Source of the DNA: Candidatus Omnitrophota bacterium
Lineage (GTDB): Bacteria; Omnitrophota; Gorgyraeia; Zapsychrales; Zapsychraceae
Assembly: GCA_020429915.1 (NCBI GenBank)
Contig: JAGQKV010000006.1
Coordinates: forward strand, 5,458-69,457
Length of the DNA: 64,000 bases
Direction: 5' to 3'
Below the pieces are notes generated by a model. That model saw only the letters and a program-made list of their open reading frames with translations. It made no database searches and was not told the DNA's origin. A program made the translations under genes and the position numbers. Shown piece by piece: positions 1 to 64,000 of this stretch (positions within the stretch are counted from its first letter, which is position 1; each line of letters opens with the position of its first letter).

Positions 1-2
1 TC

Positions 3-389
3 GCACATGTGCTGGACGTCAGCGGGAGCGGGGCGCCGCTGCAATTCGGCGCATTTAAATACTACCTCTTTCCGAGCATGATGCAGCGTTTCGATAACCG
101 GTTTTTACGCATCCAGGATATTATGGCCCAGATCCCGGAATCGGAAATCAACCGGCTGCAGACCTTCGTGCCGGCCCCCAACGGCGCTCTGGTGATCGAC
201 GACGATCCGGTGCAGGAGCAGCCGTTTAACCGTGTCTGGCTGATGAGCGCCAGTTGGGACAATAAGGGTGATCAGGAGGCCATTCTCAATATTAACGCCT
301 TGCAGGTGCGTTCGCTGTTCGACAGGTTGTTCCATAAGAAATCAACTCAAATCAACGACGGGATTTATCTTGAACTTTACGAAAAGTAA
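3..389 (+). CDS. 3' end of an upstream gene, open from the window edge; function unknown
   Basis: Reading frame is open from base 3 with no upstream stop inside the window. Codon usage matches neighbouring genes. I recognise no motif. Confidence 0.35.
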   Translation, partial: AHVLDVSGSGAPLQFGAFKYYLFPSMMQRFDNRFLRIQDIMAQIPESEINRLQTFVPAPNGALVIDDDPVQEQPFNRVWLMSASWDNKGDQEAILNINALQVRSLFDRLFHKKSTQINDGIYLELYEK

Positions 390-2187
390 TCATATTCTCG
401 CGCTGCTGGTGTTTTTGTTTTTGTCGGTTTTGTTTACGGCGCCTATCTACGATAATTCCGACATGTGGGGACAGAAGGACTGGGACCAGTTCGTGATGTG
501 GAATGCGGTGCCGTACCGGACGATCACCGAGTTTCGTCAATTTCCCCTGTGGAACCCTTACGTCAACGGCGGGAACGTGATGCTGGCGCATCCTCAATCC
601 GCGTTCCTGTCACCGTTTTTTATCTTCGTCCTGATCTTCGGTCCGTATCTCGGGCTCAAGATCCAGATCACCGTGCATGTGTTTCTGGGATTGTGGGGCA
701 TGTTCCTGCTCGCCAAAAACCTGGCGCTGCGCGATATGGCGGCCTACCTGGCGGCGTTCGTCTTTATGTTTGCCGCCGTGTATCCGCTGCATCTGACCGA
801 AGGGCACACCGAATGGCTGTGCATGGCGTTTATGTCGTGGCTGTTTCTCGCCTATCGCAAAAGTCTCGACGATATCCGCTATGTGCTGGCCGGTATTGTC
901 TTTCTCAGCCTGATTCTGCTCAACGGCAGCGTGGACGTCTTCAATATCTTTAATGTCTTTCTAGGGTTGTACGCGGTCCTGACGGCCGCGCGTTCGCGCG
1001 ACTGGATGCCGGTCAAATCCCTGATGATGATCTTCGCGGGGACCTTTCTGCTGTGTGCGGTCAAACTGTTTCCCATGCTTGACTTTATCCGTGAATTTCC
1101 CCGCACGGGGGAAGAAGCGGGCGGTGGTGTGACTTTGGGGATTCTTTTCCGGATGTTGCTGGATCCCAACCAGGAAACGCTCGATATGATGAACTGGCTC
1201 GACGGGTACCGGATGGGCTTGACGCATGAGTGGCACGAGTACGGCGCGTATGTCGGAATTCTGCCGCTGGTGTTGGGACTCGCGGGCTGTGTCATTTTCT
1301 TCCGGAAATACTGGCCGCTGATCGTCTCTGGCATGGCTATGCTGCTGATCGCCCTGGGCGACGGGACTATGTTGAATGCGTGGCAGCTCTTGCGCCGTCT
1401 GCCGGTTTACGATTCGCTCACTGTCCCGTCGCGTTATATTGTGGGGTTCGTTTTTCTGTTGGCGCTCACCGCCGCGATGACCCTGCAGCTGATCAATGAC
1501 CGGTTGGCCGGTCAGCGCGGTCTACGGGCCAAGGTTCTTAAGGGGGCGGTGGTCCTGATGTTTCTGTTTATTCCGTACCATCTCATTGAGATGAATTCGA
1601 GCATCTTCTGGAACGCCTTCCGGGTGGAGCCGGTCACTTTGCGTCACAATCCGGTTTTTGCCCAGCGCTACCGCGAGGTCCGTTTTCAGGAAGAATATGT
1701 GACCAACAGTTCGATCTATCCGGTCTTTATGAGTAATTCCGGAATTGTCGAGGGGTACGAAGTGATGCAGTTGACACGGGGCGCCGTAACGGTGCTCGGC
1801 GAATCCGGCTACCGGGGAGAGTATTTTTTTGATTTTCCCCGGGGAGAGCGGGAGCTGGTTCTGTTTTCCCCGAATAAACTGGTATTCGACATCAAGCTGG
1901 ACCGTTCCAATCTGCTGATCATCAACCAGAATTATCACAAGGGGTGGACGGCGTCTATTCCGGGCCACCGGCTCGCCGTCTCCCAAACCGCCGGATTGAT
2001 TTCGGTCGTGTTGCCGGAAGGGGAGTACCGGCTTGAACTGACGTACCGGCCGCAGCCGTTTCTCGTCGGAGGTGCCGTTTCGTTGTTGACGCTGGTCCTG
2101 CTACTGGCTAAGGCTTGGGAATGGCGTTCCCCGTCCGGCGGGCGCGGACGGAAGAAGTCCGAGAAGCCGCACGCCGCCGTTTCCTGA
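388..2187 (+). CDS. YfhO-family polytopic membrane protein (putative exofacial glycosyltransferase)
   Basis: About 12 predicted TM helices. The 'FPLWNPYVNGGNVMLAHPQSAFLSPFF' segment matches the YfhO family signature (WNPY..GG...PQ). The track ORF starts at 268 but overlaps the preceding gene in another frame; the real start is probably a non-ATG codon near 388-465, just before the first TM helix. A C-terminal soluble domain is present. Confidence 0.6.
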   Translation, partial: NHILALLVFLFLSVLFTAPIYDNSDMWGQKDWDQFVMWNAVPYRTITEFRQFPLWNPYVNGGNVMLAHPQSAFLSPFFIFVLIFGPYLGLKIQITVHVFLGLWGMFLLAKNLALRDMAAYLAAFVFMFAAVYPLHLTEGHTEWLCMAFMSWLFLAYRKSLDDIRYVLAGIVFLSLILLNGSVDVFNIFNVFLGLYAVLTAARSRDWMPVKSLMMIFAGTFLLCAVKLFPMLDFIREFPRTGEEAGGGVTLGILFRMLLDPNQETLDMMNWLDGYRMGLTHEWHEYGAYVGILPLVLGLAGCVIFFRKYWPLIVSGMAMLLIALGDGTMLNAWQLLRRLPVYDSLTVPSRYIVGFVFLLALTAAMTLQLINDRLAGQRGLRAKVLKGAVVLMFLFIPYHLIEMNSSIFWNAFRVEPVTLRHNPVFAQRYREVRFQEEYVTNSSIYPVFMSNSGIVEGYEVMQLTRGAVTVLGESGYRGEYFFDFPRGERELVLFSPNKLVFDIKLDRSNLLIINQNYHKGWTASIPGHRLAVSQTAGLISVVLPEGEYRLELTYRPQPFLVGGAVSLLTLVLLLAKAWEWRSPSGGRGRKKSEKPHAAVS

Positions 2188-2205
2188 AAGGCTGTCGCGT
2201 ATTCC

Positions 2206-3723
2206 ATGAACACATCCGCGCGCAAATCCTCCTCAGCCGATCCTGCCATGACTGTGTGGTTGTGGATTATGATCGGCTTTATGGGCTACCGTTTGGTGTT
2301 ATACGCGCTGTACGCGGTGGACCACATTACCTATCCCTTCGACTACGATGCCGGTGAGGGGCTGATCCTCAGCCGTGCCTGGATCATGGCGCGGGGTGGC
2401 GATATCTATTCGCCCGTTACCGTCGAGCCTTACTTCGTCATGAACTACCCTCCGGTGTTTGAGGGGTTGGTCGCGGTCGTGGCCAGGCTGTTCGGTCCCG
2501 GCCACTGGATCGGCCGGCTGCTGTCGGTGACCGCCGCGGGCGTCTGTGCCTTTTGTGTCAGCCGGATTGTCCGGCAGCATTCCGGCAAATCCCTGTCGGC
2601 GGTCGCGGCGGGGCTCCTTTTGTACGCCTCCTGTTGGTTGACGAGCTGGTCCGTGATCAGCCGGGTGGATACTTTCGGTTTAATGTGCACGCTGGCCGGA
2701 TTGGCCGTCATGTCGCGGGATGCCTCGCGGCGGACGGTGCGGACAGTTCTAGCGGGAGCGGTGCTGTTCAGCTTGGCCTTATTCACCCGGCAGAGCCTGA
2801 TTGCCGCCCCGCTGGCCTGCGCCTTGGCCTACCTGTTTCCCAATGACAATGAACCGCAGCGCCGACGTCACAAGATCGTTTTTCTCGGCGCGATGATCGT
2901 CATCCCGGCGGTCTTGCTGGCGGTTATGCAGCTGGTCACCTGCGGAGAATTCTACCGGCACACAGTGCTCTATACCATGGGGGAATTTGAAGTTGCTCAT
3001 TTCACGCGCTGGATCGGCGACTACCTCAATATGCACGGAGCGACGGTTGTGCTGTGTGCGGGATATGCGTTCATGCGCCGGCGTGAGCCGCGTCTGCGAG
3101 TCCCGCTGTTGTTTTGGGTCCTGTCCCTGGCCGTGTCTTTCACGGCCGGTAAGGAGGGGGCATCGATCAACTACTTCCTGGAATTCTGGGCGGCCAGTTG
3201 TATTCTGATCGGATTGATGCTCGGTGAACTCGAACACTTTCGCGGTAGCGGCTGGCGCCGACTGGCCGGGCCGGTGATCGTCGGCATCCTGTTCGTACAG
3301 GTGCTGGTCATGCATTACCGTACCGATTTTAATCATGTGCGGGAAGTGTACCGCCAGAGTTCCGCCCGGTTATCCGCATACGTGCGCGACTCCCCCGGAG
3401 AGGTCCTTTCGGAGTACACCGGATATCTCGTGATTAACGGTAAACAGCCGGTTTATCAGCCGTTTTCCATGACGCAACTCGCTGAACGCGGACTGTGGGA
3501 TGAAGAAAAGTTTATTGCGGATATCGAACGCGGGCGGTTTTCCTTGATTGTTATGACCAATGTCGGGATGGGTTACGGCCGCTGGTCGCAGCGGATGATT
3601 GACGCGGTTAAATCTCATTATGATTTGATCGATACACTACCGTGCTACGAGTTGTCGTTTTATGAAAGCAGCGTCAACGTCAACAATGTGTATCGTCGTA
3701 AACAGATCGCGGGGAAGAGATGA
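2206..3723 (+). CDS. GT-C fold membrane glycosyltransferase (PMT/ArnT/GT87-like)
   Basis: Polytopic membrane protein with an acidic first-loop motif 'FDYDAGEGL' following TM1, as in GT-C enzymes. Its stop overlaps the next start (ATGA at 3720). Confidence 0.5.
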   Translation: MNTSARKSSSADPAMTVWLWIMIGFMGYRLVLYALYAVDHITYPFDYDAGEGLILSRAWIMARGGDIYSPVTVEPYFVMNYPPVFEGLVAVVARLFGPGHWIGRLLSVTAAGVCAFCVSRIVRQHSGKSLSAVAAGLLLYASCWLTSWSVISRVDTFGLMCTLAGLAVMSRDASRRTVRTVLAGAVLFSLALFTRQSLIAAPLACALAYLFPNDNEPQRRRHKIVFLGAMIVIPAVLLAVMQLVTCGEFYRHTVLYTMGEFEVAHFTRWIGDYLNMHGATVVLCAGYAFMRRREPRLRVPLLFWVLSLAVSFTAGKEGASINYFLEFWAASCILIGLMLGELEHFRGSGWRRLAGPVIVGILFVQVLVMHYRTDFNHVREVYRQSSARLSAYVRDSPGEVLSEYTGYLVINGKQPVYQPFSMTQLAERGLWDEEKFIADIERGRFSLIVMTNVGMGYGRWSQRMIDAVKSHYDLIDTLPCYELSFYESSVNVNNVYRRKQIAGKR

Positions 3724-5339
3724 GCGGGCGGCAGGTTAAGATTCTGTTGGCCGGCGGCGGAATGTTCGTGGCGGCGGCCTTATTGTTTGCCCGGTTGGGG
3801 GCGATCCCGTTATGGGATGATGAGGCCACGACCGCGTTGTTCGCGCAATCGGTGTGGCGGACCGGCGATACCGACGTGCGGGTGGGGCACAATATCGTGG
3901 CCTATCAGTCCGGCGTGGAAATCAGGGATGGGAAGAACCGGGTCATCCCGCCGTTGCCGTTTTATCTGGCCGCCCCTTTTGTGGGGAACGCACCGGGTTC
4001 GGCGCTGGCCGCGCGTTTGCCGTTTGCGTTGTGCGGCCTGGCCACCATCGGGGTGATTATTTTATGGCTGGCGCGCACGGGAGTATGCGCGGGGACGTGG
4101 CTGGCGATGCTCGCGGGACTCTTGTGCAATGTTTCGTTTCTGCTCTTCAGCCGGCAATGCCGCTATTATGCGCCGGTGATGCTGTTGTCGGTGATCTCTG
4201 CTTATTTCTATCAGTTTCGTGACCGGGGCCGTCTGTATTTGTTTGGATTGATCACCGCCGGCGTGTTGCTGCTGAGCGCCAACTATCTGTGTTACGCCGG
4301 GGTTATGGCCTGCCTGGCGGTGGACTACCTGATGTGGGGTCGGCGGGCGCGGGCATATCCGATCGGGGACATTCTGCTGTTTGTGGCGATCCAGCTGGCG
4401 GCGGTTGGCGCGGTCGTAATATTTTACAATCCGTTCGGCGTTGACATCTGGAACGTTCCGCGGCAGGCGTGGATCGTCGAAAAACTCACCTTATTTTTCT
4501 GGAACTGGCGGGATCTCAACAGCAATGAATTCGGGGCCGGATTGCTGATCGCGATGGCAGCGATCCTGGGGTTCTTCGGCAGGGACCGGCAGGCCCGCCG
4601 GGCGGTAACGGCGCTCACGGTATACATTGCGGTGGTGAGCGTGTTGACCCCACAGCCCGTCAACCTGTTGTCCGTGGCCTTTGTGCGTTATCTGGTTCCG
4701 GTCATACCGCTGTGCGTGTGGATTACGGTGATCTGTGTGCGGTACACCGCGACGCGTCACTACGTTTTGGCGGTCGTGCTGGCCGTTCTCGTCTTCGGGA
4801 CCAATATCCTGCACGGCGGTCCGCTCGTCGGAACCGACCCGCGGACGGTTTTCAGTTCGGTCATCGCGCAGGGGAAGTTTCGTAGCACCATTGCGCAATA
4901 CATCGGGGAACTGATCGACCCTCCGCCCAGCGCGTACGGCGAGATGGCGCAGTGGATCAACCGTCATGTCGGGGAGGGGCAAAGTGTATGGGTAACGCCC
5001 GGTTACGCGACGTACCCGCTGATGTACCACGCCCCGCGCGCGCTGTATGCCTGGCAGCTCGAGGCCGGATCCGGCCGTTTTCCCGGGCTGCCCGCGATTC
5101 ACTTTGCCGGACAACAGGCGCCCGAATTTATCGTTGCCTTCGGTCCGTACCGGGCGCAGGCCCTGGCGGCGATGGAGAAATTGAAGGCCCGGGGAATGTC
5201 GTACCGCGAAGAAGGGACCGTCAACCGTTACTGGTATGATCTGATCCGACCCGAACTGTTTTGGCACGCCTTTGGGGAGGTCCGTGAATTTTCGCCGGAT
5301 GACGAAGCGGTGTACCTGTACCGGAGACAGCGGCCGTAA
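3720..5339 (+). CDS. GT-C glycosyltransferase, family 39/83-like (ArnT/PMT_2-type)
   Basis: 'PLWDDEATTALFAQSVW' after TM1 is the canonical DE motif of ArnT/PMT_2 enzymes. 10-12 TM helices plus a C-terminal periplasmic domain. Confidence 0.6.
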   Translation: MSGRQVKILLAGGGMFVAAALLFARLGAIPLWDDEATTALFAQSVWRTGDTDVRVGHNIVAYQSGVEIRDGKNRVIPPLPFYLAAPFVGNAPGSALAARLPFALCGLATIGVIILWLARTGVCAGTWLAMLAGLLCNVSFLLFSRQCRYYAPVMLLSVISAYFYQFRDRGRLYLFGLITAGVLLLSANYLCYAGVMACLAVDYLMWGRRARAYPIGDILLFVAIQLAAVGAVVIFYNPFGVDIWNVPRQAWIVEKLTLFFWNWRDLNSNEFGAGLLIAMAAILGFFGRDRQARRAVTALTVYIAVVSVLTPQPVNLLSVAFVRYLVPVIPLCVWITVICVRYTATRHYVLAVVLAVLVFGTNILHGGPLVGTDPRTVFSSVIAQGKFRSTIAQYIGELIDPPPSAYGEMAQWINRHVGEGQSVWVTPGYATYPLMYHAPRALYAWQLEAGSGRFPGLPAIHFAGQQAPEFIVAFGPYRAQALAAMEKLKARGMSYREEGTVNRYWYDLIRPELFWHAFGEVREFSPDDEAVYLYRRQRP

Positions 5340-5485
5340 CCCGGTTCCGTGTCCGGAAGTATCTGAATCTGTTGTCTTTTGCGGTCTTAGTACGGTATGA
5401 TAGTCAACAATGCGACCGTCTGCGGCGGGAATTGATCCGCGATCGCGTTGTCCAGAGCCGCCAACCGGTATCGGGGAATACGCCG

Positions 5486-7417
5486 ATGAAGAAAATTTCC
5501 GTCCTGGCCATCATGGTATTCGTGATCGGGGTCGCCTTGCGTGTCCAGCTGTTGCAGGCGCCCTATATCGAGGACGAACGTAAAAATATATATATCGCGC
5601 AACAGATTTCGTTCGAGCCGGGACACGCGTATCTTCCGCTCGAACACAAAGAAATCACGCATCCGCTGTTAAACGTGTATCTGACCAAACTGGGCATGAG
5701 CGTGTGGGGTGAAAGCGGACCCGGCCCGCGTGTGATCCATTTTCTGCTCGGATCACTGACTTTGGCGCTGGTATACCTGTTGGCACGCACGTGGGGCGAA
5801 ATGGCCGGGGTATGGGCGCTGGCCGCGCTGGCTTTTAATCCTTATCATTTGCATGCCACCGTGCGTGCCGAGAATGCCAGCTCGCTGCTGTTTTTTACGG
5901 CGCTGGCGCTGTGGCTTTTTTACCGCGCGATGGAGACCCGGCGCGGTAAGTGGATGATCGCGCTGGGACCTGTTATGGGGGCCGCCTTTTTGACCAAGGG
6001 CGTCAGTCTCCTGCTGGTGCCGGCCATGGGACTGCTGTTGATAGGTCACGCCGATCAGCGCTTCTGGTGGCGCTCCCGCAGTCTTTACATCGCGGTCGGG
6101 CTTTTCATACTGACGATCAGCCCATGGCTGATTTGGGTGAGTGTGCACGGGACGTATCAGCTGATGTTCGAGCCGGGTATGTATAAACCCGCGATGATCC
6201 GGTTGAATCCGACCGCCGTTCATTTTTACCTGATTGATTTGTTTTGCCGGTTGAACCACGTCGAACCGCGGATGGTCACCAGTTGGGAGTACGGTCGTAT
6301 GGATATCGTCTCGGGACTGGTGTTGTTGCTGGGCGTCGTGTGGGCGGCTCTGAACAAGCCGGACCGCCTGGCGCGTTGGCTGCTGGCCTGTTTTACCGTC
6401 ATCGTGGTCGTGTTGAGTTTTTTCCGCCGGGATGGCAACGCCGTCGGTGAGTTTTGGTGGGTCAATCTGAGCTTGATTCCGGCGGTTTGTCTGGCCGGCA
6501 GGATGCTGTCGTCCTGGAACAGCTGCGGCAGGATGTTTCGTCTGATGACCTTCGGTGTCTTTGTTTTCTTATGCGTCCACGCGGCCTGTTTTGTCCGTAC
6601 GTTGCCGGGCGATATCTTGTATCCCCCGCGGCGGTTTTGTCCGTTGGTCGATCAGGATTACACGGTGGGCCGTCTGGCCATGACGGACGGCCGCTATGAT
6701 TTGGCCCGCAGCGAGTTTAAACAACATCTCCGGTACGCACCGAACAATGTCGAGATTCTCAGTTTTCTGGGATTGCTGAATTTTCACCAGGGCCACTTTG
6801 ATGCGGCCGTCGACTATTGGGCGCGGGCGTTGGTTTTGGATCCGCATTATGTTCATGTCAGCAACAAGCTGATCAATCACAGTGCGGTGTTGCGCGCGCA
6901 TTTCTTGCGGCGATGGTATGAGAATACAACCGATCCGCAGACCGCTTACTATTTGGGCGTGGTGAATTTCTACGACGGGCAGTTCGATCAGGCCCGGGCC
7001 TTTTTCGACCGCTTGTCCCGACTTGAGCCGGGGTTGCCCGCGGCGGCTTATTACAAGGCCCGTATTCACTATGCCAAAAAAGAGTACGCTGTGGCCGAGA
7101 CAATGCTCCGGGAGGTCTTGCGGGGAAGGCCGGGTTTCACCGGCGCCCATTTTGCGCTGGGCCAAGCCTACTTGAAAGAAGGCCGTTACCGGGAAGCCGT
7201 GGCCGCCTTTGACGGGGAATTGCGGTCCAATCCGCAGGATTTAAAATCGATGTACTACCGGGCACAAGCGTTCGAGAAATCGGGTGCCGCGGGCGAGGCG
7301 TCCGTTGCCTACCGGGCCGCGCTGGATCTCGTTCACGCCGATCTGATTCAGCGTCTGCGCGAGACGGATCCGTCGCCATACATCAAAATACTGTCATTAA
7401 CAAGGGGAGCGTCTTGA
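5486..7417 (+). CDS. GT-C (PMT_2/ArnT-like) glycosyltransferase fused to a C-terminal TPR domain (TMTC-like architecture)
   Basis: Start taken at the ATG at 5486 (MKKISVLAIMVF..). 'YIEDERKNIYIAQQI' is a first-loop DE motif. The C-terminal ~230 aa carry TPR-like repeats (e.g. 'AYYLGVVNFYDGQFDQARAFFDRL..', 'AHFALGQAYLKEGRYREAVAAF'). Confidence 0.6.
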   Translation: MKKISVLAIMVFVIGVALRVQLLQAPYIEDERKNIYIAQQISFEPGHAYLPLEHKEITHPLLNVYLTKLGMSVWGESGPGPRVIHFLLGSLTLALVYLLARTWGEMAGVWALAALAFNPYHLHATVRAENASSLLFFTALALWLFYRAMETRRGKWMIALGPVMGAAFLTKGVSLLLVPAMGLLLIGHADQRFWWRSRSLYIAVGLFILTISPWLIWVSVHGTYQLMFEPGMYKPAMIRLNPTAVHFYLIDLFCRLNHVEPRMVTSWEYGRMDIVSGLVLLLGVVWAALNKPDRLARWLLACFTVIVVVLSFFRRDGNAVGEFWWVNLSLIPAVCLAGRMLSSWNSCGRMFRLMTFGVFVFLCVHAACFVRTLPGDILYPPRRFCPLVDQDYTVGRLAMTDGRYDLARSEFKQHLRYAPNNVEILSFLGLLNFHQGHFDAAVDYWARALVLDPHYVHVSNKLINHSAVLRAHFLRRWYENTTDPQTAYYLGVVNFYDGQFDQARAFFDRLSRLEPGLPAAAYYKARIHYAKKEYAVAETMLREVLRGRPGFTGAHFALGQAYLKEGRYREAVAAFDGELRSNPQDLKSMYYRAQAFEKSGAAGEASVAYRAALDLVHADLIQRLRETDPSPYIKILSLTRGAS

Positions 7418-8670
7418 AAGTTATCCCGCGCCGGTTGGTCGCGTTTGAAAAAGGGGAATTGGCCGCGAGCTGGCGGGTCCTGCGCGGCGAAGAGGAGGCC
7501 GGACTGGTTGCTGAATTTGAGCAGCGGTTCACCGAGTACGTGAGCGTCCCCTACGCGATGGCGGTCTCTTCGGTGCGTGACGGTTTTTCGTGCCTGCTGG
7601 ACGTGCTCGAATTCGCGCCCGGCGACGAAATCATCATGGCCGCCTACAACTATCATGTCATGCCGCTGATCGTTAAAAAGCGCGGACTGGTGCCGGTCTT
7701 CGCGGACATCGATCCGGACACGCTGAATATCGATCCCGGTCAAATCGAAAGATTGATCACCGACAAGACCCGGGCGGTTATTGTGACCCATCTGTTCGGA
7801 CGGTCGGCACGCGCGACGGAAATCCAAAAGATCTGCCGGGAACGCGGGCTGATATTGCTCGAGGACGCGGCCCACGCGTGCGGGGCCGAATGCGACGGCC
7901 GCAAGGTCGGCGGGTTCGGCGATTTCGGGATGTTCAGCTTCGGGACCGGTAAATGTCTGGTGACGCTCGGCGGGGGGGTCATCGTCTCCCGGAACACGGA
8001 AGTGTTTACCAGGCTCCGGGAGCGGTTGGACAATCAGGACCACCCGGGGGAACGCTGGCACAGCACCAGTTACTATCTTAAATGCCTGCTGCAAATTGCA
8101 CTCACCAACCGGACGCTGTTTGCGGTCCTGGTATATCCTTGGATTTTGTTGGCCGACCTGATACGGCTGGACATCATCGAACGGCTGACCGGAGATAAAT
8201 ATACGTCGGCGGATGTCAGCGCCAAGAGCCAGGTGCAGCCGTTCGCTGAATTCCAGGCCCTGCTCGGATTGCAGCAACTCAAGCGGCTGGACGCCATGAA
8301 CGACAAACGGATCGCGCGCGCCCAGCTGCTCGACCGCTATCTTGAGGATGTGAAAGAGATCAAACGGATCCCGGTTGTGGGGAACCGCGAGCACATCGCC
8401 CAGTCGTACACCGTTATTTGCGATGATAAGAACGCGCTGCGGCGGCATTTGCTGCGTAAAGGCATCGACACCAAAGAATCGTCTATGCGCAATTGCGCGC
8501 AGTTCCTGGGGGCGGACGGCCCGTTTCCCGGTATGGCCGGGATCGACGACCGTATTGTCGAATTGCCCTGTTCCCAACACCTGAGTGAAAACGAGATGTT
8601 ATACCAGGCCAATGCGGTCCGGGACTTTTTCGGCTATCCGATGACATCCGGTCCGGGCGGAGGCAGATGA
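7414..8670 (+). CDS. DegT/DnrJ/EryC1/StrS-family PLP-dependent sugar aminotransferase
   Basis: 'GDFGMFSFGTGKCL' is the PLP-lysine region. Overall fold-type I aminotransferase layout typical of nucleotide-sugar aminotransferases. The overlapping 410-aa antisense ORF (7348-8580) is rejected. Confidence 0.8.
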   Translation: MKVIPRRLVAFEKGELAASWRVLRGEEEAGLVAEFEQRFTEYVSVPYAMAVSSVRDGFSCLLDVLEFAPGDEIIMAAYNYHVMPLIVKKRGLVPVFADIDPDTLNIDPGQIERLITDKTRAVIVTHLFGRSARATEIQKICRERGLILLEDAAHACGAECDGRKVGGFGDFGMFSFGTGKCLVTLGGGVIVSRNTEVFTRLRERLDNQDHPGERWHSTSYYLKCLLQIALTNRTLFAVLVYPWILLADLIRLDIIERLTGDKYTSADVSAKSQVQPFAEFQALLGLQQLKRLDAMNDKRIARAQLLDRYLEDVKEIKRIPVVGNREHIAQSYTVICDDKNALRRHLLRKGIDTKESSMRNCAQFLGADGPFPGMAGIDDRIVELPCSQHLSENEMLYQANAVRDFFGYPMTSGPGGGR

Positions 8671-9446
8671 TGGCAGATTTCTGGAAAGACAAGGTCGTGA
8701 TCGTCACCGGCGCTTCTTCGGGAGTGGGCCGCAGCTGCGTCGAGGAGATGTCCGCGCGGAGGGCCAAGGTTGTGCTGGCGGCCCGCCGGCTGGAGCGGAT
8801 GCAGGAAATCGGAGAGACACTTCCGCGGGAGTCGACGCTGATCGTTCAAACGGATGTGGGAAAACAGGGCCAGGTCGAGGCGATGGTCCGCCGGACGGTG
8901 GAACATTTCGGACGGGTGGACGTCCTGGTCAACAACGCCGCCGTCGGTATGGGCGGGAATGTGATCACCTGTCCGCTCGATAAATACGAAGAACTCATGC
9001 AGATCAATGTCTTCGGCGCGTTGTACTGCATGCGGGCCGTGTATCCGCACATGAAGGCACAGGGCGGCGGGGCGATTGTCAATGTCAGTTCGATCGCCGG
9101 CTTCAAAGGCTTTTACACCTGCGGGCTTTATGCCAGCTCCAAGCACGCCCTCAACGGCATGAGCGAAAGCTTAGGAGAAACGGCACGCAAAGACAACATT
9201 CACGTGGCGTTGATCTGTCCGGGAAAGATCGAGACGGAATTTGACCAGAAGCTTTTGTATTTCGAAGGGAAGCGCTCGACTGAGAACAGCGGCATCGAGC
9301 CGGTCGAAGTCTGCCGGGCGATCATGCGCGCCGTCGAGAAAAAGAAGTGCCTGATCGTCCTCGGAAAAAAGTGCATGCCGCTGTATTTGTTGAACCGACT
9401 GTCGCCGGAGCTGACGAACTTTCTGATCCGCAAGCTCTACGCCTGA
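8667..9446 (+). CDS. Short-chain dehydrogenase/reductase (SDR)
   Basis: 'VTGASSGVG' Rossmann motif and the 'YASSKHAL' catalytic YxxxK. About 259 aa, classical SDR length. Confidence 0.85.
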   Translation: MMADFWKDKVVIVTGASSGVGRSCVEEMSARRAKVVLAARRLERMQEIGETLPRESTLIVQTDVGKQGQVEAMVRRTVEHFGRVDVLVNNAAVGMGGNVITCPLDKYEELMQINVFGALYCMRAVYPHMKAQGGGAIVNVSSIAGFKGFYTCGLYASSKHALNGMSESLGETARKDNIHVALICPGKIETEFDQKLLYFEGKRSTENSGIEPVEVCRAIMRAVEKKKCLIVLGKKCMPLYLLNRLSPELTNFLIRKLYA

Positions 9447-9477
9447 CCGTGTCCCGGACGCGACTAAAATCGAATTC

Positions 9478-11226
9478 ATGAGAAGCAAAGACATCTCCAT
9501 CGCTTTTATTTGCAATGCCGTTTTATTGGGCCTGTTATGCGCCGATGCCCTCGGTCTCAATCTGTATCTCCGGGCTTTGTTCGTCAATTTGGCGATGTAT
9601 GTGGTCCCCGGAACGGGCTGGCTGGGCATCATGCGCCGGCATGTTTCGAGCGCGGTGTTCCTGTTGTTTTTTCAATTCGTCCTGTCCGTTGCCGCGTTGA
9701 TCGTCCTGCATTTGGGATTCCTCGCCGCGGGACACGTCCCGGACACGCACACGTTTTTAGTCGGTCTGCTGGTCCTGACAAATGCCGGTATTCTCGTCAG
9801 CCGGCCGGCAGCGGCGTTCGCCATGCTGCGTTTTGATTACTGGCGGATCGTGATTCTGGGCGTGACCCTGGTCTGCGTTTATACCTGCGTGTTTGCGGGC
9901 ATGCGCACTCTCCCCGGACAGTTGGACCTCGACGGCGAACATCAGGGAACGGCCTACGGGATCGTCCACGAGTTCCGGCCCTATCTGACCAGCGACATCA
10001 TCGCCTCGCCGTACTACTTCGCCCATCCGCCGTTAACCAATATTTTTAACGCCTACAGCACTTTGCTGTTGAACCGGACGGAAGATTACCGTTATTTTTA
10101 CGAAACCGCGAAACAGACCGAGCGCGTGCTCGGCTTGCGCCCCGGCGGACAGGAACCGGTGAGCCTTGGTCCGGAGCGGGGAAGTTTGATTTACTTCCAG
10201 GGCAGTACCTATGTCTTCCGGACGATGCGCGGCAATGACATGCTGGACCGGCCGATTTCCCGGCAAAGGGTGATGGAACATTTGGCGGCACCGGATCAAA
10301 AGAAGTTCTTCGACGATCCGCGGCCGTTTCCGGCGCGCGCTTCGAATATTTTTGCCAGCCTGTTCGTCCTGTGCGTGCTGTTTCAGTGGATCACCAAGCT
10401 GACGAATTCGCGGCTATTGGGTATCGTCGCCGGATTTGTCTATGTCTTCTCGCCGGGGATTTTCATCCGCTCCTGTTTCTCCGAGCACGTGGCCTTCACC
10501 AACGCCCTGTTGGTCGTATTGGCCTATCAGTTTTGTTTTCCCGAAGAATTCCGGGGAAAGGGACGTTGGGGCGGCCTGCTGGCCTATGTCCCGGGGCTGA
10601 TCGCCGGGCTGATCAATCAAAAAATAGTAATCATGGTCGCGCCGGTACTGGTGATGGAAGTCGTGACGTGTCTGCGGCAACGCGGGGCCGGGTCGTGGGC
10701 GGTCCGGCTTGTGAAGGCGGCGCCCATTCCCGCGGGTTTCGCGGCGGGCACGGTGCTGTTTTGGATCTACGGTCTGGCGATTGACCCGGCGGCGTTTTTT
10801 ATTTCGCATCTGCGGACACATTTTTTCGACCGTCTGCTGCATTTGAACACCATGTTCGGCGGGGATTATCCCGGCGCCGGTCTGCTCTGGTATCAGTTCA
10901 ATCACGAATTTCCGCCTTTTTTGCTGAGCGTCTTCGCTGTGTTGTATAGTTTAAAGAGCCAGCGCAACCGGACTGTCGTCTTTTTGACCGCCTGGGCCGT
11001 TTTCGGCGGAGTCCTGTTTTCCGTGGTCGACTGGAAACAAACCAATCATCTCACTCAGCTGACGATTCCGTTGTTGGCCGTGTTGATGATGTATATCGAA
11101 CAGCAGCCGCTCGCCTACAAACGGGTGTTAAAGGTTTTGGTGGGGTTGTGTCTGCTTTACGGTTTCTGGTTCGACATGCAGCTGCTGGCGGATTTTCATT
11201 TTTACAAACCGGTCAGCGGATGGTAA
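9478..11226 (+). CDS. Polytopic membrane protein, possibly a further GT-C-type glycosyltransferase
   Basis: More than 12 hydrophobic helices. A loop 'DGEHQGTAYGIVHEF' is reminiscent of GT-C first-loop motifs. No firm family assignment. Confidence 0.4.
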   Translation: MRSKDISIAFICNAVLLGLLCADALGLNLYLRALFVNLAMYVVPGTGWLGIMRRHVSSAVFLLFFQFVLSVAALIVLHLGFLAAGHVPDTHTFLVGLLVLTNAGILVSRPAAAFAMLRFDYWRIVILGVTLVCVYTCVFAGMRTLPGQLDLDGEHQGTAYGIVHEFRPYLTSDIIASPYYFAHPPLTNIFNAYSTLLLNRTEDYRYFYETAKQTERVLGLRPGGQEPVSLGPERGSLIYFQGSTYVFRTMRGNDMLDRPISRQRVMEHLAAPDQKKFFDDPRPFPARASNIFASLFVLCVLFQWITKLTNSRLLGIVAGFVYVFSPGIFIRSCFSEHVAFTNALLVVLAYQFCFPEEFRGKGRWGGLLAYVPGLIAGLINQKIVIMVAPVLVMEVVTCLRQRGAGSWAVRLVKAAPIPAGFAAGTVLFWIYGLAIDPAAFFISHLRTHFFDRLLHLNTMFGGDYPGAGLLWYQFNHEFPPFLLSVFAVLYSLKSQRNRTVVFLTAWAVFGGVLFSVVDWKQTNHLTQLTIPLLAVLMMYIEQQPLAYKRVLKVLVGLCLLYGFWFDMQLLADFHFYKPVSGW

Positions 11227-11241
11227 GAGAGAGGCGTCTGA

Positions 11242-13017
11242 ATGCAACGGGTCGTTGATTGGTTGAGGGACAATCGCACACTGTTGTGGCTGACATGCGC
11301 GCTGTGTCTGTTGCGGGCGGCGCCCTTATTCAGTGTGGAGGCGATTTGGCCGTCGCTCGAACGCTTCTATGCCGGAACCGTGGCCCGCGAGATGGCCGAC
11401 GGGCTGAAAATGCCACTCCTGGATTATCAATTCAGCAGCTATGAACCCGGATGGCTGCTGGCGGGTTTGCTTTGCCTGCCCTTTATGAAGCTCGTCGGTT
11501 TCACGTCGTTCGGCATGGCGTTGGCCGGGATATTATTGGACGCGATTCAATTTGTGATTTTTTATCGCATCCTGAACCGTTACATCAATCCACGCGTGGC
11601 ATTGTTTTACGGTTTGCAATATATCATCGCGCCCTACATTCTTCACGTCACCAACATCTTCGTCAACTTCAGTTATTTTGACCTGCCCTTTCTGACCGCC
11701 CTGTTTTTGGGAATGTATCTGAAGATTTTTCGTGACAACGGGGTTCACGCCGTTGTCGGGGGGACGGGCTTTTCGTTGTTTTGTCTGGGGCTGTTGGGTG
11801 GATTCTCGACGTGGCTTTGCCTGGCTTTTTTACTGATCGCCGTGCCGTGCCTGGTGCATTGGCGGGTTTATGTCCGCCGCGCGCGGCCGCGGGAAGTAGG
11901 CGCGTTTCTGGGCGGGTTCCTGATCGGCTTGAGCCCGTTGTTACTGCGCTGGTCCACCTTTGCCGGCGGAATCCAAAGCGGAATCCTTGAGCGGATCCTG
12001 GCGCAGGACGCCGGCGGGTTCATTTCAAGGTTGATTGGATTTCTTGCGGTGCGGCCGGCGTTTGCCTGGTCGGTGTTCTTTCAGTACATCGAGATCCTGG
12101 GTGTCCTGCTTTTTGTGATACTCATTATTCTGAGGAGAAAAGAGCTCGGCCGGGCCGTATCCGGATTATTCGGCGGCCGGGTCGGGGCTCCGGACGACAA
12201 CGGACTTCCGGTGATCTATATCGTCTATCTCCTGACGTTTATCACGGTATTCTGTTCGAGTGATTTTTCGAATGAACGGTATTTTCAGCCTGTGTATCCC
12301 TTTTTATTCGGCTGCAACGCCATGGCCGTTGACGGGCTGATGCGGATGCGGTCGCGCGTTTGGGGCCGGATCGGCACGGGGGTCCTGACTTTGCAATTGC
12401 TGCTGGCGGCGGCCGACTGCGCGACGGTCCCGCTGTATCGGACCGCGCCGAACCTGGCGCTCTTTCGCGACCGGGCCTATTCATACGCGTTGATCGGTTG
12501 CCTGTCCAGCTGGCGCTTCCGCCTGGACCCGCGGCGGGTGATGGCCATTTACGCGCGGTTGAAATCCGACGAAGACCGGCAGGCCTACATGCGGGGCTTC
12601 GGCTTCGAACTGGCAGTGGAAAGTGACGATACGCTTGCCGACGATTATTTCCAGTACCTGCGGGAGCATTTCCCCACAGACGACGGACGCCGCCGCGCTT
12701 TTCGCGTCGGACTCTTGCTGGGGCAGGGACAGCGGCAGTACGAAGGTACCGCGTTGTCCGAATTTTATCCGACGATACTGCAGTCCGTCACCCGGGAGGA
12801 GGTGCGACGATTCGTGAAGGAACAGGTTCGGCTGATCGGTTTTGAGGACGATGCCGACCGGCCGGCGTTATATGCGGGACTGGGTCAACAGTTTTTTGCG
12901 GTAGCCCCGGACATCGGGCTGCCCGCGGCGGAGGTAATTCCGTTTATTGAAGAGAAGTACCGGGGTGATTTCTTTCAAGGCCGGTTGCTGGCCGATCGTT
13001 ACCGGGATCAAATCTAG
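11242..13017 (+). CDS. ArnT/PMT-like membrane protein with a unique C-terminal soluble domain (paralog 1 of a tandem pair)
   Basis: 591 aa. 'WPSLERFYAGTVAREMADG' resembles the ArnT 'DEARYAEIAREM' loop. The N-terminal ~330 aa are membrane-embedded; the C-terminal ~250 aa are soluble. Clear paralog of the next gene. Confidence 0.5.
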   Translation: MQRVVDWLRDNRTLLWLTCALCLLRAAPLFSVEAIWPSLERFYAGTVAREMADGLKMPLLDYQFSSYEPGWLLAGLLCLPFMKLVGFTSFGMALAGILLDAIQFVIFYRILNRYINPRVALFYGLQYIIAPYILHVTNIFVNFSYFDLPFLTALFLGMYLKIFRDNGVHAVVGGTGFSLFCLGLLGGFSTWLCLAFLLIAVPCLVHWRVYVRRARPREVGAFLGGFLIGLSPLLLRWSTFAGGIQSGILERILAQDAGGFISRLIGFLAVRPAFAWSVFFQYIEILGVLLFVILIILRRKELGRAVSGLFGGRVGAPDDNGLPVIYIVYLLTFITVFCSSDFSNERYFQPVYPFLFGCNAMAVDGLMRMRSRVWGRIGTGVLTLQLLLAAADCATVPLYRTAPNLALFRDRAYSYALIGCLSSWRFRLDPRRVMAIYARLKSDEDRQAYMRGFGFELAVESDDTLADDYFQYLREHFPTDDGRRRAFRVGLLLGQGQRQYEGTALSEFYPTILQSVTREEVRRFVKEQVRLIGFEDDADRPALYAGLGQQFFAVAPDIGLPAAEVIPFIEEKYRGDFFQGRLLADRYRDQI

Positions 13018-13028
13018 GAGAGCGAAAG

Positions 13029-14804
13029 ATGGAAGGCATCGGCCGCTGGCTGAAGAATAACCGGAGTCTGGTGATCCTCACCGCCGCCCTTATCGCGGCG
13101 CGGGTGTCGTTGATTTTCTGCACCGAGCAGCTGTGGCCGTCGCTGGAACGGTTCTACACCGGGACCGTGGCCAAGGAGTTGGCCGACGGCATGGCCATGC
13201 CGCTGTGGGATTATCAGTTCAGCAGCTATGAGGCCGGGTGGCTGCTGGCGGCCCTGCTGTGCCTGCCGTTCTTTAAACTGTTCGGTTTTACGTCCTTTGC
13301 CATGGGCTTGTGCGGCATTATTCTCTACGTCATCCAGTTCGTTTTGCTCTACCGGCTGATCGAAAGGGGACTGAACCGCCGGGTCGCCGTTTTCTTCGGC
13401 CTGCAATACCTGTTCGCGCAGTATATCTTCAATCTCAACGCCCTGTTTGTCGGCTTTAACTACTTTAACATCGTTTTCCTGTACGCCCTGTTCCTCACTT
13501 TTTACCGGGCGGTCTTCCGCGACAATGCGATCCACGGTGTGGTCGGCGGGCCGTTGCTTTCGTTGTTTTTCTTAGGGCTGCTCGGCGGGTTTTCGACATG
13601 GGTGTGCTACGCCTTCGCGTTGATTGCGATCCCGTGCTTCATTCACTGGTGGATTTATTACCGTTCCCGGGATCTGCGGACGGTAGTGAGTTTTGTCGCC
13701 GGTTTCGTACTCGGCGGCAGCCCGTTGTTTTTTCGAATCGCCACGTTCGCCGGTGGGATCAAGACGGATATCCTGGCCAAGATCATCGCACAGGATTTGC
13801 CGGGCTTTATCGCGAAGTTTTGGCATTTTATCGGATTTGAACACAGTTACGCGCGTTCGGTGTTTTCCGATTACCTGGAGATCCTGGGAACGATTTTATT
13901 TGCGCTGATCATCTTTTTGAAGCGAAACGACCTGGGCCGTTTACTCGGTGCCGTTTTCGGATCGCGTGCCGTGGAAGAAGGCGAGAGCGGGACGTTTTTG
14001 CTGTTCTGTCTGTACCCCGCGGCCTTCCTGACCGTGTTCTGTCTGAGCGGTTTCGCGGACTACCGCTACTTTGCGCCGGTCTATCCGTTTGTCTTCGCTG
14101 TGAACGCCATTGCCGTCGATCTTCTGCTGAGTTACCGGAACCGATTTGTGAAGGGATTGGGGGCCGGATGTCTCGGGGTTTTATTGCTTTTTGGGGTGGC
14201 CGATAGTATAATTATACCGCTATATCCGGTTGCACCGAATCTTGCTTTATTCCGCGACGAGGCCTATTCCTACGAACTTTTGGGGTGTCTGGTCAGCTGG
14301 CGCTTTAAGGATGACCCCAGACGGGTTATGCGTGTGGTCAACCGGCTTTCCGACGATGAGAAACGCACGGATTTATTGCGCGGTTTCGGATTCGAGCTGG
14401 CCTTCGACGGGAACGAAGAACTCATCAAAGAGTACGATGTTTTTTTCGCCAACACCTACCGTCACCGGCCGGCGTTCCTGAAGGCTTATTCCAAGGGGTT
14501 TGTGATGGGGCTCGGCCACGAATATTTCGACGGCACGCCCCTCGGCGAATATTATCCGGAGGTCTTGCGGAATATCCCGCGCACCGGAGTCGAGCGGTAC
14601 TTGGTTAAGAAGCTGGACTTGATCGATATGCTCGATCCCCGGTACCGGCCGAAATGCTACATCGGTTTAGGTTTCCAGTTTTCCGCCCTTGAGGAGGAAT
14701 ACGGTCTGGACGCAGAATTTGTAACGCACCGGATCGGCACGGAGTATCACGACGACTTTATGCGTGGTGTCGCGCTTGGAAAAACATATACTTACCGGCT
14801 CTAA
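13029..14804 (+). CDS. ArnT/PMT-like membrane protein (paralog 2 of the tandem pair)
   Basis: 591 aa and collinear with the previous gene ('WPSLERFYTGTVAKELADG', 'DYQFSSYEAGWLLAALLCLPF', 'ALFRDEAYSYELLGCLVSWRF' conserved between the two copies). Confidence 0.5.
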   Translation: MEGIGRWLKNNRSLVILTAALIAARVSLIFCTEQLWPSLERFYTGTVAKELADGMAMPLWDYQFSSYEAGWLLAALLCLPFFKLFGFTSFAMGLCGIILYVIQFVLLYRLIERGLNRRVAVFFGLQYLFAQYIFNLNALFVGFNYFNIVFLYALFLTFYRAVFRDNAIHGVVGGPLLSLFFLGLLGGFSTWVCYAFALIAIPCFIHWWIYYRSRDLRTVVSFVAGFVLGGSPLFFRIATFAGGIKTDILAKIIAQDLPGFIAKFWHFIGFEHSYARSVFSDYLEILGTILFALIIFLKRNDLGRLLGAVFGSRAVEEGESGTFLLFCLYPAAFLTVFCLSGFADYRYFAPVYPFVFAVNAIAVDLLLSYRNRFVKGLGAGCLGVLLLFGVADSIIIPLYPVAPNLALFRDEAYSYELLGCLVSWRFKDDPRRVMRVVNRLSDDEKRTDLLRGFGFELAFDGNEELIKEYDVFFANTYRHRPAFLKAYSKGFVMGLGHEYFDGTPLGEYYPEVLRNIPRTGVERYLVKKLDLIDMLDPRYRPKCYIGLGFQFSALEEEYGLDAEFVTHRIGTEYHDDFMRGVALGKTYTYRL

Positions 14805-14818
14805 TTCAGGAGGCCTAC

Positions 14819-15985
14819 ATGTATCAATCCCAGGAAAAACCGACCCGCCTTAATTATTTCCAGAAAGTCGTCAGCCATCTTACTTATTTTGATTTCGTCT
14901 ACAAAAATCCCTGGGTTGTAGCCCGCCTTATCAAGAATTATTTCCGAATCATCGTCTTGCGGCAGCAGGTTATCCGCATTATCGATATCGGCGTTACCGC
15001 CGCATGCAACGCCAAGTGCGCGCATTGCTGCAGCGACGCCACCGTCGACACGCGCTGCACCACGCAAGGTGCGCCTGAGATGCGTGAACCGCTCGACATT
15101 GAAGAAATCGAAGATATCATCGCTCAAAGCGTGAAGATGGGTGCCGTGATTTTCAATTTCCTCGGTGGCGAACCACTGGTGTACAAAGACATTTACCGCG
15201 CCATCCGTTGCGTCAAGAAGCATCATGCCATCGCCGGGATGTCGACGAATGGATTTCTGCTTTCCGAAAAGGTCGTCGCTCAGTTGAAAGAAGCCGGGCT
15301 TGACTGCATTCAGGTGGACCTCGGCGGGGGACTCAATCCCAAGGAAATCGACGAGATCCGCGGACTCACCGGATGTCTTGACAGGGCGCTGAACGGGATC
15401 CGGCTGCTGAAGGAGGCCAACATCAAGGTCATTATGAGTACGATCATGACCAAGAAGAATGCCGCCAACGGGGACATCTGGAAGATGGTTCAGCTAGCCA
15501 AGGACCTGAACATCAAGATCAACGTCAATTGCTCCTCACGCACCGGCGGGTGGGCCGGCAATGAGGACAGCGAGCTGTCCGAAAAGGAATTTGCGATCTA
15601 CAAGGAAATCATCAAGATGCCGCACACGCGGTGGGCCGGCAGCACGAATTATTTTGCCGAGTTCTGTCCCTGCGGGACCGAAAAGATCATGATCACCACT
15701 TACGGTGAGATTCAGCCCTGCGGGTTGATCCCGCTTTCTTACGGGAATTTCCGCAGCGAGGCGATCAATGATATCTGGACCCGCATGCAGACCCAGAAGA
15801 TCATTTGTGACGGCAAGAAGGAAAAGGCCTGCCGCTCCGCCTGGGATAAGGACATCATCCGGCTGAACACATCCATGTATGAAACGGATAAGCCCAAACC
15901 GTTGCGGGTCGACGACATTCCCCAGGAGCGGTTGAAGGCCACGGAAAAGCCGGCGGATTCGACGGTCAATTCTTCCCAATCGTAG
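14819..15985 (+). CDS. Radical SAM enzyme with C-terminal SPASM/twitch domain
   Basis: 'CNAKCAHC' CX3CX2C radical SAM cluster motif. A second C-terminal Cys cluster 'CPCGTEK..PCG' is typical of SPASM/twitch auxiliary domains. An AGGAGG RBS lies 7 nt upstream. Confidence 0.75.
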   Translation: MYQSQEKPTRLNYFQKVVSHLTYFDFVYKNPWVVARLIKNYFRIIVLRQQVIRIIDIGVTAACNAKCAHCCSDATVDTRCTTQGAPEMREPLDIEEIEDIIAQSVKMGAVIFNFLGGEPLVYKDIYRAIRCVKKHHAIAGMSTNGFLLSEKVVAQLKEAGLDCIQVDLGGGLNPKEIDEIRGLTGCLDRALNGIRLLKEANIKVIMSTIMTKKNAANGDIWKMVQLAKDLNIKINVNCSSRTGGWAGNEDSELSEKEFAIYKEIIKMPHTRWAGSTNYFAEFCPCGTEKIMITTYGEIQPCGLIPLSYGNFRSEAINDIWTRMQTQKIICDGKKEKACRSAWDKDIIRLNTSMYETDKPKPLRVDDIPQERLKATEKPADSTVNSSQS

Positions 15986-16007
15986 TCACGATCCGGAGAC
16001 AAAAGTC

Positions 16008-16052
16008 AATTGCGGCAAGGGTTTGCGATAATCTCGCGCTTGCCGCCCGGGT
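16008..16052 (+). terminator. Stem-loop immediately downstream of the first rSAM gene (possible terminator or attenuator)
   Basis: GCGGCAAG(16008-16015)...CTTGCCGC(16045-16052): an 8-bp perfect inverted repeat with a 29-nt spacer/loop that contains a smaller hairpin. There is no strong T tract. Confidence 0.3.
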
Positions 16053-16105
16053 TTAAGTATTCTATCCTTGTAGCATAGATTTCCGCTCCGGCCGCCGTCC
16101 GATAT

Positions 16106-16136
16106 TTGTAGACAAAGAGGTTAATGGGGATATAAT
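16106..16136 (+). promoter_or_regulatory. Candidate sigma70-like promoter for the second SPASM rSAM gene
   Basis: TTGTAG(16106-16111)-N19-TATAAT(16131-16136) inside a 231-bp AT-rich intergenic region. Confidence 0.3.
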
Positions 16137-16216
16137 ATTACTACTATAAATCAGTAGAAACACGGATACCGGATGCGTGGACAGACGCCCGAACGACCCG
16201 CCTCAAAGGCCATAAG

Positions 16217-17272
16217 ATGATAAATATAAACAACTTATGGAAACACAGAAAATTGCTGCGTAACAATTTTCAGATTGTTCCCAGAGTTGTCCAGGATTAC
16301 TACCGGCTGCTGGTCCTGAAACAGCCGGTCCTGCGCAAAGTGGACATTGCCGTGATTGCCGGGTGCAACGCGAAATGTCCTTTTTGTTTTGCCGCGACCC
16401 TGGAAAATGAGGAGGGCCCGCAACTCAGCCTTCCCGAGATTCAGGGGATCGTCACCGAAGCGGTTAAGCTCGGGGCCATCGCGGTGGAGTTTATCGGCGG
16501 TGAACCGTTGATGTGCCGCCACCTCGCCGACGCGGTCCGCTTTGCCCGCCGCCAGAATGTCCTCACCAGCACCACCACCAACGGCCTGCTGCTTACACAC
16601 AAAAAGATCCATGAGCTCAACGACGCCGGCCTGAATGTCATCCAGATCAGTCTCGACAGCGCCGATCACCGCGAACACGATGCCAGCCGGGGTGTACCCG
16701 GCTGTTACGCCAAGATCATGCAGGCCATTGAATGGATTCGCGAAACCGATATCGAGCTGATGCTCAGCACGGTGGCCACCAATGAAAACCTCAGTAACGA
16801 CGGTGTCATGAAGGTTGTGAAGTTTGCCGAGCATCTCGACGTCCCGATCACCGTCAACCCGGCCTCCAAGGCCGGGGGCTGGAAAGGGAATGCCAACGTC
16901 CTGCTGACCGATGAGAACCGCCGCCGTTTCGAACAGATCGTGCAAACGTCCCACGCGCGCTGGGCCGGCCAGGTGAATTTCCTTAAAGAGGGGTGTCCGT
17001 GCGGTAAAGAGGTTATTTATGTCACGGCTTACGGACATGTGATCCCCTGCGGTTTTATCCAGATTTCTTACGGAAATATCCGGCAGGAACCCCTGACCCA
17101 AATCTGGGACCGGATGCAGGAGCACCGGCTCATGCAGGAAGATAAAAACACCTGTATCGCCGCCTTTGACAAGGCATTCATTAAGGATTACATCGATCCG
17201 CTCGATCGCCGGGAAGATTTGCCGGTTTACATCCACGACCATCCCACATACAAGCAGAAGGTGAACGGATAA
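16217..17272 (+). CDS. Radical SAM enzyme with SPASM/twitch domain (paralog of 14819-15985)
   Basis: 'CNAKCPFC' CX3CX2C motif and C-terminal 'CPCGKE..PCG'. Collinear similarity with the preceding rSAM (e.g. 'VLRKVDIAVIAGCNAKC' vs 'VIRIIDIGVTAACNAKC'; 'HARWAGQVNF' vs 'HTRWAGSTNY'). Confidence 0.75.
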   Translation: MININNLWKHRKLLRNNFQIVPRVVQDYYRLLVLKQPVLRKVDIAVIAGCNAKCPFCFAATLENEEGPQLSLPEIQGIVTEAVKLGAIAVEFIGGEPLMCRHLADAVRFARRQNVLTSTTTNGLLLTHKKIHELNDAGLNVIQISLDSADHREHDASRGVPGCYAKIMQAIEWIRETDIELMLSTVATNENLSNDGVMKVVKFAEHLDVPITVNPASKAGGWKGNANVLLTDENRRRFEQIVQTSHARWAGQVNFLKEGCPCGKEVIYVTAYGHVIPCGFIQISYGNIRQEPLTQIWDRMQEHRLMQEDKNTCIAAFDKAFIKDYIDPLDRREDLPVYIHDHPTYKQKVNG

Positions 17273-17274
17273 CT

Positions 17275-18699
17275 ATGAAAGTACTGCTCGTCAATCCCTG
17301 GTCGCTTAAGAAATTCAATGTGATTGTGATTCCCAACATCAGTCTGGGTTATCTCGCGGCGTCGCTGATGAAGGCGGGGCACGAGGTGGAAATTCTGGAT
17401 TGTGTCCGGGACCGTATCGATCCCGATCAATTTGAAAGCCGGATTCGTGAGAATCCCGACTATGACCTGATCGGATTTTCGTTGTTTACGACCTACGTAG
17501 GAGCGGTCAAGAAATATACCGAGGCGATCAAACGGATCAATCCGCGCATCGCAACCGCGGTGGGCGGTCCGCACGCCGTGCTCGAACCGGTGGAAACTTT
17601 GGAGATCCTCACGGACGTCGACTTCGGATTCCGTGGCGAGGCGGAAATCGGGATATGCCAACTCGTCGAAGTCCTCGGCATGGAGGCCGACCCGTATGGT
17701 CACGACCGGTTGCGCGAGGTGGATAATCTGGTGTGGCGCGACAAGGGCGGTGAAATCGTTTGCAATCCCCGCGTGATGATCGACGATCTGGACAGCCTGC
17801 CGTACCCGCCGTGGGATATTATGAATCCGGGCAAGTATCCGCTGGCCCCGATCGGAGTCTTTTCCAAACGGCGCAAAGTTGCGCCGATCATCGCCACGCG
17901 CGGCTGCCCGTACCCGTGCACTTTTTGCGCGGCCGGAAAGATGTCCGGCAAAAAGATGCGCACCCGTTCGGTGGAAAACATTCTGGATGAAATCAAACTG
18001 CTGGTGGACAAGTTTGGCGTCGAGGAAATCAATATCCTGGATGATAACTTTACGTTGCAACACAAGCTGGTCGAGGATTTTTGCCACGGATTGATCGACA
18101 ACAATATCGATATTACCTGGTCCTGTCCCAACGGGGTCCGGCTCGACACGCTCGACGCGGAGTTATTGAAGTTGATGGAGCGGGCCGGCTGCTATTCCTT
18201 CGGTGTCGGCATCGAGTGGGGCACGTCCAAGATGCTCAAGATCACGCGCAAGTGCGTGACGCTGGCCACCATCCGTGAAAAGGTGGACCTGATCAAGGCC
18301 AACACCAATATCCGGGTGACCGGCTTCTTCATGCTCGGGCATCCGGAAGAAACGATCGAAGACGTGGAGGCTACCATTGACTTTGCCTGCAGTCTGAATA
18401 TCGACCGGGCCAATTTTTTCAACTTTTCGCCGTTTCCGGGGATTGTCGAATACGACAAACTGAAACGGGAAGGGAAGGTCATCAAGAACTGGTATGACTC
18501 GCTTTATATCAACAGCGTCGTGTACACGCCGCGGCAGATGACCCGCCAGCAATTGGTCAATCTGCAGCGCAAGGCCTTTTGGCGGTTCTACACGCGCCCG
18601 CGGATATTCTTTAATATTCTGAAGGAGATTAAATCGTTCAGCCAGTTTATGGTGGTCTTCAAAAAATCGATGCGGTTAGTCTTCGTTCACGGTCAGTAG
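17275..18699 (+). CDS. B12-binding-domain radical SAM enzyme (class B rSAM)
   Basis: N-terminal Rossmann-like cobalamin-binding region ('VLLVNPW...GYLAASL..GHEVEILD'). 'TRGCPYPCTFC' CX3CX2C motif. Confidence 0.75.
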   Translation: MKVLLVNPWSLKKFNVIVIPNISLGYLAASLMKAGHEVEILDCVRDRIDPDQFESRIRENPDYDLIGFSLFTTYVGAVKKYTEAIKRINPRIATAVGGPHAVLEPVETLEILTDVDFGFRGEAEIGICQLVEVLGMEADPYGHDRLREVDNLVWRDKGGEIVCNPRVMIDDLDSLPYPPWDIMNPGKYPLAPIGVFSKRRKVAPIIATRGCPYPCTFCAAGKMSGKKMRTRSVENILDEIKLLVDKFGVEEINILDDNFTLQHKLVEDFCHGLIDNNIDITWSCPNGVRLDTLDAELLKLMERAGCYSFGVGIEWGTSKMLKITRKCVTLATIREKVDLIKANTNIRVTGFFMLGHPEETIEDVEATIDFACSLNIDRANFFNFSPFPGIVEYDKLKREGKVIKNWYDSLYINSVVYTPRQMTRQQLVNLQRKAFWRFYTRPRIFFNILKEIKSFSQFMVVFKKSMRLVFVHGQ

Positions 18700-18703
18700 T
18701 GAG

Positions 18704-20116
18704 GTGCGTACGGTGTCTACGGCGAAAGTATCGTTAATTCGACTCGACCTGGGAAACAGCAAAAATATCAAGCATCCCTACCATTGTTCTCCGCCTTTTT
18801 CTTTAAAATATCTGGAAGCGATCCTGCGGGAGAGCGGCTTTGAGGACGTACGACTCTACGATGCCATGCCGGGCCGTCACCGCAATGAAGATGTGCTTGC
18901 CGAACAATTGACCCGTCGGCCGGACTTTGTCATTTATACGGTGAACGTCACCACCCTCAAGGAATTCCGCGCCTTCAATGCCCGTCTCAAACAGGAGCGC
19001 CCGGTGCTGACGGTGGCTATGGGGTCGATCGATCCGCGGTTCGTTCCGCCGGAGCTGGATATCTATCTGCCCGGAGAGGCCGAGGTGGAGGCCGCACAGC
19101 TTTTGCAGCGCATCGTTGACGGGGAAAGCGACGCCGAGACGGAAATCACCCGTTACGCCAAATACAAACAGGGACCGCAGCCGAATTTTCTCGTCCACAA
19201 TCTGGATGACCTGCCGTTTCCGGTTTACACCCGTGATGAAATCAAGGACTACCGGTTCATTTATCCGGTGCGGATGTCGCGCAAATTGCGCTGGGGTCAT
19301 ATCCTGTCGTCGCGCGGATGCCCGTATAAATGCACCTTTTGCTCGCCGGTGACGCGGGAAAGTTACGGCGCGAAGGCCCGGTTACGCTCGGCCGCCAATG
19401 TAGTCGATGAGATCGAGCGTCTGAAAGAGCAGGGTGTGAACATGATCAGCTTTGACGACGACCTGTTGACCATTACCCGCCGGCATATCACGGAGTTGTG
19501 TGATGAGATGATCCGCCGCGACGTGCAGATGAACTGGCTGGCGCATTCGCGCATCGACAATATCGATTACGAATTGCTGCGCAAAATGAAGGCGGCTGGT
19601 TGCGTGCTGCTGCGTTTCGGCGTCGAGTCCGGATCCGCCCGGATTGTGGCGTCTTTGACCAAATCGTTCAAGAAGATCGACTGGAACGACCAGGCCAAGA
19701 GAATATTCCGTTATGCCAGGGAGCTCGATATCGCTACCCATGCGCTGTTGATTATCGGCAGCCCGACCGAAACCGAGGCTGAGATCCAGGAAACATTTCA
19801 ACTGGTAAAGGAAATCAACCCCGACATCATGCAGATCCACTTCTTCAGTCCGTATCCGGGTTCCGTCAGCTATGAGCAGCTCAAGACCGAGTTGAGCGAA
19901 GATCAGGTGATGAACATGTTTCATTACGAACTTCCGCGGCAGACCATGGGTTCCCTGAATTCGGAGCGTTTAGGGCAAATCCGGTCGGACCTGTACCGGC
20001 GCATCTTTCTTAATCCGCGCTTCTTTTTCAGTCACATGCGCAAGTATTTCAGTTTTTATATGACAAACCTCGATGTCTTCTACCGGCTGTCCAAGGGTCT
20101 GATTTACATTAGATAA
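18704..20116 (+). CDS. B12-binding-domain radical SAM enzyme (paralog of 17275-18699)
   Basis: GTG start. 'SRGCPYKCTFC' motif. Collinear with the preceding gene ('LDDLPFPV', 'AAGCVLLRFGVESGS'). Confidence 0.7.
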   Translation: MRTVSTAKVSLIRLDLGNSKNIKHPYHCSPPFSLKYLEAILRESGFEDVRLYDAMPGRHRNEDVLAEQLTRRPDFVIYTVNVTTLKEFRAFNARLKQERPVLTVAMGSIDPRFVPPELDIYLPGEAEVEAAQLLQRIVDGESDAETEITRYAKYKQGPQPNFLVHNLDDLPFPVYTRDEIKDYRFIYPVRMSRKLRWGHILSSRGCPYKCTFCSPVTRESYGAKARLRSAANVVDEIERLKEQGVNMISFDDDLLTITRRHITELCDEMIRRDVQMNWLAHSRIDNIDYELLRKMKAAGCVLLRFGVESGSARIVASLTKSFKKIDWNDQAKRIFRYARELDIATHALLIIGSPTETEAEIQETFQLVKEINPDIMQIHFFSPYPGSVSYEQLKTELSEDQVMNMFHYELPRQTMGSLNSERLGQIRSDLYRRIFLNPRFFFSHMRKYFSFYMTNLDVFYRLSKGLIYIR

Positions 20117-20120
20117 TTCC

Positions 20121-21389
20121 ATGACCAAGAAGTTACCCCGCGACAAGCGCGGCCCGCTCGTCGGGATTATATTCTTTCTCGTTCTTTTGTTTCTGATCGA
20201 AGCGGCGTCCTATTTGTGTCCGGCCAAACCCGACCGGCTGGAACGGATCCGCGCCGTATTGCGCCAGGACAGCCAGTTGTTCTGGCGCCAGCGCGCGCAT
20301 TTGAATACCGTCTTTGAGGGCGCGGCCGTACGGACCAACCGGTTGGGACTTCGCGACGAGCCGGTGAGCAAGGGCGGAAAGAAGCCGGTACTGCGCATCG
20401 TGACCCTCGGTGCCTCGCCGACATTCGGGTGGGGGGTAGAGCAAAACGATACCTACGCCCAGGTGCTTGAACGGATCCTGCGCGACACCTTAAATACCGA
20501 GCAGGTGGAGGTGATCAACGCCGGACAGATCGGTTTCAGTTCCTATCAGGGGCTGAAGTTTTTCCGGGAGGTGATCCTGCCGTTGAAGCCGAATATGATC
20601 ACCGTCTCGTATGTGATCAACGACGTGGACAAGTACCGGTTTTTCCGCAACCACTCGGCCCCTGACAGCCAGCTGAAGCCGCAGAGCGGATTGCTGGTGG
20701 CCGTGGAGAACGCGCTGGAACACAGCCGGTTTTTTCGTTTATATCGCAAGTTGGTCAACGGGACCAAATCGGCGTCGCAACAATTTTTCGGGGAGCGCGG
20801 CACCGGCGAATACCGGGAGTCACGGCGGGTGTCCCCGGAGGAATATCGCGCGAATATCACGGCACTGATCGATTTGGCACAACAGCACGGTATCGACGTG
20901 GTCCTGGTCAAGATGCCGGTCAATCTGCCGCAGCCGGTGAAGGTCCCGGAAAGCAATGTGATCCGGGCGAAGCAGACCGTGACCGAGGCGATGGTGTGGG
21001 CCGAGCGTGGTTACCGGGAGGAAGCCATCCGTTTACTGCAACAGGCGCTGGCGTACAATCCCAACACGCCCCGGGCGCACTATTATCTCGGGCAGCTCTA
21101 CCAGCGCACGGGCAAACGCAAGCAGGCCCGCAAACATTTTGAACGCACCGTTGTCCTGGAACTGTACGAATGCGCGCGGCTGGCCCTGGAGTACCACCGT
21201 GTGCTGGACGACATTGCCGCGCAGCGTGATGTTCGTCTGGTCGACGTGGTCACGGCCTTTGACGAATACCGCCGCTACGGCGGAGACTACCTGTTTCTGG
21301 ATCCGGAGCATGACACCATTCATCCCAACCGCACGGGTCACGCCGTGATCGGCTGGGCCATTTACGACGAAATCTTCGCGCGGCCGTGA
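20121..21389 (+). CDS. Membrane-anchored SGNH/GDSL-family hydrolase with an inserted TPR module
   Basis: N-terminal TM helix. Block I 'VTLGASPTFG', block III 'VINAGQIG', block V 'DTIHPNRTGH' (DxxHP). TPR-like 'AIRLLQQALAYNPNTPRAHYYLGQLYQRTGKRKQARKHFERT' sits between blocks III and V. Confidence 0.65.
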   Translation: MTKKLPRDKRGPLVGIIFFLVLLFLIEAASYLCPAKPDRLERIRAVLRQDSQLFWRQRAHLNTVFEGAAVRTNRLGLRDEPVSKGGKKPVLRIVTLGASPTFGWGVEQNDTYAQVLERILRDTLNTEQVEVINAGQIGFSSYQGLKFFREVILPLKPNMITVSYVINDVDKYRFFRNHSAPDSQLKPQSGLLVAVENALEHSRFFRLYRKLVNGTKSASQQFFGERGTGEYRESRRVSPEEYRANITALIDLAQQHGIDVVLVKMPVNLPQPVKVPESNVIRAKQTVTEAMVWAERGYREEAIRLLQQALAYNPNTPRAHYYLGQLYQRTGKRKQARKHFERTVVLELYECARLALEYHRVLDDIAAQRDVRLVDVVTAFDEYRRYGGDYLFLDPEHDTIHPNRTGHAVIGWAIYDEIFARP

Positions 21390-21402
21390 GCCTGCGCAAC
21401 CG

Positions 21403-21636
21403 GTGAAGACGATGACAAAGCCGAACGAACAACCCGATCCCCAACGGAAGCCGGAACGGCTCAAGAACAAGAAGATCAACACCAACAAAGAACTGTTGGT
21501 CGAGCTGTTCCAGATGATCAAGGAGCACAAGAAATGGTGGCTGTTGCCGTTCCTCTTAGTTCTGGCCTTTCTCAGTATTTTTGTGAACCTGGCCGGTAAC
21601 TCCTCCATTCTTCCCGCGATATACGCCCTGTTTTAG
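21403..21636 (+). CDS. DUF5989-like small membrane protein
   Basis: C-terminal 'ELLVELFQMIKEHKKWWLLPFLLVLAFLSIFVNLAGNSSILPAIYALF' matches the DUF5989 pattern (..KERKKWWLLPIIL..L.S..APFIYTLF). There is an unusual ~25-aa basic N-terminal extension; the start may be further downstream. Confidence 0.5.
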   Translation: MKTMTKPNEQPDPQRKPERLKNKKINTNKELLVELFQMIKEHKKWWLLPFLLVLAFLSIFVNLAGNSSILPAIYALF

Positions 21637-21686
21637 TATCAATCCGCGCACCGTCCGCCCGGACAGGCCATTCGGAATATTCCGTC

Positions 21687-22439
21687 ATGAACAAAAACCA
21701 TATGAAAATAGCGACCGTCATCCTCATTGTGGGTGCTGTGGCCTATAGTGTGTATGTTTTCCTGCAGGAGAGCGGCCGCGCGCGCATGGAGCAGCATTGG
21801 TCGGGGCAGCGTTTTGCCGCGCGGGATTATTATCCGCTGACGCCCGGGAACAAGTGGACATATCGTATCAGTGGTGATGACGAGCAATCCCGTTTGGACG
21901 TCGAAATCACCCAACGGGTGCAGTGGCAGGGACGCGATGCCGTCCGGGTGACTTTCAACGACGCGGCTTCAAAGATTCTCGGATTCGCCGAGAGCGGTCT
22001 GGTTAAATATCAGGAGATCGACGACGGAGAACAGGAAGTTTATGATCCTCCAGGCAGCATATTGCCCGATTTGACGTTCGGCGAATCCAGGGTGTTTCAT
22101 CCCAAATACGTTATGCAAACGGCGGACGCGGAGGTCGCCACCCGGGCTGCCGCCGAAATGAGTTTTTGGCTGGATACCATCGAAAGCGTCAAGGTGCCGG
22201 CCGGCACTTTCCGGGATGTCCTGAAAGTCGGCTATTACGACCGTTGGGAAGAAGAGGACGGGAGTTTCGATATCAGCCGCGGATATATCTGGTTTGCCAG
22301 GGGCGTCGGGATTGTTAAAATCAAAGGCTCGGCCACCGAAGTCGATCCCGAGAGCGGTCGGCGCGAGACGGAAAAGGAAATGCACGTGCTGGTATCGTAT
22401 CATATCGCCGGCGATGCACGGGAGGGCCGTAGTGAATAA
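21687..22439 (+). CDS. Hypothetical membrane-anchored protein
   Basis: N-terminal TM helix followed by a ~200-aa soluble domain. Codon usage is consistent with neighbouring genes. No motif recognised. Confidence 0.45.
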   Translation: MNKNHMKIATVILIVGAVAYSVYVFLQESGRARMEQHWSGQRFAARDYYPLTPGNKWTYRISGDDEQSRLDVEITQRVQWQGRDAVRVTFNDAASKILGFAESGLVKYQEIDDGEQEVYDPPGSILPDLTFGESRVFHPKYVMQTADAEVATRAAAEMSFWLDTIESVKVPAGTFRDVLKVGYYDRWEEEDGSFDISRGYIWFARGVGIVKIKGSATEVDPESGRRETEKEMHVLVSYHIAGDAREGRSE

Positions 22440-23757
22440 AACAGACGCCCAACGGAATTGGGGATTAGTCGTGGCCGGCATTTTGGCCGCATTTTTGTTG
22501 TTGGAAGCCGGGCTGCGGCTGGCCGGTTTTGTCTTCATGCAAACCCAGCAGGCCAGTAACCGCCGGGCCTTGAACACCGCCGGTGCGGTGCGGGTGTTGT
22601 GTCTGGGGGAATCGACCACCGCGTTGGGCGGCGCGCATGCGTATCCGCAGCTGTTGGAGCAGATTCTCAACCAAAATCCGGACGGCCGCGTGTTTCGGGT
22701 CATCAACAAGGGCGTGCCCGGGATCACCACCGACCACATTCTTGCCGGGCTCGATGACACCTTGAAGAAGTATGAACCGCATGTCGTGGTGGCGATGATG
22801 GGGATCAACGACGAGGACGGGGACGCGTCCTCCTGGGAAGAGCGCCTGCTGCATAAGTCCCGCGTGGTGCGGTTGCTGCAACTGATCGGCCGTCACGCCG
22901 CGCAGTCCCTGCCGTTTACTCACGCTGCACGCGAGAAGAAACTCTTTGACGAATTCATGAACAGCTGGGAGCAGGGGACTTCCGGCGAACCCGGCAAGGC
23001 CGAGTCGCTTTTCCGTCGCCAGCTGCGGGATCATCCCGATGATGTCGATGCTTATCTTGAACTGGCCAACTGGTTGCTTGTGCTCGACAAAGACGACGAG
23101 GCCATGTCCTTACTCGATGAAGCACAACGCAAATTTCCCGACAATGACGACATTCAGCTCGGCAAGGGGATCGCTTACCTGTTCCAGGACAGATGGGATG
23201 ACGCGGCGCGCGAACTTTACAACTACATCCAGCATGTAGGATATAACGATGATGCCTATATGGGCCTCGGCTGGGCCTTCATGCGGCAGGGCAAATACCT
23301 CCAGGCCGAAGAGATCCTGCGGCAAAATCTGGCGTTGAATCCCACGGACGCGGCCTTCGGGGCGTTGATCCTGTGTTACGAAAAGCAGGGTAAAACGGCC
23401 ATGGCAGAGAAGTACGGGCGGTTGGCGGAGGAGCGGCGCGCGCGCCGGCTGCTGCCGGTGACCCAGGACCGGTATCGGGAGCTGTACGCGGAGCTTCACC
23501 GGCGCGGGATCCCGCTGGTGGCTGTCCAGTATCCGCGGCGGGATGTCGGCCTGCTGCAGGCGGTTCTGGGCGAACGGGAGGGAATCGCGTTCGTGGACAA
23601 CAAGGCGAGCTTCGACGCGGCAGTCGCCCGGGACGGCTACGAGACGTATTTTATCAACAATTTCGCCGGGGATTTCGGTCACGGCACGGCGACCGGCAAC
23701 CGGCTGCTGGCCGAGAACGTGGCTAAGGCGGTGCTCGGGCTGGTCACGACGTTTTAA
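22414..23757 (+). CDS. Membrane-anchored SGNH hydrolase with inserted TPR module (paralog)
   Basis: Start set at the ATG at 22414 (the track ORF starts at 22294 and would overlap the previous gene by ~145 nt). One TM helix. 'VLCLGESTTALGG' (block I), 'VINKGVPGITTD' (block III), TPR repeats at aa ~240-370, 'FAGDFGHGTATGNRL' (block V). Confidence 0.65.
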   Translation: MHGRAVVNKTDAQRNWGLVVAGILAAFLLLEAGLRLAGFVFMQTQQASNRRALNTAGAVRVLCLGESTTALGGAHAYPQLLEQILNQNPDGRVFRVINKGVPGITTDHILAGLDDTLKKYEPHVVVAMMGINDEDGDASSWEERLLHKSRVVRLLQLIGRHAAQSLPFTHAAREKKLFDEFMNSWEQGTSGEPGKAESLFRRQLRDHPDDVDAYLELANWLLVLDKDDEAMSLLDEAQRKFPDNDDIQLGKGIAYLFQDRWDDAARELYNYIQHVGYNDDAYMGLGWAFMRQGKYLQAEEILRQNLALNPTDAAFGALILCYEKQGKTAMAEKYGRLAEERRARRLLPVTQDRYRELYAELHRRGIPLVAVQYPRRDVGLLQAVLGEREGIAFVDNKASFDAAVARDGYETYFINNFAGDFGHGTATGNRLLAENVAKAVLGLVTTF

Positions 23758-23811
23758 GTGAAAATATGCTAGAATATAAATACTTATATTATTACCCGGA
23801 CAGGATTCCCC

Positions 23812-25269
23812 ATGACCAAGAGAAAACTCGCGCTCCGCTATAAGCTTCTTATCAGCCTGATCAGCCTGCTTTTTAGTCTGACCGCCCTCGAACTGGGATT
23901 GGCAGCCGTCGGCCGGATTTATTACAGCCCGGACGAGGTCTACCGGGACGATGAATTGGAGGCGACGGGTAACGGTCCGGCCAAGACCCTGGTGGCCGTG
24001 GGCGATTCCTTTACCCACGGCGGTCTGGTCGCCGGGGACGCCACCTACACCCACTTCCTGCGTCAAATCCTGCGTGAGCAACAATACACCGATTACCGCG
24101 TCAAGAATCTTGGGATCTGCGAACTCAACAGCGGCGAGTTGCTCAAACGCATCCCGCGGATTATCGACCGGAACCAGCCCTACGCCATCCTGCTCCTGGT
24201 CGGTGCGACCAACCGTTTTAATCCCTGGGACTACGAGGCCTACGCCAACAAGGACTTTGTCAGCACGCTGAAAAAGAATTTCTTCAATCTGCGCGTGGTG
24301 AAGATGGCGCGTTTTATCGGTCTGGCCCTGACGGCGAACCGCGATATGGACCGCAACGGTTTGCTCAGTCTGATCGGTCCCGGCGACCGCAGCCGCAATA
24401 CACGGCATGACCTGCATCTGGAATATCTCGAGGAACGGCAGGAGGAGGCGGACATAAATTCCCCCGACGAGGTCGCCCGGGTGTGGGCTCTTTACAAGGA
24501 GGGCCGTAAAGCCGAAGCCCTGCACCGGGCCGAAAAACTCTTCACCGGACGCAGCCCGCGGGGACGCGAACTGCTGTTCGCCCTGACCTATTTTTACCTG
24601 AAGAATGACCGGCCCGATAAGGTTCAGGAAATGATCGCCTTGGCCACCAAAAACGACCGGGAGTCCGAGGAGATCCTCAATTTCATGACGTTCTACCGTT
24701 TTGAGCTGGCCCGCTGGCATCGGGAGCATTTGCAATATGACGAAGCCATCGACTGGTATCTTAAGGCCATCGCACTCGATCCGGATGCCGATTATTTTTT
24801 CTTTGAGCTTAACAAGATTTTCGATCTGCAGAGCCGGTATACCTCCAAGATGCTTTACGACAAACTCGCGGCGCTCGCCGACGAAAATCCGGACATCGCG
24901 CTCAGCCGGATGTATCAGAATCATCTCAAGCTCTACCGTGACAAACAAAAGTGGGAAGACGGAATCGGGGACTGGCTGCGGCATGATCTGGACGCCATCG
25001 CTGCCCTCTGTCGGCAGCGCGGGATCAAGCTGATTATCCAAAAGTATCCCGTGTCGTATCCGTTGGCGAATTCGGTGATCGAGGAGATTGCCCGTAAGTA
25101 CGACCTGCCCGTCGTCGATCATTTGACCCGCTTCCGTGACCTGGAACCGAAGAAAGATTATCTTTACGATGATGATCACTGCACGCCTGCCGGGCACCGG
25201 ATCATGGCGGAGAATATATACAAAACGCTGGTCAAGACGCAAACGGTCACTCATGAAAAGACAAATTAG
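23812..25269 (+). CDS. Membrane-anchored SGNH hydrolase with inserted TPR module (paralog)
   Basis: TM helix. 'LVAVGDSFTHGG' (GDSxx block I). TPR-like region ('ALYKEGRKAEALHRAEKLF', 'YDEAIDWYLKAIALDPDADYFF'). C-terminal 'DDDHCTPAGHRIMAENI' (block V DxxH). Confidence 0.65.
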   Translation: MTKRKLALRYKLLISLISLLFSLTALELGLAAVGRIYYSPDEVYRDDELEATGNGPAKTLVAVGDSFTHGGLVAGDATYTHFLRQILREQQYTDYRVKNLGICELNSGELLKRIPRIIDRNQPYAILLLVGATNRFNPWDYEAYANKDFVSTLKKNFFNLRVVKMARFIGLALTANRDMDRNGLLSLIGPGDRSRNTRHDLHLEYLEERQEEADINSPDEVARVWALYKEGRKAEALHRAEKLFTGRSPRGRELLFALTYFYLKNDRPDKVQEMIALATKNDRESEEILNFMTFYRFELARWHREHLQYDEAIDWYLKAIALDPDADYFFFELNKIFDLQSRYTSKMLYDKLAALADENPDIALSRMYQNHLKLYRDKQKWEDGIGDWLRHDLDAIAALCRQRGIKLIIQKYPVSYPLANSVIEEIARKYDLPVVDHLTRFRDLEPKKDYLYDDDHCTPAGHRIMAENIYKTLVKTQTVTHEKTN

Positions 25270-26758
25270 CAATGTCCATCTGATCCGCACCTTTATTCCG
25301 GTCGGCACCGGCGGACCCATTCCGCCGCTGGAGATGCTGTATGTGGCTTCGCAACTGCGCCGGACCTTCGCAGACACATTGCAACTGCGCTTGACGGACA
25401 CCGGTGTGGGAAATTTGAGTGTAGAGGATATCCGGGATGAATGGGGTGGGTTCGCTCCGGACCTGATCATCCTCTACGCGTTGTCGTGGGAAGCCGGTTT
25501 GGTCCACGCGCTCGCCGCGGTTGTCAAAGAGCTTCATCCCGATACGGCGGTCGTTGTCTTCGGGCAATTGGCCACGTTTTCGGGTCAGTACCTGTGCGAG
25601 GATCCGCATATCGATTTTGTGGTGGTCGGCGAGCCGGAGCTGACGGTCGCGGAACTGGTGGGGGCGCTGCGGGAGGAGCACAAAGATCTGAGTAGTATCA
25701 ACGGACTTGCTTACCGTGTGGACGGCGCCGTGACAATGACCGCGCCGCGGGTGTATCCCGACAATATCGATGCGTTTGAAATCATCCCGGAGATGTGGGA
25801 TGCCATCGATATCCGCCGTTACGCGCAGTACGAAAACTGGAACGGGGCGATCAAGGAAGACTTTTATATTCCCATCCTGACGCAGCGTGGATGCCCGTTC
25901 AAGTGCACGTTCTGCCGGGAAACGTACGGCAAGAAATTTCACGCCCGCTCGCCCGAGCACGTGCTGGCCGAAATAAAATTCCTGCACGAACGGTACGGAG
26001 CCAGAGAGTTTCATATTTACGATCCGGTCTTTAACTATGACCAGGACCGCGCCAAGCGGATTTGTCAGCTGATCATTGATGCCGGTTTACCGATCAGTCT
26101 GGCTTTTCCTCACGGGGTCCGTGCCGACATCATGACCGAGGAATTGCTGACCCTGATGCGCCGCGCCGGCACGTACAAATTGGTGTACGGCATTGAGTCG
26201 GCATCGCGGCGGCTGCAGAAGGCCTTCCGTAAAAATCTGAACCTCGAGCAGGTGCGCGAGATCATCCGCGTGACGGCGGACAAGGGTATCATCACCGGCG
26301 GCTATTTCATGCTCGGCCATCTCAGCGAAACCGCCGGGGAGATTGAAGAGACCATTCGCTTTGCCGTCACCTCGGACCTCGACGTGGCCTCGTTTTTCAA
26401 GGCCACCGATTATGATGACGTCAACAAGATCTACGCGTCCAAGTTCAAAGACAACCTCGACGACACGGATATCTTCGCCGGGATTCGCGACATCGCGTAT
26501 TACGCCGTGAACCGGTCGCAGGCCGCGGTGGACGCGGCGGAGTTGAACCGGCTGGTTCTGTCGGCACAGCGCCGGTTTTATTTTCACCCGCGCCGGATAT
26601 GGCGGGGATTCGGTCGGTATCCGAGCAAACGCAAATACATTAAGAATCTGATGACCGCTGCAGGGCTGATCCTGCAAGGGTATATCGTTCAGTCCCTGAC
26701 GGCGGACACAACCGCGAAAAAGCCGGCGGCCGGAGCCGTCGCGCATTCGCATGCCTGA
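25253..26758 (+). CDS. B12-binding-domain radical SAM enzyme
   Basis: Start at the ATG at 25253 (MKRQISNVH..), overlapping the previous stop by 17 nt. 'TQRGCPFKCTFC' CX3CX2C motif with an N-terminal cobalamin-binding-like domain. Confidence 0.7.
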   Translation: MKRQISNVHLIRTFIPVGTGGPIPPLEMLYVASQLRRTFADTLQLRLTDTGVGNLSVEDIRDEWGGFAPDLIILYALSWEAGLVHALAAVVKELHPDTAVVVFGQLATFSGQYLCEDPHIDFVVVGEPELTVAELVGALREEHKDLSSINGLAYRVDGAVTMTAPRVYPDNIDAFEIIPEMWDAIDIRRYAQYENWNGAIKEDFYIPILTQRGCPFKCTFCRETYGKKFHARSPEHVLAEIKFLHERYGAREFHIYDPVFNYDQDRAKRICQLIIDAGLPISLAFPHGVRADIMTEELLTLMRRAGTYKLVYGIESASRRLQKAFRKNLNLEQVREIIRVTADKGIITGGYFMLGHLSETAGEIEETIRFAVTSDLDVASFFKATDYDDVNKIYASKFKDNLDDTDIFAGIRDIAYYAVNRSQAAVDAAELNRLVLSAQRRFYFHPRRIWRGFGRYPSKRKYIKNLMTAAGLILQGYIVQSLTADTTAKKPAAGAVAHSHA

Positions 26759-26760
26759 TC

Positions 26761-26961
26761 ATGAAAACGATACGGAAAATAATGGCTTTTATCTTGTGCG
26801 GGATCGGATTGATTTTGCCGTGGAAGCTGCGCTGCATCTACATCGAGATCCTGGGCTGGATCACCCAGTTTGTTTATTTGTCTTATATCGTCATTCTCAA
26901 ATTTATTCTACAGGAACTGCAAAAGGCCAAGGCCGAACAGGCAAACTATGAAACTCAATGA
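26761..26961 (+). CDS. Small hydrophobic protein (two TM helices)
   Basis: 66-aa ORF starting 3 nt after the upstream stop. Hydrophobic. Overlaps the next start by 14 nt. Confidence 0.3.
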   Translation: MKTIRKIMAFILCGIGLILPWKLRCIYIEILGWITQFVYLSYIVILKFILQELQKAKAEQANYETQ

Positions 26962-27799
26962 GACGGCGACACTATTTTCAGGCGGGACCGACTCGACGCT
27001 GACCGCGGCCTTGATGGCCGAGAAGTTCGACAAGATCCATCTTATCACTTATGACCGATTCGCGTTTTCGTCGGTCATGAATCCGATGGTGAACGTTAAG
27101 AAGCTGCGCGATAAGTACGGCGAGGACAAGTTCGATTTCCACGTCATCAAGGTCGAGAAGCTGACCCGTTTCGTTTTCTACGAACGTTACTTGCACAACA
27201 TCCGTAAACACGGCTTCTTCTTATTGACGATATGCGGATTGTGCAAACTGGCGATGCACGTGCGTACCGTGATCTTTTGCCTGGAAAACGGGATCCCCAA
27301 TGTCTGCGACGGCGCCAATCAGGGCATGCACCTGTTCCCGGCCCAGATGGCCAGCGTGATCAAGGAGTACGGCGATATGTACACGCGCTACGGGATCACC
27401 TATTCCAATCCCGTATTTAAATATGAAGGGCCGCAAGATCTGGATTTTACGGACCGCCTGCGTCTGGAGCGCGTGCTGTCCCGGGACAAGGAGCCTGCAA
27501 CCGCGACGGCCGCACGCACCGCCAACACCACCGGCCGCAAACTGTATGAACTGGGCCTGATGCCGTCGGAAAACGTGAAGGGCACCGAACTCGACCGGAG
27601 GATGCAGCCGCGCTGTTTTCAATTTATCCTCTTTAATGTCTTCGTCCACTGGTTTTATCTGGCGGACCATACGTATGAAGAATACCAGGACGCGACGGTC
27701 CGGTTTTATCAGGATAAAATTCGGGCCATGGTGAAGCATTTGGATGACTATGCCGCCGCCGGCGCTGACAGCCGGTTGGCGAGAATGATCGAAAGGTGA
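26948..27799 (+). CDS. PP-loop superfamily ATP pyrophosphatase (putative sulfurtransferase/adenylyltransferase)
   Basis: Start at the ATG at 26948. 'LFSGGTDST' is the SGGxDS PP-loop motif. Conserved Cys pairs ('CGLCKLAMH','FCLENGIPNVCDGAN'). Confidence 0.65.
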   Translation: MKLNETATLFSGGTDSTLTAALMAEKFDKIHLITYDRFAFSSVMNPMVNVKKLRDKYGEDKFDFHVIKVEKLTRFVFYERYLHNIRKHGFFLLTICGLCKLAMHVRTVIFCLENGIPNVCDGANQGMHLFPAQMASVIKEYGDMYTRYGITYSNPVFKYEGPQDLDFTDRLRLERVLSRDKEPATATAARTANTTGRKLYELGLMPSENVKGTELDRRMQPRCFQFILFNVFVHWFYLADHTYEEYQDATVRFYQDKIRAMVKHLDDYAAAGADSRLARMIER

Positions 27800-27800
27800 A

Positions 27801-28169
27801 TTGATGATCGGTGATACCGGTTGCTGCGGATTTTCGGGGATACAGAAAGGGCCGAACCTGTTCGGGCTGCTGACGCTGTCGGTGCCGATGCTGGTGGTGT
27901 GCCTGGCAGTTTACCCGCTGATGTTTGTGCTCGGCGCCTTTAATCCGGCTGCGGCCCGACGCAGAGACCAGGTCCGGATCATCATCCGTGCCAACTTCAA
28001 TCTGATCCATCAAAAGACGTTCTTTCCGTTGTTCCGCTGTAAGATGGCCGGCACCGTGTTCCGTTTCTCACCGCGGTTGTCCGGATTGCTGTACCGTTCG
28101 TTTAATCTCGCCGCCTTTTTATTGATCTGGTTATGCGTGTTGTTGCCGGTCTTGGCGTGGATAAAATAG
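27801..28169 (+). CDS. Small membrane protein
   Basis: 122-aa ORF starting right after the upstream stop, with 3 hydrophobic helices. Confidence 0.35.
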   Translation: MMIGDTGCCGFSGIQKGPNLFGLLTLSVPMLVVCLAVYPLMFVLGAFNPAAARRRDQVRIIIRANFNLIHQKTFFPLFRCKMAGTVFRFSPRLSGLLYRSFNLAAFLLIWLCVLLPVLAWIK

Positions 28170-28172
28170 CTT

Positions 28173-29390
28173 ATGAGTTTGGATATCAACGCAATCCGTA
28201 ACGACTTTCCCGCGCTGCAACGCCTCATCAAAGGCAAACCGCCGGTTTATTTCGACAATGCCTGCATGACCCTGCGGCCGCAGACGGTTATCGACGCGAT
28301 GACGCACTATTACCGGGAACACCCCAGCTGTCATCGCCGGTCGATCCACAAATTCGGCAAGGAAACCACCGCCGCGTATGATAAAGCCAAGAAAACGGTG
28401 CGCGCGTATATCAATGCCAAGGACGCCGATGAGATCGTCTTTACCAAAAACGCCACCGCCGGGATCAACATTGTCGCGCACGGTTTGAACTTTCAGCCCG
28501 GGGATGTCCTTCTGACGACGACGCTGGAACACAACTCCAATTTCTTACCGTGGCAATTCGTGGCCAAAAAGGCGGGGGCGAATCTCGCGGCGGTGCCGTT
28601 GACGCCGGAACTGACCTTTGATCTGGACGCGTATCGCAAGGCCCTTACCGATGAGGTCAAGGTCGTGGCCGTTCCGCATAAGAGTCACATCACAGGGTAT
28701 ACCTATCCGGTCAAAGAGATCATTCAACTGGCCCACGCGCGGGGCGCGGTGGTGCTGATCGACGCGGCGCAAAGCGCGGCCCAGGACGACATCGACGTCC
28801 AGGAGCTGGATGCGGACTTCCTGGTGTTTTCTTTTCACAAGATGCTCGGTCCCAGCGGCACAGGCTGCCTGTACGGAAAGAAGAGTTATCTGGACAACCT
28901 GACGCCGGTGTTTATCGGCGGGGAGACCGTAGACGATGTCAGTCACAACGCCTATGCGTTAACCAAGGTCCCGGAACGGTTCGAGGCGGGGCTGCAGGAT
29001 TACGCCGGGGCAATGGGCGTGACCGCGGCAGTGGAATATTTGCAGCGTGTCGGTCGTCCTGCCGTCCGCGCGCATATCGGGAAATTGAACGCCTTGGTCA
29101 CCCAAGGCATCTCGGAATTGCCCAAGGTCCGCATCCTCGGTCCGGCCGCGGCGGCACAACGCGGCGGGATCGTTAATTTCCAGATCGACGGCATGGATGC
29201 GGGTGAGTTGTCGATCATTCTCGATGAAACCGACAATATCATGACCCGCAGCGGGGTGCATTGCTGCCACGCGGGATACAAACGGCACAATCTGAGCCCG
29301 AGTTTACGGGTATCGTTTTATATGTATAATACAGAACAAGAAGCGGAGCTTTTTGTCGACCGGCTGAAGAAGATCGTCCGTTTTTTCTAA
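28173..29390 (+). CDS. Cysteine desulfurase, class V aminotransferase (SufS/CsdA-like)
   Basis: 'FSFHKMLGPSGTGCLYG' is the PLP-lysine region; 'TRSGVHCCHAGY' matches the SufS active-site Cys loop (RxGxHCA). Confidence 0.8.
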   Translation: MSLDINAIRNDFPALQRLIKGKPPVYFDNACMTLRPQTVIDAMTHYYREHPSCHRRSIHKFGKETTAAYDKAKKTVRAYINAKDADEIVFTKNATAGINIVAHGLNFQPGDVLLTTTLEHNSNFLPWQFVAKKAGANLAAVPLTPELTFDLDAYRKALTDEVKVVAVPHKSHITGYTYPVKEIIQLAHARGAVVLIDAAQSAAQDDIDVQELDADFLVFSFHKMLGPSGTGCLYGKKSYLDNLTPVFIGGETVDDVSHNAYALTKVPERFEAGLQDYAGAMGVTAAVEYLQRVGRPAVRAHIGKLNALVTQGISELPKVRILGPAAAAQRGGIVNFQIDGMDAGELSIILDETDNIMTRSGVHCCHAGYKRHNLSPSLRVSFYMYNTEQEAELFVDRLKKIVRFF

Positions 29391-29393
29391 AAC

Positions 29394-30692
29394 ATGAATA
29401 TACTGCTGATCAAACCGTACTGGCCTTATCCCTACGGCAAAGGGGAGCACACCTATAACCGTATATGGCCGCCGTTGTCGCTGGCGAATTGCGCTGCGAT
29501 TCTGGAACAGCGGGGGCATACGGTGGCCATCCTCGACGCGCACGCGCGGCGTATCCGCCCCCGATATATCGCGCGGCACATCGGCGGCTACGACAAGATA
29601 TTCCTGACATCATCTTCCTTGGACCGCTGGCAGTGTCCCAACGTCAATATGGTCCCCTTCTACGAAACCACCTCCGCGCTACGCGAGGCAGGCGCCGGGT
29701 TTTACGTGATGGGTTATCACGGGACTGTCGACGCGCAGAATGTCTTGGAACAGAGCGGGGCGCGCGCCGTCATCCGCGGCGGGCCCGAATTCATCGTAGC
29801 CGATATTTGCGCCGGCACCCCGCTGGCACAGATCAACGGCGTGAGCTATTTTGAAGGCGAAACCTTCCGCGCCAATCCCGATTACGGCAATTTCGAACTG
29901 ACCGAGCTGCCGGTACCGGCGTTTCATCTGCTCGATATCGACAAATATTTCTACGAGATTCTGGGCAAACGGTTCATGCTGTTCGAACTGGGCCGGGGCT
30001 GCAACTTCGGCTGCAAGTTTTGCAACCGCATCATGTACGCGCCCAAGCTGCGGGTGAAGACCAGCGAGCAGATGTGCGAAGAGGTGCGGACGGCCGTGGA
30101 GGAGCACGGCGTGAAGACGGCCTATTTCATGGACCTGGAATTTCTGCACTACAAAAATCATGTCAGCCGGCTGTGCGACTTCTTGATTGAAAAGAACTAT
30201 AACTTCAAATGGTGCTGCCAGACGCGGGCCGATTCGGTTGACCCGGACATTCTCGCGAAAATGAAGCAGGCCGGTTGTCAACTCATCCACGTCGGGGTGG
30301 AGAGCGGAACGAAAAAATACCTCGACCTCACCAACAAGTCCATTTCCCCTGAGCAGATTTTGGAGGGGGTCTCCATGTGTCGGGCCGCCGGGATCAAGAC
30401 GCTGGCCTTTTATATGTTCGGGTTAAAAGAGGAATCGGAAGACGACCGCCGGGAGACGTTTCGCTTTGCCAAAAAGCTGAACACCAACTTTGTCTCCTTC
30501 CACAAGGTCTATCCGTACCTGAAGAGCAATGTGTACATGCCGGATATCAATTTCAACAAATACATCGATAATTACATCCGCCGGGTGTATATCCAGTACT
30601 ACCTCCGTCCGGAATACATCTGGAGTTCGGATATGCTGACCCTGCTGCGCAGTTTCCGGGTGTTCATGGGGCGTTTACTGACTCTTATATGA
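29394..30692 (+). CDS. B12-binding-domain radical SAM enzyme
   Basis: 'GRGCNFGCKFC' CX3CX2C motif. N-terminal Rossmann-like domain ('ILLIKPYW..LSLANCAAILEQRGHTVAILD'). Confidence 0.7.
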   Translation: MNILLIKPYWPYPYGKGEHTYNRIWPPLSLANCAAILEQRGHTVAILDAHARRIRPRYIARHIGGYDKIFLTSSSLDRWQCPNVNMVPFYETTSALREAGAGFYVMGYHGTVDAQNVLEQSGARAVIRGGPEFIVADICAGTPLAQINGVSYFEGETFRANPDYGNFELTELPVPAFHLLDIDKYFYEILGKRFMLFELGRGCNFGCKFCNRIMYAPKLRVKTSEQMCEEVRTAVEEHGVKTAYFMDLEFLHYKNHVSRLCDFLIEKNYNFKWCCQTRADSVDPDILAKMKQAGCQLIHVGVESGTKKYLDLTNKSISPEQILEGVSMCRAAGIKTLAFYMFGLKEESEDDRRETFRFAKKLNTNFVSFHKVYPYLKSNVYMPDINFNKYIDNYIRRVYIQYYLRPEYIWSSDMLTLLRSFRVFMGRLLTLI

Positions 30693-32722
30693 TGAATCCC
30701 ATCCGTATATCCATCATCCTTCCCGTTTACAATGAAGAAGCGAATATTCAGCGCACTGTTGAAGAGGCGGCGCAGTGGTTGAAGCAGTGCGCCGGTATCT
30801 CCGCTTACGAAATCGTGGCGGTGAACGACGGCAGCCGCGACAACAGCGGTAAAATCCTGGAGCGTTTGAAAACCGAAGTCGAGAATCTCGTGGTGGTGGA
30901 CTATCCCGGGAACAAGGGATACGGAGGCGCGCTGGTGAGCGGGATTCGCGTGGCCCGTTACGACTGGATCCTGCTGATGGACTCCGACGGACAGTTCAAG
31001 ATGGACGCGCTGGCCGGTCTGCTCGAGTATACAGAGGAACACGACATCGTGGCCGGATACCGCCGGCAGCGGCAAGATAATTTCCTGCGCATCTGGCTCG
31101 GCGAGCTGTATACATTCCTGGCCGGCGCCTTCCTGAAGGTTCGGCTGCGCGACATCAACTGCGGATTCAAATTGTTCCGCAAATCTTTTCTGGATGTCGA
31201 CGGGATCAACACACATGCCGGCGCATTTTATACCCATGTCTTTATGAACGCGCACGCCAAGAACGCGCGGATCAAGGAAGTCCCGGTTGCGCATCACCCG
31301 CGCCCGGCCGGACGGTCGACAGGAGCCAGCCCCAAGGTGGTGATGATGGCCGTCAGTGATTTTTGGGACCTGCTGTTCGGTCGGGGACGGTCATCCGCCG
31401 CGCCGACACGCACGTCATGGGCCGGCAAAGCGGGCCTGCTGATCCTCGGTTGTTTTCTGACGCTGGTCGTGCTCGAGGTAGGCATGCGGACGTCCGGCGC
31501 CCTGATCACCACGGCGCAGTCTTTGCAGAACCGTTTGGCTGTCCGTGACGACAGCCGCTACCGCATTCTGTGCGTGGGGGAATCGACCACCTTCTTCGGG
31601 ACCTACAATTACGCGTATCCGCATATGCTCGAGGAGATCCTTAACCAGCACCCGGCCGGAAGCGAGTACCGGGTCTTTAATGAAGGACAGATCGGCACCG
31701 ATACGGATGAAATTCTCGAAGACCTGTCGGACCATCTGCGACGGTACCGACCGCACATGGTGATCGCGATGATGGGTGTCAACGACGCCTTCGGAGAGGA
31801 TTTGGGAACGGTGCCGGCGGGAGGGTTCTCGCATTTGCGTGTGGTCCGTTTGATGCAGCTCATTCGTCGTCACTGGCAGGAAAAGTTCGGGTCCTATCGC
31901 GGTGACCGCCATGTCGAACGGGGATACGAGTTTTTGAGTGACGGTGACATCGAGGAGGCGTGGGCGGAGGTGGAACGGGCCCGGCGGGCCGGTGCGCCGC
32001 CGGCGGAAATTGAAGCTCTGACCGGACATATCCATTGGCTGGCTGCCGGTGATTTCGACCGGTCGGCGGCGGCCTATGACAAGGCCCTCAGTCTGGACCC
32101 CGGCCGCGAGTGGCTTTATGAAGATTATTTTCAGGTCCTGTACTACGGCAATCGTTATGAAGAGGCTGCCGGTGTGATGCAACGGATGCTGGCCCGCTTT
32201 CCCAAATCAGAGGATGCCTACCGGAAGCTGGGGAAGGTGTATCTTCAACTGAAACAGTACGACAAACTCGAGGCCCTCCTGCAAAAGGCGGACGAGCAGG
32301 TTCCCGATGATCCGGGGATGATCAGGATCCGGGCGGCCTATCATCTGGCCAAGGGGGAAACCGACCGGGCCGAACGTCTTTTTGAACGCTATGCCGAGTA
32401 TGAACGTCAACACACCAATCCGCGGACGGCGGATAATTACCGTATCCTGCGGGATACGGTCCTGGCCTCGGGGGCTGAATTGGTAGCCGTACAGTATCCG
32501 TTGCGGGACGTGGATTCGCTCAAGGCCATGCTGAACAATGACCGGCGGGTCACTTTCGTCTCCAACGAGGATAATTTCAAGTCAGCGGTCCTGGAACACG
32601 GCTACGGCCAGCTCTTCACCGACCAATTTGCCGGCGACTTCGGTCATTTGAGCGACCGCGGGAACCGTCTGCTGGCCGGTGCGGTGGCCGAAGCGATTTT
32701 AGGGCATCTGCAAAGGCGGTAA
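30689..32722 (+). CDS. Fusion protein: GT2 (DPM1/GtrB-like polyprenyl-phosphate glycosyltransferase) plus SGNH hydrolase with TPR insertion
   Basis: N-terminal 'ISIILPVYNEE...VAVNDGSRDNS...LMDSDGQ' is a GT2 DxD-type domain. A TM helix follows, then 'RILCVGESTTFFG' (block I), 'VFNEGQIGTDTD' (block III), TPR repeats and 'FAGDFGHLSDRGNRL' (block V). Confidence 0.7.
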   Translation: MMNPIRISIILPVYNEEANIQRTVEEAAQWLKQCAGISAYEIVAVNDGSRDNSGKILERLKTEVENLVVVDYPGNKGYGGALVSGIRVARYDWILLMDSDGQFKMDALAGLLEYTEEHDIVAGYRRQRQDNFLRIWLGELYTFLAGAFLKVRLRDINCGFKLFRKSFLDVDGINTHAGAFYTHVFMNAHAKNARIKEVPVAHHPRPAGRSTGASPKVVMMAVSDFWDLLFGRGRSSAAPTRTSWAGKAGLLILGCFLTLVVLEVGMRTSGALITTAQSLQNRLAVRDDSRYRILCVGESTTFFGTYNYAYPHMLEEILNQHPAGSEYRVFNEGQIGTDTDEILEDLSDHLRRYRPHMVIAMMGVNDAFGEDLGTVPAGGFSHLRVVRLMQLIRRHWQEKFGSYRGDRHVERGYEFLSDGDIEEAWAEVERARRAGAPPAEIEALTGHIHWLAAGDFDRSAAAYDKALSLDPGREWLYEDYFQVLYYGNRYEEAAGVMQRMLARFPKSEDAYRKLGKVYLQLKQYDKLEALLQKADEQVPDDPGMIRIRAAYHLAKGETDRAERLFERYAEYERQHTNPRTADNYRILRDTVLASGAELVAVQYPLRDVDSLKAMLNNDRRVTFVSNEDNFKSAVLEHGYGQLFTDQFAGDFGHLSDRGNRLLAGAVAEAILGHLQRR

Positions 32723-32726
32723 GACT

Positions 32727-33920
32727 ATGGAATTCGGATTCATGAAACGGGTGGACTACTGGGCGGGAAGGCCGCTGTGCTGGCTTTTGACGCTGTGGCG
32801 CCGGATCATACCCGGCCGGCCGGCTCGAGCAATGCCTCCCGAGCGGATCCTGATCATCAAGCCCTCGGAGTTGGGGGCGATTATCCTCGCTTTTCCGCTG
32901 ATCAACCGGTTGCAGCAACAGTACCCGCAGGCCCGGATCAGTTTTCTGACCTTTGCCGCCAATCGCTCGTTATTCGAAGTCAGCCGGATGGTCCCGGCCG
33001 ATCAGATAATCACCCTGCGGGAGGGGTCTTTCGGCGTTTTTCTGACCGATGTGATATCGGCTCTGGCCCGGATCCGGCGGGAGCGGTATGATGTGGTGAT
33101 CGATCTGGAGTTCTTTTCACGCTTCACCGCGATCGTGAGCTTTTTCAGCGGTGCCCCCAAGCGGGCCGGTTTTCACCGCTACAGCATCGAGGGGGTTTAT
33201 CGCGGGGATCTGTTCACTCACAGGGTGCCCTACAATCCGCACCGTCACGTCCAGCAGATGTACCTCCACATGATTTCCAGTTTGGACAAATCCTTTAAGG
33301 ATACCCCCGAGAATGATGCCCCGGATCCCGACTACGGAACGGATTGGCGCTACCAACCCTCCGACGACACACGTGACCGGATACGGACAAAATTGGCGGC
33401 TGAAGGGGTGGATCCGGCGGCCCGCCTCTATTTGTTGGCCCCGGGGGAGGGACGAATCCCGTTGCGGGAATGGCCGTTAGAGAACTTTGTGAGCCTGGCT
33501 GACCGGATTCTGGAGGACCCGCAGGCCAGGGTGGTGGTCGTCGGGCTGCAAGATCCTGCCGGACGTGCCGGGCATTTGCTCAATACGGTCCGCTCCCGCG
33601 ACCGGGTCACCGATTGGGTAGGCCGGACCGACCTCCCTGAGCTGCTGACGCTTTTCTCCCTGGCCAAGGGGGTGGTGGCCGCCGATTCGGGGCTGGCGCA
33701 TCTGGCCGCGCTGACCCCGGTTAAAAATTACGTCCTGTTCGGCCCCGAGCATCCGCGCATCTTCCAACCGTTGGGCGAGAACACCGTGGTATTCTATCTC
33801 GGCCTCCCATGTTCGCCGTGTCTGTCTGTCTTTAATCATCGCAACTCCGCCTGCCGGGACAATCTCTGTCTGAAGCATATCTCCGTGGACGAAGTTTACC
33901 GGTCGCTTGTGGATAACTGA
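32727..33920 (+). CDS. Glycosyltransferase family 9 (heptosyltransferase, WaaC/WaaF-like)
   Basis: 'ILIIKPSELGAII' N-terminal motif and 'VVAADSGLAHLAAL' (GT9 'DSGPMHLAAA' motif). Confidence 0.7.
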   Translation: MEFGFMKRVDYWAGRPLCWLLTLWRRIIPGRPARAMPPERILIIKPSELGAIILAFPLINRLQQQYPQARISFLTFAANRSLFEVSRMVPADQIITLREGSFGVFLTDVISALARIRRERYDVVIDLEFFSRFTAIVSFFSGAPKRAGFHRYSIEGVYRGDLFTHRVPYNPHRHVQQMYLHMISSLDKSFKDTPENDAPDPDYGTDWRYQPSDDTRDRIRTKLAAEGVDPAARLYLLAPGEGRIPLREWPLENFVSLADRILEDPQARVVVVGLQDPAGRAGHLLNTVRSRDRVTDWVGRTDLPELLTLFSLAKGVVAADSGLAHLAALTPVKNYVLFGPEHPRIFQPLGENTVVFYLGLPCSPCLSVFNHRNSACRDNLCLKHISVDEVYRSLVDN

Positions 33921-34005
33921 GTGGAAAACCCGTGGAAAACTTTGTGGGCAGGTGATCAGTATCGGGAATTTTTTGTGAAATATCTAGTTTATTTCGTTGT
34001 TGGTC

Positions 34006-34034
34006 TTGCAATCGAAATCATTGTGTTTTATATT
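34006..34034 (+). promoter_or_regulatory. Candidate sigma70-like promoter in the AT-rich region upstream of the PilZ genes
   Basis: TTGCAA(34006-34011)-N17-TATATT(34029-34034). The intergenic region 33921-34172 is about 35% GC. Confidence 0.3.
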
Positions 34035-34172
34035 TGAGGTAAGTTTCTCCGGAAAGCGTTTTCACTCCTGTCCATCGCATCTCTAGGTGAAAATAATTTA
34101 GATTTTAGTTGCAAACCCTTGAAAGATTGTTAGACTGAACATTAACAATCCGAGTAAATTAGAGTATATCTA

Positions 34173-34508
34173 ATGCCGAAAGTTCTCAACAAGCGTAGGA
34201 CCAAACGTCTCAGTTGTGAAGTTCCCCTCGAAGGGCAAAAGGGTAGTGTCTTTGAAGCCACCCAAGTTGTCGACTTCAGTAAAGGGGGACTAGGATTCGT
34301 ATCTTCTCGACGGATTCCCGTCAACAAACGCATCCCCATCCAACTCGATCTTCAGGAAGATGACATGCCCGTGCTGGTCATCGGCCGCGTCAAGTGGTCC
34401 CGTCCGATCAACGGCACCGGACAATACCGCGTCGGAATCACCTTTGAAGAGGTGATGCACGGATCAAAAACCCGCCTTCAGGAATTTTTCCGTAACAACC
34501 ATGAATGA
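34173..34508 (+). CDS. PilZ-domain c-di-GMP-binding protein
   Basis: 'RRTKRL' (RxxxR) and 'DFSKGGLGF' (D/NxSxGG) PilZ signatures. Confidence 0.7.
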   Translation: MPKVLNKRRTKRLSCEVPLEGQKGSVFEATQVVDFSKGGLGFVSSRRIPVNKRIPIQLDLQEDDMPVLVIGRVKWSRPINGTGQYRVGITFEEVMHGSKTRLQEFFRNNHE

Positions 34509-34851
34509 AGAAATCCGTAAGGACGACCGCCGGTTGTTCGAACGGTTTTCGGCCCGCTATCCCGCGCGATTTAAAGACGAGCGTGAAGACTTCGGGGAGA
34601 AAATCTATCTGCGCGATGCCTCGGCTTTCGGGGCGCGTTTATCAGGACGCGACCGTCTTTTTCTCAACGACAAAATCAGCATTGAAGTCGATGTTCCCGA
34701 CGGCATGGCGCCCATGGATCTGAAAGGCGAAGTGGTGTGGATCAGCAAGAATGCCCAGAACGTCTGGGATTTCGGAATCCGTTTTCATAAGGTTGAGTTG
34801 CTGCGCCTCGCCCGTCTCTACAAATTCCACGTTAACACCCTGCCCGCCTGA
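34501..34851 (+). CDS. PilZ-domain protein (second, tandem)
   Basis: 'RRLFER' (RxxxR) and 'DASAFGARL' (DxSxxG). Overlaps the first PilZ gene by 8 nt. Confidence 0.6.
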   Translation: MNEEIRKDDRRLFERFSARYPARFKDEREDFGEKIYLRDASAFGARLSGRDRLFLNDKISIEVDVPDGMAPMDLKGEVVWISKNAQNVWDFGIRFHKVELLRLARLYKFHVNTLPA

Positions 34852-35082
34852 CGGTTGGAAGCCGGGTTAAACCCCGATTTCCTGACCGCGACCGTTTAGT
34901 CCCCGGACATGTGACCGTTCCATACCCTTTGTTCAGGGGATCTGCCGGGTCCTGCCGCCTGCACGGGCACGTTTGCGGTGCAGGGTAAAGGCGGGTGAAT
35001 TCAGCTTGACCTGTCTGTCCCTGCCATGCTAAACTTTTGCCTCTATTAATTTCCCAGCTGGTTTCGTAGCCAAGACGCACCG

Positions 35083-37809
35083 ATGAGCCACCCTTTATAC
35101 ACATATCTTGATGACGCGATGACCTTCACATCGGCATCCGCGGCGCGCTGCCGTACACTTTACTTTCCATTATGCGGACCGACGGAGAATCAGCTCAAGT
35201 GCGCCGTCAGCCCGTACCTTGCCGGAGATATCAAACTCGACAAATCAGCTTATGTGACGCCGCCGGTGTCCCGGGAGGATCTGCGCCGTCCGCTGCGAAA
35301 TGTCTTTGTCTCCGTCGACGGGGCCGTATGCGCCCTGGCCGATCCCTACGGCGATGCCTCGTTGTTGACCGTGACCGCCGGACAGTTGTGGCATCAGGTC
35401 ACCCGGATTTTTCCCGAGGCCGGTATATCGGTCTCCGTGGTGAACTTTTGTCCCGCCGGCGACGACTGTGTCGAATTGATGCGGGTCAATGTGCGCAATG
35501 ACTCTGATACCGCCAAGACCGTCACTCCGACCGTCGCTGTGCCGTTGTTCGCCCGGGCTCTTGAGAACAAACACGATCACGAGCATGTGACCAGTTTGTT
35601 GAACCGGATCGAACAGGTCGCCGAAGGCGTGCTGGTGAATCCGACGATGAAGTTTGACGAAACCGGACACCTTCCCAATGAACGCGTCTATTTCGTATAC
35701 GGCGTGGACGGCAAGGGAGCCCCGGTGGACGGATCGTTTCCGACTATTTCAGCGTTCTGCGGTGAACAAGGTGATTTCCACCGGCCCGCCGCGATTTACG
35801 CAGCCCGTGAACCGGTCGCGTTGCCCGAGGGGGAGCGCCACGGTCAGGAGGCCGTCGGTGCCCTGCGGTTTGCGCGGATATCACTGCCGCCGGGACAAAC
35901 CGGATCCTATCTCGTGGCCGTGGGGATTGCCTCCGATTACGACAATTCTGTAGAGATATTCAACCGCTACAAAACCCCTCAGCTCATCGATCAGGCCCTG
36001 GCCGACAACAAGACTTATTGGGCCGCCAAGACGGCTTCGATCACCGTCCACAGCGGCGATGCCGATTACGACGCGTGGATGCGCTGGGTTGTTCTGCAAC
36101 CGGTGCTGCGGCGGATCTTCGGCTGCTCATTTTTGCCGGACCATGATTACGGCAAGGGCGGCAAGGGCTGGCGCGATATCTGGCAGGACCTGTTGTCCCT
36201 GATTCTCATTGAGCCGGAACAAGTGCGTGACAACCTGATCAATAATTTCGGCGGAGTGCGCATTGACGGATCAAACGCCACGATTATCGGCGCCCGTCCC
36301 GGTGAATTTATCGCCGACCGTAACAAAATTTCGCGGGTATGGATGGACCACGGCGTGTGGCCGTTGCTGACGCTTTCTCTTTATATAGACCAGACCGGCG
36401 ACTATGATATTTTGCTCGAACAGCAACCCTACTTCCGTGATCATCAGCGGGCCCGGAACATGCGTCGTGACGGCGCGGATTATTCCGGAAGCGGGGAAGA
36501 GGCCGCATTCGAAGGTAACCGGCTGCGTGACCACGAAGGGACCGAATACCGGGGCACGCTCATCGAACACCTCCTGGTCCAGGCGCTGGTGCAATTCTAT
36601 AATGTCGGCGAACACAACATCATCCGTTTGGAGAACGCCGACTGGAACGACGGGCTGGATATGGCCTTTGAACGCGGTGAAAGTGTCGCGTTTGCCAGCC
36701 AGTATGGCGGTAATCTGCTGCGTCTGGCCACCCTTTTGGATGAACTTGCCGAGCGTAAGGGCCTGGAAGATATTTCCGTAGCCAGGGAACTGTTGCTGCT
36801 GCTGGACAATGTCAGCGATCCGGTCGACTATGACGACATCGAGGCCAAACAGGCGGTCCTGTTGAAGCACTATTTTCCCGCGGTGGAACCCTGCGTGTCG
36901 GGAAAAAAGGAAAATGTGACGGTGAAGGATGTCGTGAAAAATCTGCGGCACAAAGGGCAGTGGATATTCGATCACATCCGCCAGCAGGAAAAAATCTCCG
37001 TTGACGGCCATACCTGGTTTAACGGCTATTATGATAATCAGGGACAGCGGGTGGAAGGGAAGGTCGGCGGCGTGACCCGCATGACATTGACCGGTCAGGT
37101 CTTTCCGGTCATGAGCGGATTGGCTAAGGAGAATGACATAGTAAAGATCATCGCGGCCGTGGACAAGCATCTGCGTGATACCGCATTGGGAGGTTACCGG
37201 TTAAATACAGATTTTCAGCGGCCGCATTATCTCGACCTCGGCCGAGCCTTCGGTTTTGCTTACGGCACCAAGGAAAACGGGGCGTTCTTCAGTCATATGA
37301 TCGTAATGTACGCTTACGCGCTGTACCGGCAGGGCTTCGCGCGGGCGGGACACGCGGTGCTCGACTCGATTTTCCGGATGTGCCAGGATACCGATAAAAG
37401 TCTGATCTATCCCGGGGTTCCCGAGTATCTTGATTCCCTGGGAAGAGGTATGTACCATTACCTGACCGGATCGGCCAGCTGGCTGGTCCTGACTGTGTTG
37501 ACACAGGTCTACGGCGTCGCCGGAGAAGGCGGACGGCTGCGGTTGCGTCCGCAGCTGGTGAAGGCGCAGTTCGACGGTGACGGTTGCGCGATTGTGCGCT
37601 GTATGTTTGCCGGTAAAAGGATCTGTGTGACATATTCCAACCCGCAACATCTGGAATTCGGGGACTACCAGGTGACCGGGGCGGCGGTAAACGGAACGAA
37701 AGTGGCAGGTGCCGGGTTGCCCGCGCCTGCCGTGTGCATTGAACGGTCGGTTATCGCCAAGGCCGTGGCCGACGTACAGATCAACGTGTCCCTGGGGCCG
37801 CGGGGTTGA
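35083..37809 (+). CDS. Large (alpha/alpha)6-type glycoside phosphorylase/hydrolase, GH94-like (cellobiose/beta-glucan phosphorylase family)
   Basis: 908 aa. 'GWRDIWQDLL' and 'ENADWNDGLDM' resemble conserved GH94 active-site segments. No signal peptide. The family call is tentative. Confidence 0.5.
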   Translation: MSHPLYTYLDDAMTFTSASAARCRTLYFPLCGPTENQLKCAVSPYLAGDIKLDKSAYVTPPVSREDLRRPLRNVFVSVDGAVCALADPYGDASLLTVTAGQLWHQVTRIFPEAGISVSVVNFCPAGDDCVELMRVNVRNDSDTAKTVTPTVAVPLFARALENKHDHEHVTSLLNRIEQVAEGVLVNPTMKFDETGHLPNERVYFVYGVDGKGAPVDGSFPTISAFCGEQGDFHRPAAIYAAREPVALPEGERHGQEAVGALRFARISLPPGQTGSYLVAVGIASDYDNSVEIFNRYKTPQLIDQALADNKTYWAAKTASITVHSGDADYDAWMRWVVLQPVLRRIFGCSFLPDHDYGKGGKGWRDIWQDLLSLILIEPEQVRDNLINNFGGVRIDGSNATIIGARPGEFIADRNKISRVWMDHGVWPLLTLSLYIDQTGDYDILLEQQPYFRDHQRARNMRRDGADYSGSGEEAAFEGNRLRDHEGTEYRGTLIEHLLVQALVQFYNVGEHNIIRLENADWNDGLDMAFERGESVAFASQYGGNLLRLATLLDELAERKGLEDISVARELLLLLDNVSDPVDYDDIEAKQAVLLKHYFPAVEPCVSGKKENVTVKDVVKNLRHKGQWIFDHIRQQEKISVDGHTWFNGYYDNQGQRVEGKVGGVTRMTLTGQVFPVMSGLAKENDIVKIIAAVDKHLRDTALGGYRLNTDFQRPHYLDLGRAFGFAYGTKENGAFFSHMIVMYAYALYRQGFARAGHAVLDSIFRMCQDTDKSLIYPGVPEYLDSLGRGMYHYLTGSASWLVLTVLTQVYGVAGEGGRLRLRPQLVKAQFDGDGCAIVRCMFAGKRICVTYSNPQHLEFGDYQVTGAAVNGTKVAGAGLPAPAVCIERSVIAKAVADVQINVSLGPRG

Positions 37810-37885
37810 AAGGAAAGGTTTTGATTTTTTTCAGGCCCCGTGTTATACTCCTAACTTCATAAATTTCAATACCATTGGAGTCACT

Positions 37886-39190
37886 ATGAAAAAGATCATA
37901 GCGTTAGTTTTGCTCGTCGTGATGGCCGTGGTCGGATGCTTTTTTTGGGGCTGCGGAAAGAAACCGGTCAACACCAACGAGATCCTCATCTGGCACTGGA
38001 TGACCGACCGCCACCAAGCCTTCGAAACACTCGCCCAGCAATATTCAGAACAAACCGGCGTCGCCATCAAAATCCAGCTTTTCGCTCCTCCCGATACCTA
38101 CAGTCAACGCATCACCGCCTCCGCTCAAGCCAACACACTTCCCGACATCTTCGGTATTCTCGACAAGAAGGAAATTTTTGCCGACTTTATCAAGTACGGA
38201 CTGGTTGCCGATTTGACGGACGAGTACAAGAAGGATGACGGGGCGTGGGAACAGGCCATGTTTCCCAAGGCGCTGGAAGTCAACCGTTTTACCGCGGACA
38301 ATATCTACGATGTAAAGCCCGGAATTTACGGAGTGCCGATCGACGTTACCAACATTCAAATGCTCTACAACAAGGATTTATTGGAGAAGGCCGGGGTGAA
38401 GGAAGTGCCGCGGACTTTCGATCAATTTCTGGCGGCGGTCAAAAAGCTCAATAGCGTCGGTATATCCGGCCTGGTCTCCGGATGGGGCGAAATTTGGCTG
38501 GCCGACGCCTTCGCGTCCAATTACGCCTTTAACATCATGGGCGAACAGAAGATCATGGACACTTATCAAGGGAAGGTGCCCTACACCGATCCGGATTGGC
38601 TGAAAGTCTTCCGGGTCTTCAAAACTTTGAGCGAGGCGGGCGCCTTTGCCGAGGGGGTCGTGACCAAGCCCAACAAGGAAGCCGAACAGGACTTCGCGCT
38701 GGGCCGGGCGGCATTCGCTTATAACGGTTCATGGTGCGTTAACGTTTATCACGATATGAACCCGGATTTGAATTACAGCGCGATGCTGCCGCCGAAGATG
38801 AATCCGGATCGTCCGATGAAAATTTGGGGCGGGGCCGGGTCGTCGTTTGTGGTGAATGAGCAGTCTGCGAAGAAGGAACAGGCGATTGCCTTTTTGAAAT
38901 GGTTGTCCGCTGAAAAACAGCAGGCTTATCTCGCCAGGGAAACACGCAACCTGCCGGCGAACCGCAAGGCCCTTGCTGCGATTCCCGAGGTCCTGTCCGA
39001 TTTTGCCAAGGTCATGGACAACACCACCCACCCCACGATCTGGAAGTACAATGAACTTCCCAAGGTGACGGAGGCCTTCGACAAAGGTCTGCAGTCCATC
39101 GTCATCGGTGAGAAAACGCCGAAACAGGTGGCGGAAGAAGTGCAAAAGGTCAAGGAACGCGAAATGGAAAAACAACGCAACCGGCAGTAG
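37886..39190 (+). CDS. ABC transporter extracellular solute-binding lipoprotein (CUT1 sugar family)
   Basis: Start at the ATG at 37886 (MKKIIALVLLVVMAVVGC..). Lipobox signal. SBP family 1-like sequence ('ILIWHWMTDRHQAFETLAQQYSEQTGV'). Confidence 0.8.
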   Translation: MKKIIALVLLVVMAVVGCFFWGCGKKPVNTNEILIWHWMTDRHQAFETLAQQYSEQTGVAIKIQLFAPPDTYSQRITASAQANTLPDIFGILDKKEIFADFIKYGLVADLTDEYKKDDGAWEQAMFPKALEVNRFTADNIYDVKPGIYGVPIDVTNIQMLYNKDLLEKAGVKEVPRTFDQFLAAVKKLNSVGISGLVSGWGEIWLADAFASNYAFNIMGEQKIMDTYQGKVPYTDPDWLKVFRVFKTLSEAGAFAEGVVTKPNKEAEQDFALGRAAFAYNGSWCVNVYHDMNPDLNYSAMLPPKMNPDRPMKIWGGAGSSFVVNEQSAKKEQAIAFLKWLSAEKQQAYLARETRNLPANRKALAAIPEVLSDFAKVMDNTTHPTIWKYNELPKVTEAFDKGLQSIVIGEKTPKQVAEEVQKVKEREMEKQRNRQ

Positions 39191-39193
39191 ACT

Positions 39194-40111
39194 ATGGCTA
39201 AACGTCAAAAAATGAGTTCCATCAAACTCGCCGACATTTCGGAGAACTACCTGTTCATCCTGCCCGCCGTCATCATTTTCGCCATCTTTTACATCTATCC
39301 TTTTATCGATATCATCAATTTGTCCCTTCATGAATGGAAGGGGATCGGTCCGAAGGTGTTTGTCGGATTGCGCAATTTCAAGGAATTGATGTCCGACAAG
39401 ATTTGGTGGAAGTCGATCTGGAACGCGACCTACATCACCCTGTGGGCGCTGACCTTCCAAAACGTGCTGGCATTCATGCTCGCGTTGGCCTGCGACCGCG
39501 AAATCCGCTTCAAGAAGTTTTACCGGGTGGTGTTTTTTATCCCGCCGGTACTTTCGCAGGTGGTGGTCGGTTTGATCTGGCGGTGGATTCTCAACGCGGG
39601 CAAGCAGGACGGCCAGTACATCGGACTGCTGAATCATCTGCTCGACAGCATCGGGTTGCATCATCTGACCAATGATTGGTTGTCGGATCCGGCAACGGCG
39701 CTGACTTGTATCGCCATTGTGCATTGCTGGATGGGGTTCGGCTGGGGCTTCATCATGTTGCTGGCCGGTCTGCAGACCATCGACAAGCAGTTATACGAAG
39801 CGGCCAAAGTCGACGGTGCCAGCAGCTGGTCCACGTTCTGGAATGTGACCATTCCGATGATGGTACCCGTCATCCTGGTGGTTGTGATCCTGACCGTACT
39901 CGGATCGATGCAGGCCTTCATCCTTGTGCTGTCGATGGTCGGCCAGGGACTGGTGCATCACACCGATGTCCCCGTCACCCGGATATTGGGCGCGATGCAG
40001 GGGACCAAGGAGTTCGGCTACGCCTGCGCCATGGGTGTGAACTTCGCCATCATCCTGATCGCGGTCTCGGCCCTGATGAAGATGGGCTCGAATAAACTCA
40101 AACAAGCCTAG
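39194..40111 (+). CDS. ABC sugar transporter permease (MalF/UgpA-like)
   Basis: Six TM helices and an EAA-type loop 'YEAAKVDGASSWSTFWNVTIPM'. Confidence 0.85.
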   Translation: MAKRQKMSSIKLADISENYLFILPAVIIFAIFYIYPFIDIINLSLHEWKGIGPKVFVGLRNFKELMSDKIWWKSIWNATYITLWALTFQNVLAFMLALACDREIRFKKFYRVVFFIPPVLSQVVVGLIWRWILNAGKQDGQYIGLLNHLLDSIGLHHLTNDWLSDPATALTCIAIVHCWMGFGWGFIMLLAGLQTIDKQLYEAAKVDGASSWSTFWNVTIPMMVPVILVVVILTVLGSMQAFILVLSMVGQGLVHHTDVPVTRILGAMQGTKEFGYACAMGVNFAIILIAVSALMKMGSNKLKQA

Positions 40112-40140
40112 CGTTAAACGGATACAGGAGAAGCCCGGGA

Positions 40141-40980
40141 ATGAACGGATATATCATACGGCGAAACATGCGGTATTTCGTGTTACACCTTTTTCTTATG
40201 TCGGTGGCCGTCACCTGCCTGTTTCCCCTCTTTTACATGATCCGTTGTTCGGTCATGGACAATCAGACCATTTTTACCGACAAAGGTATTCTGCCCAGCG
40301 TGGTGAATTTCGGTAATTATGCCACGGCCTGGGTTGACGGAAATTTCGGGACGTTTTTCTTTAACAGTATGCTGTACACCACCAGCGTGGTGATCGGGAT
40401 CGTCGTGATTTCTTCCATGGCGGCTTATGCCTTCTCCCGGCTGAGCTTTCCCGGGCGTGACTGGTTTTACTACATGTTCGTGATCGCGATGATGATCCCG
40501 TTACCCGGGTCTTTCGTGCCGCTGTTCGTTTTGATGAACAAGCTGCATCTTACGAATACCAAGATCGGTTATATCCTGTGTATGATCAACGTGGGGCTGT
40601 CGTTGAGTGTCATCCTGCTCAAGACGTTCTTCGACAAAATGCCGTCGGACCTGGAAGATGCGGCACGCATCGACGGCTGCACCAAGTGGCAAATCTGGTG
40701 GAACGTCGCCCTGCCGTTGGCCCGTCCCGCGGTGGCCGTTATTGTCATCTTCAATGCCTTGAACGTCTGGAATGAGTTTATCCTGGCGCAATTACTATTA
40801 AGTGAAGAGGTCCATATGCCGTTGCAGGTGGGGCTCATGAAGTTCATCAACGTACATACCGTCAATTACCCCATCATGATGGCCGGACTGACCATCGCCG
40901 CTGTTCCGATCATCCTGTTGTACTTAGCCATGCAAAAACACATCATTAAGGGACTTTCATCAGGAGCTGTTGTAGGATGA
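40141..40980 (+). CDS. ABC sugar transporter permease (MalG/UgpE-like)
   Basis: 'EDAARIDGCTKWQIWWNVALPLARPAV' EAA motif and six TM helices. Confidence 0.85.
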   Translation: MNGYIIRRNMRYFVLHLFLMSVAVTCLFPLFYMIRCSVMDNQTIFTDKGILPSVVNFGNYATAWVDGNFGTFFFNSMLYTTSVVIGIVVISSMAAYAFSRLSFPGRDWFYYMFVIAMMIPLPGSFVPLFVLMNKLHLTNTKIGYILCMINVGLSLSVILLKTFFDKMPSDLEDAARIDGCTKWQIWWNVALPLARPAVAVIVIFNALNVWNEFILAQLLLSEEVHMPLQVGLMKFINVHTVNYPIMMAGLTIAAVPIILLYLAMQKHIIKGLSSGAVVG

Positions 40981-43310
40981 TTTCAAACGTATCTTTTCGT
41001 ACCTGGGCGCTCGCCGCGGCGGGCGTTGTATTCCTTTCTCTGTCAACCGCCATGCCGGCTGCAGCCGACGATTATGACACTGCCAAGGTTAAAGATCCGG
41101 TCGTCGACGAGGCTTGGGCCGCTTCCGCGCAACGGCAAAAGGAGAAACTCGACGAGTTGGTCTCCACCTGCCGAGAGAAGTTCGAGAAGAAGGCCGAGAA
41201 ACTGCAGGCCGGGCTCACCGAATTTCCCAAAGTTTCGGAACGGATCAAATACCAGCCACTGAACGATCTGGCTACCTGTCTCTTTATTGAAGCCGAATAC
41301 ACCATGAACTCCGGTAAGAAAGACGAGGCCATCGAGAAATTTGAGTTTATTCTGGATAACTTCAGCTGGGGCCAGGCGTGGGACGCGCGCACCGGGGCGT
41401 TTTGGTCTATTGCCGAAAAGAGCCAGGCTTCGATCGATGTGATGAAGGGGATCGAGCGCAAGGAGGAAACCGTAGATTTGGAAAATCTCCTGCGGACAGT
41501 CCCCAAAATGCACACACCGGGAACCGAGAAGATCGTGGACTACAAGAAATACGGCGAATTTCTTAACGTCGGCAAAGAAAACTATCACTACAGGATTAAG
41601 GACATCGATGGACTCAAGGCCGCCGTCGGCGAGGGAATATATCCCAATATCGGAGCGATCTATCAGAATCCCGGCTACAAGAAGGCCAAGAAAGAGGGCC
41701 GGCTCGAAGGAAGCCACTGGCCCTTCGTGAATTCGACCGACCTGGAGGCCGCGTACTTCAAGTGGTTTACCGCCCCGGAACCGTGGGGCGTGCGCATGTA
41801 TTACATCGGATTGATCTTCGAGAGGGCCGGCCTGTACTATGAGGCGCTACGGGCGTATCATTCGTTGCTCGTCCATTATCCCAAGACTATCGGTTACACC
41901 TACTGGGACACTCCCTGGTATCCGGCCCAGGCGGCCATTGCCAAGATCCGGCATATCCTGCGCACGCATCCGGAACTGAATCTCGAGGCGAAGTATATGA
42001 AGGTGGAGGTCCTCAAAGGATTCGACAACAATCCCAAGAATGACAAGATCCTCACCTGGCCCGGCAAGATCGTCAAGCGCGGGCTGGTCGAAAAGGTCGA
42101 CGAGCTGTTCCCGTGGAGCGAAAAGAAGGTCGAGCTTGATACCGTGGTGGAACGTAAAGGGGAAGGCAAGGTGCAAGTCGTTAAATACGACAACGGCCAT
42201 TGGCAGTTGATCGTGGAAGGCAAACCCTTCCTGATCAAGGGGATGACCTACGATCCGACCAAGGTCGGTCAGTCGCCCAACAAAGGCACGCTCGAAAACT
42301 GGATGGAAGAAGACACCAACGGCAACGGACTGGCCGACGGGCCTTTCGACTCATGGATCGACGTTAATCTCAACAATAAGCAGGACGAAGACGAGCCGGT
42401 TGTGGGTGACTTTCAGCTGATGAAGGAAATGGGGGTCAACGCCATCCGTTTCTATCATGTGCCCACCACACCGCACAAGGAAGTCCTGCGCAGACTGTAT
42501 GAAGAGTACGGGATCCGGGTCATCCTGGGCGACTTCCTCGGCAAGTACGCGGTCGGCTCCGGTGCCACCTGGCTGGAAGGGACCGATTACGAAAACGAGG
42601 AACATAAGGCCAAGATGATGGAGAACGTCAAGAAAATGGTCATGGAGCACAAGGATGAGCCGTATATCCTGATGTGGCTGCTGGGGAACGAAAACAACTA
42701 CGGCGTTGCCTGCAACGCCGATAAAAAGCCCGCGGCGTTCTTTAAGTTCGCCGACGAGGCTGCGCAATGGATCAAATCGGTCGACAAGGACCACCCGGTG
42801 GCGATCGCCAGCGGGGACACGCTTTATCTCGACATCTTTGCCGAGAATGCGCCCAACATCGACATATATGCCGCCAATGTGTACCGCGGTGACTACGGGT
42901 TCGGGTCATACTGGGAGCAGGTATACGACGCGACGAAAAACAGCAAACCGGCGTTCATTACGGAGTACGGAGCGCCGGCTTATGCCGGAAACATGACACT
43001 GGAGGAAGCGGAACAGGCCCAGGCCGATTATCATCGCGGGAACTGGTTGGATATCTACGATAACTCCGCCGGTCAACCCAACGGAGTCGGTAATGCGCTC
43101 GGTGGCGTTGCCTTTGAATTTCTGGACGAGTGGTGGAAGAACTACGAGCCCTTCCGTCACGACCGCAAGTCGGACACCGTCGGTCCGTTCCCCGGGGGGT
43201 ACTATTACGAGGAATGGTTCGGCCTCGTCGGACAGGGCAACGGCCAGCACAGTCCCTTCCTGCGTCAGCCGCGCAAGGCATACTATCAATACAAGGAATT
43301 ATGGAACTAA
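40977..43310 (+). CDS. Secreted GH2-like (TIM-barrel beta-glycosidase) protein with a novel N-terminal module
   Basis: Signal peptide. 'MWLLGNENNYG' (acid/base region, WxxGNE) and 'AFITEYGAPAYAG' (nucleophile ITEYG) are typical of GH2 beta-glucuronidase/mannosidase-type TIM barrels. The N-terminal ~150 aa are homologous to repeats in 43561-44415. Confidence 0.55.
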   Translation: MISNVSFRTWALAAAGVVFLSLSTAMPAAADDYDTAKVKDPVVDEAWAASAQRQKEKLDELVSTCREKFEKKAEKLQAGLTEFPKVSERIKYQPLNDLATCLFIEAEYTMNSGKKDEAIEKFEFILDNFSWGQAWDARTGAFWSIAEKSQASIDVMKGIERKEETVDLENLLRTVPKMHTPGTEKIVDYKKYGEFLNVGKENYHYRIKDIDGLKAAVGEGIYPNIGAIYQNPGYKKAKKEGRLEGSHWPFVNSTDLEAAYFKWFTAPEPWGVRMYYIGLIFERAGLYYEALRAYHSLLVHYPKTIGYTYWDTPWYPAQAAIAKIRHILRTHPELNLEAKYMKVEVLKGFDNNPKNDKILTWPGKIVKRGLVEKVDELFPWSEKKVELDTVVERKGEGKVQVVKYDNGHWQLIVEGKPFLIKGMTYDPTKVGQSPNKGTLENWMEEDTNGNGLADGPFDSWIDVNLNNKQDEDEPVVGDFQLMKEMGVNAIRFYHVPTTPHKEVLRRLYEEYGIRVILGDFLGKYAVGSGATWLEGTDYENEEHKAKMMENVKKMVMEHKDEPYILMWLLGNENNYGVACNADKKPAAFFKFADEAAQWIKSVDKDHPVAIASGDTLYLDIFAENAPNIDIYAANVYRGDYGFGSYWEQVYDATKNSKPAFITEYGAPAYAGNMTLEEAEQAQADYHRGNWLDIYDNSAGQPNGVGNALGGVAFEFLDEWWKNYEPFRHDRKSDTVGPFPGGYYYEEWFGLVGQGNGQHSPFLRQPRKAYYQYKELWN

Positions 43311-43384
43311 GCCCGGGATTTTTTGGGCCGGTCTTAAGTTCATAATATACAATATTTTACGATTTTTTGTCGACGACCGATTCG

Positions 43385-43413
43385 TTGGCAAAAAAAGGGA
43401 AATATTGTATACT
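43385..43413 (+). promoter_or_regulatory. Candidate sigma70 promoter for the repeat-protein gene
   Basis: TTGGCA(43385-43390)-N17-TATACT(43408-43413). A strong RBS AAGGAGG lies 8 nt before the ATG at 43561. Confidence 0.4.
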
Positions 43414-43560
43414 TATGTAACTTATTCACACGGTTCCACTTTCCCCAGCGCCGGACCGGTTCTGTTCCAGCCAAGTACGGTCACGGAATTTCATATTTGC
43501 CTGACATTACATAGAGCAGGACGGAGTTTAATTAGCATTATTTTTAAGGAGGAGAAGGTA

Positions 43561-44415
43561 ATGAAAAAGATGGTACTCGCACTCACGATTTTAACAGCGT
43601 CCCTGGGAATGATCCATCCCCCGCAGGCCATGGCCTACAATTTTGGTGATTTCCGTTCAGAGACCTTGACGACAAAGGCCTGGATGGCGCTGAAGGAAGG
43701 TGATATCGAAGCCGTACTCGCTTACACCAACAAATGTCTCGAGCTTTACGCCGAGCAGGCACAAAAGATGCAAGCCAGTCTCGAAGACTATCCGCAAGGC
43801 AGCAACGACGATATTTTTTCTTACTGGGCATTGAACGACATCTCGACATCGTTGTTTATCCAGGGAGAGGCCTACCGTCAAGCCGGGATGGAAGATGAAG
43901 CCAAGGAAGCCTTCATGAAGGTCGTCAACGACTACACGTACGGACAGGCGTGGGACCCGAAAGGATGGTTTTGGAAGCCGGCCGAGGCCTCCAAGGAAAA
44001 GTTGCTGATGATCGAAACGGGTTCCGATATCGACTTCGGCGACTATACCTCATCGTTTATGACAACGCAGGCATGGAAGGCCCTGAAGGACAACGACCTC
44101 GAATCTGTTTTGATCTACACCGACAAGGTGATCGCGCTGTACGGCGACAAGGCCGTGGAAATGCAAAACTCCCTGACGGAATACGCTTGGGAATCCAAAG
44201 ACAAGATCTTCAGCTACTGGGCCCTCAATGACGTAGGAACTTCGCTGTTCATCCGCGGGGAAGCTTACAAGAAGGCCGGCGAAACGGACAAGGCCCGTGA
44301 AGCCTACAAGTCCCTGGTCGATGACTTCTATTACTCACAATGCTGGGACCCGAACGGCTGGTTCTGGAAGCCGGCCGAAGCCGCTCAGCAAGCCCTTGAA
44401 GAATTAGAAGCGTAA
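43561..44415 (+). CDS. Secreted protein made of two tandem ~125-aa repeats of an undescribed module
   Basis: Start at 43561 (MKKMVLALTILTASLG signal peptide). The two repeats share 'F(S)YWALND..TSLFI.GEAY..AG..D.A.EA...V(V)D...Y.Q.WDP.GWFWKPAEA'. Confidence 0.6.
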   Translation: MKKMVLALTILTASLGMIHPPQAMAYNFGDFRSETLTTKAWMALKEGDIEAVLAYTNKCLELYAEQAQKMQASLEDYPQGSNDDIFSYWALNDISTSLFIQGEAYRQAGMEDEAKEAFMKVVNDYTYGQAWDPKGWFWKPAEASKEKLLMIETGSDIDFGDYTSSFMTTQAWKALKDNDLESVLIYTDKVIALYGDKAVEMQNSLTEYAWESKDKIFSYWALNDVGTSLFIRGEAYKKAGETDKAREAYKSLVDDFYYSQCWDPNGWFWKPAEAAQQALEELEA

Positions 44416-44563
44416 AACGCCCGTTTTTTCGCAATTATCTCAAAATTCTTCTTCCAATTTTTCTCCATCCCGATACAATAAAGTTCTGTATCGGGATGGA
44501 GAATCCCGAGTTTCTAATCGATCCCAACCGCAATCAATCCAATGTCAGGAAGGCAATGACACC

Positions 44564-45253
44564 ATGATGATCCGAGTTCTCATCCTGCTTCTGGCGGTCA
44601 GTCTGGCTGCCTGTGATTCCGCCCAAAGCCCGAAAATGCCCACTGTCGTCTCAAATAAGGCGCAGGCCGAGACGCCGCCGCAACCGGCCCAGCCGGCCAA
44701 ACCGGTGGTGGAGGAGGAGTCCCAAGAGTCCGATTTCAGACGGTTTTATGTTTATTCCGACAAGGGAGCCCGGGACAATCATTATGTTCCTTCAGGATTT
44801 ATGCCGGACGGCAAGTGCATTTCCTTCAATGACCGTTGGCAGGAAGAATGTCAGAACGGCAAGACCTGCATCAAGATCGTTTACGACATCGAGTGCTCCA
44901 AGGAGCATCAGGAATGGGCCGGCATCTATTGGTTGAATCCGGCCAACAACTGGGGCCGCCGCAAGGGCGGTTACAACCTGACCGGCGCCACTAAGCTGAC
45001 GTTTTGGGCCAAGGGAGAGATCGGCGGGGAACAGATCCAGGAATTCACCATCGGCGGCGTCGAAGGCGATTATCCCGATTCCGACAAAATCGTCATCGGT
45101 CCGGTCATCCTTTCCGACGAGTGGAAGCAATATTCGGTGGATCTGCAGGGTAAAGACCTGTCCTATATCAGCGGCGGATTTGCCTGGTCGACCGAGGTCG
45201 CAGTCAATCCCGAGTCGTGCGTGTTTTATCTCGACGAAATCAAATTTCAGTAA
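44564..45253 (+). CDS. Lipoprotein with a beta-sandwich (CBM/galactose-binding-like) C-terminal domain
   Basis: Lipobox 'LAAC', a Pro/Gln-rich linker, then ~150 aa with 'WAKGEIGG...FYLDEIKF' reminiscent of carbohydrate-binding modules. Confidence 0.5.
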   Translation: MMIRVLILLLAVSLAACDSAQSPKMPTVVSNKAQAETPPQPAQPAKPVVEEESQESDFRRFYVYSDKGARDNHYVPSGFMPDGKCISFNDRWQEECQNGKTCIKIVYDIECSKEHQEWAGIYWLNPANNWGRRKGGYNLTGATKLTFWAKGEIGGEQIQEFTIGGVEGDYPDSDKIVIGPVILSDEWKQYSVDLQGKDLSYISGGFAWSTEVAVNPESCVFYLDEIKFQ

Positions 45254-45294
45254 TCCGTTTGTGCGAACCGCGTCTGAACGCGGTTCCGCGCCGA

Positions 45295-45325
45295 AGACAG
45301 GCCGTTTCCGGCCTGTCTTTTTTTG
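45295..45325 (+). terminator. Rho-independent terminator
   Basis: AGACAGGCCG-tttc-CGGCCTGTCT followed by TTTTTTT. It is preceded by a second hairpin GAACCGCG-tctgaa-CGCGGTTC at 45265-45286. Confidence 0.7.
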
Positions 45326-45458
45326 TCCTGCCCGGTAAAAATCCTTCTGAGATAACCATTTAGAAAAAAATACCCGTCAAAAAAAAGGGGATTATTCTTG
45401 TTAATATATTAATACTTTGATATATTCAGTATTAAATTGTGTTAACAATAGAGGGGTT

Positions 45459-46817
45459 ATGTCCAGATCTATCAAAGTCGGATATGTGATTCTGATCGTT
45501 ATGATTCTGGGGGTGCTCGGATTTCTGGGGTACACCCTCATGGAGATGCAAAAGCTCACCGACACCAAGGCTGTGGTCGAGGAAGAGCTTGAATTAGCCG
45601 ACGCCCGCACCAACGAAAAGATCAAAGAAAACAAGAAATTGACCGAACAGGTCGAGACCCTCACGACGGAAAAGGAAGCGCTGGAGAAACAGCTCAGCGA
45701 AACCACCGCCAAGTCCATCGAACTCGAGCAGCAATTGCTCGGGATGACCGCCGAACGCGACAAGTGGAAGACGGACTTCGACACCATCACCAAGACCCGC
45801 ATCGATCTCGAAAATCAAGTCAAGACGCTGACCAAGCAAATCGACGACACCAAGAATCAACTGGACGAACAGAAACAACTCGCCCGCCAATTGAACGAGT
45901 CCGCGATCGGTTTCGGGACCAGTGGCGACAAAAACGGCGGCGGTCCTGTGGCCTACACCGTCGAAAAATCCAAATCGCAAGTCATCGAGATCCCCAAAGA
46001 TATTCCCCCGGCTTCGGATGAATCGTATTGGGCCAATCTGCTCCGGGACAAGGCCGAACTTGAGGTTAAGCTCCAGGGTATGGAAGACAACCTTGCCCAG
46101 AGTTCGATTCAAATTGTCGAACTGCGTCAGCAAAATGAAGATCTGCAGTTGGAACTCGACACGTTGCAGGCGCAAAGTGACGACCTCGCGCAGGAAATCA
46201 AATATAAAAGCAACATGATCAACAATCTTTCGCTGGAGTTGGCCCGCACCAAGAACGACAAGAAATTTATCTCCGACCGGCTGACTCGTATCCAACAGGA
46301 GAACGGCGGATTGCGTGAGGAGTTGCGCCAGCTCGTCGAGGCCAAGAGCTCCCTGCAGAAATCCATAGTGCGGCTGACCCAGGACAAGAACAAGGTCGAA
46401 CGCGAACTCGGCAGCGCCGAGAATTTGATTCAAAGCAAGATCGACGAGATTTGGGAAATCAAGGAGAGCCTCGACCGGACGTTTAAAGAATCCACCCAAA
46501 AGTTTCAGTCGCCGGGCACTGTTGAACTCCCCCCGATCATGGTGAGCTCCGGAGGCAACGCTCCGGCTATCAAATTCGACTCGGGCGCCACCGAACCGGG
46601 ATTCAACGGTCGCATCGTCAGCGTCAATGAAGAGAACAATTTTGTCATCGTGGACGTCGGGGAAGAGGCCGGCGTGGGGCTGGGAGACGCGCTTAGCGTC
46701 TACCGGGATTCCAAATACGTGGCCCAGTTGGAAGTGATTCAGGTCCGCAAGGATATTGCCGCCGCCGACATCAAGAACCAGTGGACGCAGGTTCAGGTGG
46801 GCGATACGATCCGCTAG
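45459..46817 (+). CDS. Membrane-anchored coiled-coil protein with a C-terminal beta domain
   Basis: Start at the ATG at 45459. N-terminal TM helix, then ~300 aa of heptad-rich low-complexity sequence (E/L/K/Q-rich). C-terminal 'GRIVSVNEENNFVIVDVGEEAGVGLGDAL'. The 429-aa antisense ORF is rejected. Confidence 0.5.
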   Translation: MSRSIKVGYVILIVMILGVLGFLGYTLMEMQKLTDTKAVVEEELELADARTNEKIKENKKLTEQVETLTTEKEALEKQLSETTAKSIELEQQLLGMTAERDKWKTDFDTITKTRIDLENQVKTLTKQIDDTKNQLDEQKQLARQLNESAIGFGTSGDKNGGGPVAYTVEKSKSQVIEIPKDIPPASDESYWANLLRDKAELEVKLQGMEDNLAQSSIQIVELRQQNEDLQLELDTLQAQSDDLAQEIKYKSNMINNLSLELARTKNDKKFISDRLTRIQQENGGLREELRQLVEAKSSLQKSIVRLTQDKNKVERELGSAENLIQSKIDEIWEIKESLDRTFKESTQKFQSPGTVELPPIMVSSGGNAPAIKFDSGATEPGFNGRIVSVNEENNFVIVDVGEEAGVGLGDALSVYRDSKYVAQLEVIQVRKDIAAADIKNQWTQVQVGDTIR

Positions 46818-46897
46818 GGCCGGCGGTCCTGTCTCGGCCCCGTTCCGGGTAACCTTCAACGGACAACGCCAATCGCCGCACAATCCGAGGAGAGTTC

Positions 46898-47902
46898 ATG
46901 CCCAAGAAAAAAATCAGCATCGAGGACGTCGCCCAGCGGGCCAAGGTCTCCATCACCACCGTCTCACGAGTAATCAATAACGTTCCCACCGTATCCGACA
47001 AGAACAGAGCCAAAGTCGAAGAGGCCATCGCGGCCCTTAAATTCAAACCCAATGTCAGCGCCCAGCGTCTGGCCCGCGGTGTCAACAACGCCATCGGCTT
47101 GGTGATGCCCGGGTATCCCGGGATCTTCCATTCGTATTATGCGATCGAACTGATCCGCGGGGTGGGGCATGCCTGCGAAACACACCGCATGGACATGGTG
47201 TTCCATATCACCGACGGGAACAATCCCATCAACTCGAATAATGTCGACGGGATCATCTTTGCGGATATTATCGAAAACCGTAAGCAGGTCGACGCGGCCA
47301 TGGCCGGCGGGACCCCGGTGCTGATCATCAACAACCGGGTCGACGATATGGAAATCAATTACGTGGCGATCGACAATTTCGAAGGCGGCCGCATCGTGGC
47401 TGAATATCTCACCGGGTTCGGTCATGAACGCATCGCCACGATCACCGGCAAGCTTACCACGCAAAGCGGTCATCACCGCTTCGAAGGTTTCAAGCAGTAT
47501 TTGGAATCGCATAACGGCGGCATTCCGCCGCAATATGTCATCGAGGGTGATTACTCCCGGCGCAGCGCGCGTTTGGCCGCCGAAGATTTTCTCAAACTGG
47601 ACGAGCGGCCCACGGCTATCTTTGCGGCCAGTGACGACATGGCGTTGGAGGCTATTGCCGTCCTGTTGGAGAAGGGCCTGCGGGTCCCGGAAGATATCTC
47701 GGTGATCGGGTTTGATGATAATCCTGCCTGTCTGTTTGGACCGGTCGCGTTAACGACCGTTCGCCAGCCGCTGTTCCAAATGGCGGAACAGGCCGTCAAG
47801 GTCCTGGTTGACGCCATTAACAAGAAGAACGAGGGCCACGTTCAGCAGGTGCTCACGCCGGAGATCGTAGTCCGGGAGACCTGCTGCCCCCCCCAAAAGT
47901 AA
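46898..47902 (+). CDS. LacI-family transcriptional regulator
   Basis: N-terminal HTH 'ISIEDVAQRAKVSITTVSRVINN' and a periplasmic-binding-protein-like sugar-binding domain. Confidence 0.85.
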   Translation: MPKKKISIEDVAQRAKVSITTVSRVINNVPTVSDKNRAKVEEAIAALKFKPNVSAQRLARGVNNAIGLVMPGYPGIFHSYYAIELIRGVGHACETHRMDMVFHITDGNNPINSNNVDGIIFADIIENRKQVDAAMAGGTPVLIINNRVDDMEINYVAIDNFEGGRIVAEYLTGFGHERIATITGKLTTQSGHHRFEGFKQYLESHNGGIPPQYVIEGDYSRRSARLAAEDFLKLDERPTAIFAASDDMALEAIAVLLEKGLRVPEDISVIGFDDNPACLFGPVALTTVRQPLFQMAEQAVKVLVDAINKKNEGHVQQVLTPEIVVRETCCPPQK

Positions 47903-48006
47903 GCCTCCACGCCGCCGCCGTGATCCAGCAATTGAAGTTGACAATTCATCCCGCGGCAGGTATCTTATACCTTACCAATTAAACCTTTTTAACCGGTTTT
48001 TAAACT

Positions 48007-49899
48007 ATGTCTCAGCATTTTGATGTCATTGTGATCGGGGGCGGACACGCCGGCGTGGAAGCGGCCTTGGCGGCCAGCCGGATGGGGGCTGCGACCCTGA
48101 TGATGACCTTTTCCAAGCATACGATCGGTCAAATGAGCTGCAATCCCGCCATCGGCGGTGTCGGCAAGGGTCAGCTGGTGAAGGAGATCGACGCGCTGGG
48201 CGGCGAAATGGGTTTGGCCGCGGACCGCACCGGCATCCAGTTCCGTCAGTTGAACGCCTCCAAGGGGCAGGCCGTGCGCTCGTCGCGTTGCCAGTCCGAC
48301 CGCAAGCGTTACAAAGAATATATTCAGCGGGTTGTCCTCAGTCAACCGAACCTGAGCGTGATCGAAGACAAAGCCGCCGAAGTGATTGTGACCAACGGCC
48401 GTGTGACCGGGCTGAAGTCCGAAGGCGGGTTGACCTTTGCCTGTCGGACCGTGGTCGTGACCACCGGGACCTTTTTGCGCGGCCGTATTCATGTGGGCCG
48501 TGAGATCACCCCGGCGGGACGGGTGGGGGAACCGAATTCTACCCGGTTGGCGGATAACTTCGAAGATCTCGGTTTTGAGGTGGTGCTGTTCAAGACGGGA
48601 ACGCCGCCGCGGATCGACGGCAAGAGCATCGATTTTTCCCAATTGACCCCGCAGTTTTCCGACGATGTCCCGGTCCCGTTTTCTTTCCGCACGCCGGAGA
48701 TTCCCCGGGACCAGCCGTTGCTGCCGTGCCACATTACCTTTACCAACGAACGGACGCACCAAATTATCGCGGACAATATGCATTTGTCTCCGATGTATTC
48801 CGGGCAGATTGAGGCCACGGGAGTGCGCTATTGCCCGTCCATCGAAGACAAGCTCGATAAGTTCTCGGGCAAGAACAGCCATCACGTTTTTCTGGAACCG
48901 GAAGGACTGGACACCGACGAGTACTATCCTAACGGGATTTCCACCGGATTGCCGCTGGCCGTCCAGGAAGAATTTGTCCATTCTATCGCCGGACTGGAAC
49001 ACGCGGTGATCACACAGCCGGGGTATTCTATCGAGCACGGTGTCGTTCCGCCGACGAGCTTGAAACCCAATCTGGAGACCAAGACGGTCGGCGGACTCTT
49101 TTTGGCCGGTCAGATCAACGGGACCACCGGTTATGAAGAGGCCGGCGCCCAGGGGTTGATGGCCGGCATCAACGCCACGCTGTACGCGCGCGACGCCGAA
49201 CCGTTCATCCTGCGCCGCGATGAGGCCTATATCGGCGTGTTGATCGATGATTTGACCACCAAAGGGACGCAGGAACCTTACCGCATGTTCACGTCACGGG
49301 TGGAATACCGTCTGATTGTCCGCGAAGACAATGCGGACAAACGGCTGTCGGGACACGGCCACCGTCTGGGCATCCTGGATGACCGGACCTATGCCGGGAT
49401 TGAGGCGAAGTACGCGCTCATCACCCGGGAGATACGACATTTACGTGAAACCCGGATCCATCCCGGTAAAGAGATTAATGCCCGGCTCGCTGAATATAGC
49501 AGCAGTCCGCTGCTGCAGCCGGCCTCGCTGGCCGACCTGATCAAACGGCCGGAGCTGTGTTATGCGACCGTGGCCCCTTGGGACGGCGAATTGAAGGATT
49601 GTCCGCCCAAGGTGATCGAGCAGATCGAATATGAGCTTAAGTATGAAGGCTTTATCCAGCGTCAGCTGAAGGATGTCGAAAAATTCAAGCATCTGGAGAA
49701 CATCCGGATCCCCGGTGAGCTGGATTATGACGCGATTCCGGGGCTCTCCATCGAGGTCCGCCAGAAGCTCAAGTGTTTTACCCCGCTCAATCTGGGGCAG
49801 GCCAACCGGATTTCCGGGATCACGCCGGCCGCCATCTCCCTGCTGATGGTCTACTTGCGCAAGCATTTCGACCGGCAGAATCACGTCCCCGCGGCATAG
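48007..49899 (+). CDS. mnmG: tRNA uridine 5-carboxymethylaminomethyl modification enzyme MnmG (GidA)
   Basis: 'FDVIVIGGGHAGVEAALAASRMGA' FAD-binding motif and 'CNPAIGGVGKGQLV'. About 630 aa with high overall similarity to MnmG. Confidence 0.95.
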   Translation: MSQHFDVIVIGGGHAGVEAALAASRMGAATLMMTFSKHTIGQMSCNPAIGGVGKGQLVKEIDALGGEMGLAADRTGIQFRQLNASKGQAVRSSRCQSDRKRYKEYIQRVVLSQPNLSVIEDKAAEVIVTNGRVTGLKSEGGLTFACRTVVVTTGTFLRGRIHVGREITPAGRVGEPNSTRLADNFEDLGFEVVLFKTGTPPRIDGKSIDFSQLTPQFSDDVPVPFSFRTPEIPRDQPLLPCHITFTNERTHQIIADNMHLSPMYSGQIEATGVRYCPSIEDKLDKFSGKNSHHVFLEPEGLDTDEYYPNGISTGLPLAVQEEFVHSIAGLEHAVITQPGYSIEHGVVPPTSLKPNLETKTVGGLFLAGQINGTTGYEEAGAQGLMAGINATLYARDAEPFILRRDEAYIGVLIDDLTTKGTQEPYRMFTSRVEYRLIVREDNADKRLSGHGHRLGILDDRTYAGIEAKYALITREIRHLRETRIHPGKEINARLAEYSSSPLLQPASLADLIKRPELCYATVAPWDGELKDCPPKVIEQIEYELKYEGFIQRQLKDVEKFKHLENIRIPGELDYDAIPGLSIEVRQKLKCFTPLNLGQANRISGITPAAISLLMVYLRKHFDRQNHVPAA

Positions 49900-49926
49900 T
49901 CCGCCCGCCCGTGGCAGGACAACTTA

Positions 49927-49956
49927 TTGACAGCCGAAACCGGGCAGTGTTATAAT
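49927..49956 (+). promoter_or_regulatory. Near-consensus sigma70 promoter upstream of cysK
   Basis: TTGACA(49927-49932)-N18-TATAAT(49951-49956), about 85 nt upstream of the cysK ATG. Confidence 0.45.
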
Positions 49957-50041
49957 CCCCTTTCCACAGCAAAATTAGCCTAAAAATAAGCATTTCAATA
50001 AGTTTAGTCTTAATTACCAGCCACCATCACGGAGGACGATT

Positions 50042-51004
50042 ATGAGTACAGCCGCCACCAACACCGGTATGAATGTCGCCAATGACGTTACGGAACTCAT
50101 CGGCAAGACGCCGCTGGTCCGTCTCAACAAAATGAACACGGGCTGCCATGCGGAAATCCTGCTCAAGCTTGAGTTCTTCAACCCGTTGGGTTCGGTCAAG
50201 GACCGTATCGGCCTGGCCATGATCGAGGCGGCGGAACGTGACGGAAAGATCACCAAGGGCAAGACGGTCATCCTCGAGCCGACCTCGGGCAATACCGGGA
50301 TTGCGCTGGCGTTTGTGGCCGCGGTCAAAGGATACAAGTGTACCCTGACCATGCCGGAGACGATGAGTCTCGAACGGCGCGCCCTGCTGAAGGCGTTCGG
50401 GGCCAACTTGGTCCTCACGCCGGGGGCCGAAGGGATGAAGGGGGCGATCAACAAGGCTAATGAACTGGCCCAGAGCGATCCGAATTATTTCATTCCCCAA
50501 CAATTCGAGAATCCGGCTAATCCGGAAGTTCACCGCAATACCACGGCCGAGGAAATTTGGGCCGATACCGCCGGCAAGGCCGATATCCTGATCTCGGGAA
50601 TCGGGACGGGCGGAACGATCACGGGTGTATCGGAAGTCCTCAAGAAAAAGAAATCTGAATTCAAGACGGTGGCGGTGGAGCCGAAAGGATCGCCTGTTCT
50701 GTCCGGCGGCCAACCCGGACCGCACAAGATCCAGGGGATCGGCGCCGGCTTTGTTCCGGGAATTCTCAACACCGGTATTATTGATGAAATCGTTCAGGTC
50801 GATAACGAAGAGGCCTTCGAACATGCCAAGACCGCGATGCGGGAAGAAGGGATCCTGTGCGGGATCTCTTCAGGAGCCGCGATTTGCGCCGCTCTGCAAG
50901 TCGCCCGCCGGGAAGAAAACAAAGGCAAGATCATTGTGGCGATCATCCCCAGTACCGGAGAGCGCTATCTGAGTACCGATCTTTTCGCCGAATATCGTAA
51001 CTAG
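50042..51004 (+). CDS. cysK: Cysteine synthase (O-acetylserine sulfhydrylase)
   Basis: '[32 protein letters not shown]' PLP-binding region. 320 aa. Confidence 0.9.
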
Positions 51005-51013
51005 TCTTTATCC

Positions 51014-51058
51014 GGGGAGCATCGTCCGTACCCGCGTCGATGCTTCCCGTTTTTATTT
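51014..51058 (+). terminator. Rho-independent terminator after cysK
   Basis: GGGGAGCATCG(51014-51024), a 13-nt loop, CGATGCTTCCC(51038-51048), then GTTTTTATTTT. Confidence 0.6.
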
Positions 51059-51079
51059 TGAAGAAGTAGCCCGGCGAAC

Positions 51080-51862
51080 ATGGACCAATCGCTGTCCCGT
51101 AAAATTTTCAAGTTTGTGCTGCTGTTTTTGTTGCTCCTGCTTTGCTGGAGCGCCAGTCAGCACTATGATGTGAGCCTGGAGGAGATTCAGCAGAAATTCC
51201 GCGGCTACTCGCTGGCCGCCTCGGGTTTGATTTTTATCGGCACTTATGTCGTCCTGACCAATCTGGTCTGGTTCGGGCCCAAGGATATCTTGCGCACCGC
51301 TGCAGCGCTGATCTTCGGCGGAACGGTGAGCACGGTCTTCGTGGTCGTGGGGGAAATGATTAATTCCGTCGTGCTGTTTCATATCAGCCGGTTCTTCGGC
51401 CGGGAATTTGTGGAAAGCCGGTTGGGCGATAAGAAGGGGAAGCTGGCCAAGATTACCCGCAGCCGTTCGGCCGTCGGCGTGTTTACGATCCGTATCAATC
51501 TGCTGGTGCCGCTGCGTTTTACGGACTTGGGTTACGGCTTGACTAACATATCTTTTAACAGGTATCTGTGGCCGGCGAGTCTGGCATTGCTTCCGCGGGT
51601 GTTTTGGCAGCAGTATTTTCTGGCCACCGGCGGTGTGGCCGTGCTGGAATCGATGGGAAAGCTCGTTTCAGGCCGTCCGGCCGACGCGCGGGTCTTGCTG
51701 CTTCCGGGCCCGGACAACCCGTTGTACACCTACTATATGGAAAATACGCTGTTCTGGGTTTGCACGTTATGTTATATTTTAATAATTGTCATTCTGACCC
51801 TTCTGGTGAGCAGCCGGAAAATTATGGAGCTGATGAACAAAGAGGAAGCCTCGGATGGATGA
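51080..51862 (+). CDS. TVP38/TMEM64 (DedA superfamily) membrane protein
   Basis: 'LIFGGTVSTVFVVVGEMINSVVLFHISRFFGREFV' matches the TVP38/DedA core. Confidence 0.6.
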   Translation: MDQSLSRKIFKFVLLFLLLLLCWSASQHYDVSLEEIQQKFRGYSLAASGLIFIGTYVVLTNLVWFGPKDILRTAAALIFGGTVSTVFVVVGEMINSVVLFHISRFFGREFVESRLGDKKGKLAKITRSRSAVGVFTIRINLLVPLRFTDLGYGLTNISFNRYLWPASLALLPRVFWQQYFLATGGVAVLESMGKLVSGRPADARVLLLPGPDNPLYTYYMENTLFWVCTLCYILIIVILTLLVSSRKIMELMNKEEASDG

Positions 51863-52445
51863 AGAAGCGTCCAAACTAATGCGTATTATATTTCTGATTC
51901 TCTTCGTTTGCTACGGCATCAAGCTGTGGTTCACGCGGGGTGATCACATCTACCGTGGAGACGGATACTCCATCGAGTTTCCCGTGGGATGGACCGATTA
52001 CGAAAAGGTGAATCCGGATCGCCGCCGCAAAAAGAAGAAATTCTCCGTGGAGGACCGGGATAAACCGAAAACGGTCACATATGTCACCGAAGAGGTGGAT
52101 CAGGACTCCGGCGCTTATGCCGCCAGTATGAGTATTTCGTCTTTGAAGCTTGAGACCGCCGCCTGGCTGGAAGATGAATGGGGCAAGATCGTGATGTCCG
52201 TGATGGAGCAGGGTAACCGTATCATCGACAAGGGCCAGGTCCTGATTGACGAGGAAGAATCCAAATGGATATTTTATGAAAGCCCACCCCAGCTGAACGC
52301 GGTCACTTTTGAGTTTTACATTATTACTGAAGGGAACATGTTTTACCGGATTTCTTTCACCGCCCTGCGCAACAGCTTCGACAAGTACCGCCCGGAATTC
52401 GAACGCGCCAAAGACACCATGAAGATCAAGAAGGGGCTCTTCTAA
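51855..52445 (+). CDS. Hypothetical protein with N-terminal TM anchor
   Basis: 196-aa ORF overlapping the upstream gene by 8 nt. No recognised motif. Confidence 0.4.
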   Translation: MDEEASKLMRIIFLILFVCYGIKLWFTRGDHIYRGDGYSIEFPVGWTDYEKVNPDRRRKKKKFSVEDRDKPKTVTYVTEEVDQDSGAYAASMSISSLKLETAAWLEDEWGKIVMSVMEQGNRIIDKGQVLIDEEESKWIFYESPPQLNAVTFEFYIITEGNMFYRISFTALRNSFDKYRPEFERAKDTMKIKKGLF

Positions 52446-52497
52446 TCACCGGTCCCCCCGCCGATCGTTTCAGTTCACAATACAATATAAAAGAAAA

Positions 52498-53526
52498 TTA
52501 ACGGGCCGGTTCGTTTTGGATCCGCCGCCAGTCGGTAAAGACCGGGTCGAAATTGCGCGCCTTGAGCATGGCCACCACGTCGTCGACACCGCGCCCGTCC
52601 TCGATATCGAATTGAGGATCCTGCCGGTCACGGTCAATCAACGTGTATCCGCCGACGGCGGTGTTCGAGCCGGCCGACATGCGGGTGATGCCGAATTCCA
52701 GGATACGGTCGCGTAATGCCGGGGTTTCACGTGTAGAGAGATTGATGCCGACGCGCGGAAAGAGGATCCGGGTCAGGCAGATGATCTTGACGAAGGTGGC
52801 ATCGTCCACGTTCGCGCGAATGAAATCAACGTCCTTGATCGGCTGCAACCGGGGAAAAGAGAGGCTGTACTCGACCCCGGGATAAGTCTTTTCCATGGCC
52901 CGCAGATGCGAGTACAGCGCGCACAAATCTTCCGTGATGTCGGCCAGGCCCAGCAGAATCCCCATGGCGATAGTGCGCATGCCGGCGGCCGCGGCGCGCG
53001 CCGGGGCGCGGTAGCGAAAGTTGTAATCCGCCTTGATGCCCGACAGATGTACTTCCGTATATCGCTGCCGGTCATATGTCTCCTGATAGACGGTAATCCC
53101 GTCGGCCCCGGCTTCAAACAATGCCCGGTAATCCTCTTCGTCCATCGGATGCACTTCGAGCGCGATGCTGGGGAAATAATCCCTGGCGACACCCACCGCC
53201 TCTTTCAGATAGGACAGCGGCGTGACTTTGTACGATTCACCGGTCAACAGCAGGACATTCTCGATGCCTTGCCGGGCCAGGAAGGCCATTTCCCGGTGCA
53301 TCTGTTCTGGCGTGAGTTTAAATCGCGTAATCCGGTTCTTACTGTGGAATCCGCAGTAGGTGCAGTGACTGGAACAAAAGTTTGACAGATACAACGGCGC
53401 GTACAGAGCGATCGTGCGTCCGAACTGGCGTTCGGTCAGTTCCTTGGCCTCGCGCGCCAGGGCTTCCAGCGTCGCGGGTCGCTCGTCCTGCAAGACTCGT
53501 CGGATATGGTCCGGGCTGATGGTCAT
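52498..53526 (-). CDS. thiH: 2-iminoacetate synthase ThiH (radical SAM tyrosine lyase)
   Basis: '[16 protein letters not shown]' CX3CX2C motif. Sits with thiG and thiS. Confidence 0.8.
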
Positions 53527-54326
53527 TCGTAGAGAAATCCGGTTAAGGGGGAAGAGGCGTCGGCGTCGGACTTTTTGCGCGGAAGACCGCTTAGGTAGGC
53601 CTGCCGTCCGGCCCGGACCGCCAGCGCAAATGCCTCGGCCAACGGGGCGGGATGCCCGGCGGTAGCGACGGCCGTATTGACCAGCACCGCGTCGGCGCCC
53701 ATCTCCATGGCCTCGGCCGCTTGGGACGGCCTGCCGATCCCGGCATCCACCACAATCGGCACATCGATTTCGTCGATCAGCACACGAATCAGCTCCGCGG
53801 TCTTCAGCCCCTGGTTGCTGCCGATCAGTGATCCGAGCGGCATCACCGTCGCCGCGCCGGCCTTCACCAGCGCGCGCGCCACGTACAAATCGGGCGTGAC
53901 ATAAGGCAGCACCGTGAATCCGTCTGCGGCCAGGATCTCGGTGGCCTTGATCGTTTCCTGGTTATCCGGCAGGAGGTACTTGGAATCGTTGATGACCTCG
54001 ATCTTAACCCATTTGCCGCAGCCCGAGGCCTCAGCCAGCCGCGCGATGCGGACGGCCTCCTGAGCGGTTCGCGCGCCCGAGGTATTAGTCAGCAGGGTCA
54101 CGTCGGGGGGAATATACTCGAGGATATTTTCTTCGTGCCGTTCCAGATCGATGCGGCGCAGGGCCACGGTCACCAGTTCGGTGCGGCAGGCCCGGATACT
54201 GTCGGCGAGGTCCTGCTTGTTTTTGAATTTGCCTGTCCCCAGAAAGAAACGGCTGGTGAAGGTCTTGCCCCCGATACACAACGGTTCGTCGGGACGGATG
54301 TTTGTCGTTGGCGACGGAATCTGCAT
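53523..54326 (-). CDS. thiG: Thiazole synthase ThiG
   Basis: 'LGTGKFKN', '[21 protein letters not shown]', '[16 protein letters not shown]' are ThiG hallmarks. Confidence 0.9.
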
Positions 54327-54432
54327 GATAGTCTACTGTGCCCTTGTTTTTGGTGACCTTTTGGGATGTCCCGCCGACCGGTAACGCGGGATAAGGTTCG
54401 GATGGGAGTGAGACCGGTCGTAAATTGGGGGG

Positions 54433-54633
54433 TTATCCGCCCCCCACAAAGCTGACCAGCTCGAGGATATCGCCCTCACGGATCCTGATTTCATCCCAAC
54501 GGGGGTCCCGGACGATCTCGCCGTTGAGTTCGGCAATCACCCGGCGGGATTGCGGACTGAACTGTTGCACAATGTCGTTCAGGGACGGTTCGCCCGCCAA
54601 TTCCTGCATTTTGCCGTTCAGGGTGATGGTCAT
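54433..54633 (-). CDS. thiS: Sulfur-carrier protein ThiS
   Basis: 66 aa, 'MTITLNGK...' ending in GG. Confidence 0.85.
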   Translation of the reverse strand: MTITLNGKMQELAGEPSLNDIVQQFSPQSRRVIAELNGEIVRDPRWDEIRIREGDILELVSFVGGG

Positions 54634-54722
54634 GCGTGTATATTAGAGCATCCACATGGAAATTGCAACATTTTCTCCCCGGGTACCGACCGGATTTGAC
54701 GTTACCGGCGGATGATGGGATA

Positions 54723-54929
54723 ATGGCCGCTATGAGTGAGTATATTTGCCCCCATTGCCGCAATCCGATCTATGATGAGGATGCCCTGTCCTGTCATTTT
54801 TGCGGGGAAAGCCTGAACCGCTCCGGTTCGGGATTCCTCGGCAAACTGCGCTACCAGAATCCCCGGATCGTCTGGTATGTGCTGGCCGGGCTGGTGGCCC
54901 TGTCGGTGTTTCTGCTGTTTGTGCGCTAA
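54723..54929 (+). CDS. Small zinc-ribbon protein with C-terminal TM helix
   Basis: 'CPHC...(18 aa)...CHFC' zinc-ribbon cysteines, then 'IVWYVLAGLVALSVFLLFV'. Start chosen at the internal ATG at 54723. Confidence 0.4.
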   Translation: MAAMSEYICPHCRNPIYDEDALSCHFCGESLNRSGSGFLGKLRYQNPRIVWYVLAGLVALSVFLLFVR

Positions 54930-55026
54930 TTCCTTCAGAACATTAGTCTAACGGGAATTCCCTGGCATTCGGGACGGATTTGTAGTATAAAAGGGCAATA
55001 TCGGGCATTCCCCATTCAAGGCTAAC

Positions 55027-55599
55027 ATGCTGAATTCGAAATTTTCCCGGTTTTTTGTTTGTTTCTGCCTAGGCCTGATATTGAGCGTCCCGGCGGCATG
55101 GGGGTACCATTGCGCCGATCCCCACTTTAGCAGTAAAAAATGCCGGATCGCGCACAGCTACGCTAATTCGGACGTCATCTTCATGGGGCAATTGCTGAGC
55201 GTGGATGAGCGCCTGTCCGATTCCGGCCTGCCGGTCTTTACCAGTGAATTCTTTGTAAAGGAATCGTATCGCGGCGGGGTCACCGGTCAGATTAAGATAT
55301 TCTCGGAGGGTGGGGTCAATCCGCCCCAAAATATTGCCGGGCATTACATCGTGTTCGCGATTAAGGCAGGGACGGGGAAATACTTTTCCAATCCCTGTTC
55401 GAATTACCGGTTCGTTCCGATCGAAACGCCGTTGGTCGATACGCCCATGCAGACGCAGCTGAGGCGCATCGCCACCACAACCGATTGGTCATTTAGCGAC
55501 GAAGGTTGCGTCGCGGTTAAAACGACTTTTATTAAGCCTCACGAGAAACACACAACGCATCAAGATGCCGTATACGATACACGAAATCAAGAAGATTGA
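55027..55599 (+). CDS. Secreted hypothetical protein
   Basis: Signal peptide '[18 protein letters not shown]'. 190 aa. Its 3' end overlaps the leuS start by 35 nt. Confidence 0.45.
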
Positions 55600-58045
55600 G
55601 CAGAAGTGGCAGGAATACTGGCGCACCCACAAGGTGTTTGAGGCCTCCTCCGATACCTCCCGTGAGAAATACTATGTGCTGGAGATGTACCCGTATCCCT
55701 CCGGCAAACTGCACATGGGGCACGTCCGCAACTATACCATCGGCGACGTAATAGCCCGTTTCCGCCGCATGCAGGGCTGCAATGTCCTCTATCCGATGGG
55801 TTTCGATTCCTTCGGCTTGCCCGCCGAGAATGCCGCCATCAAGAACAACGTCCATCCGCGCGCCTGGACCGATCAACGTATGAACGACATGGTCGCCCAG
55901 ATGAAGACGCTCGGTCTCAGCTATGACTGGACGCGTTTTCTGTACAGCCACAGCGAAGAATATTACCGCTGGAACCAGTGGATCTTTATCCAAATGTTCA
56001 AGCAGGGACTGGTATACCGAAAAAAGGCCCTGGTCAACTGGGACCCGGTGGATCAGACCGTACTGGCCAATGAGCAGGTGATCGACGGAAAAGGCTGGCG
56101 TTCCGGGGCGGAGGTCGAGAAGCGCGAGATCGACCAGTGGTTTATCAAGATCACCGCTTTTACCGAGGATCTGCTCGCCGACCTGGACAAGCTCGAGAAC
56201 TGGCCGGAACGGGTCAAGACGATGCAGCGCAACTGGATCGGCAAGAGCCACGGGACCACGATCAATTTCGACGTGCTCGACGCCGGCGGCAACAAGATCG
56301 ACGAACTGCAGACATTTACTACGCGTCCGGATACGGTTTTCGGAATCGAATACGTGGTGCTGGCGCCGGAGCATCCCAAGTGCCGCGAATGGGTGAAAGG
56401 ACGCGACCACGAACAGGATGTCCTGGATTTTATCGCCAGTATGGACAAGGAGTCCCTGATCGACCGTATGGGCGAGGGCCGCGAAAAGAACGGCCGGCCG
56501 CTCGGGGTCTTTGCCAGGAATCCGGTCAACGGCAAGGTCGTGCCGTTGTGGACGGCGGACTACGTATTGATGGATTATGGGACCGGCGCCGTCATGGCCG
56601 TGCCCGCGCACGATCAGCGTGATTATCTCTTCGCCAAAAAATATAATTTGCCGATCTCGGTGGTCATCCGGCCGGAAGACGTTGCCGAGCTGAAGGCCGA
56701 GGATATGACCGCGGCGTATGTCGAGCCGGGGATCATGGTCCATTCCGAGCAGTTCGACGGCATCGGCAGCACCGAGGCGATCACCAAGATTTCGGAATGG
56801 ATGGAGGAGCAGGGGACCGGTGAACGCACGATCACTTACCGTCTCAAGGACTGGCTGATTTCGCGCCAACGTTATTGGGGAACGCCGATCCCGATTTACT
56901 ACGACAATGACGGTAATCCACATCCCGTTCCGGAGAGCGAGCTGCCCGTCAAGCTTCCCGACGACATCGAATTCGGCAAGGGCAACCCGCTGCAGACCTC
57001 GGAGAGTTTTCGGTACTACACCGATCCGGACACCGGCAAACAATACCGCCGCGAGACAGACACCATGGACACCTTCTTCGATTCGTCTTGGTACTACATC
57101 CGGTACACCGACGCGCAGAACCGCAATGAAATCTTCAGCAAGGATATGGCCAACTACTGGCTGCCGGTGGACCAGTACATCGGCGGCATCGAGCATGCCA
57201 TCCTGCACTTGCTGTATTCCCGGTTTTTTACCAAGTTCTTCAAGAGCATCGGCCTGGTCGAGACCGAAGAGCCGTTCTTCCGGCTGCTGACCCAGGGGAT
57301 GGTTCTGTTGCACGGCGAGGTGATGTCTAAGTCCAAGGGCAACGTCGTCGATCCGGATGACATCATCAAGAAGTACGGCGCCGACTCGATGCGGTTGTTT
57401 ATCCTGTTTGCCGCGCCGCCCGAAGACCAGCTGGAATGGAACGACCAGGCCATCGACGGGGCATGGAAGTTTCTCGGGCGGATCTGGAGCCTGGTCGAGA
57501 AACGCTATCAGCCGACCGACGAGTTCGTCGATCCGTCCAAGTTCGACAAGGACGACAAAGACATCTTCCGCGAGATCAACGCCGCCGTTAAAAAGGTCGG
57601 CGAGGACATTCAGAATTACAAATTCAACACCGCCATCAGCTGCCTGATGATCCTCATGAACAACCTCGACAAGTATGAAGTCGATGAGGCCAAACCGCAC
57701 AAACAGGCCCTCTTCAACCACATCGCCCAGACCGTGGTCCTGCTGCTGGTCCCGTTTGCTCCGCATATGTGCGAGGAGTTATGGGAAAAGCTCGGGCACA
57801 GCGACTGCGCGGCGCTGACGACCTGGCCGGAGTTCGACGAAAAGGCGCTCGAGTTGGATGAGGTCGAGGTCATCGTCCAGGTCAACGGCAAACTGCGCGC
57901 GCGGGTGACCGTCGCCGCCGACATCGCCGAAGACGCCCTCAAAGAAATCTGCCTGGCCCAGGAGCACGTTAAGACCTTCGTCGACGGCAAGCCCATCCGC
58001 CGCTTCATCTACGTCCCCGGCAAACTGGCGAATATCGTCGTTTAA
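55565..58045 (+). CDS. leuS: Leucine--tRNA ligase
   Basis: '[20 protein letters not shown]' (HIGH) and '[10 protein letters not shown]' (KMSKS). 826 aa. Confidence 0.97.
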
Positions 58046-58095
58046 TCCACCCTTACTATCACTCGCTTCCCCTCCCAAACAAAGCGTTGCCTAAT

Positions 58096-58113
58096 GGTAA
58101 CATTTGTGTTACC
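58096..58113 (+). promoter_or_regulatory. Perfect 7-4-7 palindrome (putative operator) overlapping the toxin start region
   Basis: GGTAACA-tttg-TGTTACC, 3-20 nt upstream of the ATG at 58116. Confidence 0.45.
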
Positions 58114-58115
58114 TT

Positions 58116-58439
58116 ATGATTAGAGTCGAGGAATATATCACCGCAGACGGAAGGAGTCCGTTTGCGGAATGGTTTGATGGTCTGAGTCCGCAGGCGGCGG
58201 CCAAGGTAAATACCTATTTAACCCGTGTCGGATATGGAAATACGTCCAGTTTCAAGCCAATAAAAGGTGCGTTGCAGGAGATCCGCATCAACTGGGGTCC
58301 CGGTTACCGGATTTATGTCGGCCGGGACGGCCGAACAGTAATTATTTTATTGGGCGGCGGGACCAAACAACGGCAGCAGAAAGATATTCAAACCGCTGCG
58401 GCCCTGTGGGATGAATATAAGAATCGTAAAAAGGGATGA
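58116..58439 (+). CDS. Type II toxin, RelE/ParE superfamily (HigB/HI1419-type addiction-module killer protein)
   Basis: 'MIRVEEYITADGRSPFAEWFDGL...IKGALQEIRINWGPGYRIYVGRDGRTVIILLGGGTKQRQQKDIQTA' fits the HI1419-like killer family. An alternative TTG start lies at 58104. Confidence 0.7.
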   Translation: MIRVEEYITADGRSPFAEWFDGLSPQAAAKVNTYLTRVGYGNTSSFKPIKGALQEIRINWGPGYRIYVGRDGRTVIILLGGGTKQRQQKDIQTAAALWDEYKNRKKG

Positions 58440-58443
58440 CCTT

Positions 58444-58761
58444 ATGGCGATCACACGGAAATTTAAGGGGACCGTTCAGGCCCGCGCCGAGCGCGATCCC
58501 GAGTTTCGCACAGCAATCCTGCGGGAGAGTATTGAGTGTATGCTCGCTGGAGATCTCAAAACGGGCAAGGCATTGCTGAGGGATTATATCAACGCGGCAG
58601 TCGGATTTGAAAAGCTGAGCAAGCTGACGAAAAAGGATCCCAAGAGCCTGATGCGCATGTTCAGCGCCACCGGCAATCCCACCGCCGCTAATTTGTTTCA
58701 GGTGATCAGGATTTTGCAGAAGAAGGAAGGTGTACGGTTTGTTGTTAGAGCGGTAGACTAA
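58444..58761 (+). CDS. Addiction-module antidote protein (HigA/HI1420-type HTH antitoxin)
   Basis: Starts 5 nt after the toxin stop. 'MAITRKFKGTVQARAERDPEFRTAILRESIECMLAGDLKTGKALLRDYINA...' matches the putative addiction-module antidote family. Confidence 0.65.
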   Translation: MAITRKFKGTVQARAERDPEFRTAILRESIECMLAGDLKTGKALLRDYINAAVGFEKLSKLTKKDPKSLMRMFSATGNPTAANLFQVIRILQKKEGVRFVVRAVD

Positions 58762-58783
58762 ACGAAGATTATATAAGAATTCC

Positions 58784-59269
58784 ATGAAAGTTTTCAAAAC
58801 CAAATTGTCCAGTCACTTACCGTTTCTTTTCCTAGATGGAATAGTATTGGGTGTACTCTGTTTTGGTGGGATCGGTAAAAGTAATTTGCCGGCAGATATT
58901 CTGATTACTTCTACTGTATTCATGGTGTTTTTGCTTGTAGGTCATGTTCTACTCTTTAGCAGACGTCTCATTATATCAGAATCGAACATTACCGAGACAA
59001 TCCTAGGAAAATGGCATCGCGGTTTAAACTGGACAGACGTAGCAAAAGTTCACAGCACTTACCTGTTGTATCCGGAGTCTGAAGGAATACTTATCTTGAA
59101 GACGAAGACAAGTTCAAGGCAAAAGGGACTCGCAATTCTTATCACATCATATCCAATTGAAGCTTTGCGAGAATTCCTGAGGCGTACACCGGAGGACGTG
59201 CCGGTCTATATCTACAAGTACCTTCAACGAAAGTTGGACAGTCAGCAAACACTTTTTTACAGTGATTAG
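58784..59269 (+). CDS. Orphan membrane protein in a low-GC islet
   Basis: 161 aa, two TM helices, about 42% GC versus ~60% for the window, AT-rich codon usage. Confidence 0.4.
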   Translation: MKVFKTKLSSHLPFLFLDGIVLGVLCFGGIGKSNLPADILITSTVFMVFLLVGHVLLFSRRLIISESNITETILGKWHRGLNWTDVAKVHSTYLLYPESEGILILKTKTSSRQKGLAILITSYPIEALREFLRRTPEDVPVYIYKYLQRKLDSQQTLFYSD

Positions 59270-59330
59270 CTACTCATAGCCTGGTCTAACACACCCCCAT
59301 CCCCACCCGTTTCCCCTCGGAACATGGAAG

Positions 59331-59678
59331 ATGTTTTCTTTATCGAAGAACGAGACCCGCTTTGTGCTGGTCGTCCTGGCCGTGATCCTTTCGGGATCGG
59401 GGCTGAACTATCTCATCAAATGTTATCCGCATTTGTTGCAGATCGTCAATCTCGTCGACAGCGAGTGGATCTATCCGTGGTATGACGTCAACACGGCCAC
59501 GGCCGACGAACTCATCCAAATCCCGTACATCGGCAATTATACCGCGCGAGCGATCATCCGGTTCCGAGAAGAGCGCGGACCGGTCACCGATCTCGAACAA
59601 CTCAAAGAAATCCCCGGTATCCGCGATGCCAATTTTCGGCGCTTTGCCCCCTACCTGCGGGTGAGGAGGCAAAAATGA
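59331..59678 (+). CDS. comEA: ComEA-family helix-hairpin-helix DNA-binding competence protein
   Basis: 'VNTATADELIQIPYIGNYTARAIIRFREERGPVTDLEQLKEIPGIRDANFRRF' is the classic ComEA HhH tandem. Confidence 0.8.
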   Translation: MFSLSKNETRFVLVVLAVILSGSGLNYLIKCYPHLLQIVNLVDSEWIYPWYDVNTATADELIQIPYIGNYTARAIIRFREERGPVTDLEQLKEIPGIRDANFRRFAPYLRVRRQK

Positions 59679-61240
59679 AGCCGCGCGGGCCGGCGCTGTT
59701 GTGGCTGACCGGCGCGTTCATGGTCGGGATCGTGTTGGACGGACACGTCACCTTACCGCACGTGATCAGTGCCTTTGGTGCGGCCGGACTCTTGTTGAGC
59801 CTGAAAACGATCCGCGACCGCGGCCGCGCCCGCGCGTTTTTGGTCGGTATTTTGTGTCTGTGCGCCGGTGTGATTCATACCCGGGCTCATCAGTACCTTG
59901 CGGCCGATCACATCGTTCGTCACGCCAAATCCCTGGGTTCCCGTCCGCTTACCGTGGAGGGGGTGGTGGTCTCCGAGGTCCGCCGCCGTGTTCTGGTCAA
60001 CACGGTCAAGACATCGTTCACCTTAAAGATGGAACGCGTTATGGTCGACGGAACGGTACGTGCTGTTTGCGGCCGGGTGCTGGTCAATCTCTTTGCTCCC
60101 GTCGACGTAATCTACGGTGACCGGCTGCGCCTCACCGGGAAATTGCACCGGCCGTTTGAATTCTCCGCCAACGATAATTTTTCCTACCGTAAGTATTTGC
60201 AAAACAAGGGCGTTCACTACATCTTCAGCGTCAAGCGTGGAAATCCGGTAGCGATCACCGGGCAGGACGCCCGCTACCGCTGGCGCGCCGTTTTCCTTGA
60301 AGCACGCCGGCGGCTGATCGGGTATCTCAAAGGGTATCTGACGGAAAACGAAACCGGTATCATGCAGGCGGTCGTGCTCGGCGAACGCTCGGCCATTCCG
60401 CCGCATGTCCGTGAACTCTTCGTGCGCACCGGCACCGCGCACGTGCTGGCGGTCAGCGGCCTGCATGTGGGGATCGTGGCGCTGCTGGTCATGACGGCAC
60501 TGCAGCTTCTGCGCCTGCCGCGGAGTTGGCAATATGTGCTGACTATAGTGCTGATTATGTTGTATGTTCTGCTGACCGGCGCGCGGCCGTCCACGGTGCG
60601 CGCGGCGGTGATGTCGGTCGTCTTCGTCGGCAGTCTGATCCGCGAACGCGAAGCGAATGCCCTGGCGATGTTGAGCTGCGCGGCGCTGCTGATCCTCCTG
60701 AACAATCCTTTGAACCTGTACGATATCGGTTTTCAGCTGTCTTTCGCCTGTATCCTGGCGATGATCACCATCGGCCGGCGTCTCGAAAGGGCGATCGAAC
60801 CGCTGGCGGAACGCCGTGAGTGGAAAGGCTGGCGCCGGCGGCTGCTGCGTGCGGTCATCATTTCGTTTGCGGTATGGATCGGGGTGGAAGGGCTGGTGAT
60901 GTATCACTTCAATCTGATCACCCCGGTGTCGGTGCTGGCGAATGTGTTCGTGATCCCGCTCATTACCGCGGTGGTCCTGCTCGGGACGGGATTGCTGAGT
61001 ACGGCGCTGTGCTGGCCGTGGCTGGCCGCGCAGGCGGCCGTCTGCCTGAAGGCGGCGTTGAGCCTGATGGTGGCCGTGACATTTCTGTGCGCCCGCCTGC
61101 CCGGGGCGTATATCTACATCCGGCCTATCGGCTTGCCGGAACTGGCGCTCTATTATGTTATTATTGGGATGATTTTTGGAATGCCGTGGGGTATAATAGG
61201 GTCAAAATTCAACCTCTTTCAGCTCTGGTCGAAAAATTGA
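59675..61240 (+). CDS. comEC: ComEC/Rec2-family DNA internalisation channel (competence domain only, no metallo-beta-lactamase domain)
   Basis: 'TGTAHVLAVSGLHVGIVALL' ComEC signature. 521 aa. Confidence 0.8.
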   Translation: MKPRGPALLWLTGAFMVGIVLDGHVTLPHVISAFGAAGLLLSLKTIRDRGRARAFLVGILCLCAGVIHTRAHQYLAADHIVRHAKSLGSRPLTVEGVVVSEVRRRVLVNTVKTSFTLKMERVMVDGTVRAVCGRVLVNLFAPVDVIYGDRLRLTGKLHRPFEFSANDNFSYRKYLQNKGVHYIFSVKRGNPVAITGQDARYRWRAVFLEARRRLIGYLKGYLTENETGIMQAVVLGERSAIPPHVRELFVRTGTAHVLAVSGLHVGIVALLVMTALQLLRLPRSWQYVLTIVLIMLYVLLTGARPSTVRAAVMSVVFVGSLIREREANALAMLSCAALLILLNNPLNLYDIGFQLSFACILAMITIGRRLERAIEPLAERREWKGWRRRLLRAVIISFAVWIGVEGLVMYHFNLITPVSVLANVFVIPLITAVVLLGTGLLSTALCWPWLAAQAAVCLKAALSLMVAVTFLCARLPGAYIYIRPIGLPELALYYVIIGMIFGMPWGIIGSKFNLFQLWSKN

Positions 61241-61272
61241 CATTCGGGCCGGAGTGTGTAGAATAGGCCGAT

Positions 61273-62235
61273 ATGAAACGAATCCCGCTTACTCTATTAT
61301 GTCTGATCTGCCTGCTGGGCGGCGCGGCCGTGCCGGCGCAGGCCTTCTGGGTATGGACCCCCGAGACCAACAAATGGGTCAATCCCAAGTACGCGGTCAA
61401 GGACACCCCCAAGGAACAATTCGAATTCGCCATGGGTTTCTTCGAGGCGAAAGACTACAAAGAGGCTATCCGAGAATTCCGCAAACTGCTCAAGAATTAC
61501 CCGCGTTCGGTGGAGGCCCCCGATGCCCAGTTTTACATCGGCAAGGTCTTCGAGGCCGAAGGCGACCTGATGGGAGCGTTCAAGCACTATCAGAAGGTGG
61601 TCGACCGCTACCCGTTCAGTGAACGGTCCGGTGACATCGTTCAGCAGCAGTATGACATCGCGGTAAAGATGCTGGAGGGGGAACAAGAACGCGGCATGCT
61701 CAAGGAGATCATTTCCGGCAGCGGCCCCGATTATGACGTCATCGAGGTCTTCCGCACGGTGATTAAGAACGCACCGTACGGCCCGTTGGCCGCGGTGTCC
61801 CAATACAAAATTGGCCTCTACCTGATGGAAAAGGGGATGTACCCGGACGCGCGGGACGAATTCGAAAAGGTGATCAACGACTACCCTACCAGCGAATGGG
61901 TGAAGGCCGCCCAATACCAGATCGCGGTGGCCGATTCCAAGCGGTCCGTTGACGCCGAGTACGATCAGCGCATCACCGCCTCGGCCAAGGAAGAGTTTCA
62001 GGATTTCCTGGAGGTCTACCCGGACGCGGAACTGTCCGACAAGGCCAAGGACGAAATCGAGCGCCTCAAGGACAAGGAAGCCGAAAACAACTTCGTCATC
62101 GCGCAGTTTTACGAAAAACAAAAGCGCTTTGAATCCGCCAAGATTTACTACCAAATCGTCGTCGACCAATATCCCACATCCAAGTGGTCCTCCAAGTCGC
62201 TCAAGAGGATCCGGGAGTTGAATAAAAAGGATTAA
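61273..62235 (+). CDS. BamD/YfiO-like TPR lipoprotein
   Basis: Signal peptide. TPR hairpins ('FEFAMGFFEAKDYKEAIREFRKLLKNYPRSVEAPDAQFYIGKVFEA..', 'AVSQYKIGLYLMEKGMYPDARDEFEKVINDYPTSEWVKAAQYQIAV'). Position next to lptE. Confidence 0.6.
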   Translation: MKRIPLTLLCLICLLGGAAVPAQAFWVWTPETNKWVNPKYAVKDTPKEQFEFAMGFFEAKDYKEAIREFRKLLKNYPRSVEAPDAQFYIGKVFEAEGDLMGAFKHYQKVVDRYPFSERSGDIVQQQYDIAVKMLEGEQERGMLKEIISGSGPDYDVIEVFRTVIKNAPYGPLAAVSQYKIGLYLMEKGMYPDARDEFEKVINDYPTSEWVKAAQYQIAVADSKRSVDAEYDQRITASAKEEFQDFLEVYPDAELSDKAKDEIERLKDKEAENNFVIAQFYEKQKRFESAKIYYQIVVDQYPTSKWSSKSLKRIRELNKKD

Positions 62236-62762
62236 TGAAACTCTTCCGCGTGCTTATCCTTTTGACCGTGGCCGTTTCACTTTATGGCTGCGGTTATACC
62301 TTCAAATCCGCGCTGCCCGCCGGTCTGACCACCATCTACGTGGAGACGTTCGAGAACAAGATCGACTTTACCGCCGAGAACCGCCGCAATCTGTATCTCC
62401 CGCTGCTCGAGCAGGACGTGCGCCGCGCCGTGACCGACCGCTTTCTGTTTGACGGAAATCTGAAACTCAATGACGAAAATAACGCTGATCTGATCCTGAC
62501 CGGAAAACTCCTGAACTACCGCCGGGTCGGTTTGCGCTTTTCCAGCAACGACGACGTTGAGGAGTATCGCGTTTACATCACGGTCAGTCTGACATTGACC
62601 CGTAACGGCGAGGAAGAACCGATGTGGGAGGAGTCGTCGTTTATCGGCGAGGCCACCTATTTCGTGAGCGGATCTCGGGCGACCAGCGAAGAATCGGCCG
62701 TGCGCGAGGCCGTGGAAGATTTGGCCCGCCGCATCGTCGAGCGGACCGTCGAGAATTGGTAA
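62235..62762 (+). CDS. lptE: LPS-assembly lipoprotein LptE
   Basis: Lipobox 'SLYGCGY', 175 aa, LptE-like sequence, and conserved neighbour holA downstream. Confidence 0.7.
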   Translation: MKLFRVLILLTVAVSLYGCGYTFKSALPAGLTTIYVETFENKIDFTAENRRNLYLPLLEQDVRRAVTDRFLFDGNLKLNDENNADLILTGKLLNYRRVGLRFSSNDDVEEYRVYITVSLTLTRNGEEEPMWEESSFIGEATYFVSGSRATSEESAVREAVEDLARRIVERTVENW

Positions 62763-62804
62763 CGGCCGATATGCGAGACCACCGGACGGGAGGCTGACCA
62801 CCGC

Positions 62805-63452
62805 ATGATTTACTTACTCAAAGGCGATGACTACCGGGCCAAAGAAGCCAAGATCGACGCATTGAAAAAGGAAATCCTCGTCCACCCGGACGCGCCGCGC
62901 TTCGACTTCGACCACTTCAACGCCGAAAAGCTTCCCCCCGCTGAGTTAAAGAAAGCCCTCGTGGCCGTACCGGCTGTCAATCCCCGCCGTCTTGTTTTTA
63001 TCCGAAATATCCAAAAAGCCGTCGAACAGAATCAGAGGATCCTGCTGGAGTTCGCGCAGAGTGAACCGGATCATTGCGTGGTGATTGGCGATATCAGCGC
63101 TCCGTCGCAAAAGGGGTTCCTGACCAAACTTTCCAAGATCGGCCGGAAGCTTGAGTTCGATGCGGGCCGAAAGACCGTGGTGTGGGACGTAACCAACCAG
63201 ATCGAAGCCCGGAATACGAAGGAGGCGGTGCGTTTGTTATGTGTGATGATCAGCGAAGGGAATCATCCGCTGCAGATCATGGGGGGATTGGTTTGGTTTT
63301 GGGGCAGAATGAAGAACAAAGTCCCGGCGGGAAGATTTCAGCAGGGCTTGCGGGAATTGCAGGCCGCCGACTTGAATATAAAACGATCCCGGCTGGCGCC
63401 GGATCACGCGGTTCAGATTCTGGTTACGAAGCTATGCTTGTTAGCAGCTTAG
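62805..63452 (+). CDS. holA: DNA polymerase III delta subunit (short form)
   Basis: 'MIYLLKGDDYRAKEAKIDALKKEI' is a typical HolA N-terminus. Conserved lptE-holA synteny. Only 215 aa. Confidence 0.6.
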   Translation: MIYLLKGDDYRAKEAKIDALKKEILVHPDAPRFDFDHFNAEKLPPAELKKALVAVPAVNPRRLVFIRNIQKAVEQNQRILLEFAQSEPDHCVVIGDISAPSQKGFLTKLSKIGRKLEFDAGRKTVVWDVTNQIEARNTKEAVRLLCVMISEGNHPLQIMGGLVWFWGRMKNKVPAGRFQQGLRELQAADLNIKRSRLAPDHAVQILVTKLCLLAA

Positions 63453-63690
63453 CGTAGCGGGACTTGCGGCGGCCGGCCGTGTTCTTTTGCAGGATGCCTC
63501 TTTTAGCGGCCTTATCCAGCTTCTTGTACACCGTCTTCAGATTTGATTTGGCCTCATCCCCGTTTTTTTCTTCGACCGACTTGATGTAGGACTTGACCGT
63601 CTTCTTCAGATCCGTTTTGATGTCCAGATTGCGCAGATGCCGCTTGCGGTTCTTACGTAACTCTTTGACGCCTGAGTATCTTTGTGGCAC
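63424..63690 (-). CDS. rpsT: 30S ribosomal protein S20
   Basis: 88 aa, '...ELRKNRKRHLRNLDIKTDLKKTVKSYIKSVEEKNGDEA...AAKRGILQKNTAGRRKSRYAKL'. Divergent from murJ as in many bacteria. Confidence 0.9.
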   Translation of the reverse strand: MPQRYSGVKELRKNRKRHLRNLDIKTDLKKTVKSYIKSVEEKNGDEAKSNLKTVYKKLDKAAKRGILQKNTAGRRKSRYAKLLTSIAS

Positions 63691-63768
63691 AGTCGTGACT
63701 CCTTTGTGTGTTAACGAAAATCGCTTCCCTTGCGTAAATGAGCGATAAATATAGCAAATAGGGGATTA

Positions 63769-64000
63769 AATGTCAAATGATAAATTGTCCCCGGAGCCCT
63801 CTCCCGGGGCCCGGCCGGCCCCGGACCACGATTCCCACCGATCGCTGATCCGTTCCACCTCGATCCTGTCGCTGGGGACCCTCAGTTCCCGGATTTTGGG
63901 CTTTTTGCGGGATATCGTGCTTGCCCGGCTGCTGGGAACGGGACTCCGGGCGGACGCCTTTTTTGTCGCCCTGAAAATCCCTAACCTGTTCCGGGACATG
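63769..64000 (+). CDS. murJ: Lipid II flippase MurJ (MviN), 5' fragment running off the window
   Basis: 'SLIRSTSILSLGTLSSRILGFLRDIVLARLLGTGLRADAFFVALKIPNLFRDM' is the MurJ N-terminus. Not in the supplied ORF track; truncated at the window end. Confidence 0.8.

Follow-up and report, generated by a model that had tools for sequence, protein, structure and literature searches.

A TPR-derived module of about 126 residues in a probable β-1,3-glucan operon of Candidatus Omnitrophota

Within the window, a 64,000-nucleotide stretch of a Candidatus Omnitrophota genome, two neighbouring genes encode exported proteins that share a module of about 126 residues: an enzyme, which we call ProtA, and a smaller protein, ProtB. 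The module is a form of the TPR repeat that has been elaborated within the Candidatus Omnitrophota lineage, and its most likely role is extracytoplasmic, in binding or scaffolding for β-1,3-glucan machinery. The features of the two proteins are as follows.

40977..43310, + strand: ProtA, a 777-aa exported enzyme
41097..41447, + strand: module copy of ProtA (residues ~41-157)
41784..41966, + strand: degenerate half-module of ProtA (residues ~270-330)
41982-42248, + strand: β-sandwich of ProtA, N-terminal to the barrel
42408..43304, + strand: catalytic (β/α)8 barrel of ProtA (residues ~478-776)
43561..44415, + strand: ProtB, a 284-aa exported protein (signal peptide 43561-43635)
43636..44019, + strand: module 1 of ProtB (residues 26-153)
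44029..44412, + strand: module 2 of ProtB (residues 157-284)

Both open reading frames were confirmed, and the initial annotation was right that both products are exported: each carries a Sec-type signal peptide, judged from sequence (...MPAAA|DDYD in ProtA, ...PPQAMA|YNFGD in ProtB). It had also proposed that a unit of ~125 aa is duplicated within ProtB and recurs at the N-terminus of ProtA, and each part of this proposal held. ProtB consists of its signal peptide and two ~128-aa modules in tandem, which align by BLAST without gaps and with 70 of 126 residues identical (56%, E 7e-54). At the DNA level the halves are 58.7% identical and differ mostly at codon position 3, which suggests that the duplication is old and has been maintained at the protein level. 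When a six-frame translation of the window was searched with a single-module HMM, exactly three significant copies were found: the two in ProtB (E 9e-68 and 3e-67) and the one in ProtA (E 8.8e-21). BLAST likewise aligned ProtA with ProtB (31% identity over 143 residues, E 4e-18) and with the second ProtB module (35% over 89 residues, E 1e-11). The half-module of ProtA, consisting of a TPR pair, a hairpin (YWDTPWYPAQAA) and a helix, scores lower: residues 272-327, which span the TPR and YWDTPWYPAQAA, give a BLAST E of 1e-3 and an HMM domain E of 0.56, and its Pfam TPR_6 score of 21.2 bits is under the cut-off. Its residues W310, P313, W314, Y315 and P316 are nonetheless invariant in 38 ProtA orthologues. 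The shared motifs noticed earlier, ALND and QxWDPxGWFWKPAEA, show no variation across 40 ProtB orthologues, which is far beyond chance.

The initial annotation could not place the module in a known family, and this is true only of the unit as a whole. ProtB scores above the Pfam gathering thresholds of TPR_6 (38.8 vs 26.3 bits), TPR_2, TPR_1 and TPR_8, and public databases already annotate it as a "tetratricopeptide repeat protein". The TPR match is thus a confident one, but it spans just ~26-30 of the 126 residues of each module, namely the second helix pair; the first pair carries the W4/L7 pattern. In the AlphaFold (AF2) model of ProtB (pLDDT 89.5, pTM 0.77), each module comprises two helix pairs of TPR type, one short helix, a β-hairpin that is rich in Trp and bears Q-x-W-D-x-x-G-W-F-W-K-P, and a capping helix. 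The second helix of the first pair is long, and the canonical pair begins with the invariant ALND motif. Helices (H) and hairpins were modelled at H33-45, H49-72, H82-86, H89-107, H111-124, hairpin 130-138 and H140-153 in module 1, and at H164-176, H180-203, H213-217, H220-238, H242-255, hairpin 261-269 and H271-283 in module 2. The ProtA module was modelled as four helices (H41-51, H55-78, H93-111, H115-128), a β-hairpin (AWDARTGAFWS; strands 133-136 and 141-144) and a capping helix (H145-157), and the half-module as H270-283, H287-300, strands at 306-314 and H316-330. A Foldseek search of the PDB with the ProtB model returned TPR proteins exclusively, including YfgM, BamD and NlpI, although global superposition on these solved TPRs is weak (E at least 2e-3, TM 0.17-0.33).

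Because TPR families pass their Pfam cut-offs, the AF2 layout is one of helix pairs and a hairpin, and the Foldseek matches are all TPR proteins, we regard the module as TPR-derived; together with the existing TPR annotation, this means that it is not an unplaceable fold. The full 126-aa unit with its hairpin, however, has no dedicated family in Pfam or NCBIfam, and a profile search found no PDB relative of the full module (best E 0.2). Compared with canonical TPRs such as designed CTPR, BamD, NlpI and YfgM, the module has a second pair that passes the gathering scores and fold matches to TPR proteins alone, but its unit is 126-132 residues rather than 34. Its B helix is longer, it has an additional short helix and an invariant ALND cap, and a Trp-rich β-hairpin separates helix B2 from the helix after it. 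A conserved DFGD..S linker connects modules head-to-tail into rigid arrays, in which the copy number runs from 1 to 6 or more.

A profile built from 40 orthologues retrieved 1189 representative clusters at E <= 1e-3, of which 694 reach E <= 1e-10, and all named members belong to Omnitrophota. We scanned 154 proteins (150 listed representatives and four cluster members) for copy number: 85 have one near-full-length copy, 43 have two, ten have three, four have four, three have five and nine have none, while the domain table of one protein, P0244, holds six module matches. Module-to-module spacing is 126-132 residues, and the family signature is upheld across 225 module copies. The module is a discrete, mobile unit, and its place within a protein is always extracytoplasmic. 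Besides the ProtA-type fusion to a GH158-like barrel, two modules are joined to a GH128-type "Glyco_hydro_cc" core (1e-44) in P0287 and four to a chitobiase C-terminal domain in P0257, and P0297 has a GH72-like region with He_PIG and DUF4082. P0311 contains a barrel homologous to that of ProtA (31% identity, E 2e-28), then two modules, a transmembrane segment (TM) and a processive-type GT2. P0372 has a Ser/Thr kinase, a TM and two external modules, which is the layout of a ligand sensor, and the module is also present in giant multi-domain proteins. These independent fusions to several glycan-active domains tie the module to glycan machinery, and they make the binding or targeting role first proposed for it plausible.

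ProtA itself consists of the signal peptide, the module, the half-module, the β-sandwich and a clan GH-A TIM barrel. It had been labelled GH2-like, which is imprecise: the match, to Pfam Glyco_hydro_2_C (64 bits, residues 473-698), is limited to the clan GH-A barrel. In the PDB, ProtA is closest to the endo-laminarinase BuGH158 (6pal), both in sequence (E 1.6e-10) and in fold (E 2.5e-11), with GH72 β-1,3-glucanosyltransferases the next closest. All 38 orthologues examined keep the catalytic Glu motifs GNE(572) and TE(663)YG unchanged, and these align with the GNE and TE-x-G motifs of GH158 endo-β-1,3-glucanases (BuGH158, 6pal; GH158(Pro), 9oro). BuGH158 lacks the ~470 extra N-terminal residues that hold the module, half-module and β-sandwich of ProtA. 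Since identity to the GH158 structures is only ~19%, β-1,3-glucan is the inferred substrate of ProtA.

The surrounding genes also point to this substrate.

35083..37809, + strand: GH94 laminaribiose phosphorylase (Pfam GH94; PDB 6ggy, E 1.5e-258, residues 25-897)
37883..40980, + strand: CUT1 ABC importer
37883-39190, + strand: solute-binding lipoprotein of the importer
39194-40111 and 40141-40980, + strand: two permeases of the importer
43385..43413, + strand: promoter-like site TTGGCA-17-TATACT (consensus match only)
44564..45253, + strand: lipoprotein with lipobox LAAC and a ~175-aa Cys- and Trp-rich domain
45293..45320, + strand: strong terminator-like hairpin (12-bp stem, then a T run)
45417..46817, + strand: membrane-anchored coiled-coil protein, conserved in the cassette
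46898..47902, + strand: LacI-family regulator, conserved in the cassette

With a laminaribiose phosphorylase, the GH158 and GH72 relatives of ProtA and its invariant Glu motifs, the operon most likely serves to import and break down β-1,3-glucan, which bears out the link to a carbohydrate locus. ProtA starts within the stop of the permease gene before it, the two codons overlapping as ATGA. ProtB follows a 250-nt gap that contains the promoter-like site, has a strong Shine-Dalgarno sequence (AAGGAGGAG) immediately 5' of its ATG, and is followed by the lipoprotein gene, after which the hairpin would close a ProtB-lipoprotein transcription unit. The lipoprotein domain has no match in Pfam, NCBIfam or the PDB, and its 2062 homologues are all labelled "hypothetical". 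Across 80 species loci from Omnitrophota, the genes for the solute-binding protein, two permeases, ProtA, ProtB, lipoprotein, coiled-coil protein and LacI regulator are colinear in almost every one (ProtB present in 80, the lipoprotein in 76, ProtA in 65, with absences mostly at contig ends). However, mnmG always follows the cassette, conserved gene order reaches well past the operon, and the cassette genes, like mnmG, are ~60-68% identical between genomes. Gene order and identity thus resemble the genome background, so synteny alone is weak evidence for shared function.

What, then, does the module do? The reading that we place ahead of the others, though we hold it tentatively and at somewhat less than even odds, is that it is a non-catalytic binding or scaffold element of β-1,3-glucan utilisation whose hairpins and solenoid bind the glucan. 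One copy would sit ahead of the GH158-like retaining glucanase or transglycosylase of ProtA, and the two copies of ProtB, co-made with the lipoprotein as the anchor of the complex, would remain with the enzyme. The glucan chain may be bound by the Trp-rich hairpins and conserved polar residues (Q, N, D, S), which are regularly spaced along the modelled solenoid; released laminari-oligosaccharides would enter through the CUT1 importer and be split by the laminaribiose phosphorylase, with which the pathway ends in the cytoplasm, under LacI control. If so, the module fills the role that carbohydrate-binding modules (CBMs) and surface glycan-binding proteins have elsewhere. Several points argue against glucan binding: Pfam finds no known CBM family in ProtA or ProtB, the usual ligands of TPR domains are peptides or proteins, many invariant module residues occupy canonical TPR packing positions, and the Trp-rich hairpin is degenerate in several fused copies, such as those of P0311 (AQAQDWKGNYFKLKEG) and P0257. 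Alternatively, and with a probability of about one in three, the modules bind proteins only, and ProtB bridges the lipoprotein anchor to the ProtA module through homotypic or heterotypic contacts, keeping the enzyme near the importer, while glycan is recognised elsewhere, for instance by the lipoprotein domain or the ProtA β-sandwich. This would fit the TPR identity by Pfam and Foldseek, the module type common to ProtA and ProtB, and the fact that ProtB, which lacks an anchor, has the lipoprotein gene downstream in 76 of 80 loci. This pairing holds even where RHS or AAA-DUF4143 insertions displace ProtA or where ProtA is absent, and the promoter-like site and terminator suggest a two-gene unit. 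The conserved, rigid linker and the pTM of 0.77 suggest that the modules stack into one solenoid scaffold and are not loosely strung beads, and the module occurs in giant proteins and in a non-carbohydrate neighbourhood. Protein binding alone leaves unexplained why the module is placed, as CBMs are, beside four different glycan-active domains, and why it lies on the outside of a sensor kinase.

We consider it unlikely that ProtB is a general periplasmic TPR housekeeping protein for chaperoning or envelope assembly, of the CpoB/YbgF, BamD or YfgM kind, whose position in a sugar operon reflects phylum-wide gene order and not shared function. The best Pfam model (TPR_6), the YfgM, BamD and NlpI folds, the background-like synteny and conservation up to mnmG, and a single-module paralogue among phosphate-transport and two-component genes would suit such a role; the paralogue likewise counts against the glucan-binding reading, as the module is not confined to carbohydrate loci. 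But the NCBIfam matches to YbgF (17.9 bits) and BamD (15 bits) are far under their cut-offs (90 and 81 bits), the module is covalently joined to the operon's own glycan enzyme and to others, and in rearranged cassettes ProtB stays near glycan genes (GH116 in locus L086). Least probable of all is that ProtB regulates ProtA (as inhibitor, activator or processivity clamp) or chaperones a self-made periplasmic β-glucan. The GH-module-GT2 fusion in the single membrane protein P0311 hints at glucan synthesis or remodelling instead of foraging, its layout resembles NdvB-type cyclic β-1,3-glucan synthases (GH17 + GT2), and GH72 transglycosylases are among the closest folds of ProtA. The cassette here, however, has no GT2, and its importer, phosphorylase and LacI repressor are of catabolic design.

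Known systems offer partial parallels to the glucan-binding reading. PelB, AlgK, BcsC and PgaA may be one such parallel: they have extracytoplasmic TPR arrays that work on polysaccharide alongside glycoside hydrolases or deacetylases. These proteins, however, belong to outer-membrane export porins of biosynthetic operons, and to our knowledge their arrays have neither the hairpin nor a 126-aa periodicity. SusD proteins are built on a scaffold of TPR-like helices, and the module has no SusD relationship by sequence or Pfam. A Bacteroides β(1,3)-glucan locus encodes a GH158 enzyme and two non-catalytic surface glycan-binding proteins, the SusD-like SGBP-A and SGBP-B (PMC7157763). As in the Omnitrophota operon, a GH158-type endo-glucanase lies beside two exported non-catalytic proteins, and the locus may be a functional analogue, although it comes from another phylum and takes up glucan by SusC/TonB with GH3 instead of a CUT1 importer with GH94 phosphorolysis. 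CBM4/6 are appended to β-1,3-glucanases, as is CBM56 to a GH81 enzyme (PMC9609564). These CBMs are β-sandwich folds, whereas the module is α-helical with one hairpin; like the module, they occur in one or several non-catalytic copies joined to glucanase domains, carry an aromatic-rich motif, and change copy number by tandem duplication.

The module is carried by two exported proteins encoded by neighboring genes, each with a Sec-type signal peptide as read from the sequence:

40977-43310, + strand: ProtA, an exported enzyme of 777 aa
43561-44415, + strand: ProtB, an exported two-module protein of 284 aa

The initial annotation had proposed that ProtB is a tandem repeat and that a third copy of the repeated unit sits on ProtA, and we found both to be correct. 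An ungapped alignment of the two ProtB halves gives 56% identity (E 7e-54), and the N-terminus of ProtA aligns with ProtB at 31% identity across 143 residues (BLAST E 4e-18). When a single-module HMM made from 80 module copies was run on all six translated frames of the 64-kb window, exactly three significant copies were recovered:

ProtB, residues ~26-153: E 9e-68
ProtB, residues ~157-284: E 3e-67
ProtA, residues ~42-157: E 9e-21

The same scan placed one degenerate half-copy at ProtA residues 272-327. Together, the two alignments and the match at 9e-68 rule out chance or low-complexity similarity. The DNA of the ProtB halves is 58.7% identical, and because codon position 3 is the most diverged, the duplication is taken to be old, with selection holding it at the protein level.

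Several Pfam TPR families score above their gathering cut-offs on ProtB, namely TPR_6 (38.8 bits, cut-off 26.3), TPR_2 (35.4, 27), TPR_1 (34.7, 27.8) and TPR_8 (32.2, 25.7), with all Pfam TPR matches confined to residues 97-122 and 228-256. NCBIfam returned TPR-type matches on ProtB that were all sub-threshold, and no Pfam TPR model matches the N-terminal module of ProtA, whose tie to TPR is through homology to ProtB only. We built an AlphaFold2 model of ProtB with 40 orthologues (pLDDT 89.5, pTM 0.77), in which each module is predicted to start with a helix pair, the second member of which is elongated, and to continue with a short helix, another helix pair, a hairpin and a capping helix. A Foldseek search of this model against the PDB retrieved TPR proteins only, and these weakly (E >= 2e-3, TM 0.17-0.33). 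Because the Pfam and Foldseek matches both point to TPR, we regard the fold class of the module as most likely known. The 34-residue TPR periodicity is not seen, as the module repeats at 126-132 residues and contains insertions foreign to TPR, namely a short helix and a two-stranded β-hairpin, the latter falling at QxWDxxGWFWKP in the model. In a profile search of PDB sequences the best match was a designed CTPR (E 0.2). No dedicated family was found in Pfam or NCBIfam, Sel1 was absent among Pfam matches at E <= 1, and no CBM or SusD/RagB model appeared among Pfam and NCBIfam matches at the same threshold. The NCBIfam models of the TPR-like envelope proteins CpoB/YbgF (tol_pal_ybgF, 17.9 bits, cut-off 90.1) and BamD (OM_YfiO, 15 bits, cut-off 81.4) scored below their cut-offs. 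The earlier view that the module cannot be placed in a known family is therefore refuted in part, by the TPR matches, but it holds for the full 126-aa super-repeat with its hairpin, which has no family of its own.

ProtB has 1871 homologues, of which the named ones are Candidatus Omnitrophota proteins labelled 'tetratricopeptide repeat protein'. A module profile searched against 1.84 billion representatives matched 1189 clusters at E <= 1e-3 and 694 at E <= 1e-10. We scanned 154 proteins (150 listed representatives and four cluster members) with the single-module HMM for copy number, and found one near-full-length module in 85, two in 43, three in 10, four in 4, five in 3 and none in nine; for P0244, the domain table gives six module matches. 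Tandem modules in the scanned proteins are spaced by 126-132 residues, and 225 copies share the signature S..L...AW / A...Q..L / (YW)ALNDVgT..fI / aQcWDp.GwfWkpa.aa. All named carriers are Omnitrophota, including those from further searches, the genome scan among which was pattern-limited. Records labelled 'Planctomycetales' and 'Lysobacterales' were taken to be mislabelled, since the syntenic Omnitrophota cassette is present in both.

The module is found next to a variety of other domains in representative proteins from the profile search:

P0287: two modules and a GH128-type 'Glyco_hydro_cc' core
P0311 (1202 aa, from an ENA metagenome contig): a single membrane protein with a ProtA-type GH-A barrel, two modules, TM segments and a processive-type, cellulose-synthase-like GT2
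P0257: a chitobiase C-terminal domain and four modules
P0297: a GH72-like region, He_PIG and DUF4082
P0372: a Ser/Thr kinase, a TM segment and two external modules
P0330: RHS repeats beside the module

Giant proteins of 2,000-6,000 aa carry it as well, and wherever topology is readable the modules are extracytoplasmic. A single-module paralogue, P0288, has phosphate-transport and two-component genes as neighbors. The barrel of P0311 is 31% identical to that of ProtA (E 2e-28), and the layout of this protein recalls NdvB-type (GH17 + GT2) cyclic β-1,3-glucan synthases. This layout hints that the ProtA barrel may work as a transglycosylase in some contexts.

ProtA had been described as GH2-like, which is imprecise. 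The barrel matches Glyco_hydro_2_C at 64 bits, the sole GH2 domain matched; Glyco_hydro_2_N and Glyco_hydro_2 gave no Pfam match, so the GH2 set of sugar-binding, Ig-like and barrel domains is incomplete, and NCBIfam β-galactosidase/β-glucuronidase models score 26-34 bits, far under their cut-offs of 544-2000. The best sequence matches are 6pal, the BuGH158 endo-laminarinase (1.6e-10), and GH158(Pro) (2.4e-09), at an identity of only ~19%. Compared by predicted fold, the barrel again appears closest to these two, followed by GH72 β-1,3-glucanosyltransferases and GH2 glucuronidases. Its clan GH-A catalytic glutamates, E572 (GNE) and E663 (TEYG), are invariant in orthologues. A second enzyme is encoded directly upstream of the ABC transporter genes:

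35083-37809, + strand: GH94 laminaribiose phosphorylase, full-length match to 6ggy (E 1.5e-258, residues 25-897 of 908)

Among the 80 related loci, 22 were found to have this gene upstream, and elsewhere the 8-kb flank is often too short to reach it.

In the window, the GH94 gene is followed by genes for a CUT1 solute-binding lipoprotein (SBP), two permeases, ProtA, ProtB, a second lipoprotein, a coiled-coil protein, LacI and mnmG. Matches to the SBP were uninformative as to specificity, being generic CUT1 oligosaccharide binders only. The second permease gene ends in a stop codon that overlaps the ProtA start (ATGA, 40977-40980), and this implies that the exported enzyme is translationally coupled to the importer genes. 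A promoter-like site lies in the 250-nt gap between ProtA and ProtB, as does a strong Shine-Dalgarno sequence, and a strong terminator-like hairpin is located downstream of the second lipoprotein gene. Between ProtB and that gene, a perfect 17-nt inverted repeat with a 9-nt loop (TTCTCCATCCCGATACA / TGTATCGGGATGGAGAA, 44461-44503) has no T run behind it and could be an RNA stabilizer, a partial terminator or an operator.

The order from SBP to mnmG recurs in almost all of the 80 Omnitrophota species loci compared, with gaps mostly at contig ends, and the pair of ProtB and lipoprotein, present in 76 loci, is the most persistent element. In a few species, large RHS/YD-repeat proteins or an AAA-DUF4143 gene split the ProtA-ProtB junction (L016, 2417-6277; L086, 608-4531; L056, 2744-3916), and the ProtB-lipoprotein pair survives. 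These cases show that the junction tolerates insertions, with ProtB keeping its own expression signals. We ruled out that ProtB is unusually conserved: its identity between genomes, 59-67%, is the same as for the permeases, LacI and MnmG. The cassette genes as a whole are at ~60-68%, which is also the level of mnmG, so that ProtB is not exceptionally constrained.

Two further proteins are encoded downstream of ProtB:

44564-45253, + strand: lipoprotein with a ~175-aa C-terminal domain, the steady partner of ProtB
45417-46817, + strand: coiled-coil protein of 466 aa with an N-terminal TM segment, a ~350-residue coiled coil and, at its C-terminus, a small β-rich domain

In the alignment of the lipoprotein domain, four cysteines (C31, C42, C48 and C57) are invariant, as are many of the Trp and Gly positions. 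The domain has no match in the PDB (best E 2.1), nothing meaningful in NCBIfam and nothing usable in Pfam at E <= 5, where 2 of 15 members gave a chance CX9C match (E 0.02). All 2062 homologues are labelled 'hypothetical' and almost all are from Omnitrophota; many are ~383 aa long, and their length and score suggest that these carry two copies of the domain. Arguably, this domain is more novel than the TPR module. The coiled-coil protein keeps its position in 63 of the 80 loci at an identity between genomes of only 35-40%; its C-terminal domain has weak FlgT_C and KOW-like matches, and no PDB relative was found.

These results show that the module is an exported, lineage-specific unit derived from TPR, that it can be amplified in tandem and has repeatedly been fused to glycan-active domains, and that the conserved operon to which it belongs here has flanking enzymes indicative of β-1,3-glucan. 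We infer that it is a non-catalytic binding or scaffold element of β-1,3-glucan machinery. The binding or targeting role suggested in the initial annotation is thus plausible given these fusions, with glycan binding itself standing as a prediction. That the module binds a glycan chain is a tentative reading to which we give somewhat less than even chances; in its favor, the module sits where CBMs are typically placed, next to four types of glycan enzyme as well as on a sensor kinase, and has a conserved motif rich in aromatic and polar residues. Alternatively, the module could be a protein scaffold, a possibility we consider somewhat less likely; it is favored by the TPR fold, the lipoprotein as constant partner of ProtB and a rigid inter-module linker. 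Glycan binding and scaffolding are not mutually exclusive.

The closest functional analogue of the cassette is a β(1,3)-glucan locus of Bacteroides, in which GH158 has as its partners two surface proteins that bind glycan and are non-catalytic (PMC7157763). The latter have no sequence relationship to the module. In the most specific form of the glycan-binding reading, which we think unlikely, the module would be a new α-helical class of CBM, in which Trp-rich hairpins, set at constant intervals on a TPR scaffold, would hold β-1,3-glucan chains, and ProtB and the lipoprotein would form a putative capture complex, the Omnitrophota counterpart of the Bacteroides surface proteins.

Neither the module nor the operon was found described in the Omnitrophota and GH158 literature searched. 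What appears new is a definable domain family and, for this uncultured phylum, a conserved β-glucan operon without earlier description; the module has an ordinary fold class and a putative function. The 126-aa definition provides a usable profile and signature for ~1,200 representative clusters now labelled 'tetratricopeptide repeat protein' or 'hypothetical', and the module is a marker of a sugar operon that ranks among the most widely conserved in these Omnitrophota genomes. With its ABC importer, laminaribiose phosphorylase and GH158-like enzyme, this operon points to use of laminarin-like β-1,3-glucan, which the literature searched does not describe for the phylum. If the module does capture glycan, β-1,3-glucan foraging (or remodelling) would be a core, phylum-wide trait, in contrast to the current discussion of Omnitrophota mainly as ultra-small predators or parasites, and a helical scaffold would join β-glucan-binding modules that are otherwise of β-sandwich fold. 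If it instead binds protein, the operon would reveal an envelope assembly of enzyme, soluble adaptor and lipoprotein.

Elsewhere in the window, an unrelated 677-aa fusion (30689-32722, + strand) joins a GT2, a GDSL-like lipase/acylhydrolase region and ordinary TPR (TPR_19/14/16). It is followed by a GT9 heptosyltransferase-like gene, and both belong to a separate envelope-glycan cluster.

Follow-up and report, generated by a model that had tools for sequence, protein, structure and literature searches.

The DNA analysed is a window of 64 kb from Candidatus Omnitrophota bacterium (GCA_020429915.1, contig JAGQKV010000006.1, positions 5,458-69,457, forward strand), in which an islet of 1285 nt (~1.3 kb; 58046-59330 of the window) lies between leuS and a comEA-like gene, followed by comEC, the gene of a BamD/YfiO-like TPR protein, lptE, a holA-like gene and rpsT. 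It carries a toxin gene, an antitoxin gene and a gene for a 161-aa membrane protein, together with an operator palindrome and a promoter-like box (Table 1). The initial annotation had placed the islet downstream of leuS in a housekeeping neighbourhood, which was found to be right, except that the gene that follows it is comEA and not lptE-holA directly.

Table 1. Features of the islet and its flanks, in window coordinates
Feature	Coordinates	Strand	Basis or remark
leuS, left flank of the proposed insertion	55565..58045	+	ORF, 826 aa; GC 57.2%, GC3 0.80
Left copy of short imperfect direct repeat, CACTCGCTTCCCCTC	58060..58074	+	Resembles ancestral leuS-comEA spacer
-35-like box TTGCCT	58087..58092	+	3 nt upstream of operator; TTGCA/TTGACA in relatives
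Putative operator palindrome GGTAACA-TTTG-TGTTACC	58096..58113	.	Ends 2 nt before toxin ATG
Toxin, 107 aa, HigB-type (Gp49-like, RelE/ParE superfamily)	58116..58439	+	TIGR02683 and Pfam Gp49 scores
Antitoxin, 105 aa, all-helical putative DNA-binding repressor	58444..58761	+	Unmodelled sister family of HI1420-type antitoxins
161-aa protein, two transmembrane helices, putative orphan immunity protein	58784..59269	+	Family neighbourhood; GC 40.7%
Right copy of imperfect direct repeat, CACCCGTTTCCCCTC	59304..59318	+	Within native spacer upstream of comEA
comEA-like helix-hairpin-helix protein, right flank	59331..59678	+	Pfam HHH_3 E 2e-17; directly after leuS in L009 and L010

With a GC content of 46.8% against a window mean of 55.8%, the islet is the lowest-GC stretch of its length in the 64 kb (z = -3.4; 0.2% of windows as low). 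The earlier description of a low-GC islet in DNA of non-uniform composition is thus upheld, whereas the background of ~60% that accompanied it was set too high. For the single genes, GC is 50.0% in the toxin and 52.5% in the antitoxin, earlier put at ~45-50%, and 40.7% in the gene of the membrane protein, earlier put at ~42%. Taken by itself, the toxin-antitoxin pair has a total GC that lies only a little below the mean (z = -1.3). GC at third codon positions (GC3) separates the islet genes from their neighbours more sharply than total GC, with 0.52 for the toxin, 0.64 for the antitoxin and 0.42 for the 161-aa ORF against 0.68-0.80 for the adjoining genes, leuS marking the upper end of that range.

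The same islet was observed in six contigs of close relatives. In the nearest genomes found outside these, L009 and L010, both from Omnitrophota and with 73% identity of LeuS over its C-terminal 299 aa, comEA begins 86 or 42 nt after leuS and is followed by the same series of comEC, TPR protein gene, lptE, holA and rpsT; the islet is absent, and these genomes represent the empty site. Since comEA directly follows leuS in both, the islet is read as an insertion, and the comparison of sequences supports its being foreign DNA placed into a leuS-comEA spacer of 40-90 nt in one Omnitrophota lineage. It thereby combines the two marks by which a horizontally acquired islet is recognised, namely atypical composition and an empty site in relatives. 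At each junction lies one copy of a short direct repeat, the two copies agreeing at 13 of 15 positions, a match that is statistically weak (p ~0.005-0.03), and each copy can be aligned with the spacer at the empty sites of L010 and L009 (TCACTCGGTTTCCC...). As had been stated earlier, no integrase or transposase could be recognised: tblastn searches of the window with four mobility proteins from related loci (a tyrosine integrase, a serine recombinase and two IS200/RAYT-type transposases) gave no match, and the window holds no tRNA gene. An 18-nt inverted repeat pairing the leuS stop region (58034-51) with the antitoxin stop region (58752-69) was considered as a pair of cassette ends and judged to be due to chance, because the sister lineage L001 keeps only 11 of the 18 matches by manual count and ~0.4 such pairs are expected in 1.5 kb.

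The first islet gene encodes a toxin that scores 91.7 bits against TIGR02683 (upstrm_HI1419; cut-off 62.85) and 23.9 bits against Pfam Gp49 (PF05973), a score equal to the cut-off of 23.9, and that weakly matches M. tuberculosis HigB1 in the PDB (E 0.003, ~20 bits). When a shift of one residue is allowed in the β4-α3 loop, its residues K47, E55, R57, R65, K84 and Q87 align with K58, E66, R68, R77, K95 and Q98 of HigB(TAC), where alanine at K58, R68, R77 or K95 abolishes toxicity, and E66A and Q98A have partial or mild effects (PMC9098466). Amongst these, E55, R65, K84 and Q87 are invariant in an alignment of 12 family sequences. The proposed HigB-type identity, with the key residues of the RelE fold intact, is therefore confirmed, and the protein is probably a ribosome-dependent mRNA endonuclease. 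It belongs with the Gp49-like toxins M. tuberculosis HigB(TAC)/HigB1 (PDB 7AWK, 7NBU), S. pneumoniae HigB and V. cholerae HigB2, with which it shares the toxin-first operon, the long basic C-terminal tail and the K/E/R/R/K/Q residues of the proposed catalytic pocket, and its expected action is, as in these systems, ribosome-dependent cleavage of mRNA in the A site. Unlike TAC, the islet has no gene for a SecB-like chaperone.

The antitoxin gene follows after 4 nt (CCTT) and not the 5 nt first counted, the toxin-first order being as described. Although the initial annotation called the antitoxin HI1420-like, it has no match in Pfam or NCBIfam even at E <= 10, and the claim holds only at the level of remote homology. 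Its plasmid relatives (39-58% identity) score no more than 12-16 bits with PF21716 and TIGR02684, whose cut-offs are 27 and 53.7, but when 28 members of its family were compared with six verified PF21716 proteins by hhalign, a probability of 96.9% was obtained over 80 columns (E 1.5e-10). The AF2 model (pLDDT 87) has six helices, and the structural search returned only Xre-type helix-turn-helix matches, all of them non-significant. With at least 1421 homologous clusters at 67-93% identity, the family is, as judged from sequence comparison, a large and highly conserved remote sister of the HI1420-type antitoxins (PF21716 dnstrm_HI1420, TIGR02684; COG3636). It resembles them in its position downstream of a TIGR02683 toxin, in its length and in colinearity over the 80 columns, which include the putative helix-turn-helix segment ...SL(Y/M)R.(L/F)S..GNP..., and differs from them in an additional N-terminal helix of 15 residues, in the very conserved signature KSLMRMFSxxGNPTAxNLF and in an operator of the form GTAAC-N6-GTTAC. 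Its members are annotated only as 'transcriptional regulator', some homologues bearing the JGI label 'DNA-binding phage protein', and they also occur on plasmids of Proteobacteria and Cyanobacteria.

A perfect palindrome at the toxin start had been noted before, and it is indeed present and conserved across distant relatives. Within the window it is the sole match even when 2 mismatches are allowed (0.07 expected by chance). Comparison amongst loci reduces the family operator to the core GTAAC-N6-GTTAC, the extensions of the arms varying between loci, and both position and core are conserved in six independent toxin-antitoxin loci. Exactly one copy of the core was present in each of the 14 motif-carrying toxin-antitoxin loci fetched, and in 13 of these it stands just before the toxin gene; 91 other loci have none. 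Such conservation at a fixed position provides strong indirect support for autoregulation of the operon. The -35-like box keeps the same relative position in the six independent loci and is presumably a promoter element; a consensus scan called no sigma-70 promoter for the operon, this box included, and the best sigma-70-like reading, TTGCCT-17-TACCTT, would place the transcription start inside the ORF.

The same pair of 107-aa and 105-aa proteins was found in five further loci (L095, L098, L100, L103 and L107), where the antitoxin always accompanies the toxin, and in L102 a frameshifted toxin gene adjoins an intact antitoxin gene. Two small, adjacent and co-oriented genes that stay paired across genomes are a mark of a type II toxin-antitoxin system. 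In several cases the pair has mobile DNA around it: in L100 its neighbours are the genes of a tyrosine integrase and of TraG/TrbI, in L098 it is part of an ArdA/AIPR/Mrr island, and on the Sphingomonas plasmid p32 it adjoins ParA. In all, it is present on 75 plasmid records, and the family also occurs on viral contigs. The toxin-antitoxin pair is an ordinary, routine HigB-type system of known kind.

The third gene encodes a protein with hydrophobic segments at residues ~12-30 and ~38-60. It had been called an orphan, which does not hold in the strict sense: among 1.84 billion representatives, 37 clusters make up its family, which is small, lacks annotation and is tied to the C-termini of Rhs toxins. 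Neither the protein nor the toxin domain described below has detectable similarity to a solved structure or Pfam family, and the AF2 model of the protein, made from a 3-sequence alignment, is poor (pLDDT 59). A search for loci with a subset alignment of the family yielded six short metagenome loci. At five independent metagenomic loci, all on short contigs, a family member lies immediately downstream of a homologous Rhs glycine-zipper C-terminal toxin domain, its start codon overlapping or abutting the toxin ORF. The member P0122, 52% identical to the 161-aa protein, has an ATGA overlap with the stop of an Rhs ORF, whose product combines a core domain of the Rhs-associated type (TIGR03696, 82.6 bits) with a glycine-zipper tail. 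The layout is the same in L089, L090, L091 and L117/L118, where the toxin domains come after the Rhs ...DPxG motif and are homologous to one another (E down to 5e-39). Against Pfam Gly-zipper_Omp the toxin domain reaches E 0.003, below the cut-off, and it has no match among PDB sequences. The family also occurs without an Rhs gene in three other contexts, namely the lineage of the window, L092 and L115/L116. No Rhs gene or remnant of the toxin domain was found in the 64-kb window, where the gene upstream of the 161-aa ORF is the antitoxin. Owing to this absence, the 161-aa gene is here probably an orphan immunity gene.

A gene that directly follows a polymorphic toxin C-terminus and overlaps its stop codon is the immunity gene in those Rhs, CDI and LXG systems that have been characterised. 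The homologous loci, with an Rhs core, a C-terminal domain ending in a glycine-zipper stretch and then a membrane protein, resemble the P. aeruginosa Rhs toxin Tse5 with its immunity protein Tsi5, S. aureus EsxX/ExiCD and the E. coli CDI ionophores with CdiI, in which the toxin is likewise followed by the gene of a small integral membrane protein. This likeness consists in layout and glycine-zipper motif, and the membrane target is suggested by the motif only. Glycine-zipper depolarising toxins with membrane immunity proteins have precedents in the CDI ionophores (PMC11630599) and in EsxX/ExiCD, orphan copies included (PMC12744356), and a further depolarising toxin of this type is Tse5 (PMC10684867). 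For ExiCD, orphan membrane immunity genes are documented in strains that have no toxin, as is proposed for the 161-aa gene. Two of the metagenomic loci, L090 and L091, are built like Rhs orphan arrays, a toxin domain and a family member being followed by an IS200/RAYT-type transposase and then by a toxin-domain fragment with a second family member. The window differs from such arrays in having the immunity-like gene only, beside a toxin-antitoxin pair and not at an rhs locus. This neighbourhood evidence makes the 161-aa protein a probable orphan immunity protein, directed against an Rhs glycine-zipper toxin.

Several other readings of the islet were weighed. That no horizontal insertion took place, the low GC being local compositional noise or the ancestral region having been deleted in L009 and L010, appears very improbable. 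Such a view could draw on there being just two empty-site genomes, which are rather distant as measured by LeuS, on the lack of a recombinase and on the weakness of the flanking repeats; however, the GC3 of all three islet genes is far from that of their neighbours, the toxin-antitoxin family is mobile (integrative conjugative element, plasmids, viral contigs), and pieces of the empty-site spacer are kept at both junctions. It is hardly more plausible that the 161-aa protein works with toxin and antitoxin as the third part of a single module, perhaps as a membrane anchor, sensor or chaperone comparable to that of mycobacterial TAC. Its gene shares their orientation and begins only 22 nt beyond the stop codon of the antitoxin, with no terminator-like site between, and six contigs of the window lineage keep all three genes linked. 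Nevertheless, none of 20 other loci with the toxin-antitoxin family or its relatives has a member of the 161-aa family within reach, and this reading was rejected on that count; moreover, the family follows Rhs toxin domains in five loci, and the GC of the gene is 40.7% against ~51% for the pair.

The remaining alternatives accept the link with Rhs toxins and differ on what the gene does. We regard as improbable that the family is an accessory factor of the toxin, acting for example in membrane insertion, export or maturation, in which case the window's copy would serve a different purpose at the membrane. The association with Rhs is positional only, and in L003 an uncharacterised 168-aa gene comes next and could be the real immunity gene, but a place directly downstream of the toxin and overlapping its stop is that of the immunity gene in characterised systems (PMC11630599), a glycine-zipper toxin that acts on membranes is fittingly matched by a membrane protein, and in L091 the RAYT-separated cassette of toxin-domain fragment and family member resembles a classic orphan toxin-immunity module. 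A functionless passenger, left over from a broken Rhs toxin-immunity cassette and drifting to loss, is unlikely too, though it deserves more serious consideration. In comparison with L001, the gene has a dN/dS of 0.68, estimated from only 23 substitutions, against 0.02-0.17 in the housekeeping neighbours, a value that fits diversifying selection on an immunity protein and decay equally well; the copies in L001 and L006 have lost their last 7 codons to a premature stop, and the window lacks a cognate toxin. Against decay, all six related contigs preserve the reading frame despite ~5% nucleotide divergence, the near-invariant residues of the family (W83, P97, L147 and the YPE..G and LQRKL motifs) are kept, and orphan immunity genes are known to be retained and useful (PMC12744356).

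The explanation that we favour, with some reservation, is that two accessory cassettes with no relation to each other, a toxin-antitoxin operon and an orphan immunity gene, make up the islet in the leuS-comEA spacer, all of its parts being systems of known kinds. As the two halves differ in GC (~51% and 41%) and in their associations elsewhere, they probably arrived separately. In the first cassette (58087-58761), a type II toxin-antitoxin operon, the toxin, with its Gp49/HigB-type RelE fold, would by homology enter the ribosomal A site and cut mRNA, and the antitoxin would bind and neutralise it. The antitoxin, alone or with the toxin, would also repress the operon through the GTAAC-N6-GTTAC inverted repeat, which has a -35-like TTGCNN box on one side and the start codon on the other, such that a bound repressor would block RNA polymerase. 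Should the supply of antitoxin stop, the toxin would be freed. Toxin-antitoxin modules of this kind stabilise the DNA that carries them. In the second cassette (58784-59269), the orphan immunity gene, the product is predicted to sit in the inner membrane by its two transmembrane helices, with a cytoplasmic domain of ~100 aa. The Rhs glycine-zipper toxin domains probably depolarise the membrane or form pores, and the 161-aa protein would protect against such toxins when delivered by neighbouring cells. The data show the composition, the empty site, the family memberships, the conservation of the operator and the association of neighbouring genes; from them we infer that the toxin is an RNase, that the operon is repressed, that the Rhs toxin acts on the membrane and that the 161-aa protein gives immunity. 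More tentatively, at somewhat less than an even chance, an undescribed immunity family would comprise the 161-aa protein together with its 36 sister clusters and match an undescribed clade of Rhs toxins, an orphan copy of the immunity gene having been captured beside an addiction module.

The comparison of filled and empty sites indicates that the space between essential genes can take up small accessory cassettes even where no recombinase is visible. Catalogues of toxin-antitoxin systems could gain an antitoxin family that lacks any Pfam or NCBIfam model, together with its operator GTAAC-N6-GTTAC. The 161-aa family and the new Rhs C-terminal domain constitute a candidate toxin-immunity pair of Omnitrophota and other uncultured bacteria, in which interbacterial warfare has been little studied, and a former orphan gains a testable role. 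If the proposed capture is correct, the 161-aa gene may be co-transcribed with the toxin-antitoxin pair, so that an addiction module would keep a gene for defensive immunity from being lost from the chromosome, and the matched clade of Rhs glycine-zipper membrane toxins would belong to uncultivated bacteria.

The segment lying between leuS and the comEA-like gene is a real islet carrying three genes, and its initial annotation as a low-GC insertion with a HigB/HigA-type (HI1419/HI1420-like) toxin-antitoxin pair is essentially correct, with the low GC, the toxin-first order and the palindrome all borne out by recomputed GC, ORF order and a motif scan. GC over 58046-59330 is 46.8 %, the lowest among all 1285-nt stretches of the 64 kb (z = -3.4); the window mean is 55.8 %, slightly below the ~60 % background initially given. 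For the 161-aa 'orphan' gene, GC drops to 40.7 % (z = -4.0) and GC3 (third-codon-position GC) to 0.42. The toxin-antitoxin pair alone is mildly low at 51.2 %, a value equalled by 9 % of windows, and GC3 of its toxin (0.52) and antitoxin (0.64) is exceeded well by that of the neighbour genes (0.68-0.80). The gap between the two genes is one nucleotide shorter than the 5 nt first counted.

Coordinates of the islet, its flanks and associated features in the window
Feature	Position	Remark
190-aa ORF	55027-55599	overlaps leuS start by 35 nt
leuS	55565-58045	left flank; then 70-nt spacer
18-nt inverted repeat	58034-58051 and 58752-58769	leuS stop region to antitoxin stop region
Left junction sequence	58060-58074	CACTCGCTTCCCCTC
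Perfect palindrome	58096-58113	GGTAACA-TTTG-TGTTACC; ends 2 nt 5' of toxin ATG
Toxin ORF, 107 aa	58116-58439	then 4 nt (CCTT)
Antitoxin ORF, 105 aa	58444-58761	then 22 AT-rich nt
'Orphan' ORF, 161 aa	58784-59269	then 61-nt spacer
Right junction sequence	59304-59318	CACCCGTTTCCCCTC
comEA-like helix-hairpin-helix gene	59331-59678	right flank
holA-like ORF	62805-63452	3' end overlaps rpsT by 29 nt
rpsT	63424-63690	convergent

There is little doubt that the pair is an ordinary toxin-antitoxin module of the HigB type whose operator is conserved. The toxin scores 91.7 bits against NCBIfam TIGR02683 ('upstrm_HI1419', RelE/ParE family toxin; cut-off 62.85) and exactly at the cut-off on Pfam Gp49, and its sole solved-structure relative by sequence is HigB1 of M. 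tuberculosis, the TAC toxin (E 0.003). In this alignment K47, E55, R57, R65, K84 and Q87 correspond to K58, E66, R68, R77, K95 and Q98 of HigB(TAC), the last two requiring a one-residue loop shift. Alanine at K58, R68, R77 or K95 abolishes HigB(TAC) toxicity, and the effects of E66A and Q98A are partial or mild (PMC9098466). Since these key residues are aligned and E55, R65, K84, Q87 and D90 are invariant across 12 family toxins (32-73 % identity), the catalytic residues expected of a RelE-fold toxin are present.

For the antitoxin, the description 'HI1420-like' holds as remote homology and fails as family membership. No match was found in Pfam or NCBIfam even at E <= 10, and no relative among PDB sequences, with either the single sequence or a profile as query. 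The family nevertheless comprises at least 1421 clusters, the best 120 at 67-93 % identity; named homologues are mostly from Omnitrophica, others from Planctomycetes and Nitrospinae, with source labels of 'transcriptional regulator' or 'DNA-binding phage protein', and members occur on 75 plasmid records of Proteobacteria and Cyanobacteria. Plasmid members reach 12-16 bits against dnstrm_HI1420, below the cut-offs, with alignments collinear along both sequences, and profile-profile comparison of 28 members with six verified PF21716 proteins gave a probability of 96.9 % (E 1.5e-10, 80 columns). These sequence comparisons place the antitoxin in a large sister family of the HI1420-type antitoxins that lacks a Pfam or NCBIfam model. 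Its AF2 model is confident (pLDDT 87) with six helices, for which Foldseek returned mostly Xre, HipB, HicB3 and Cro-type helix-turn-helix proteins, none significant. A solitary homologue (39 % identity) was seen on the Synechocystis sp. PCC 6714 plasmid pSYLA (80263-80586), inside a BREX locus between pglX and pglZ, alongside VapC and HEPN/nucleotidyltransferase pairs.

The palindrome preceding the toxin gene is unique in the window even at <=2 mismatches (chance expectation 0.07). Immediately 5' of the toxin start, six independent loci share one layout: a TTGCA/TTGACA box, then ~3-5 nt, then an inverted repeat built on the core GTAAC-N6-GTTAC, whose end is 1-12 nt from the start codon. Beyond this core the arms vary by locus, being GGTAACA / TGTTACC in the window, GTAACATA / TATGTTAC in L100 and 12 bp long in L103, and one arm of L095 has a mismatch. 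In a scan of 105 loci, 14 toxin-antitoxin loci had a single copy of the core each, and the 91 others, 80 leuS loci among them, had none. Thirteen of the 14 copies directly precede the toxin gene; in the remaining locus, the high-GC viral contig L097 (IMGVR_UViG_3300045968_000340), the core lies at 2956-2971, ~30 nt upstream of an antitoxin homologue with no recognisable toxin, which may be a phage-borne solitary repressor or anti-toxin. This distribution, far beyond chance, supports a conserved repressor site and defines an operator consensus. The site occupies the gap from the -35-like box to the ATG, so that antitoxin bound there would obstruct the promoter, and the mRNA leader would be very short or absent.

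It is quite likely that the islet was acquired horizontally and inserted between leuS and comEA. Scanning species-representative genomes, with the last 299 aa of LeuS as query, identified two Omnitrophota genomes, L009 and L010, as nearest relatives (73 % identity), in which a comEA-like gene follows the leuS stop after 86 or 42 nt without the islet; these are empty sites. The downstream order in the window (comEC, a BamD/YfiO-like TPR gene, lptE, a short holA-like gene and rpsT) is the same in both. Six metagenomic contigs of much closer relatives (~95 % nucleotide identity) carry the same three genes at the same place, and the islet is therefore fixed in this lineage. The two junction sequences each align to TCACTCGGTTTCCCGTCGG of L010 as retained pieces of the ancestral spacer, and the repeat could be a duplicated target or an att-like core, its statistics being weak (p ~0.005-0.03). 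Neither a tRNA gene nor any homologue of the integrase, serine recombinase or RAYT transposases of related loci was found in the window, in agreement with the initial statement that integrase and transposase are lacking. Elsewhere the pair comes directly after a tyrosine integrase and closes a block that includes TraG and TrbI genes and looks like an integrative conjugative element (L100), is part of an island together with ArdA, AIPR and Mrr genes (L098), or stands beside ParA on Sphingomonas plasmid p32. The nearest homologues occur in genomes of 35-36 % GC, with toxin-antitoxin genes of 38-44 % GC, which fits import into a 56 % GC host from a lower-GC donor. On the 2.86-Mb contig L102 (3670-4318) the toxin is broken by a frameshift and a stop with the antitoxin and GTAAC-N6-GTTAC site intact, a case of toxin decay with the antitoxin kept.

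Some further features were observed around the site. The arms of the 18-nt inverted repeat (15/18 complementary) flank the toxin-antitoxin cassette; conservation is lacking in the sister contig L001 (11/18, manual count), and the repeat is probably due to chance. Directly after the leuS stop of L009 (10898-10940), a ~40-nt inverted repeat (AGCACATTTCA...TGAAATGTGCT), absent from L010 and the window, may represent either a terminator or a small insertion. The 190-aa ORF has a signal- or lipoprotein-like N-terminus and no match in Pfam. The holA-like ORF is short when read from its first ATG, at 215 aa (in L009 and L010 a TTG start gives 265 aa), and matches DNA_pol3_delta_C weakly (24.3 bits, cut-off 27).

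Since none of 20 other toxin-antitoxin loci contains a relative of the 'orphan', this gene is not part of the module. It has no match in Pfam or NCBIfam; a word-indexed search gave two relatives only (90 % and 52 % identity), and a HMMER scan of 1.84 billion representative proteins gave 37 clusters, all of ~160 aa; common to them are MKxYK at the N-terminus, a pair of hydrophobic helices and, in the C-terminal domain, the motifs W..E(I/V), YxLxPE.G and LYPYLKRKLEGKQTWFY. In L003/L004 the start of the 52 % identical member P0122 overlaps, by ATGA, the stop of an ORF with an Rhs-associated core domain (TIGR03696, 82.6 bits vs 32.5) and a tail of ~240 aa with the glycine-zipper end GGIIGAVGGGIGGSIY. 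Similarly, in L089 and L117/L118 a member overlaps the stop of an ORF in which ...NNP(V/L)NLIDP(W/T)G... precedes a 150-250-aa domain with a glycine-rich end, and L090 and L091 show a toxin-domain end, a member, an IS200/RAYT-type transposase, a toxin-domain fragment and a second member. The toxin domains are homologous (L117 vs L089, 47 % identity, E 5e-39; L090 vs L091, E 2e-22; L003 vs L090, E 8e-6), and these five independent loci thus place the family in the immunity-gene position behind one Rhs toxin-domain family. Three contexts are without that arrangement: the window lineage, L092 and L115/L116, where a copy stands alone on the chromosome. The window itself has neither Rhs nor toxin-domain sequence. 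Against L001 the 'orphan' has a dN/dS of 0.68, from 23 substitutions only, where housekeeping neighbours have 0.02-0.17; diversifying selection and relaxed constraint are both compatible with this value. It is probable, at moderate confidence, that the 'orphan' is an immunity gene against an undescribed Rhs glycine-zipper toxin whose gene is absent from the window.

IS200/RAYT-type tyrosine transposase genes lie between successive Rhs toxin-domain and immunity-like cassettes (L090 979-1566, L091 1-219, L089 1122-1847), which suggests a route for shuffling them. In L003, the Rhs toxin and immunity-like genes are followed by a 168-aa ORF (1762-2268) without a match in Pfam or NCBIfam, a possible second immunity gene or accessory gene.

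Glycine-zipper, membrane-depolarising polymorphic toxins neutralised by small membrane proteins are known parallels to this pairing, as in EsxX/ExiCD, CDI ionophores/CdiI and the Rhs pore-former Tse5, and they include orphan immunity copies in toxin-less strains. Every part of the islet belongs to known kinds of system, and what it adds is an unmodelled antitoxin sister family, an operator consensus and a probable orphan immunity gene.
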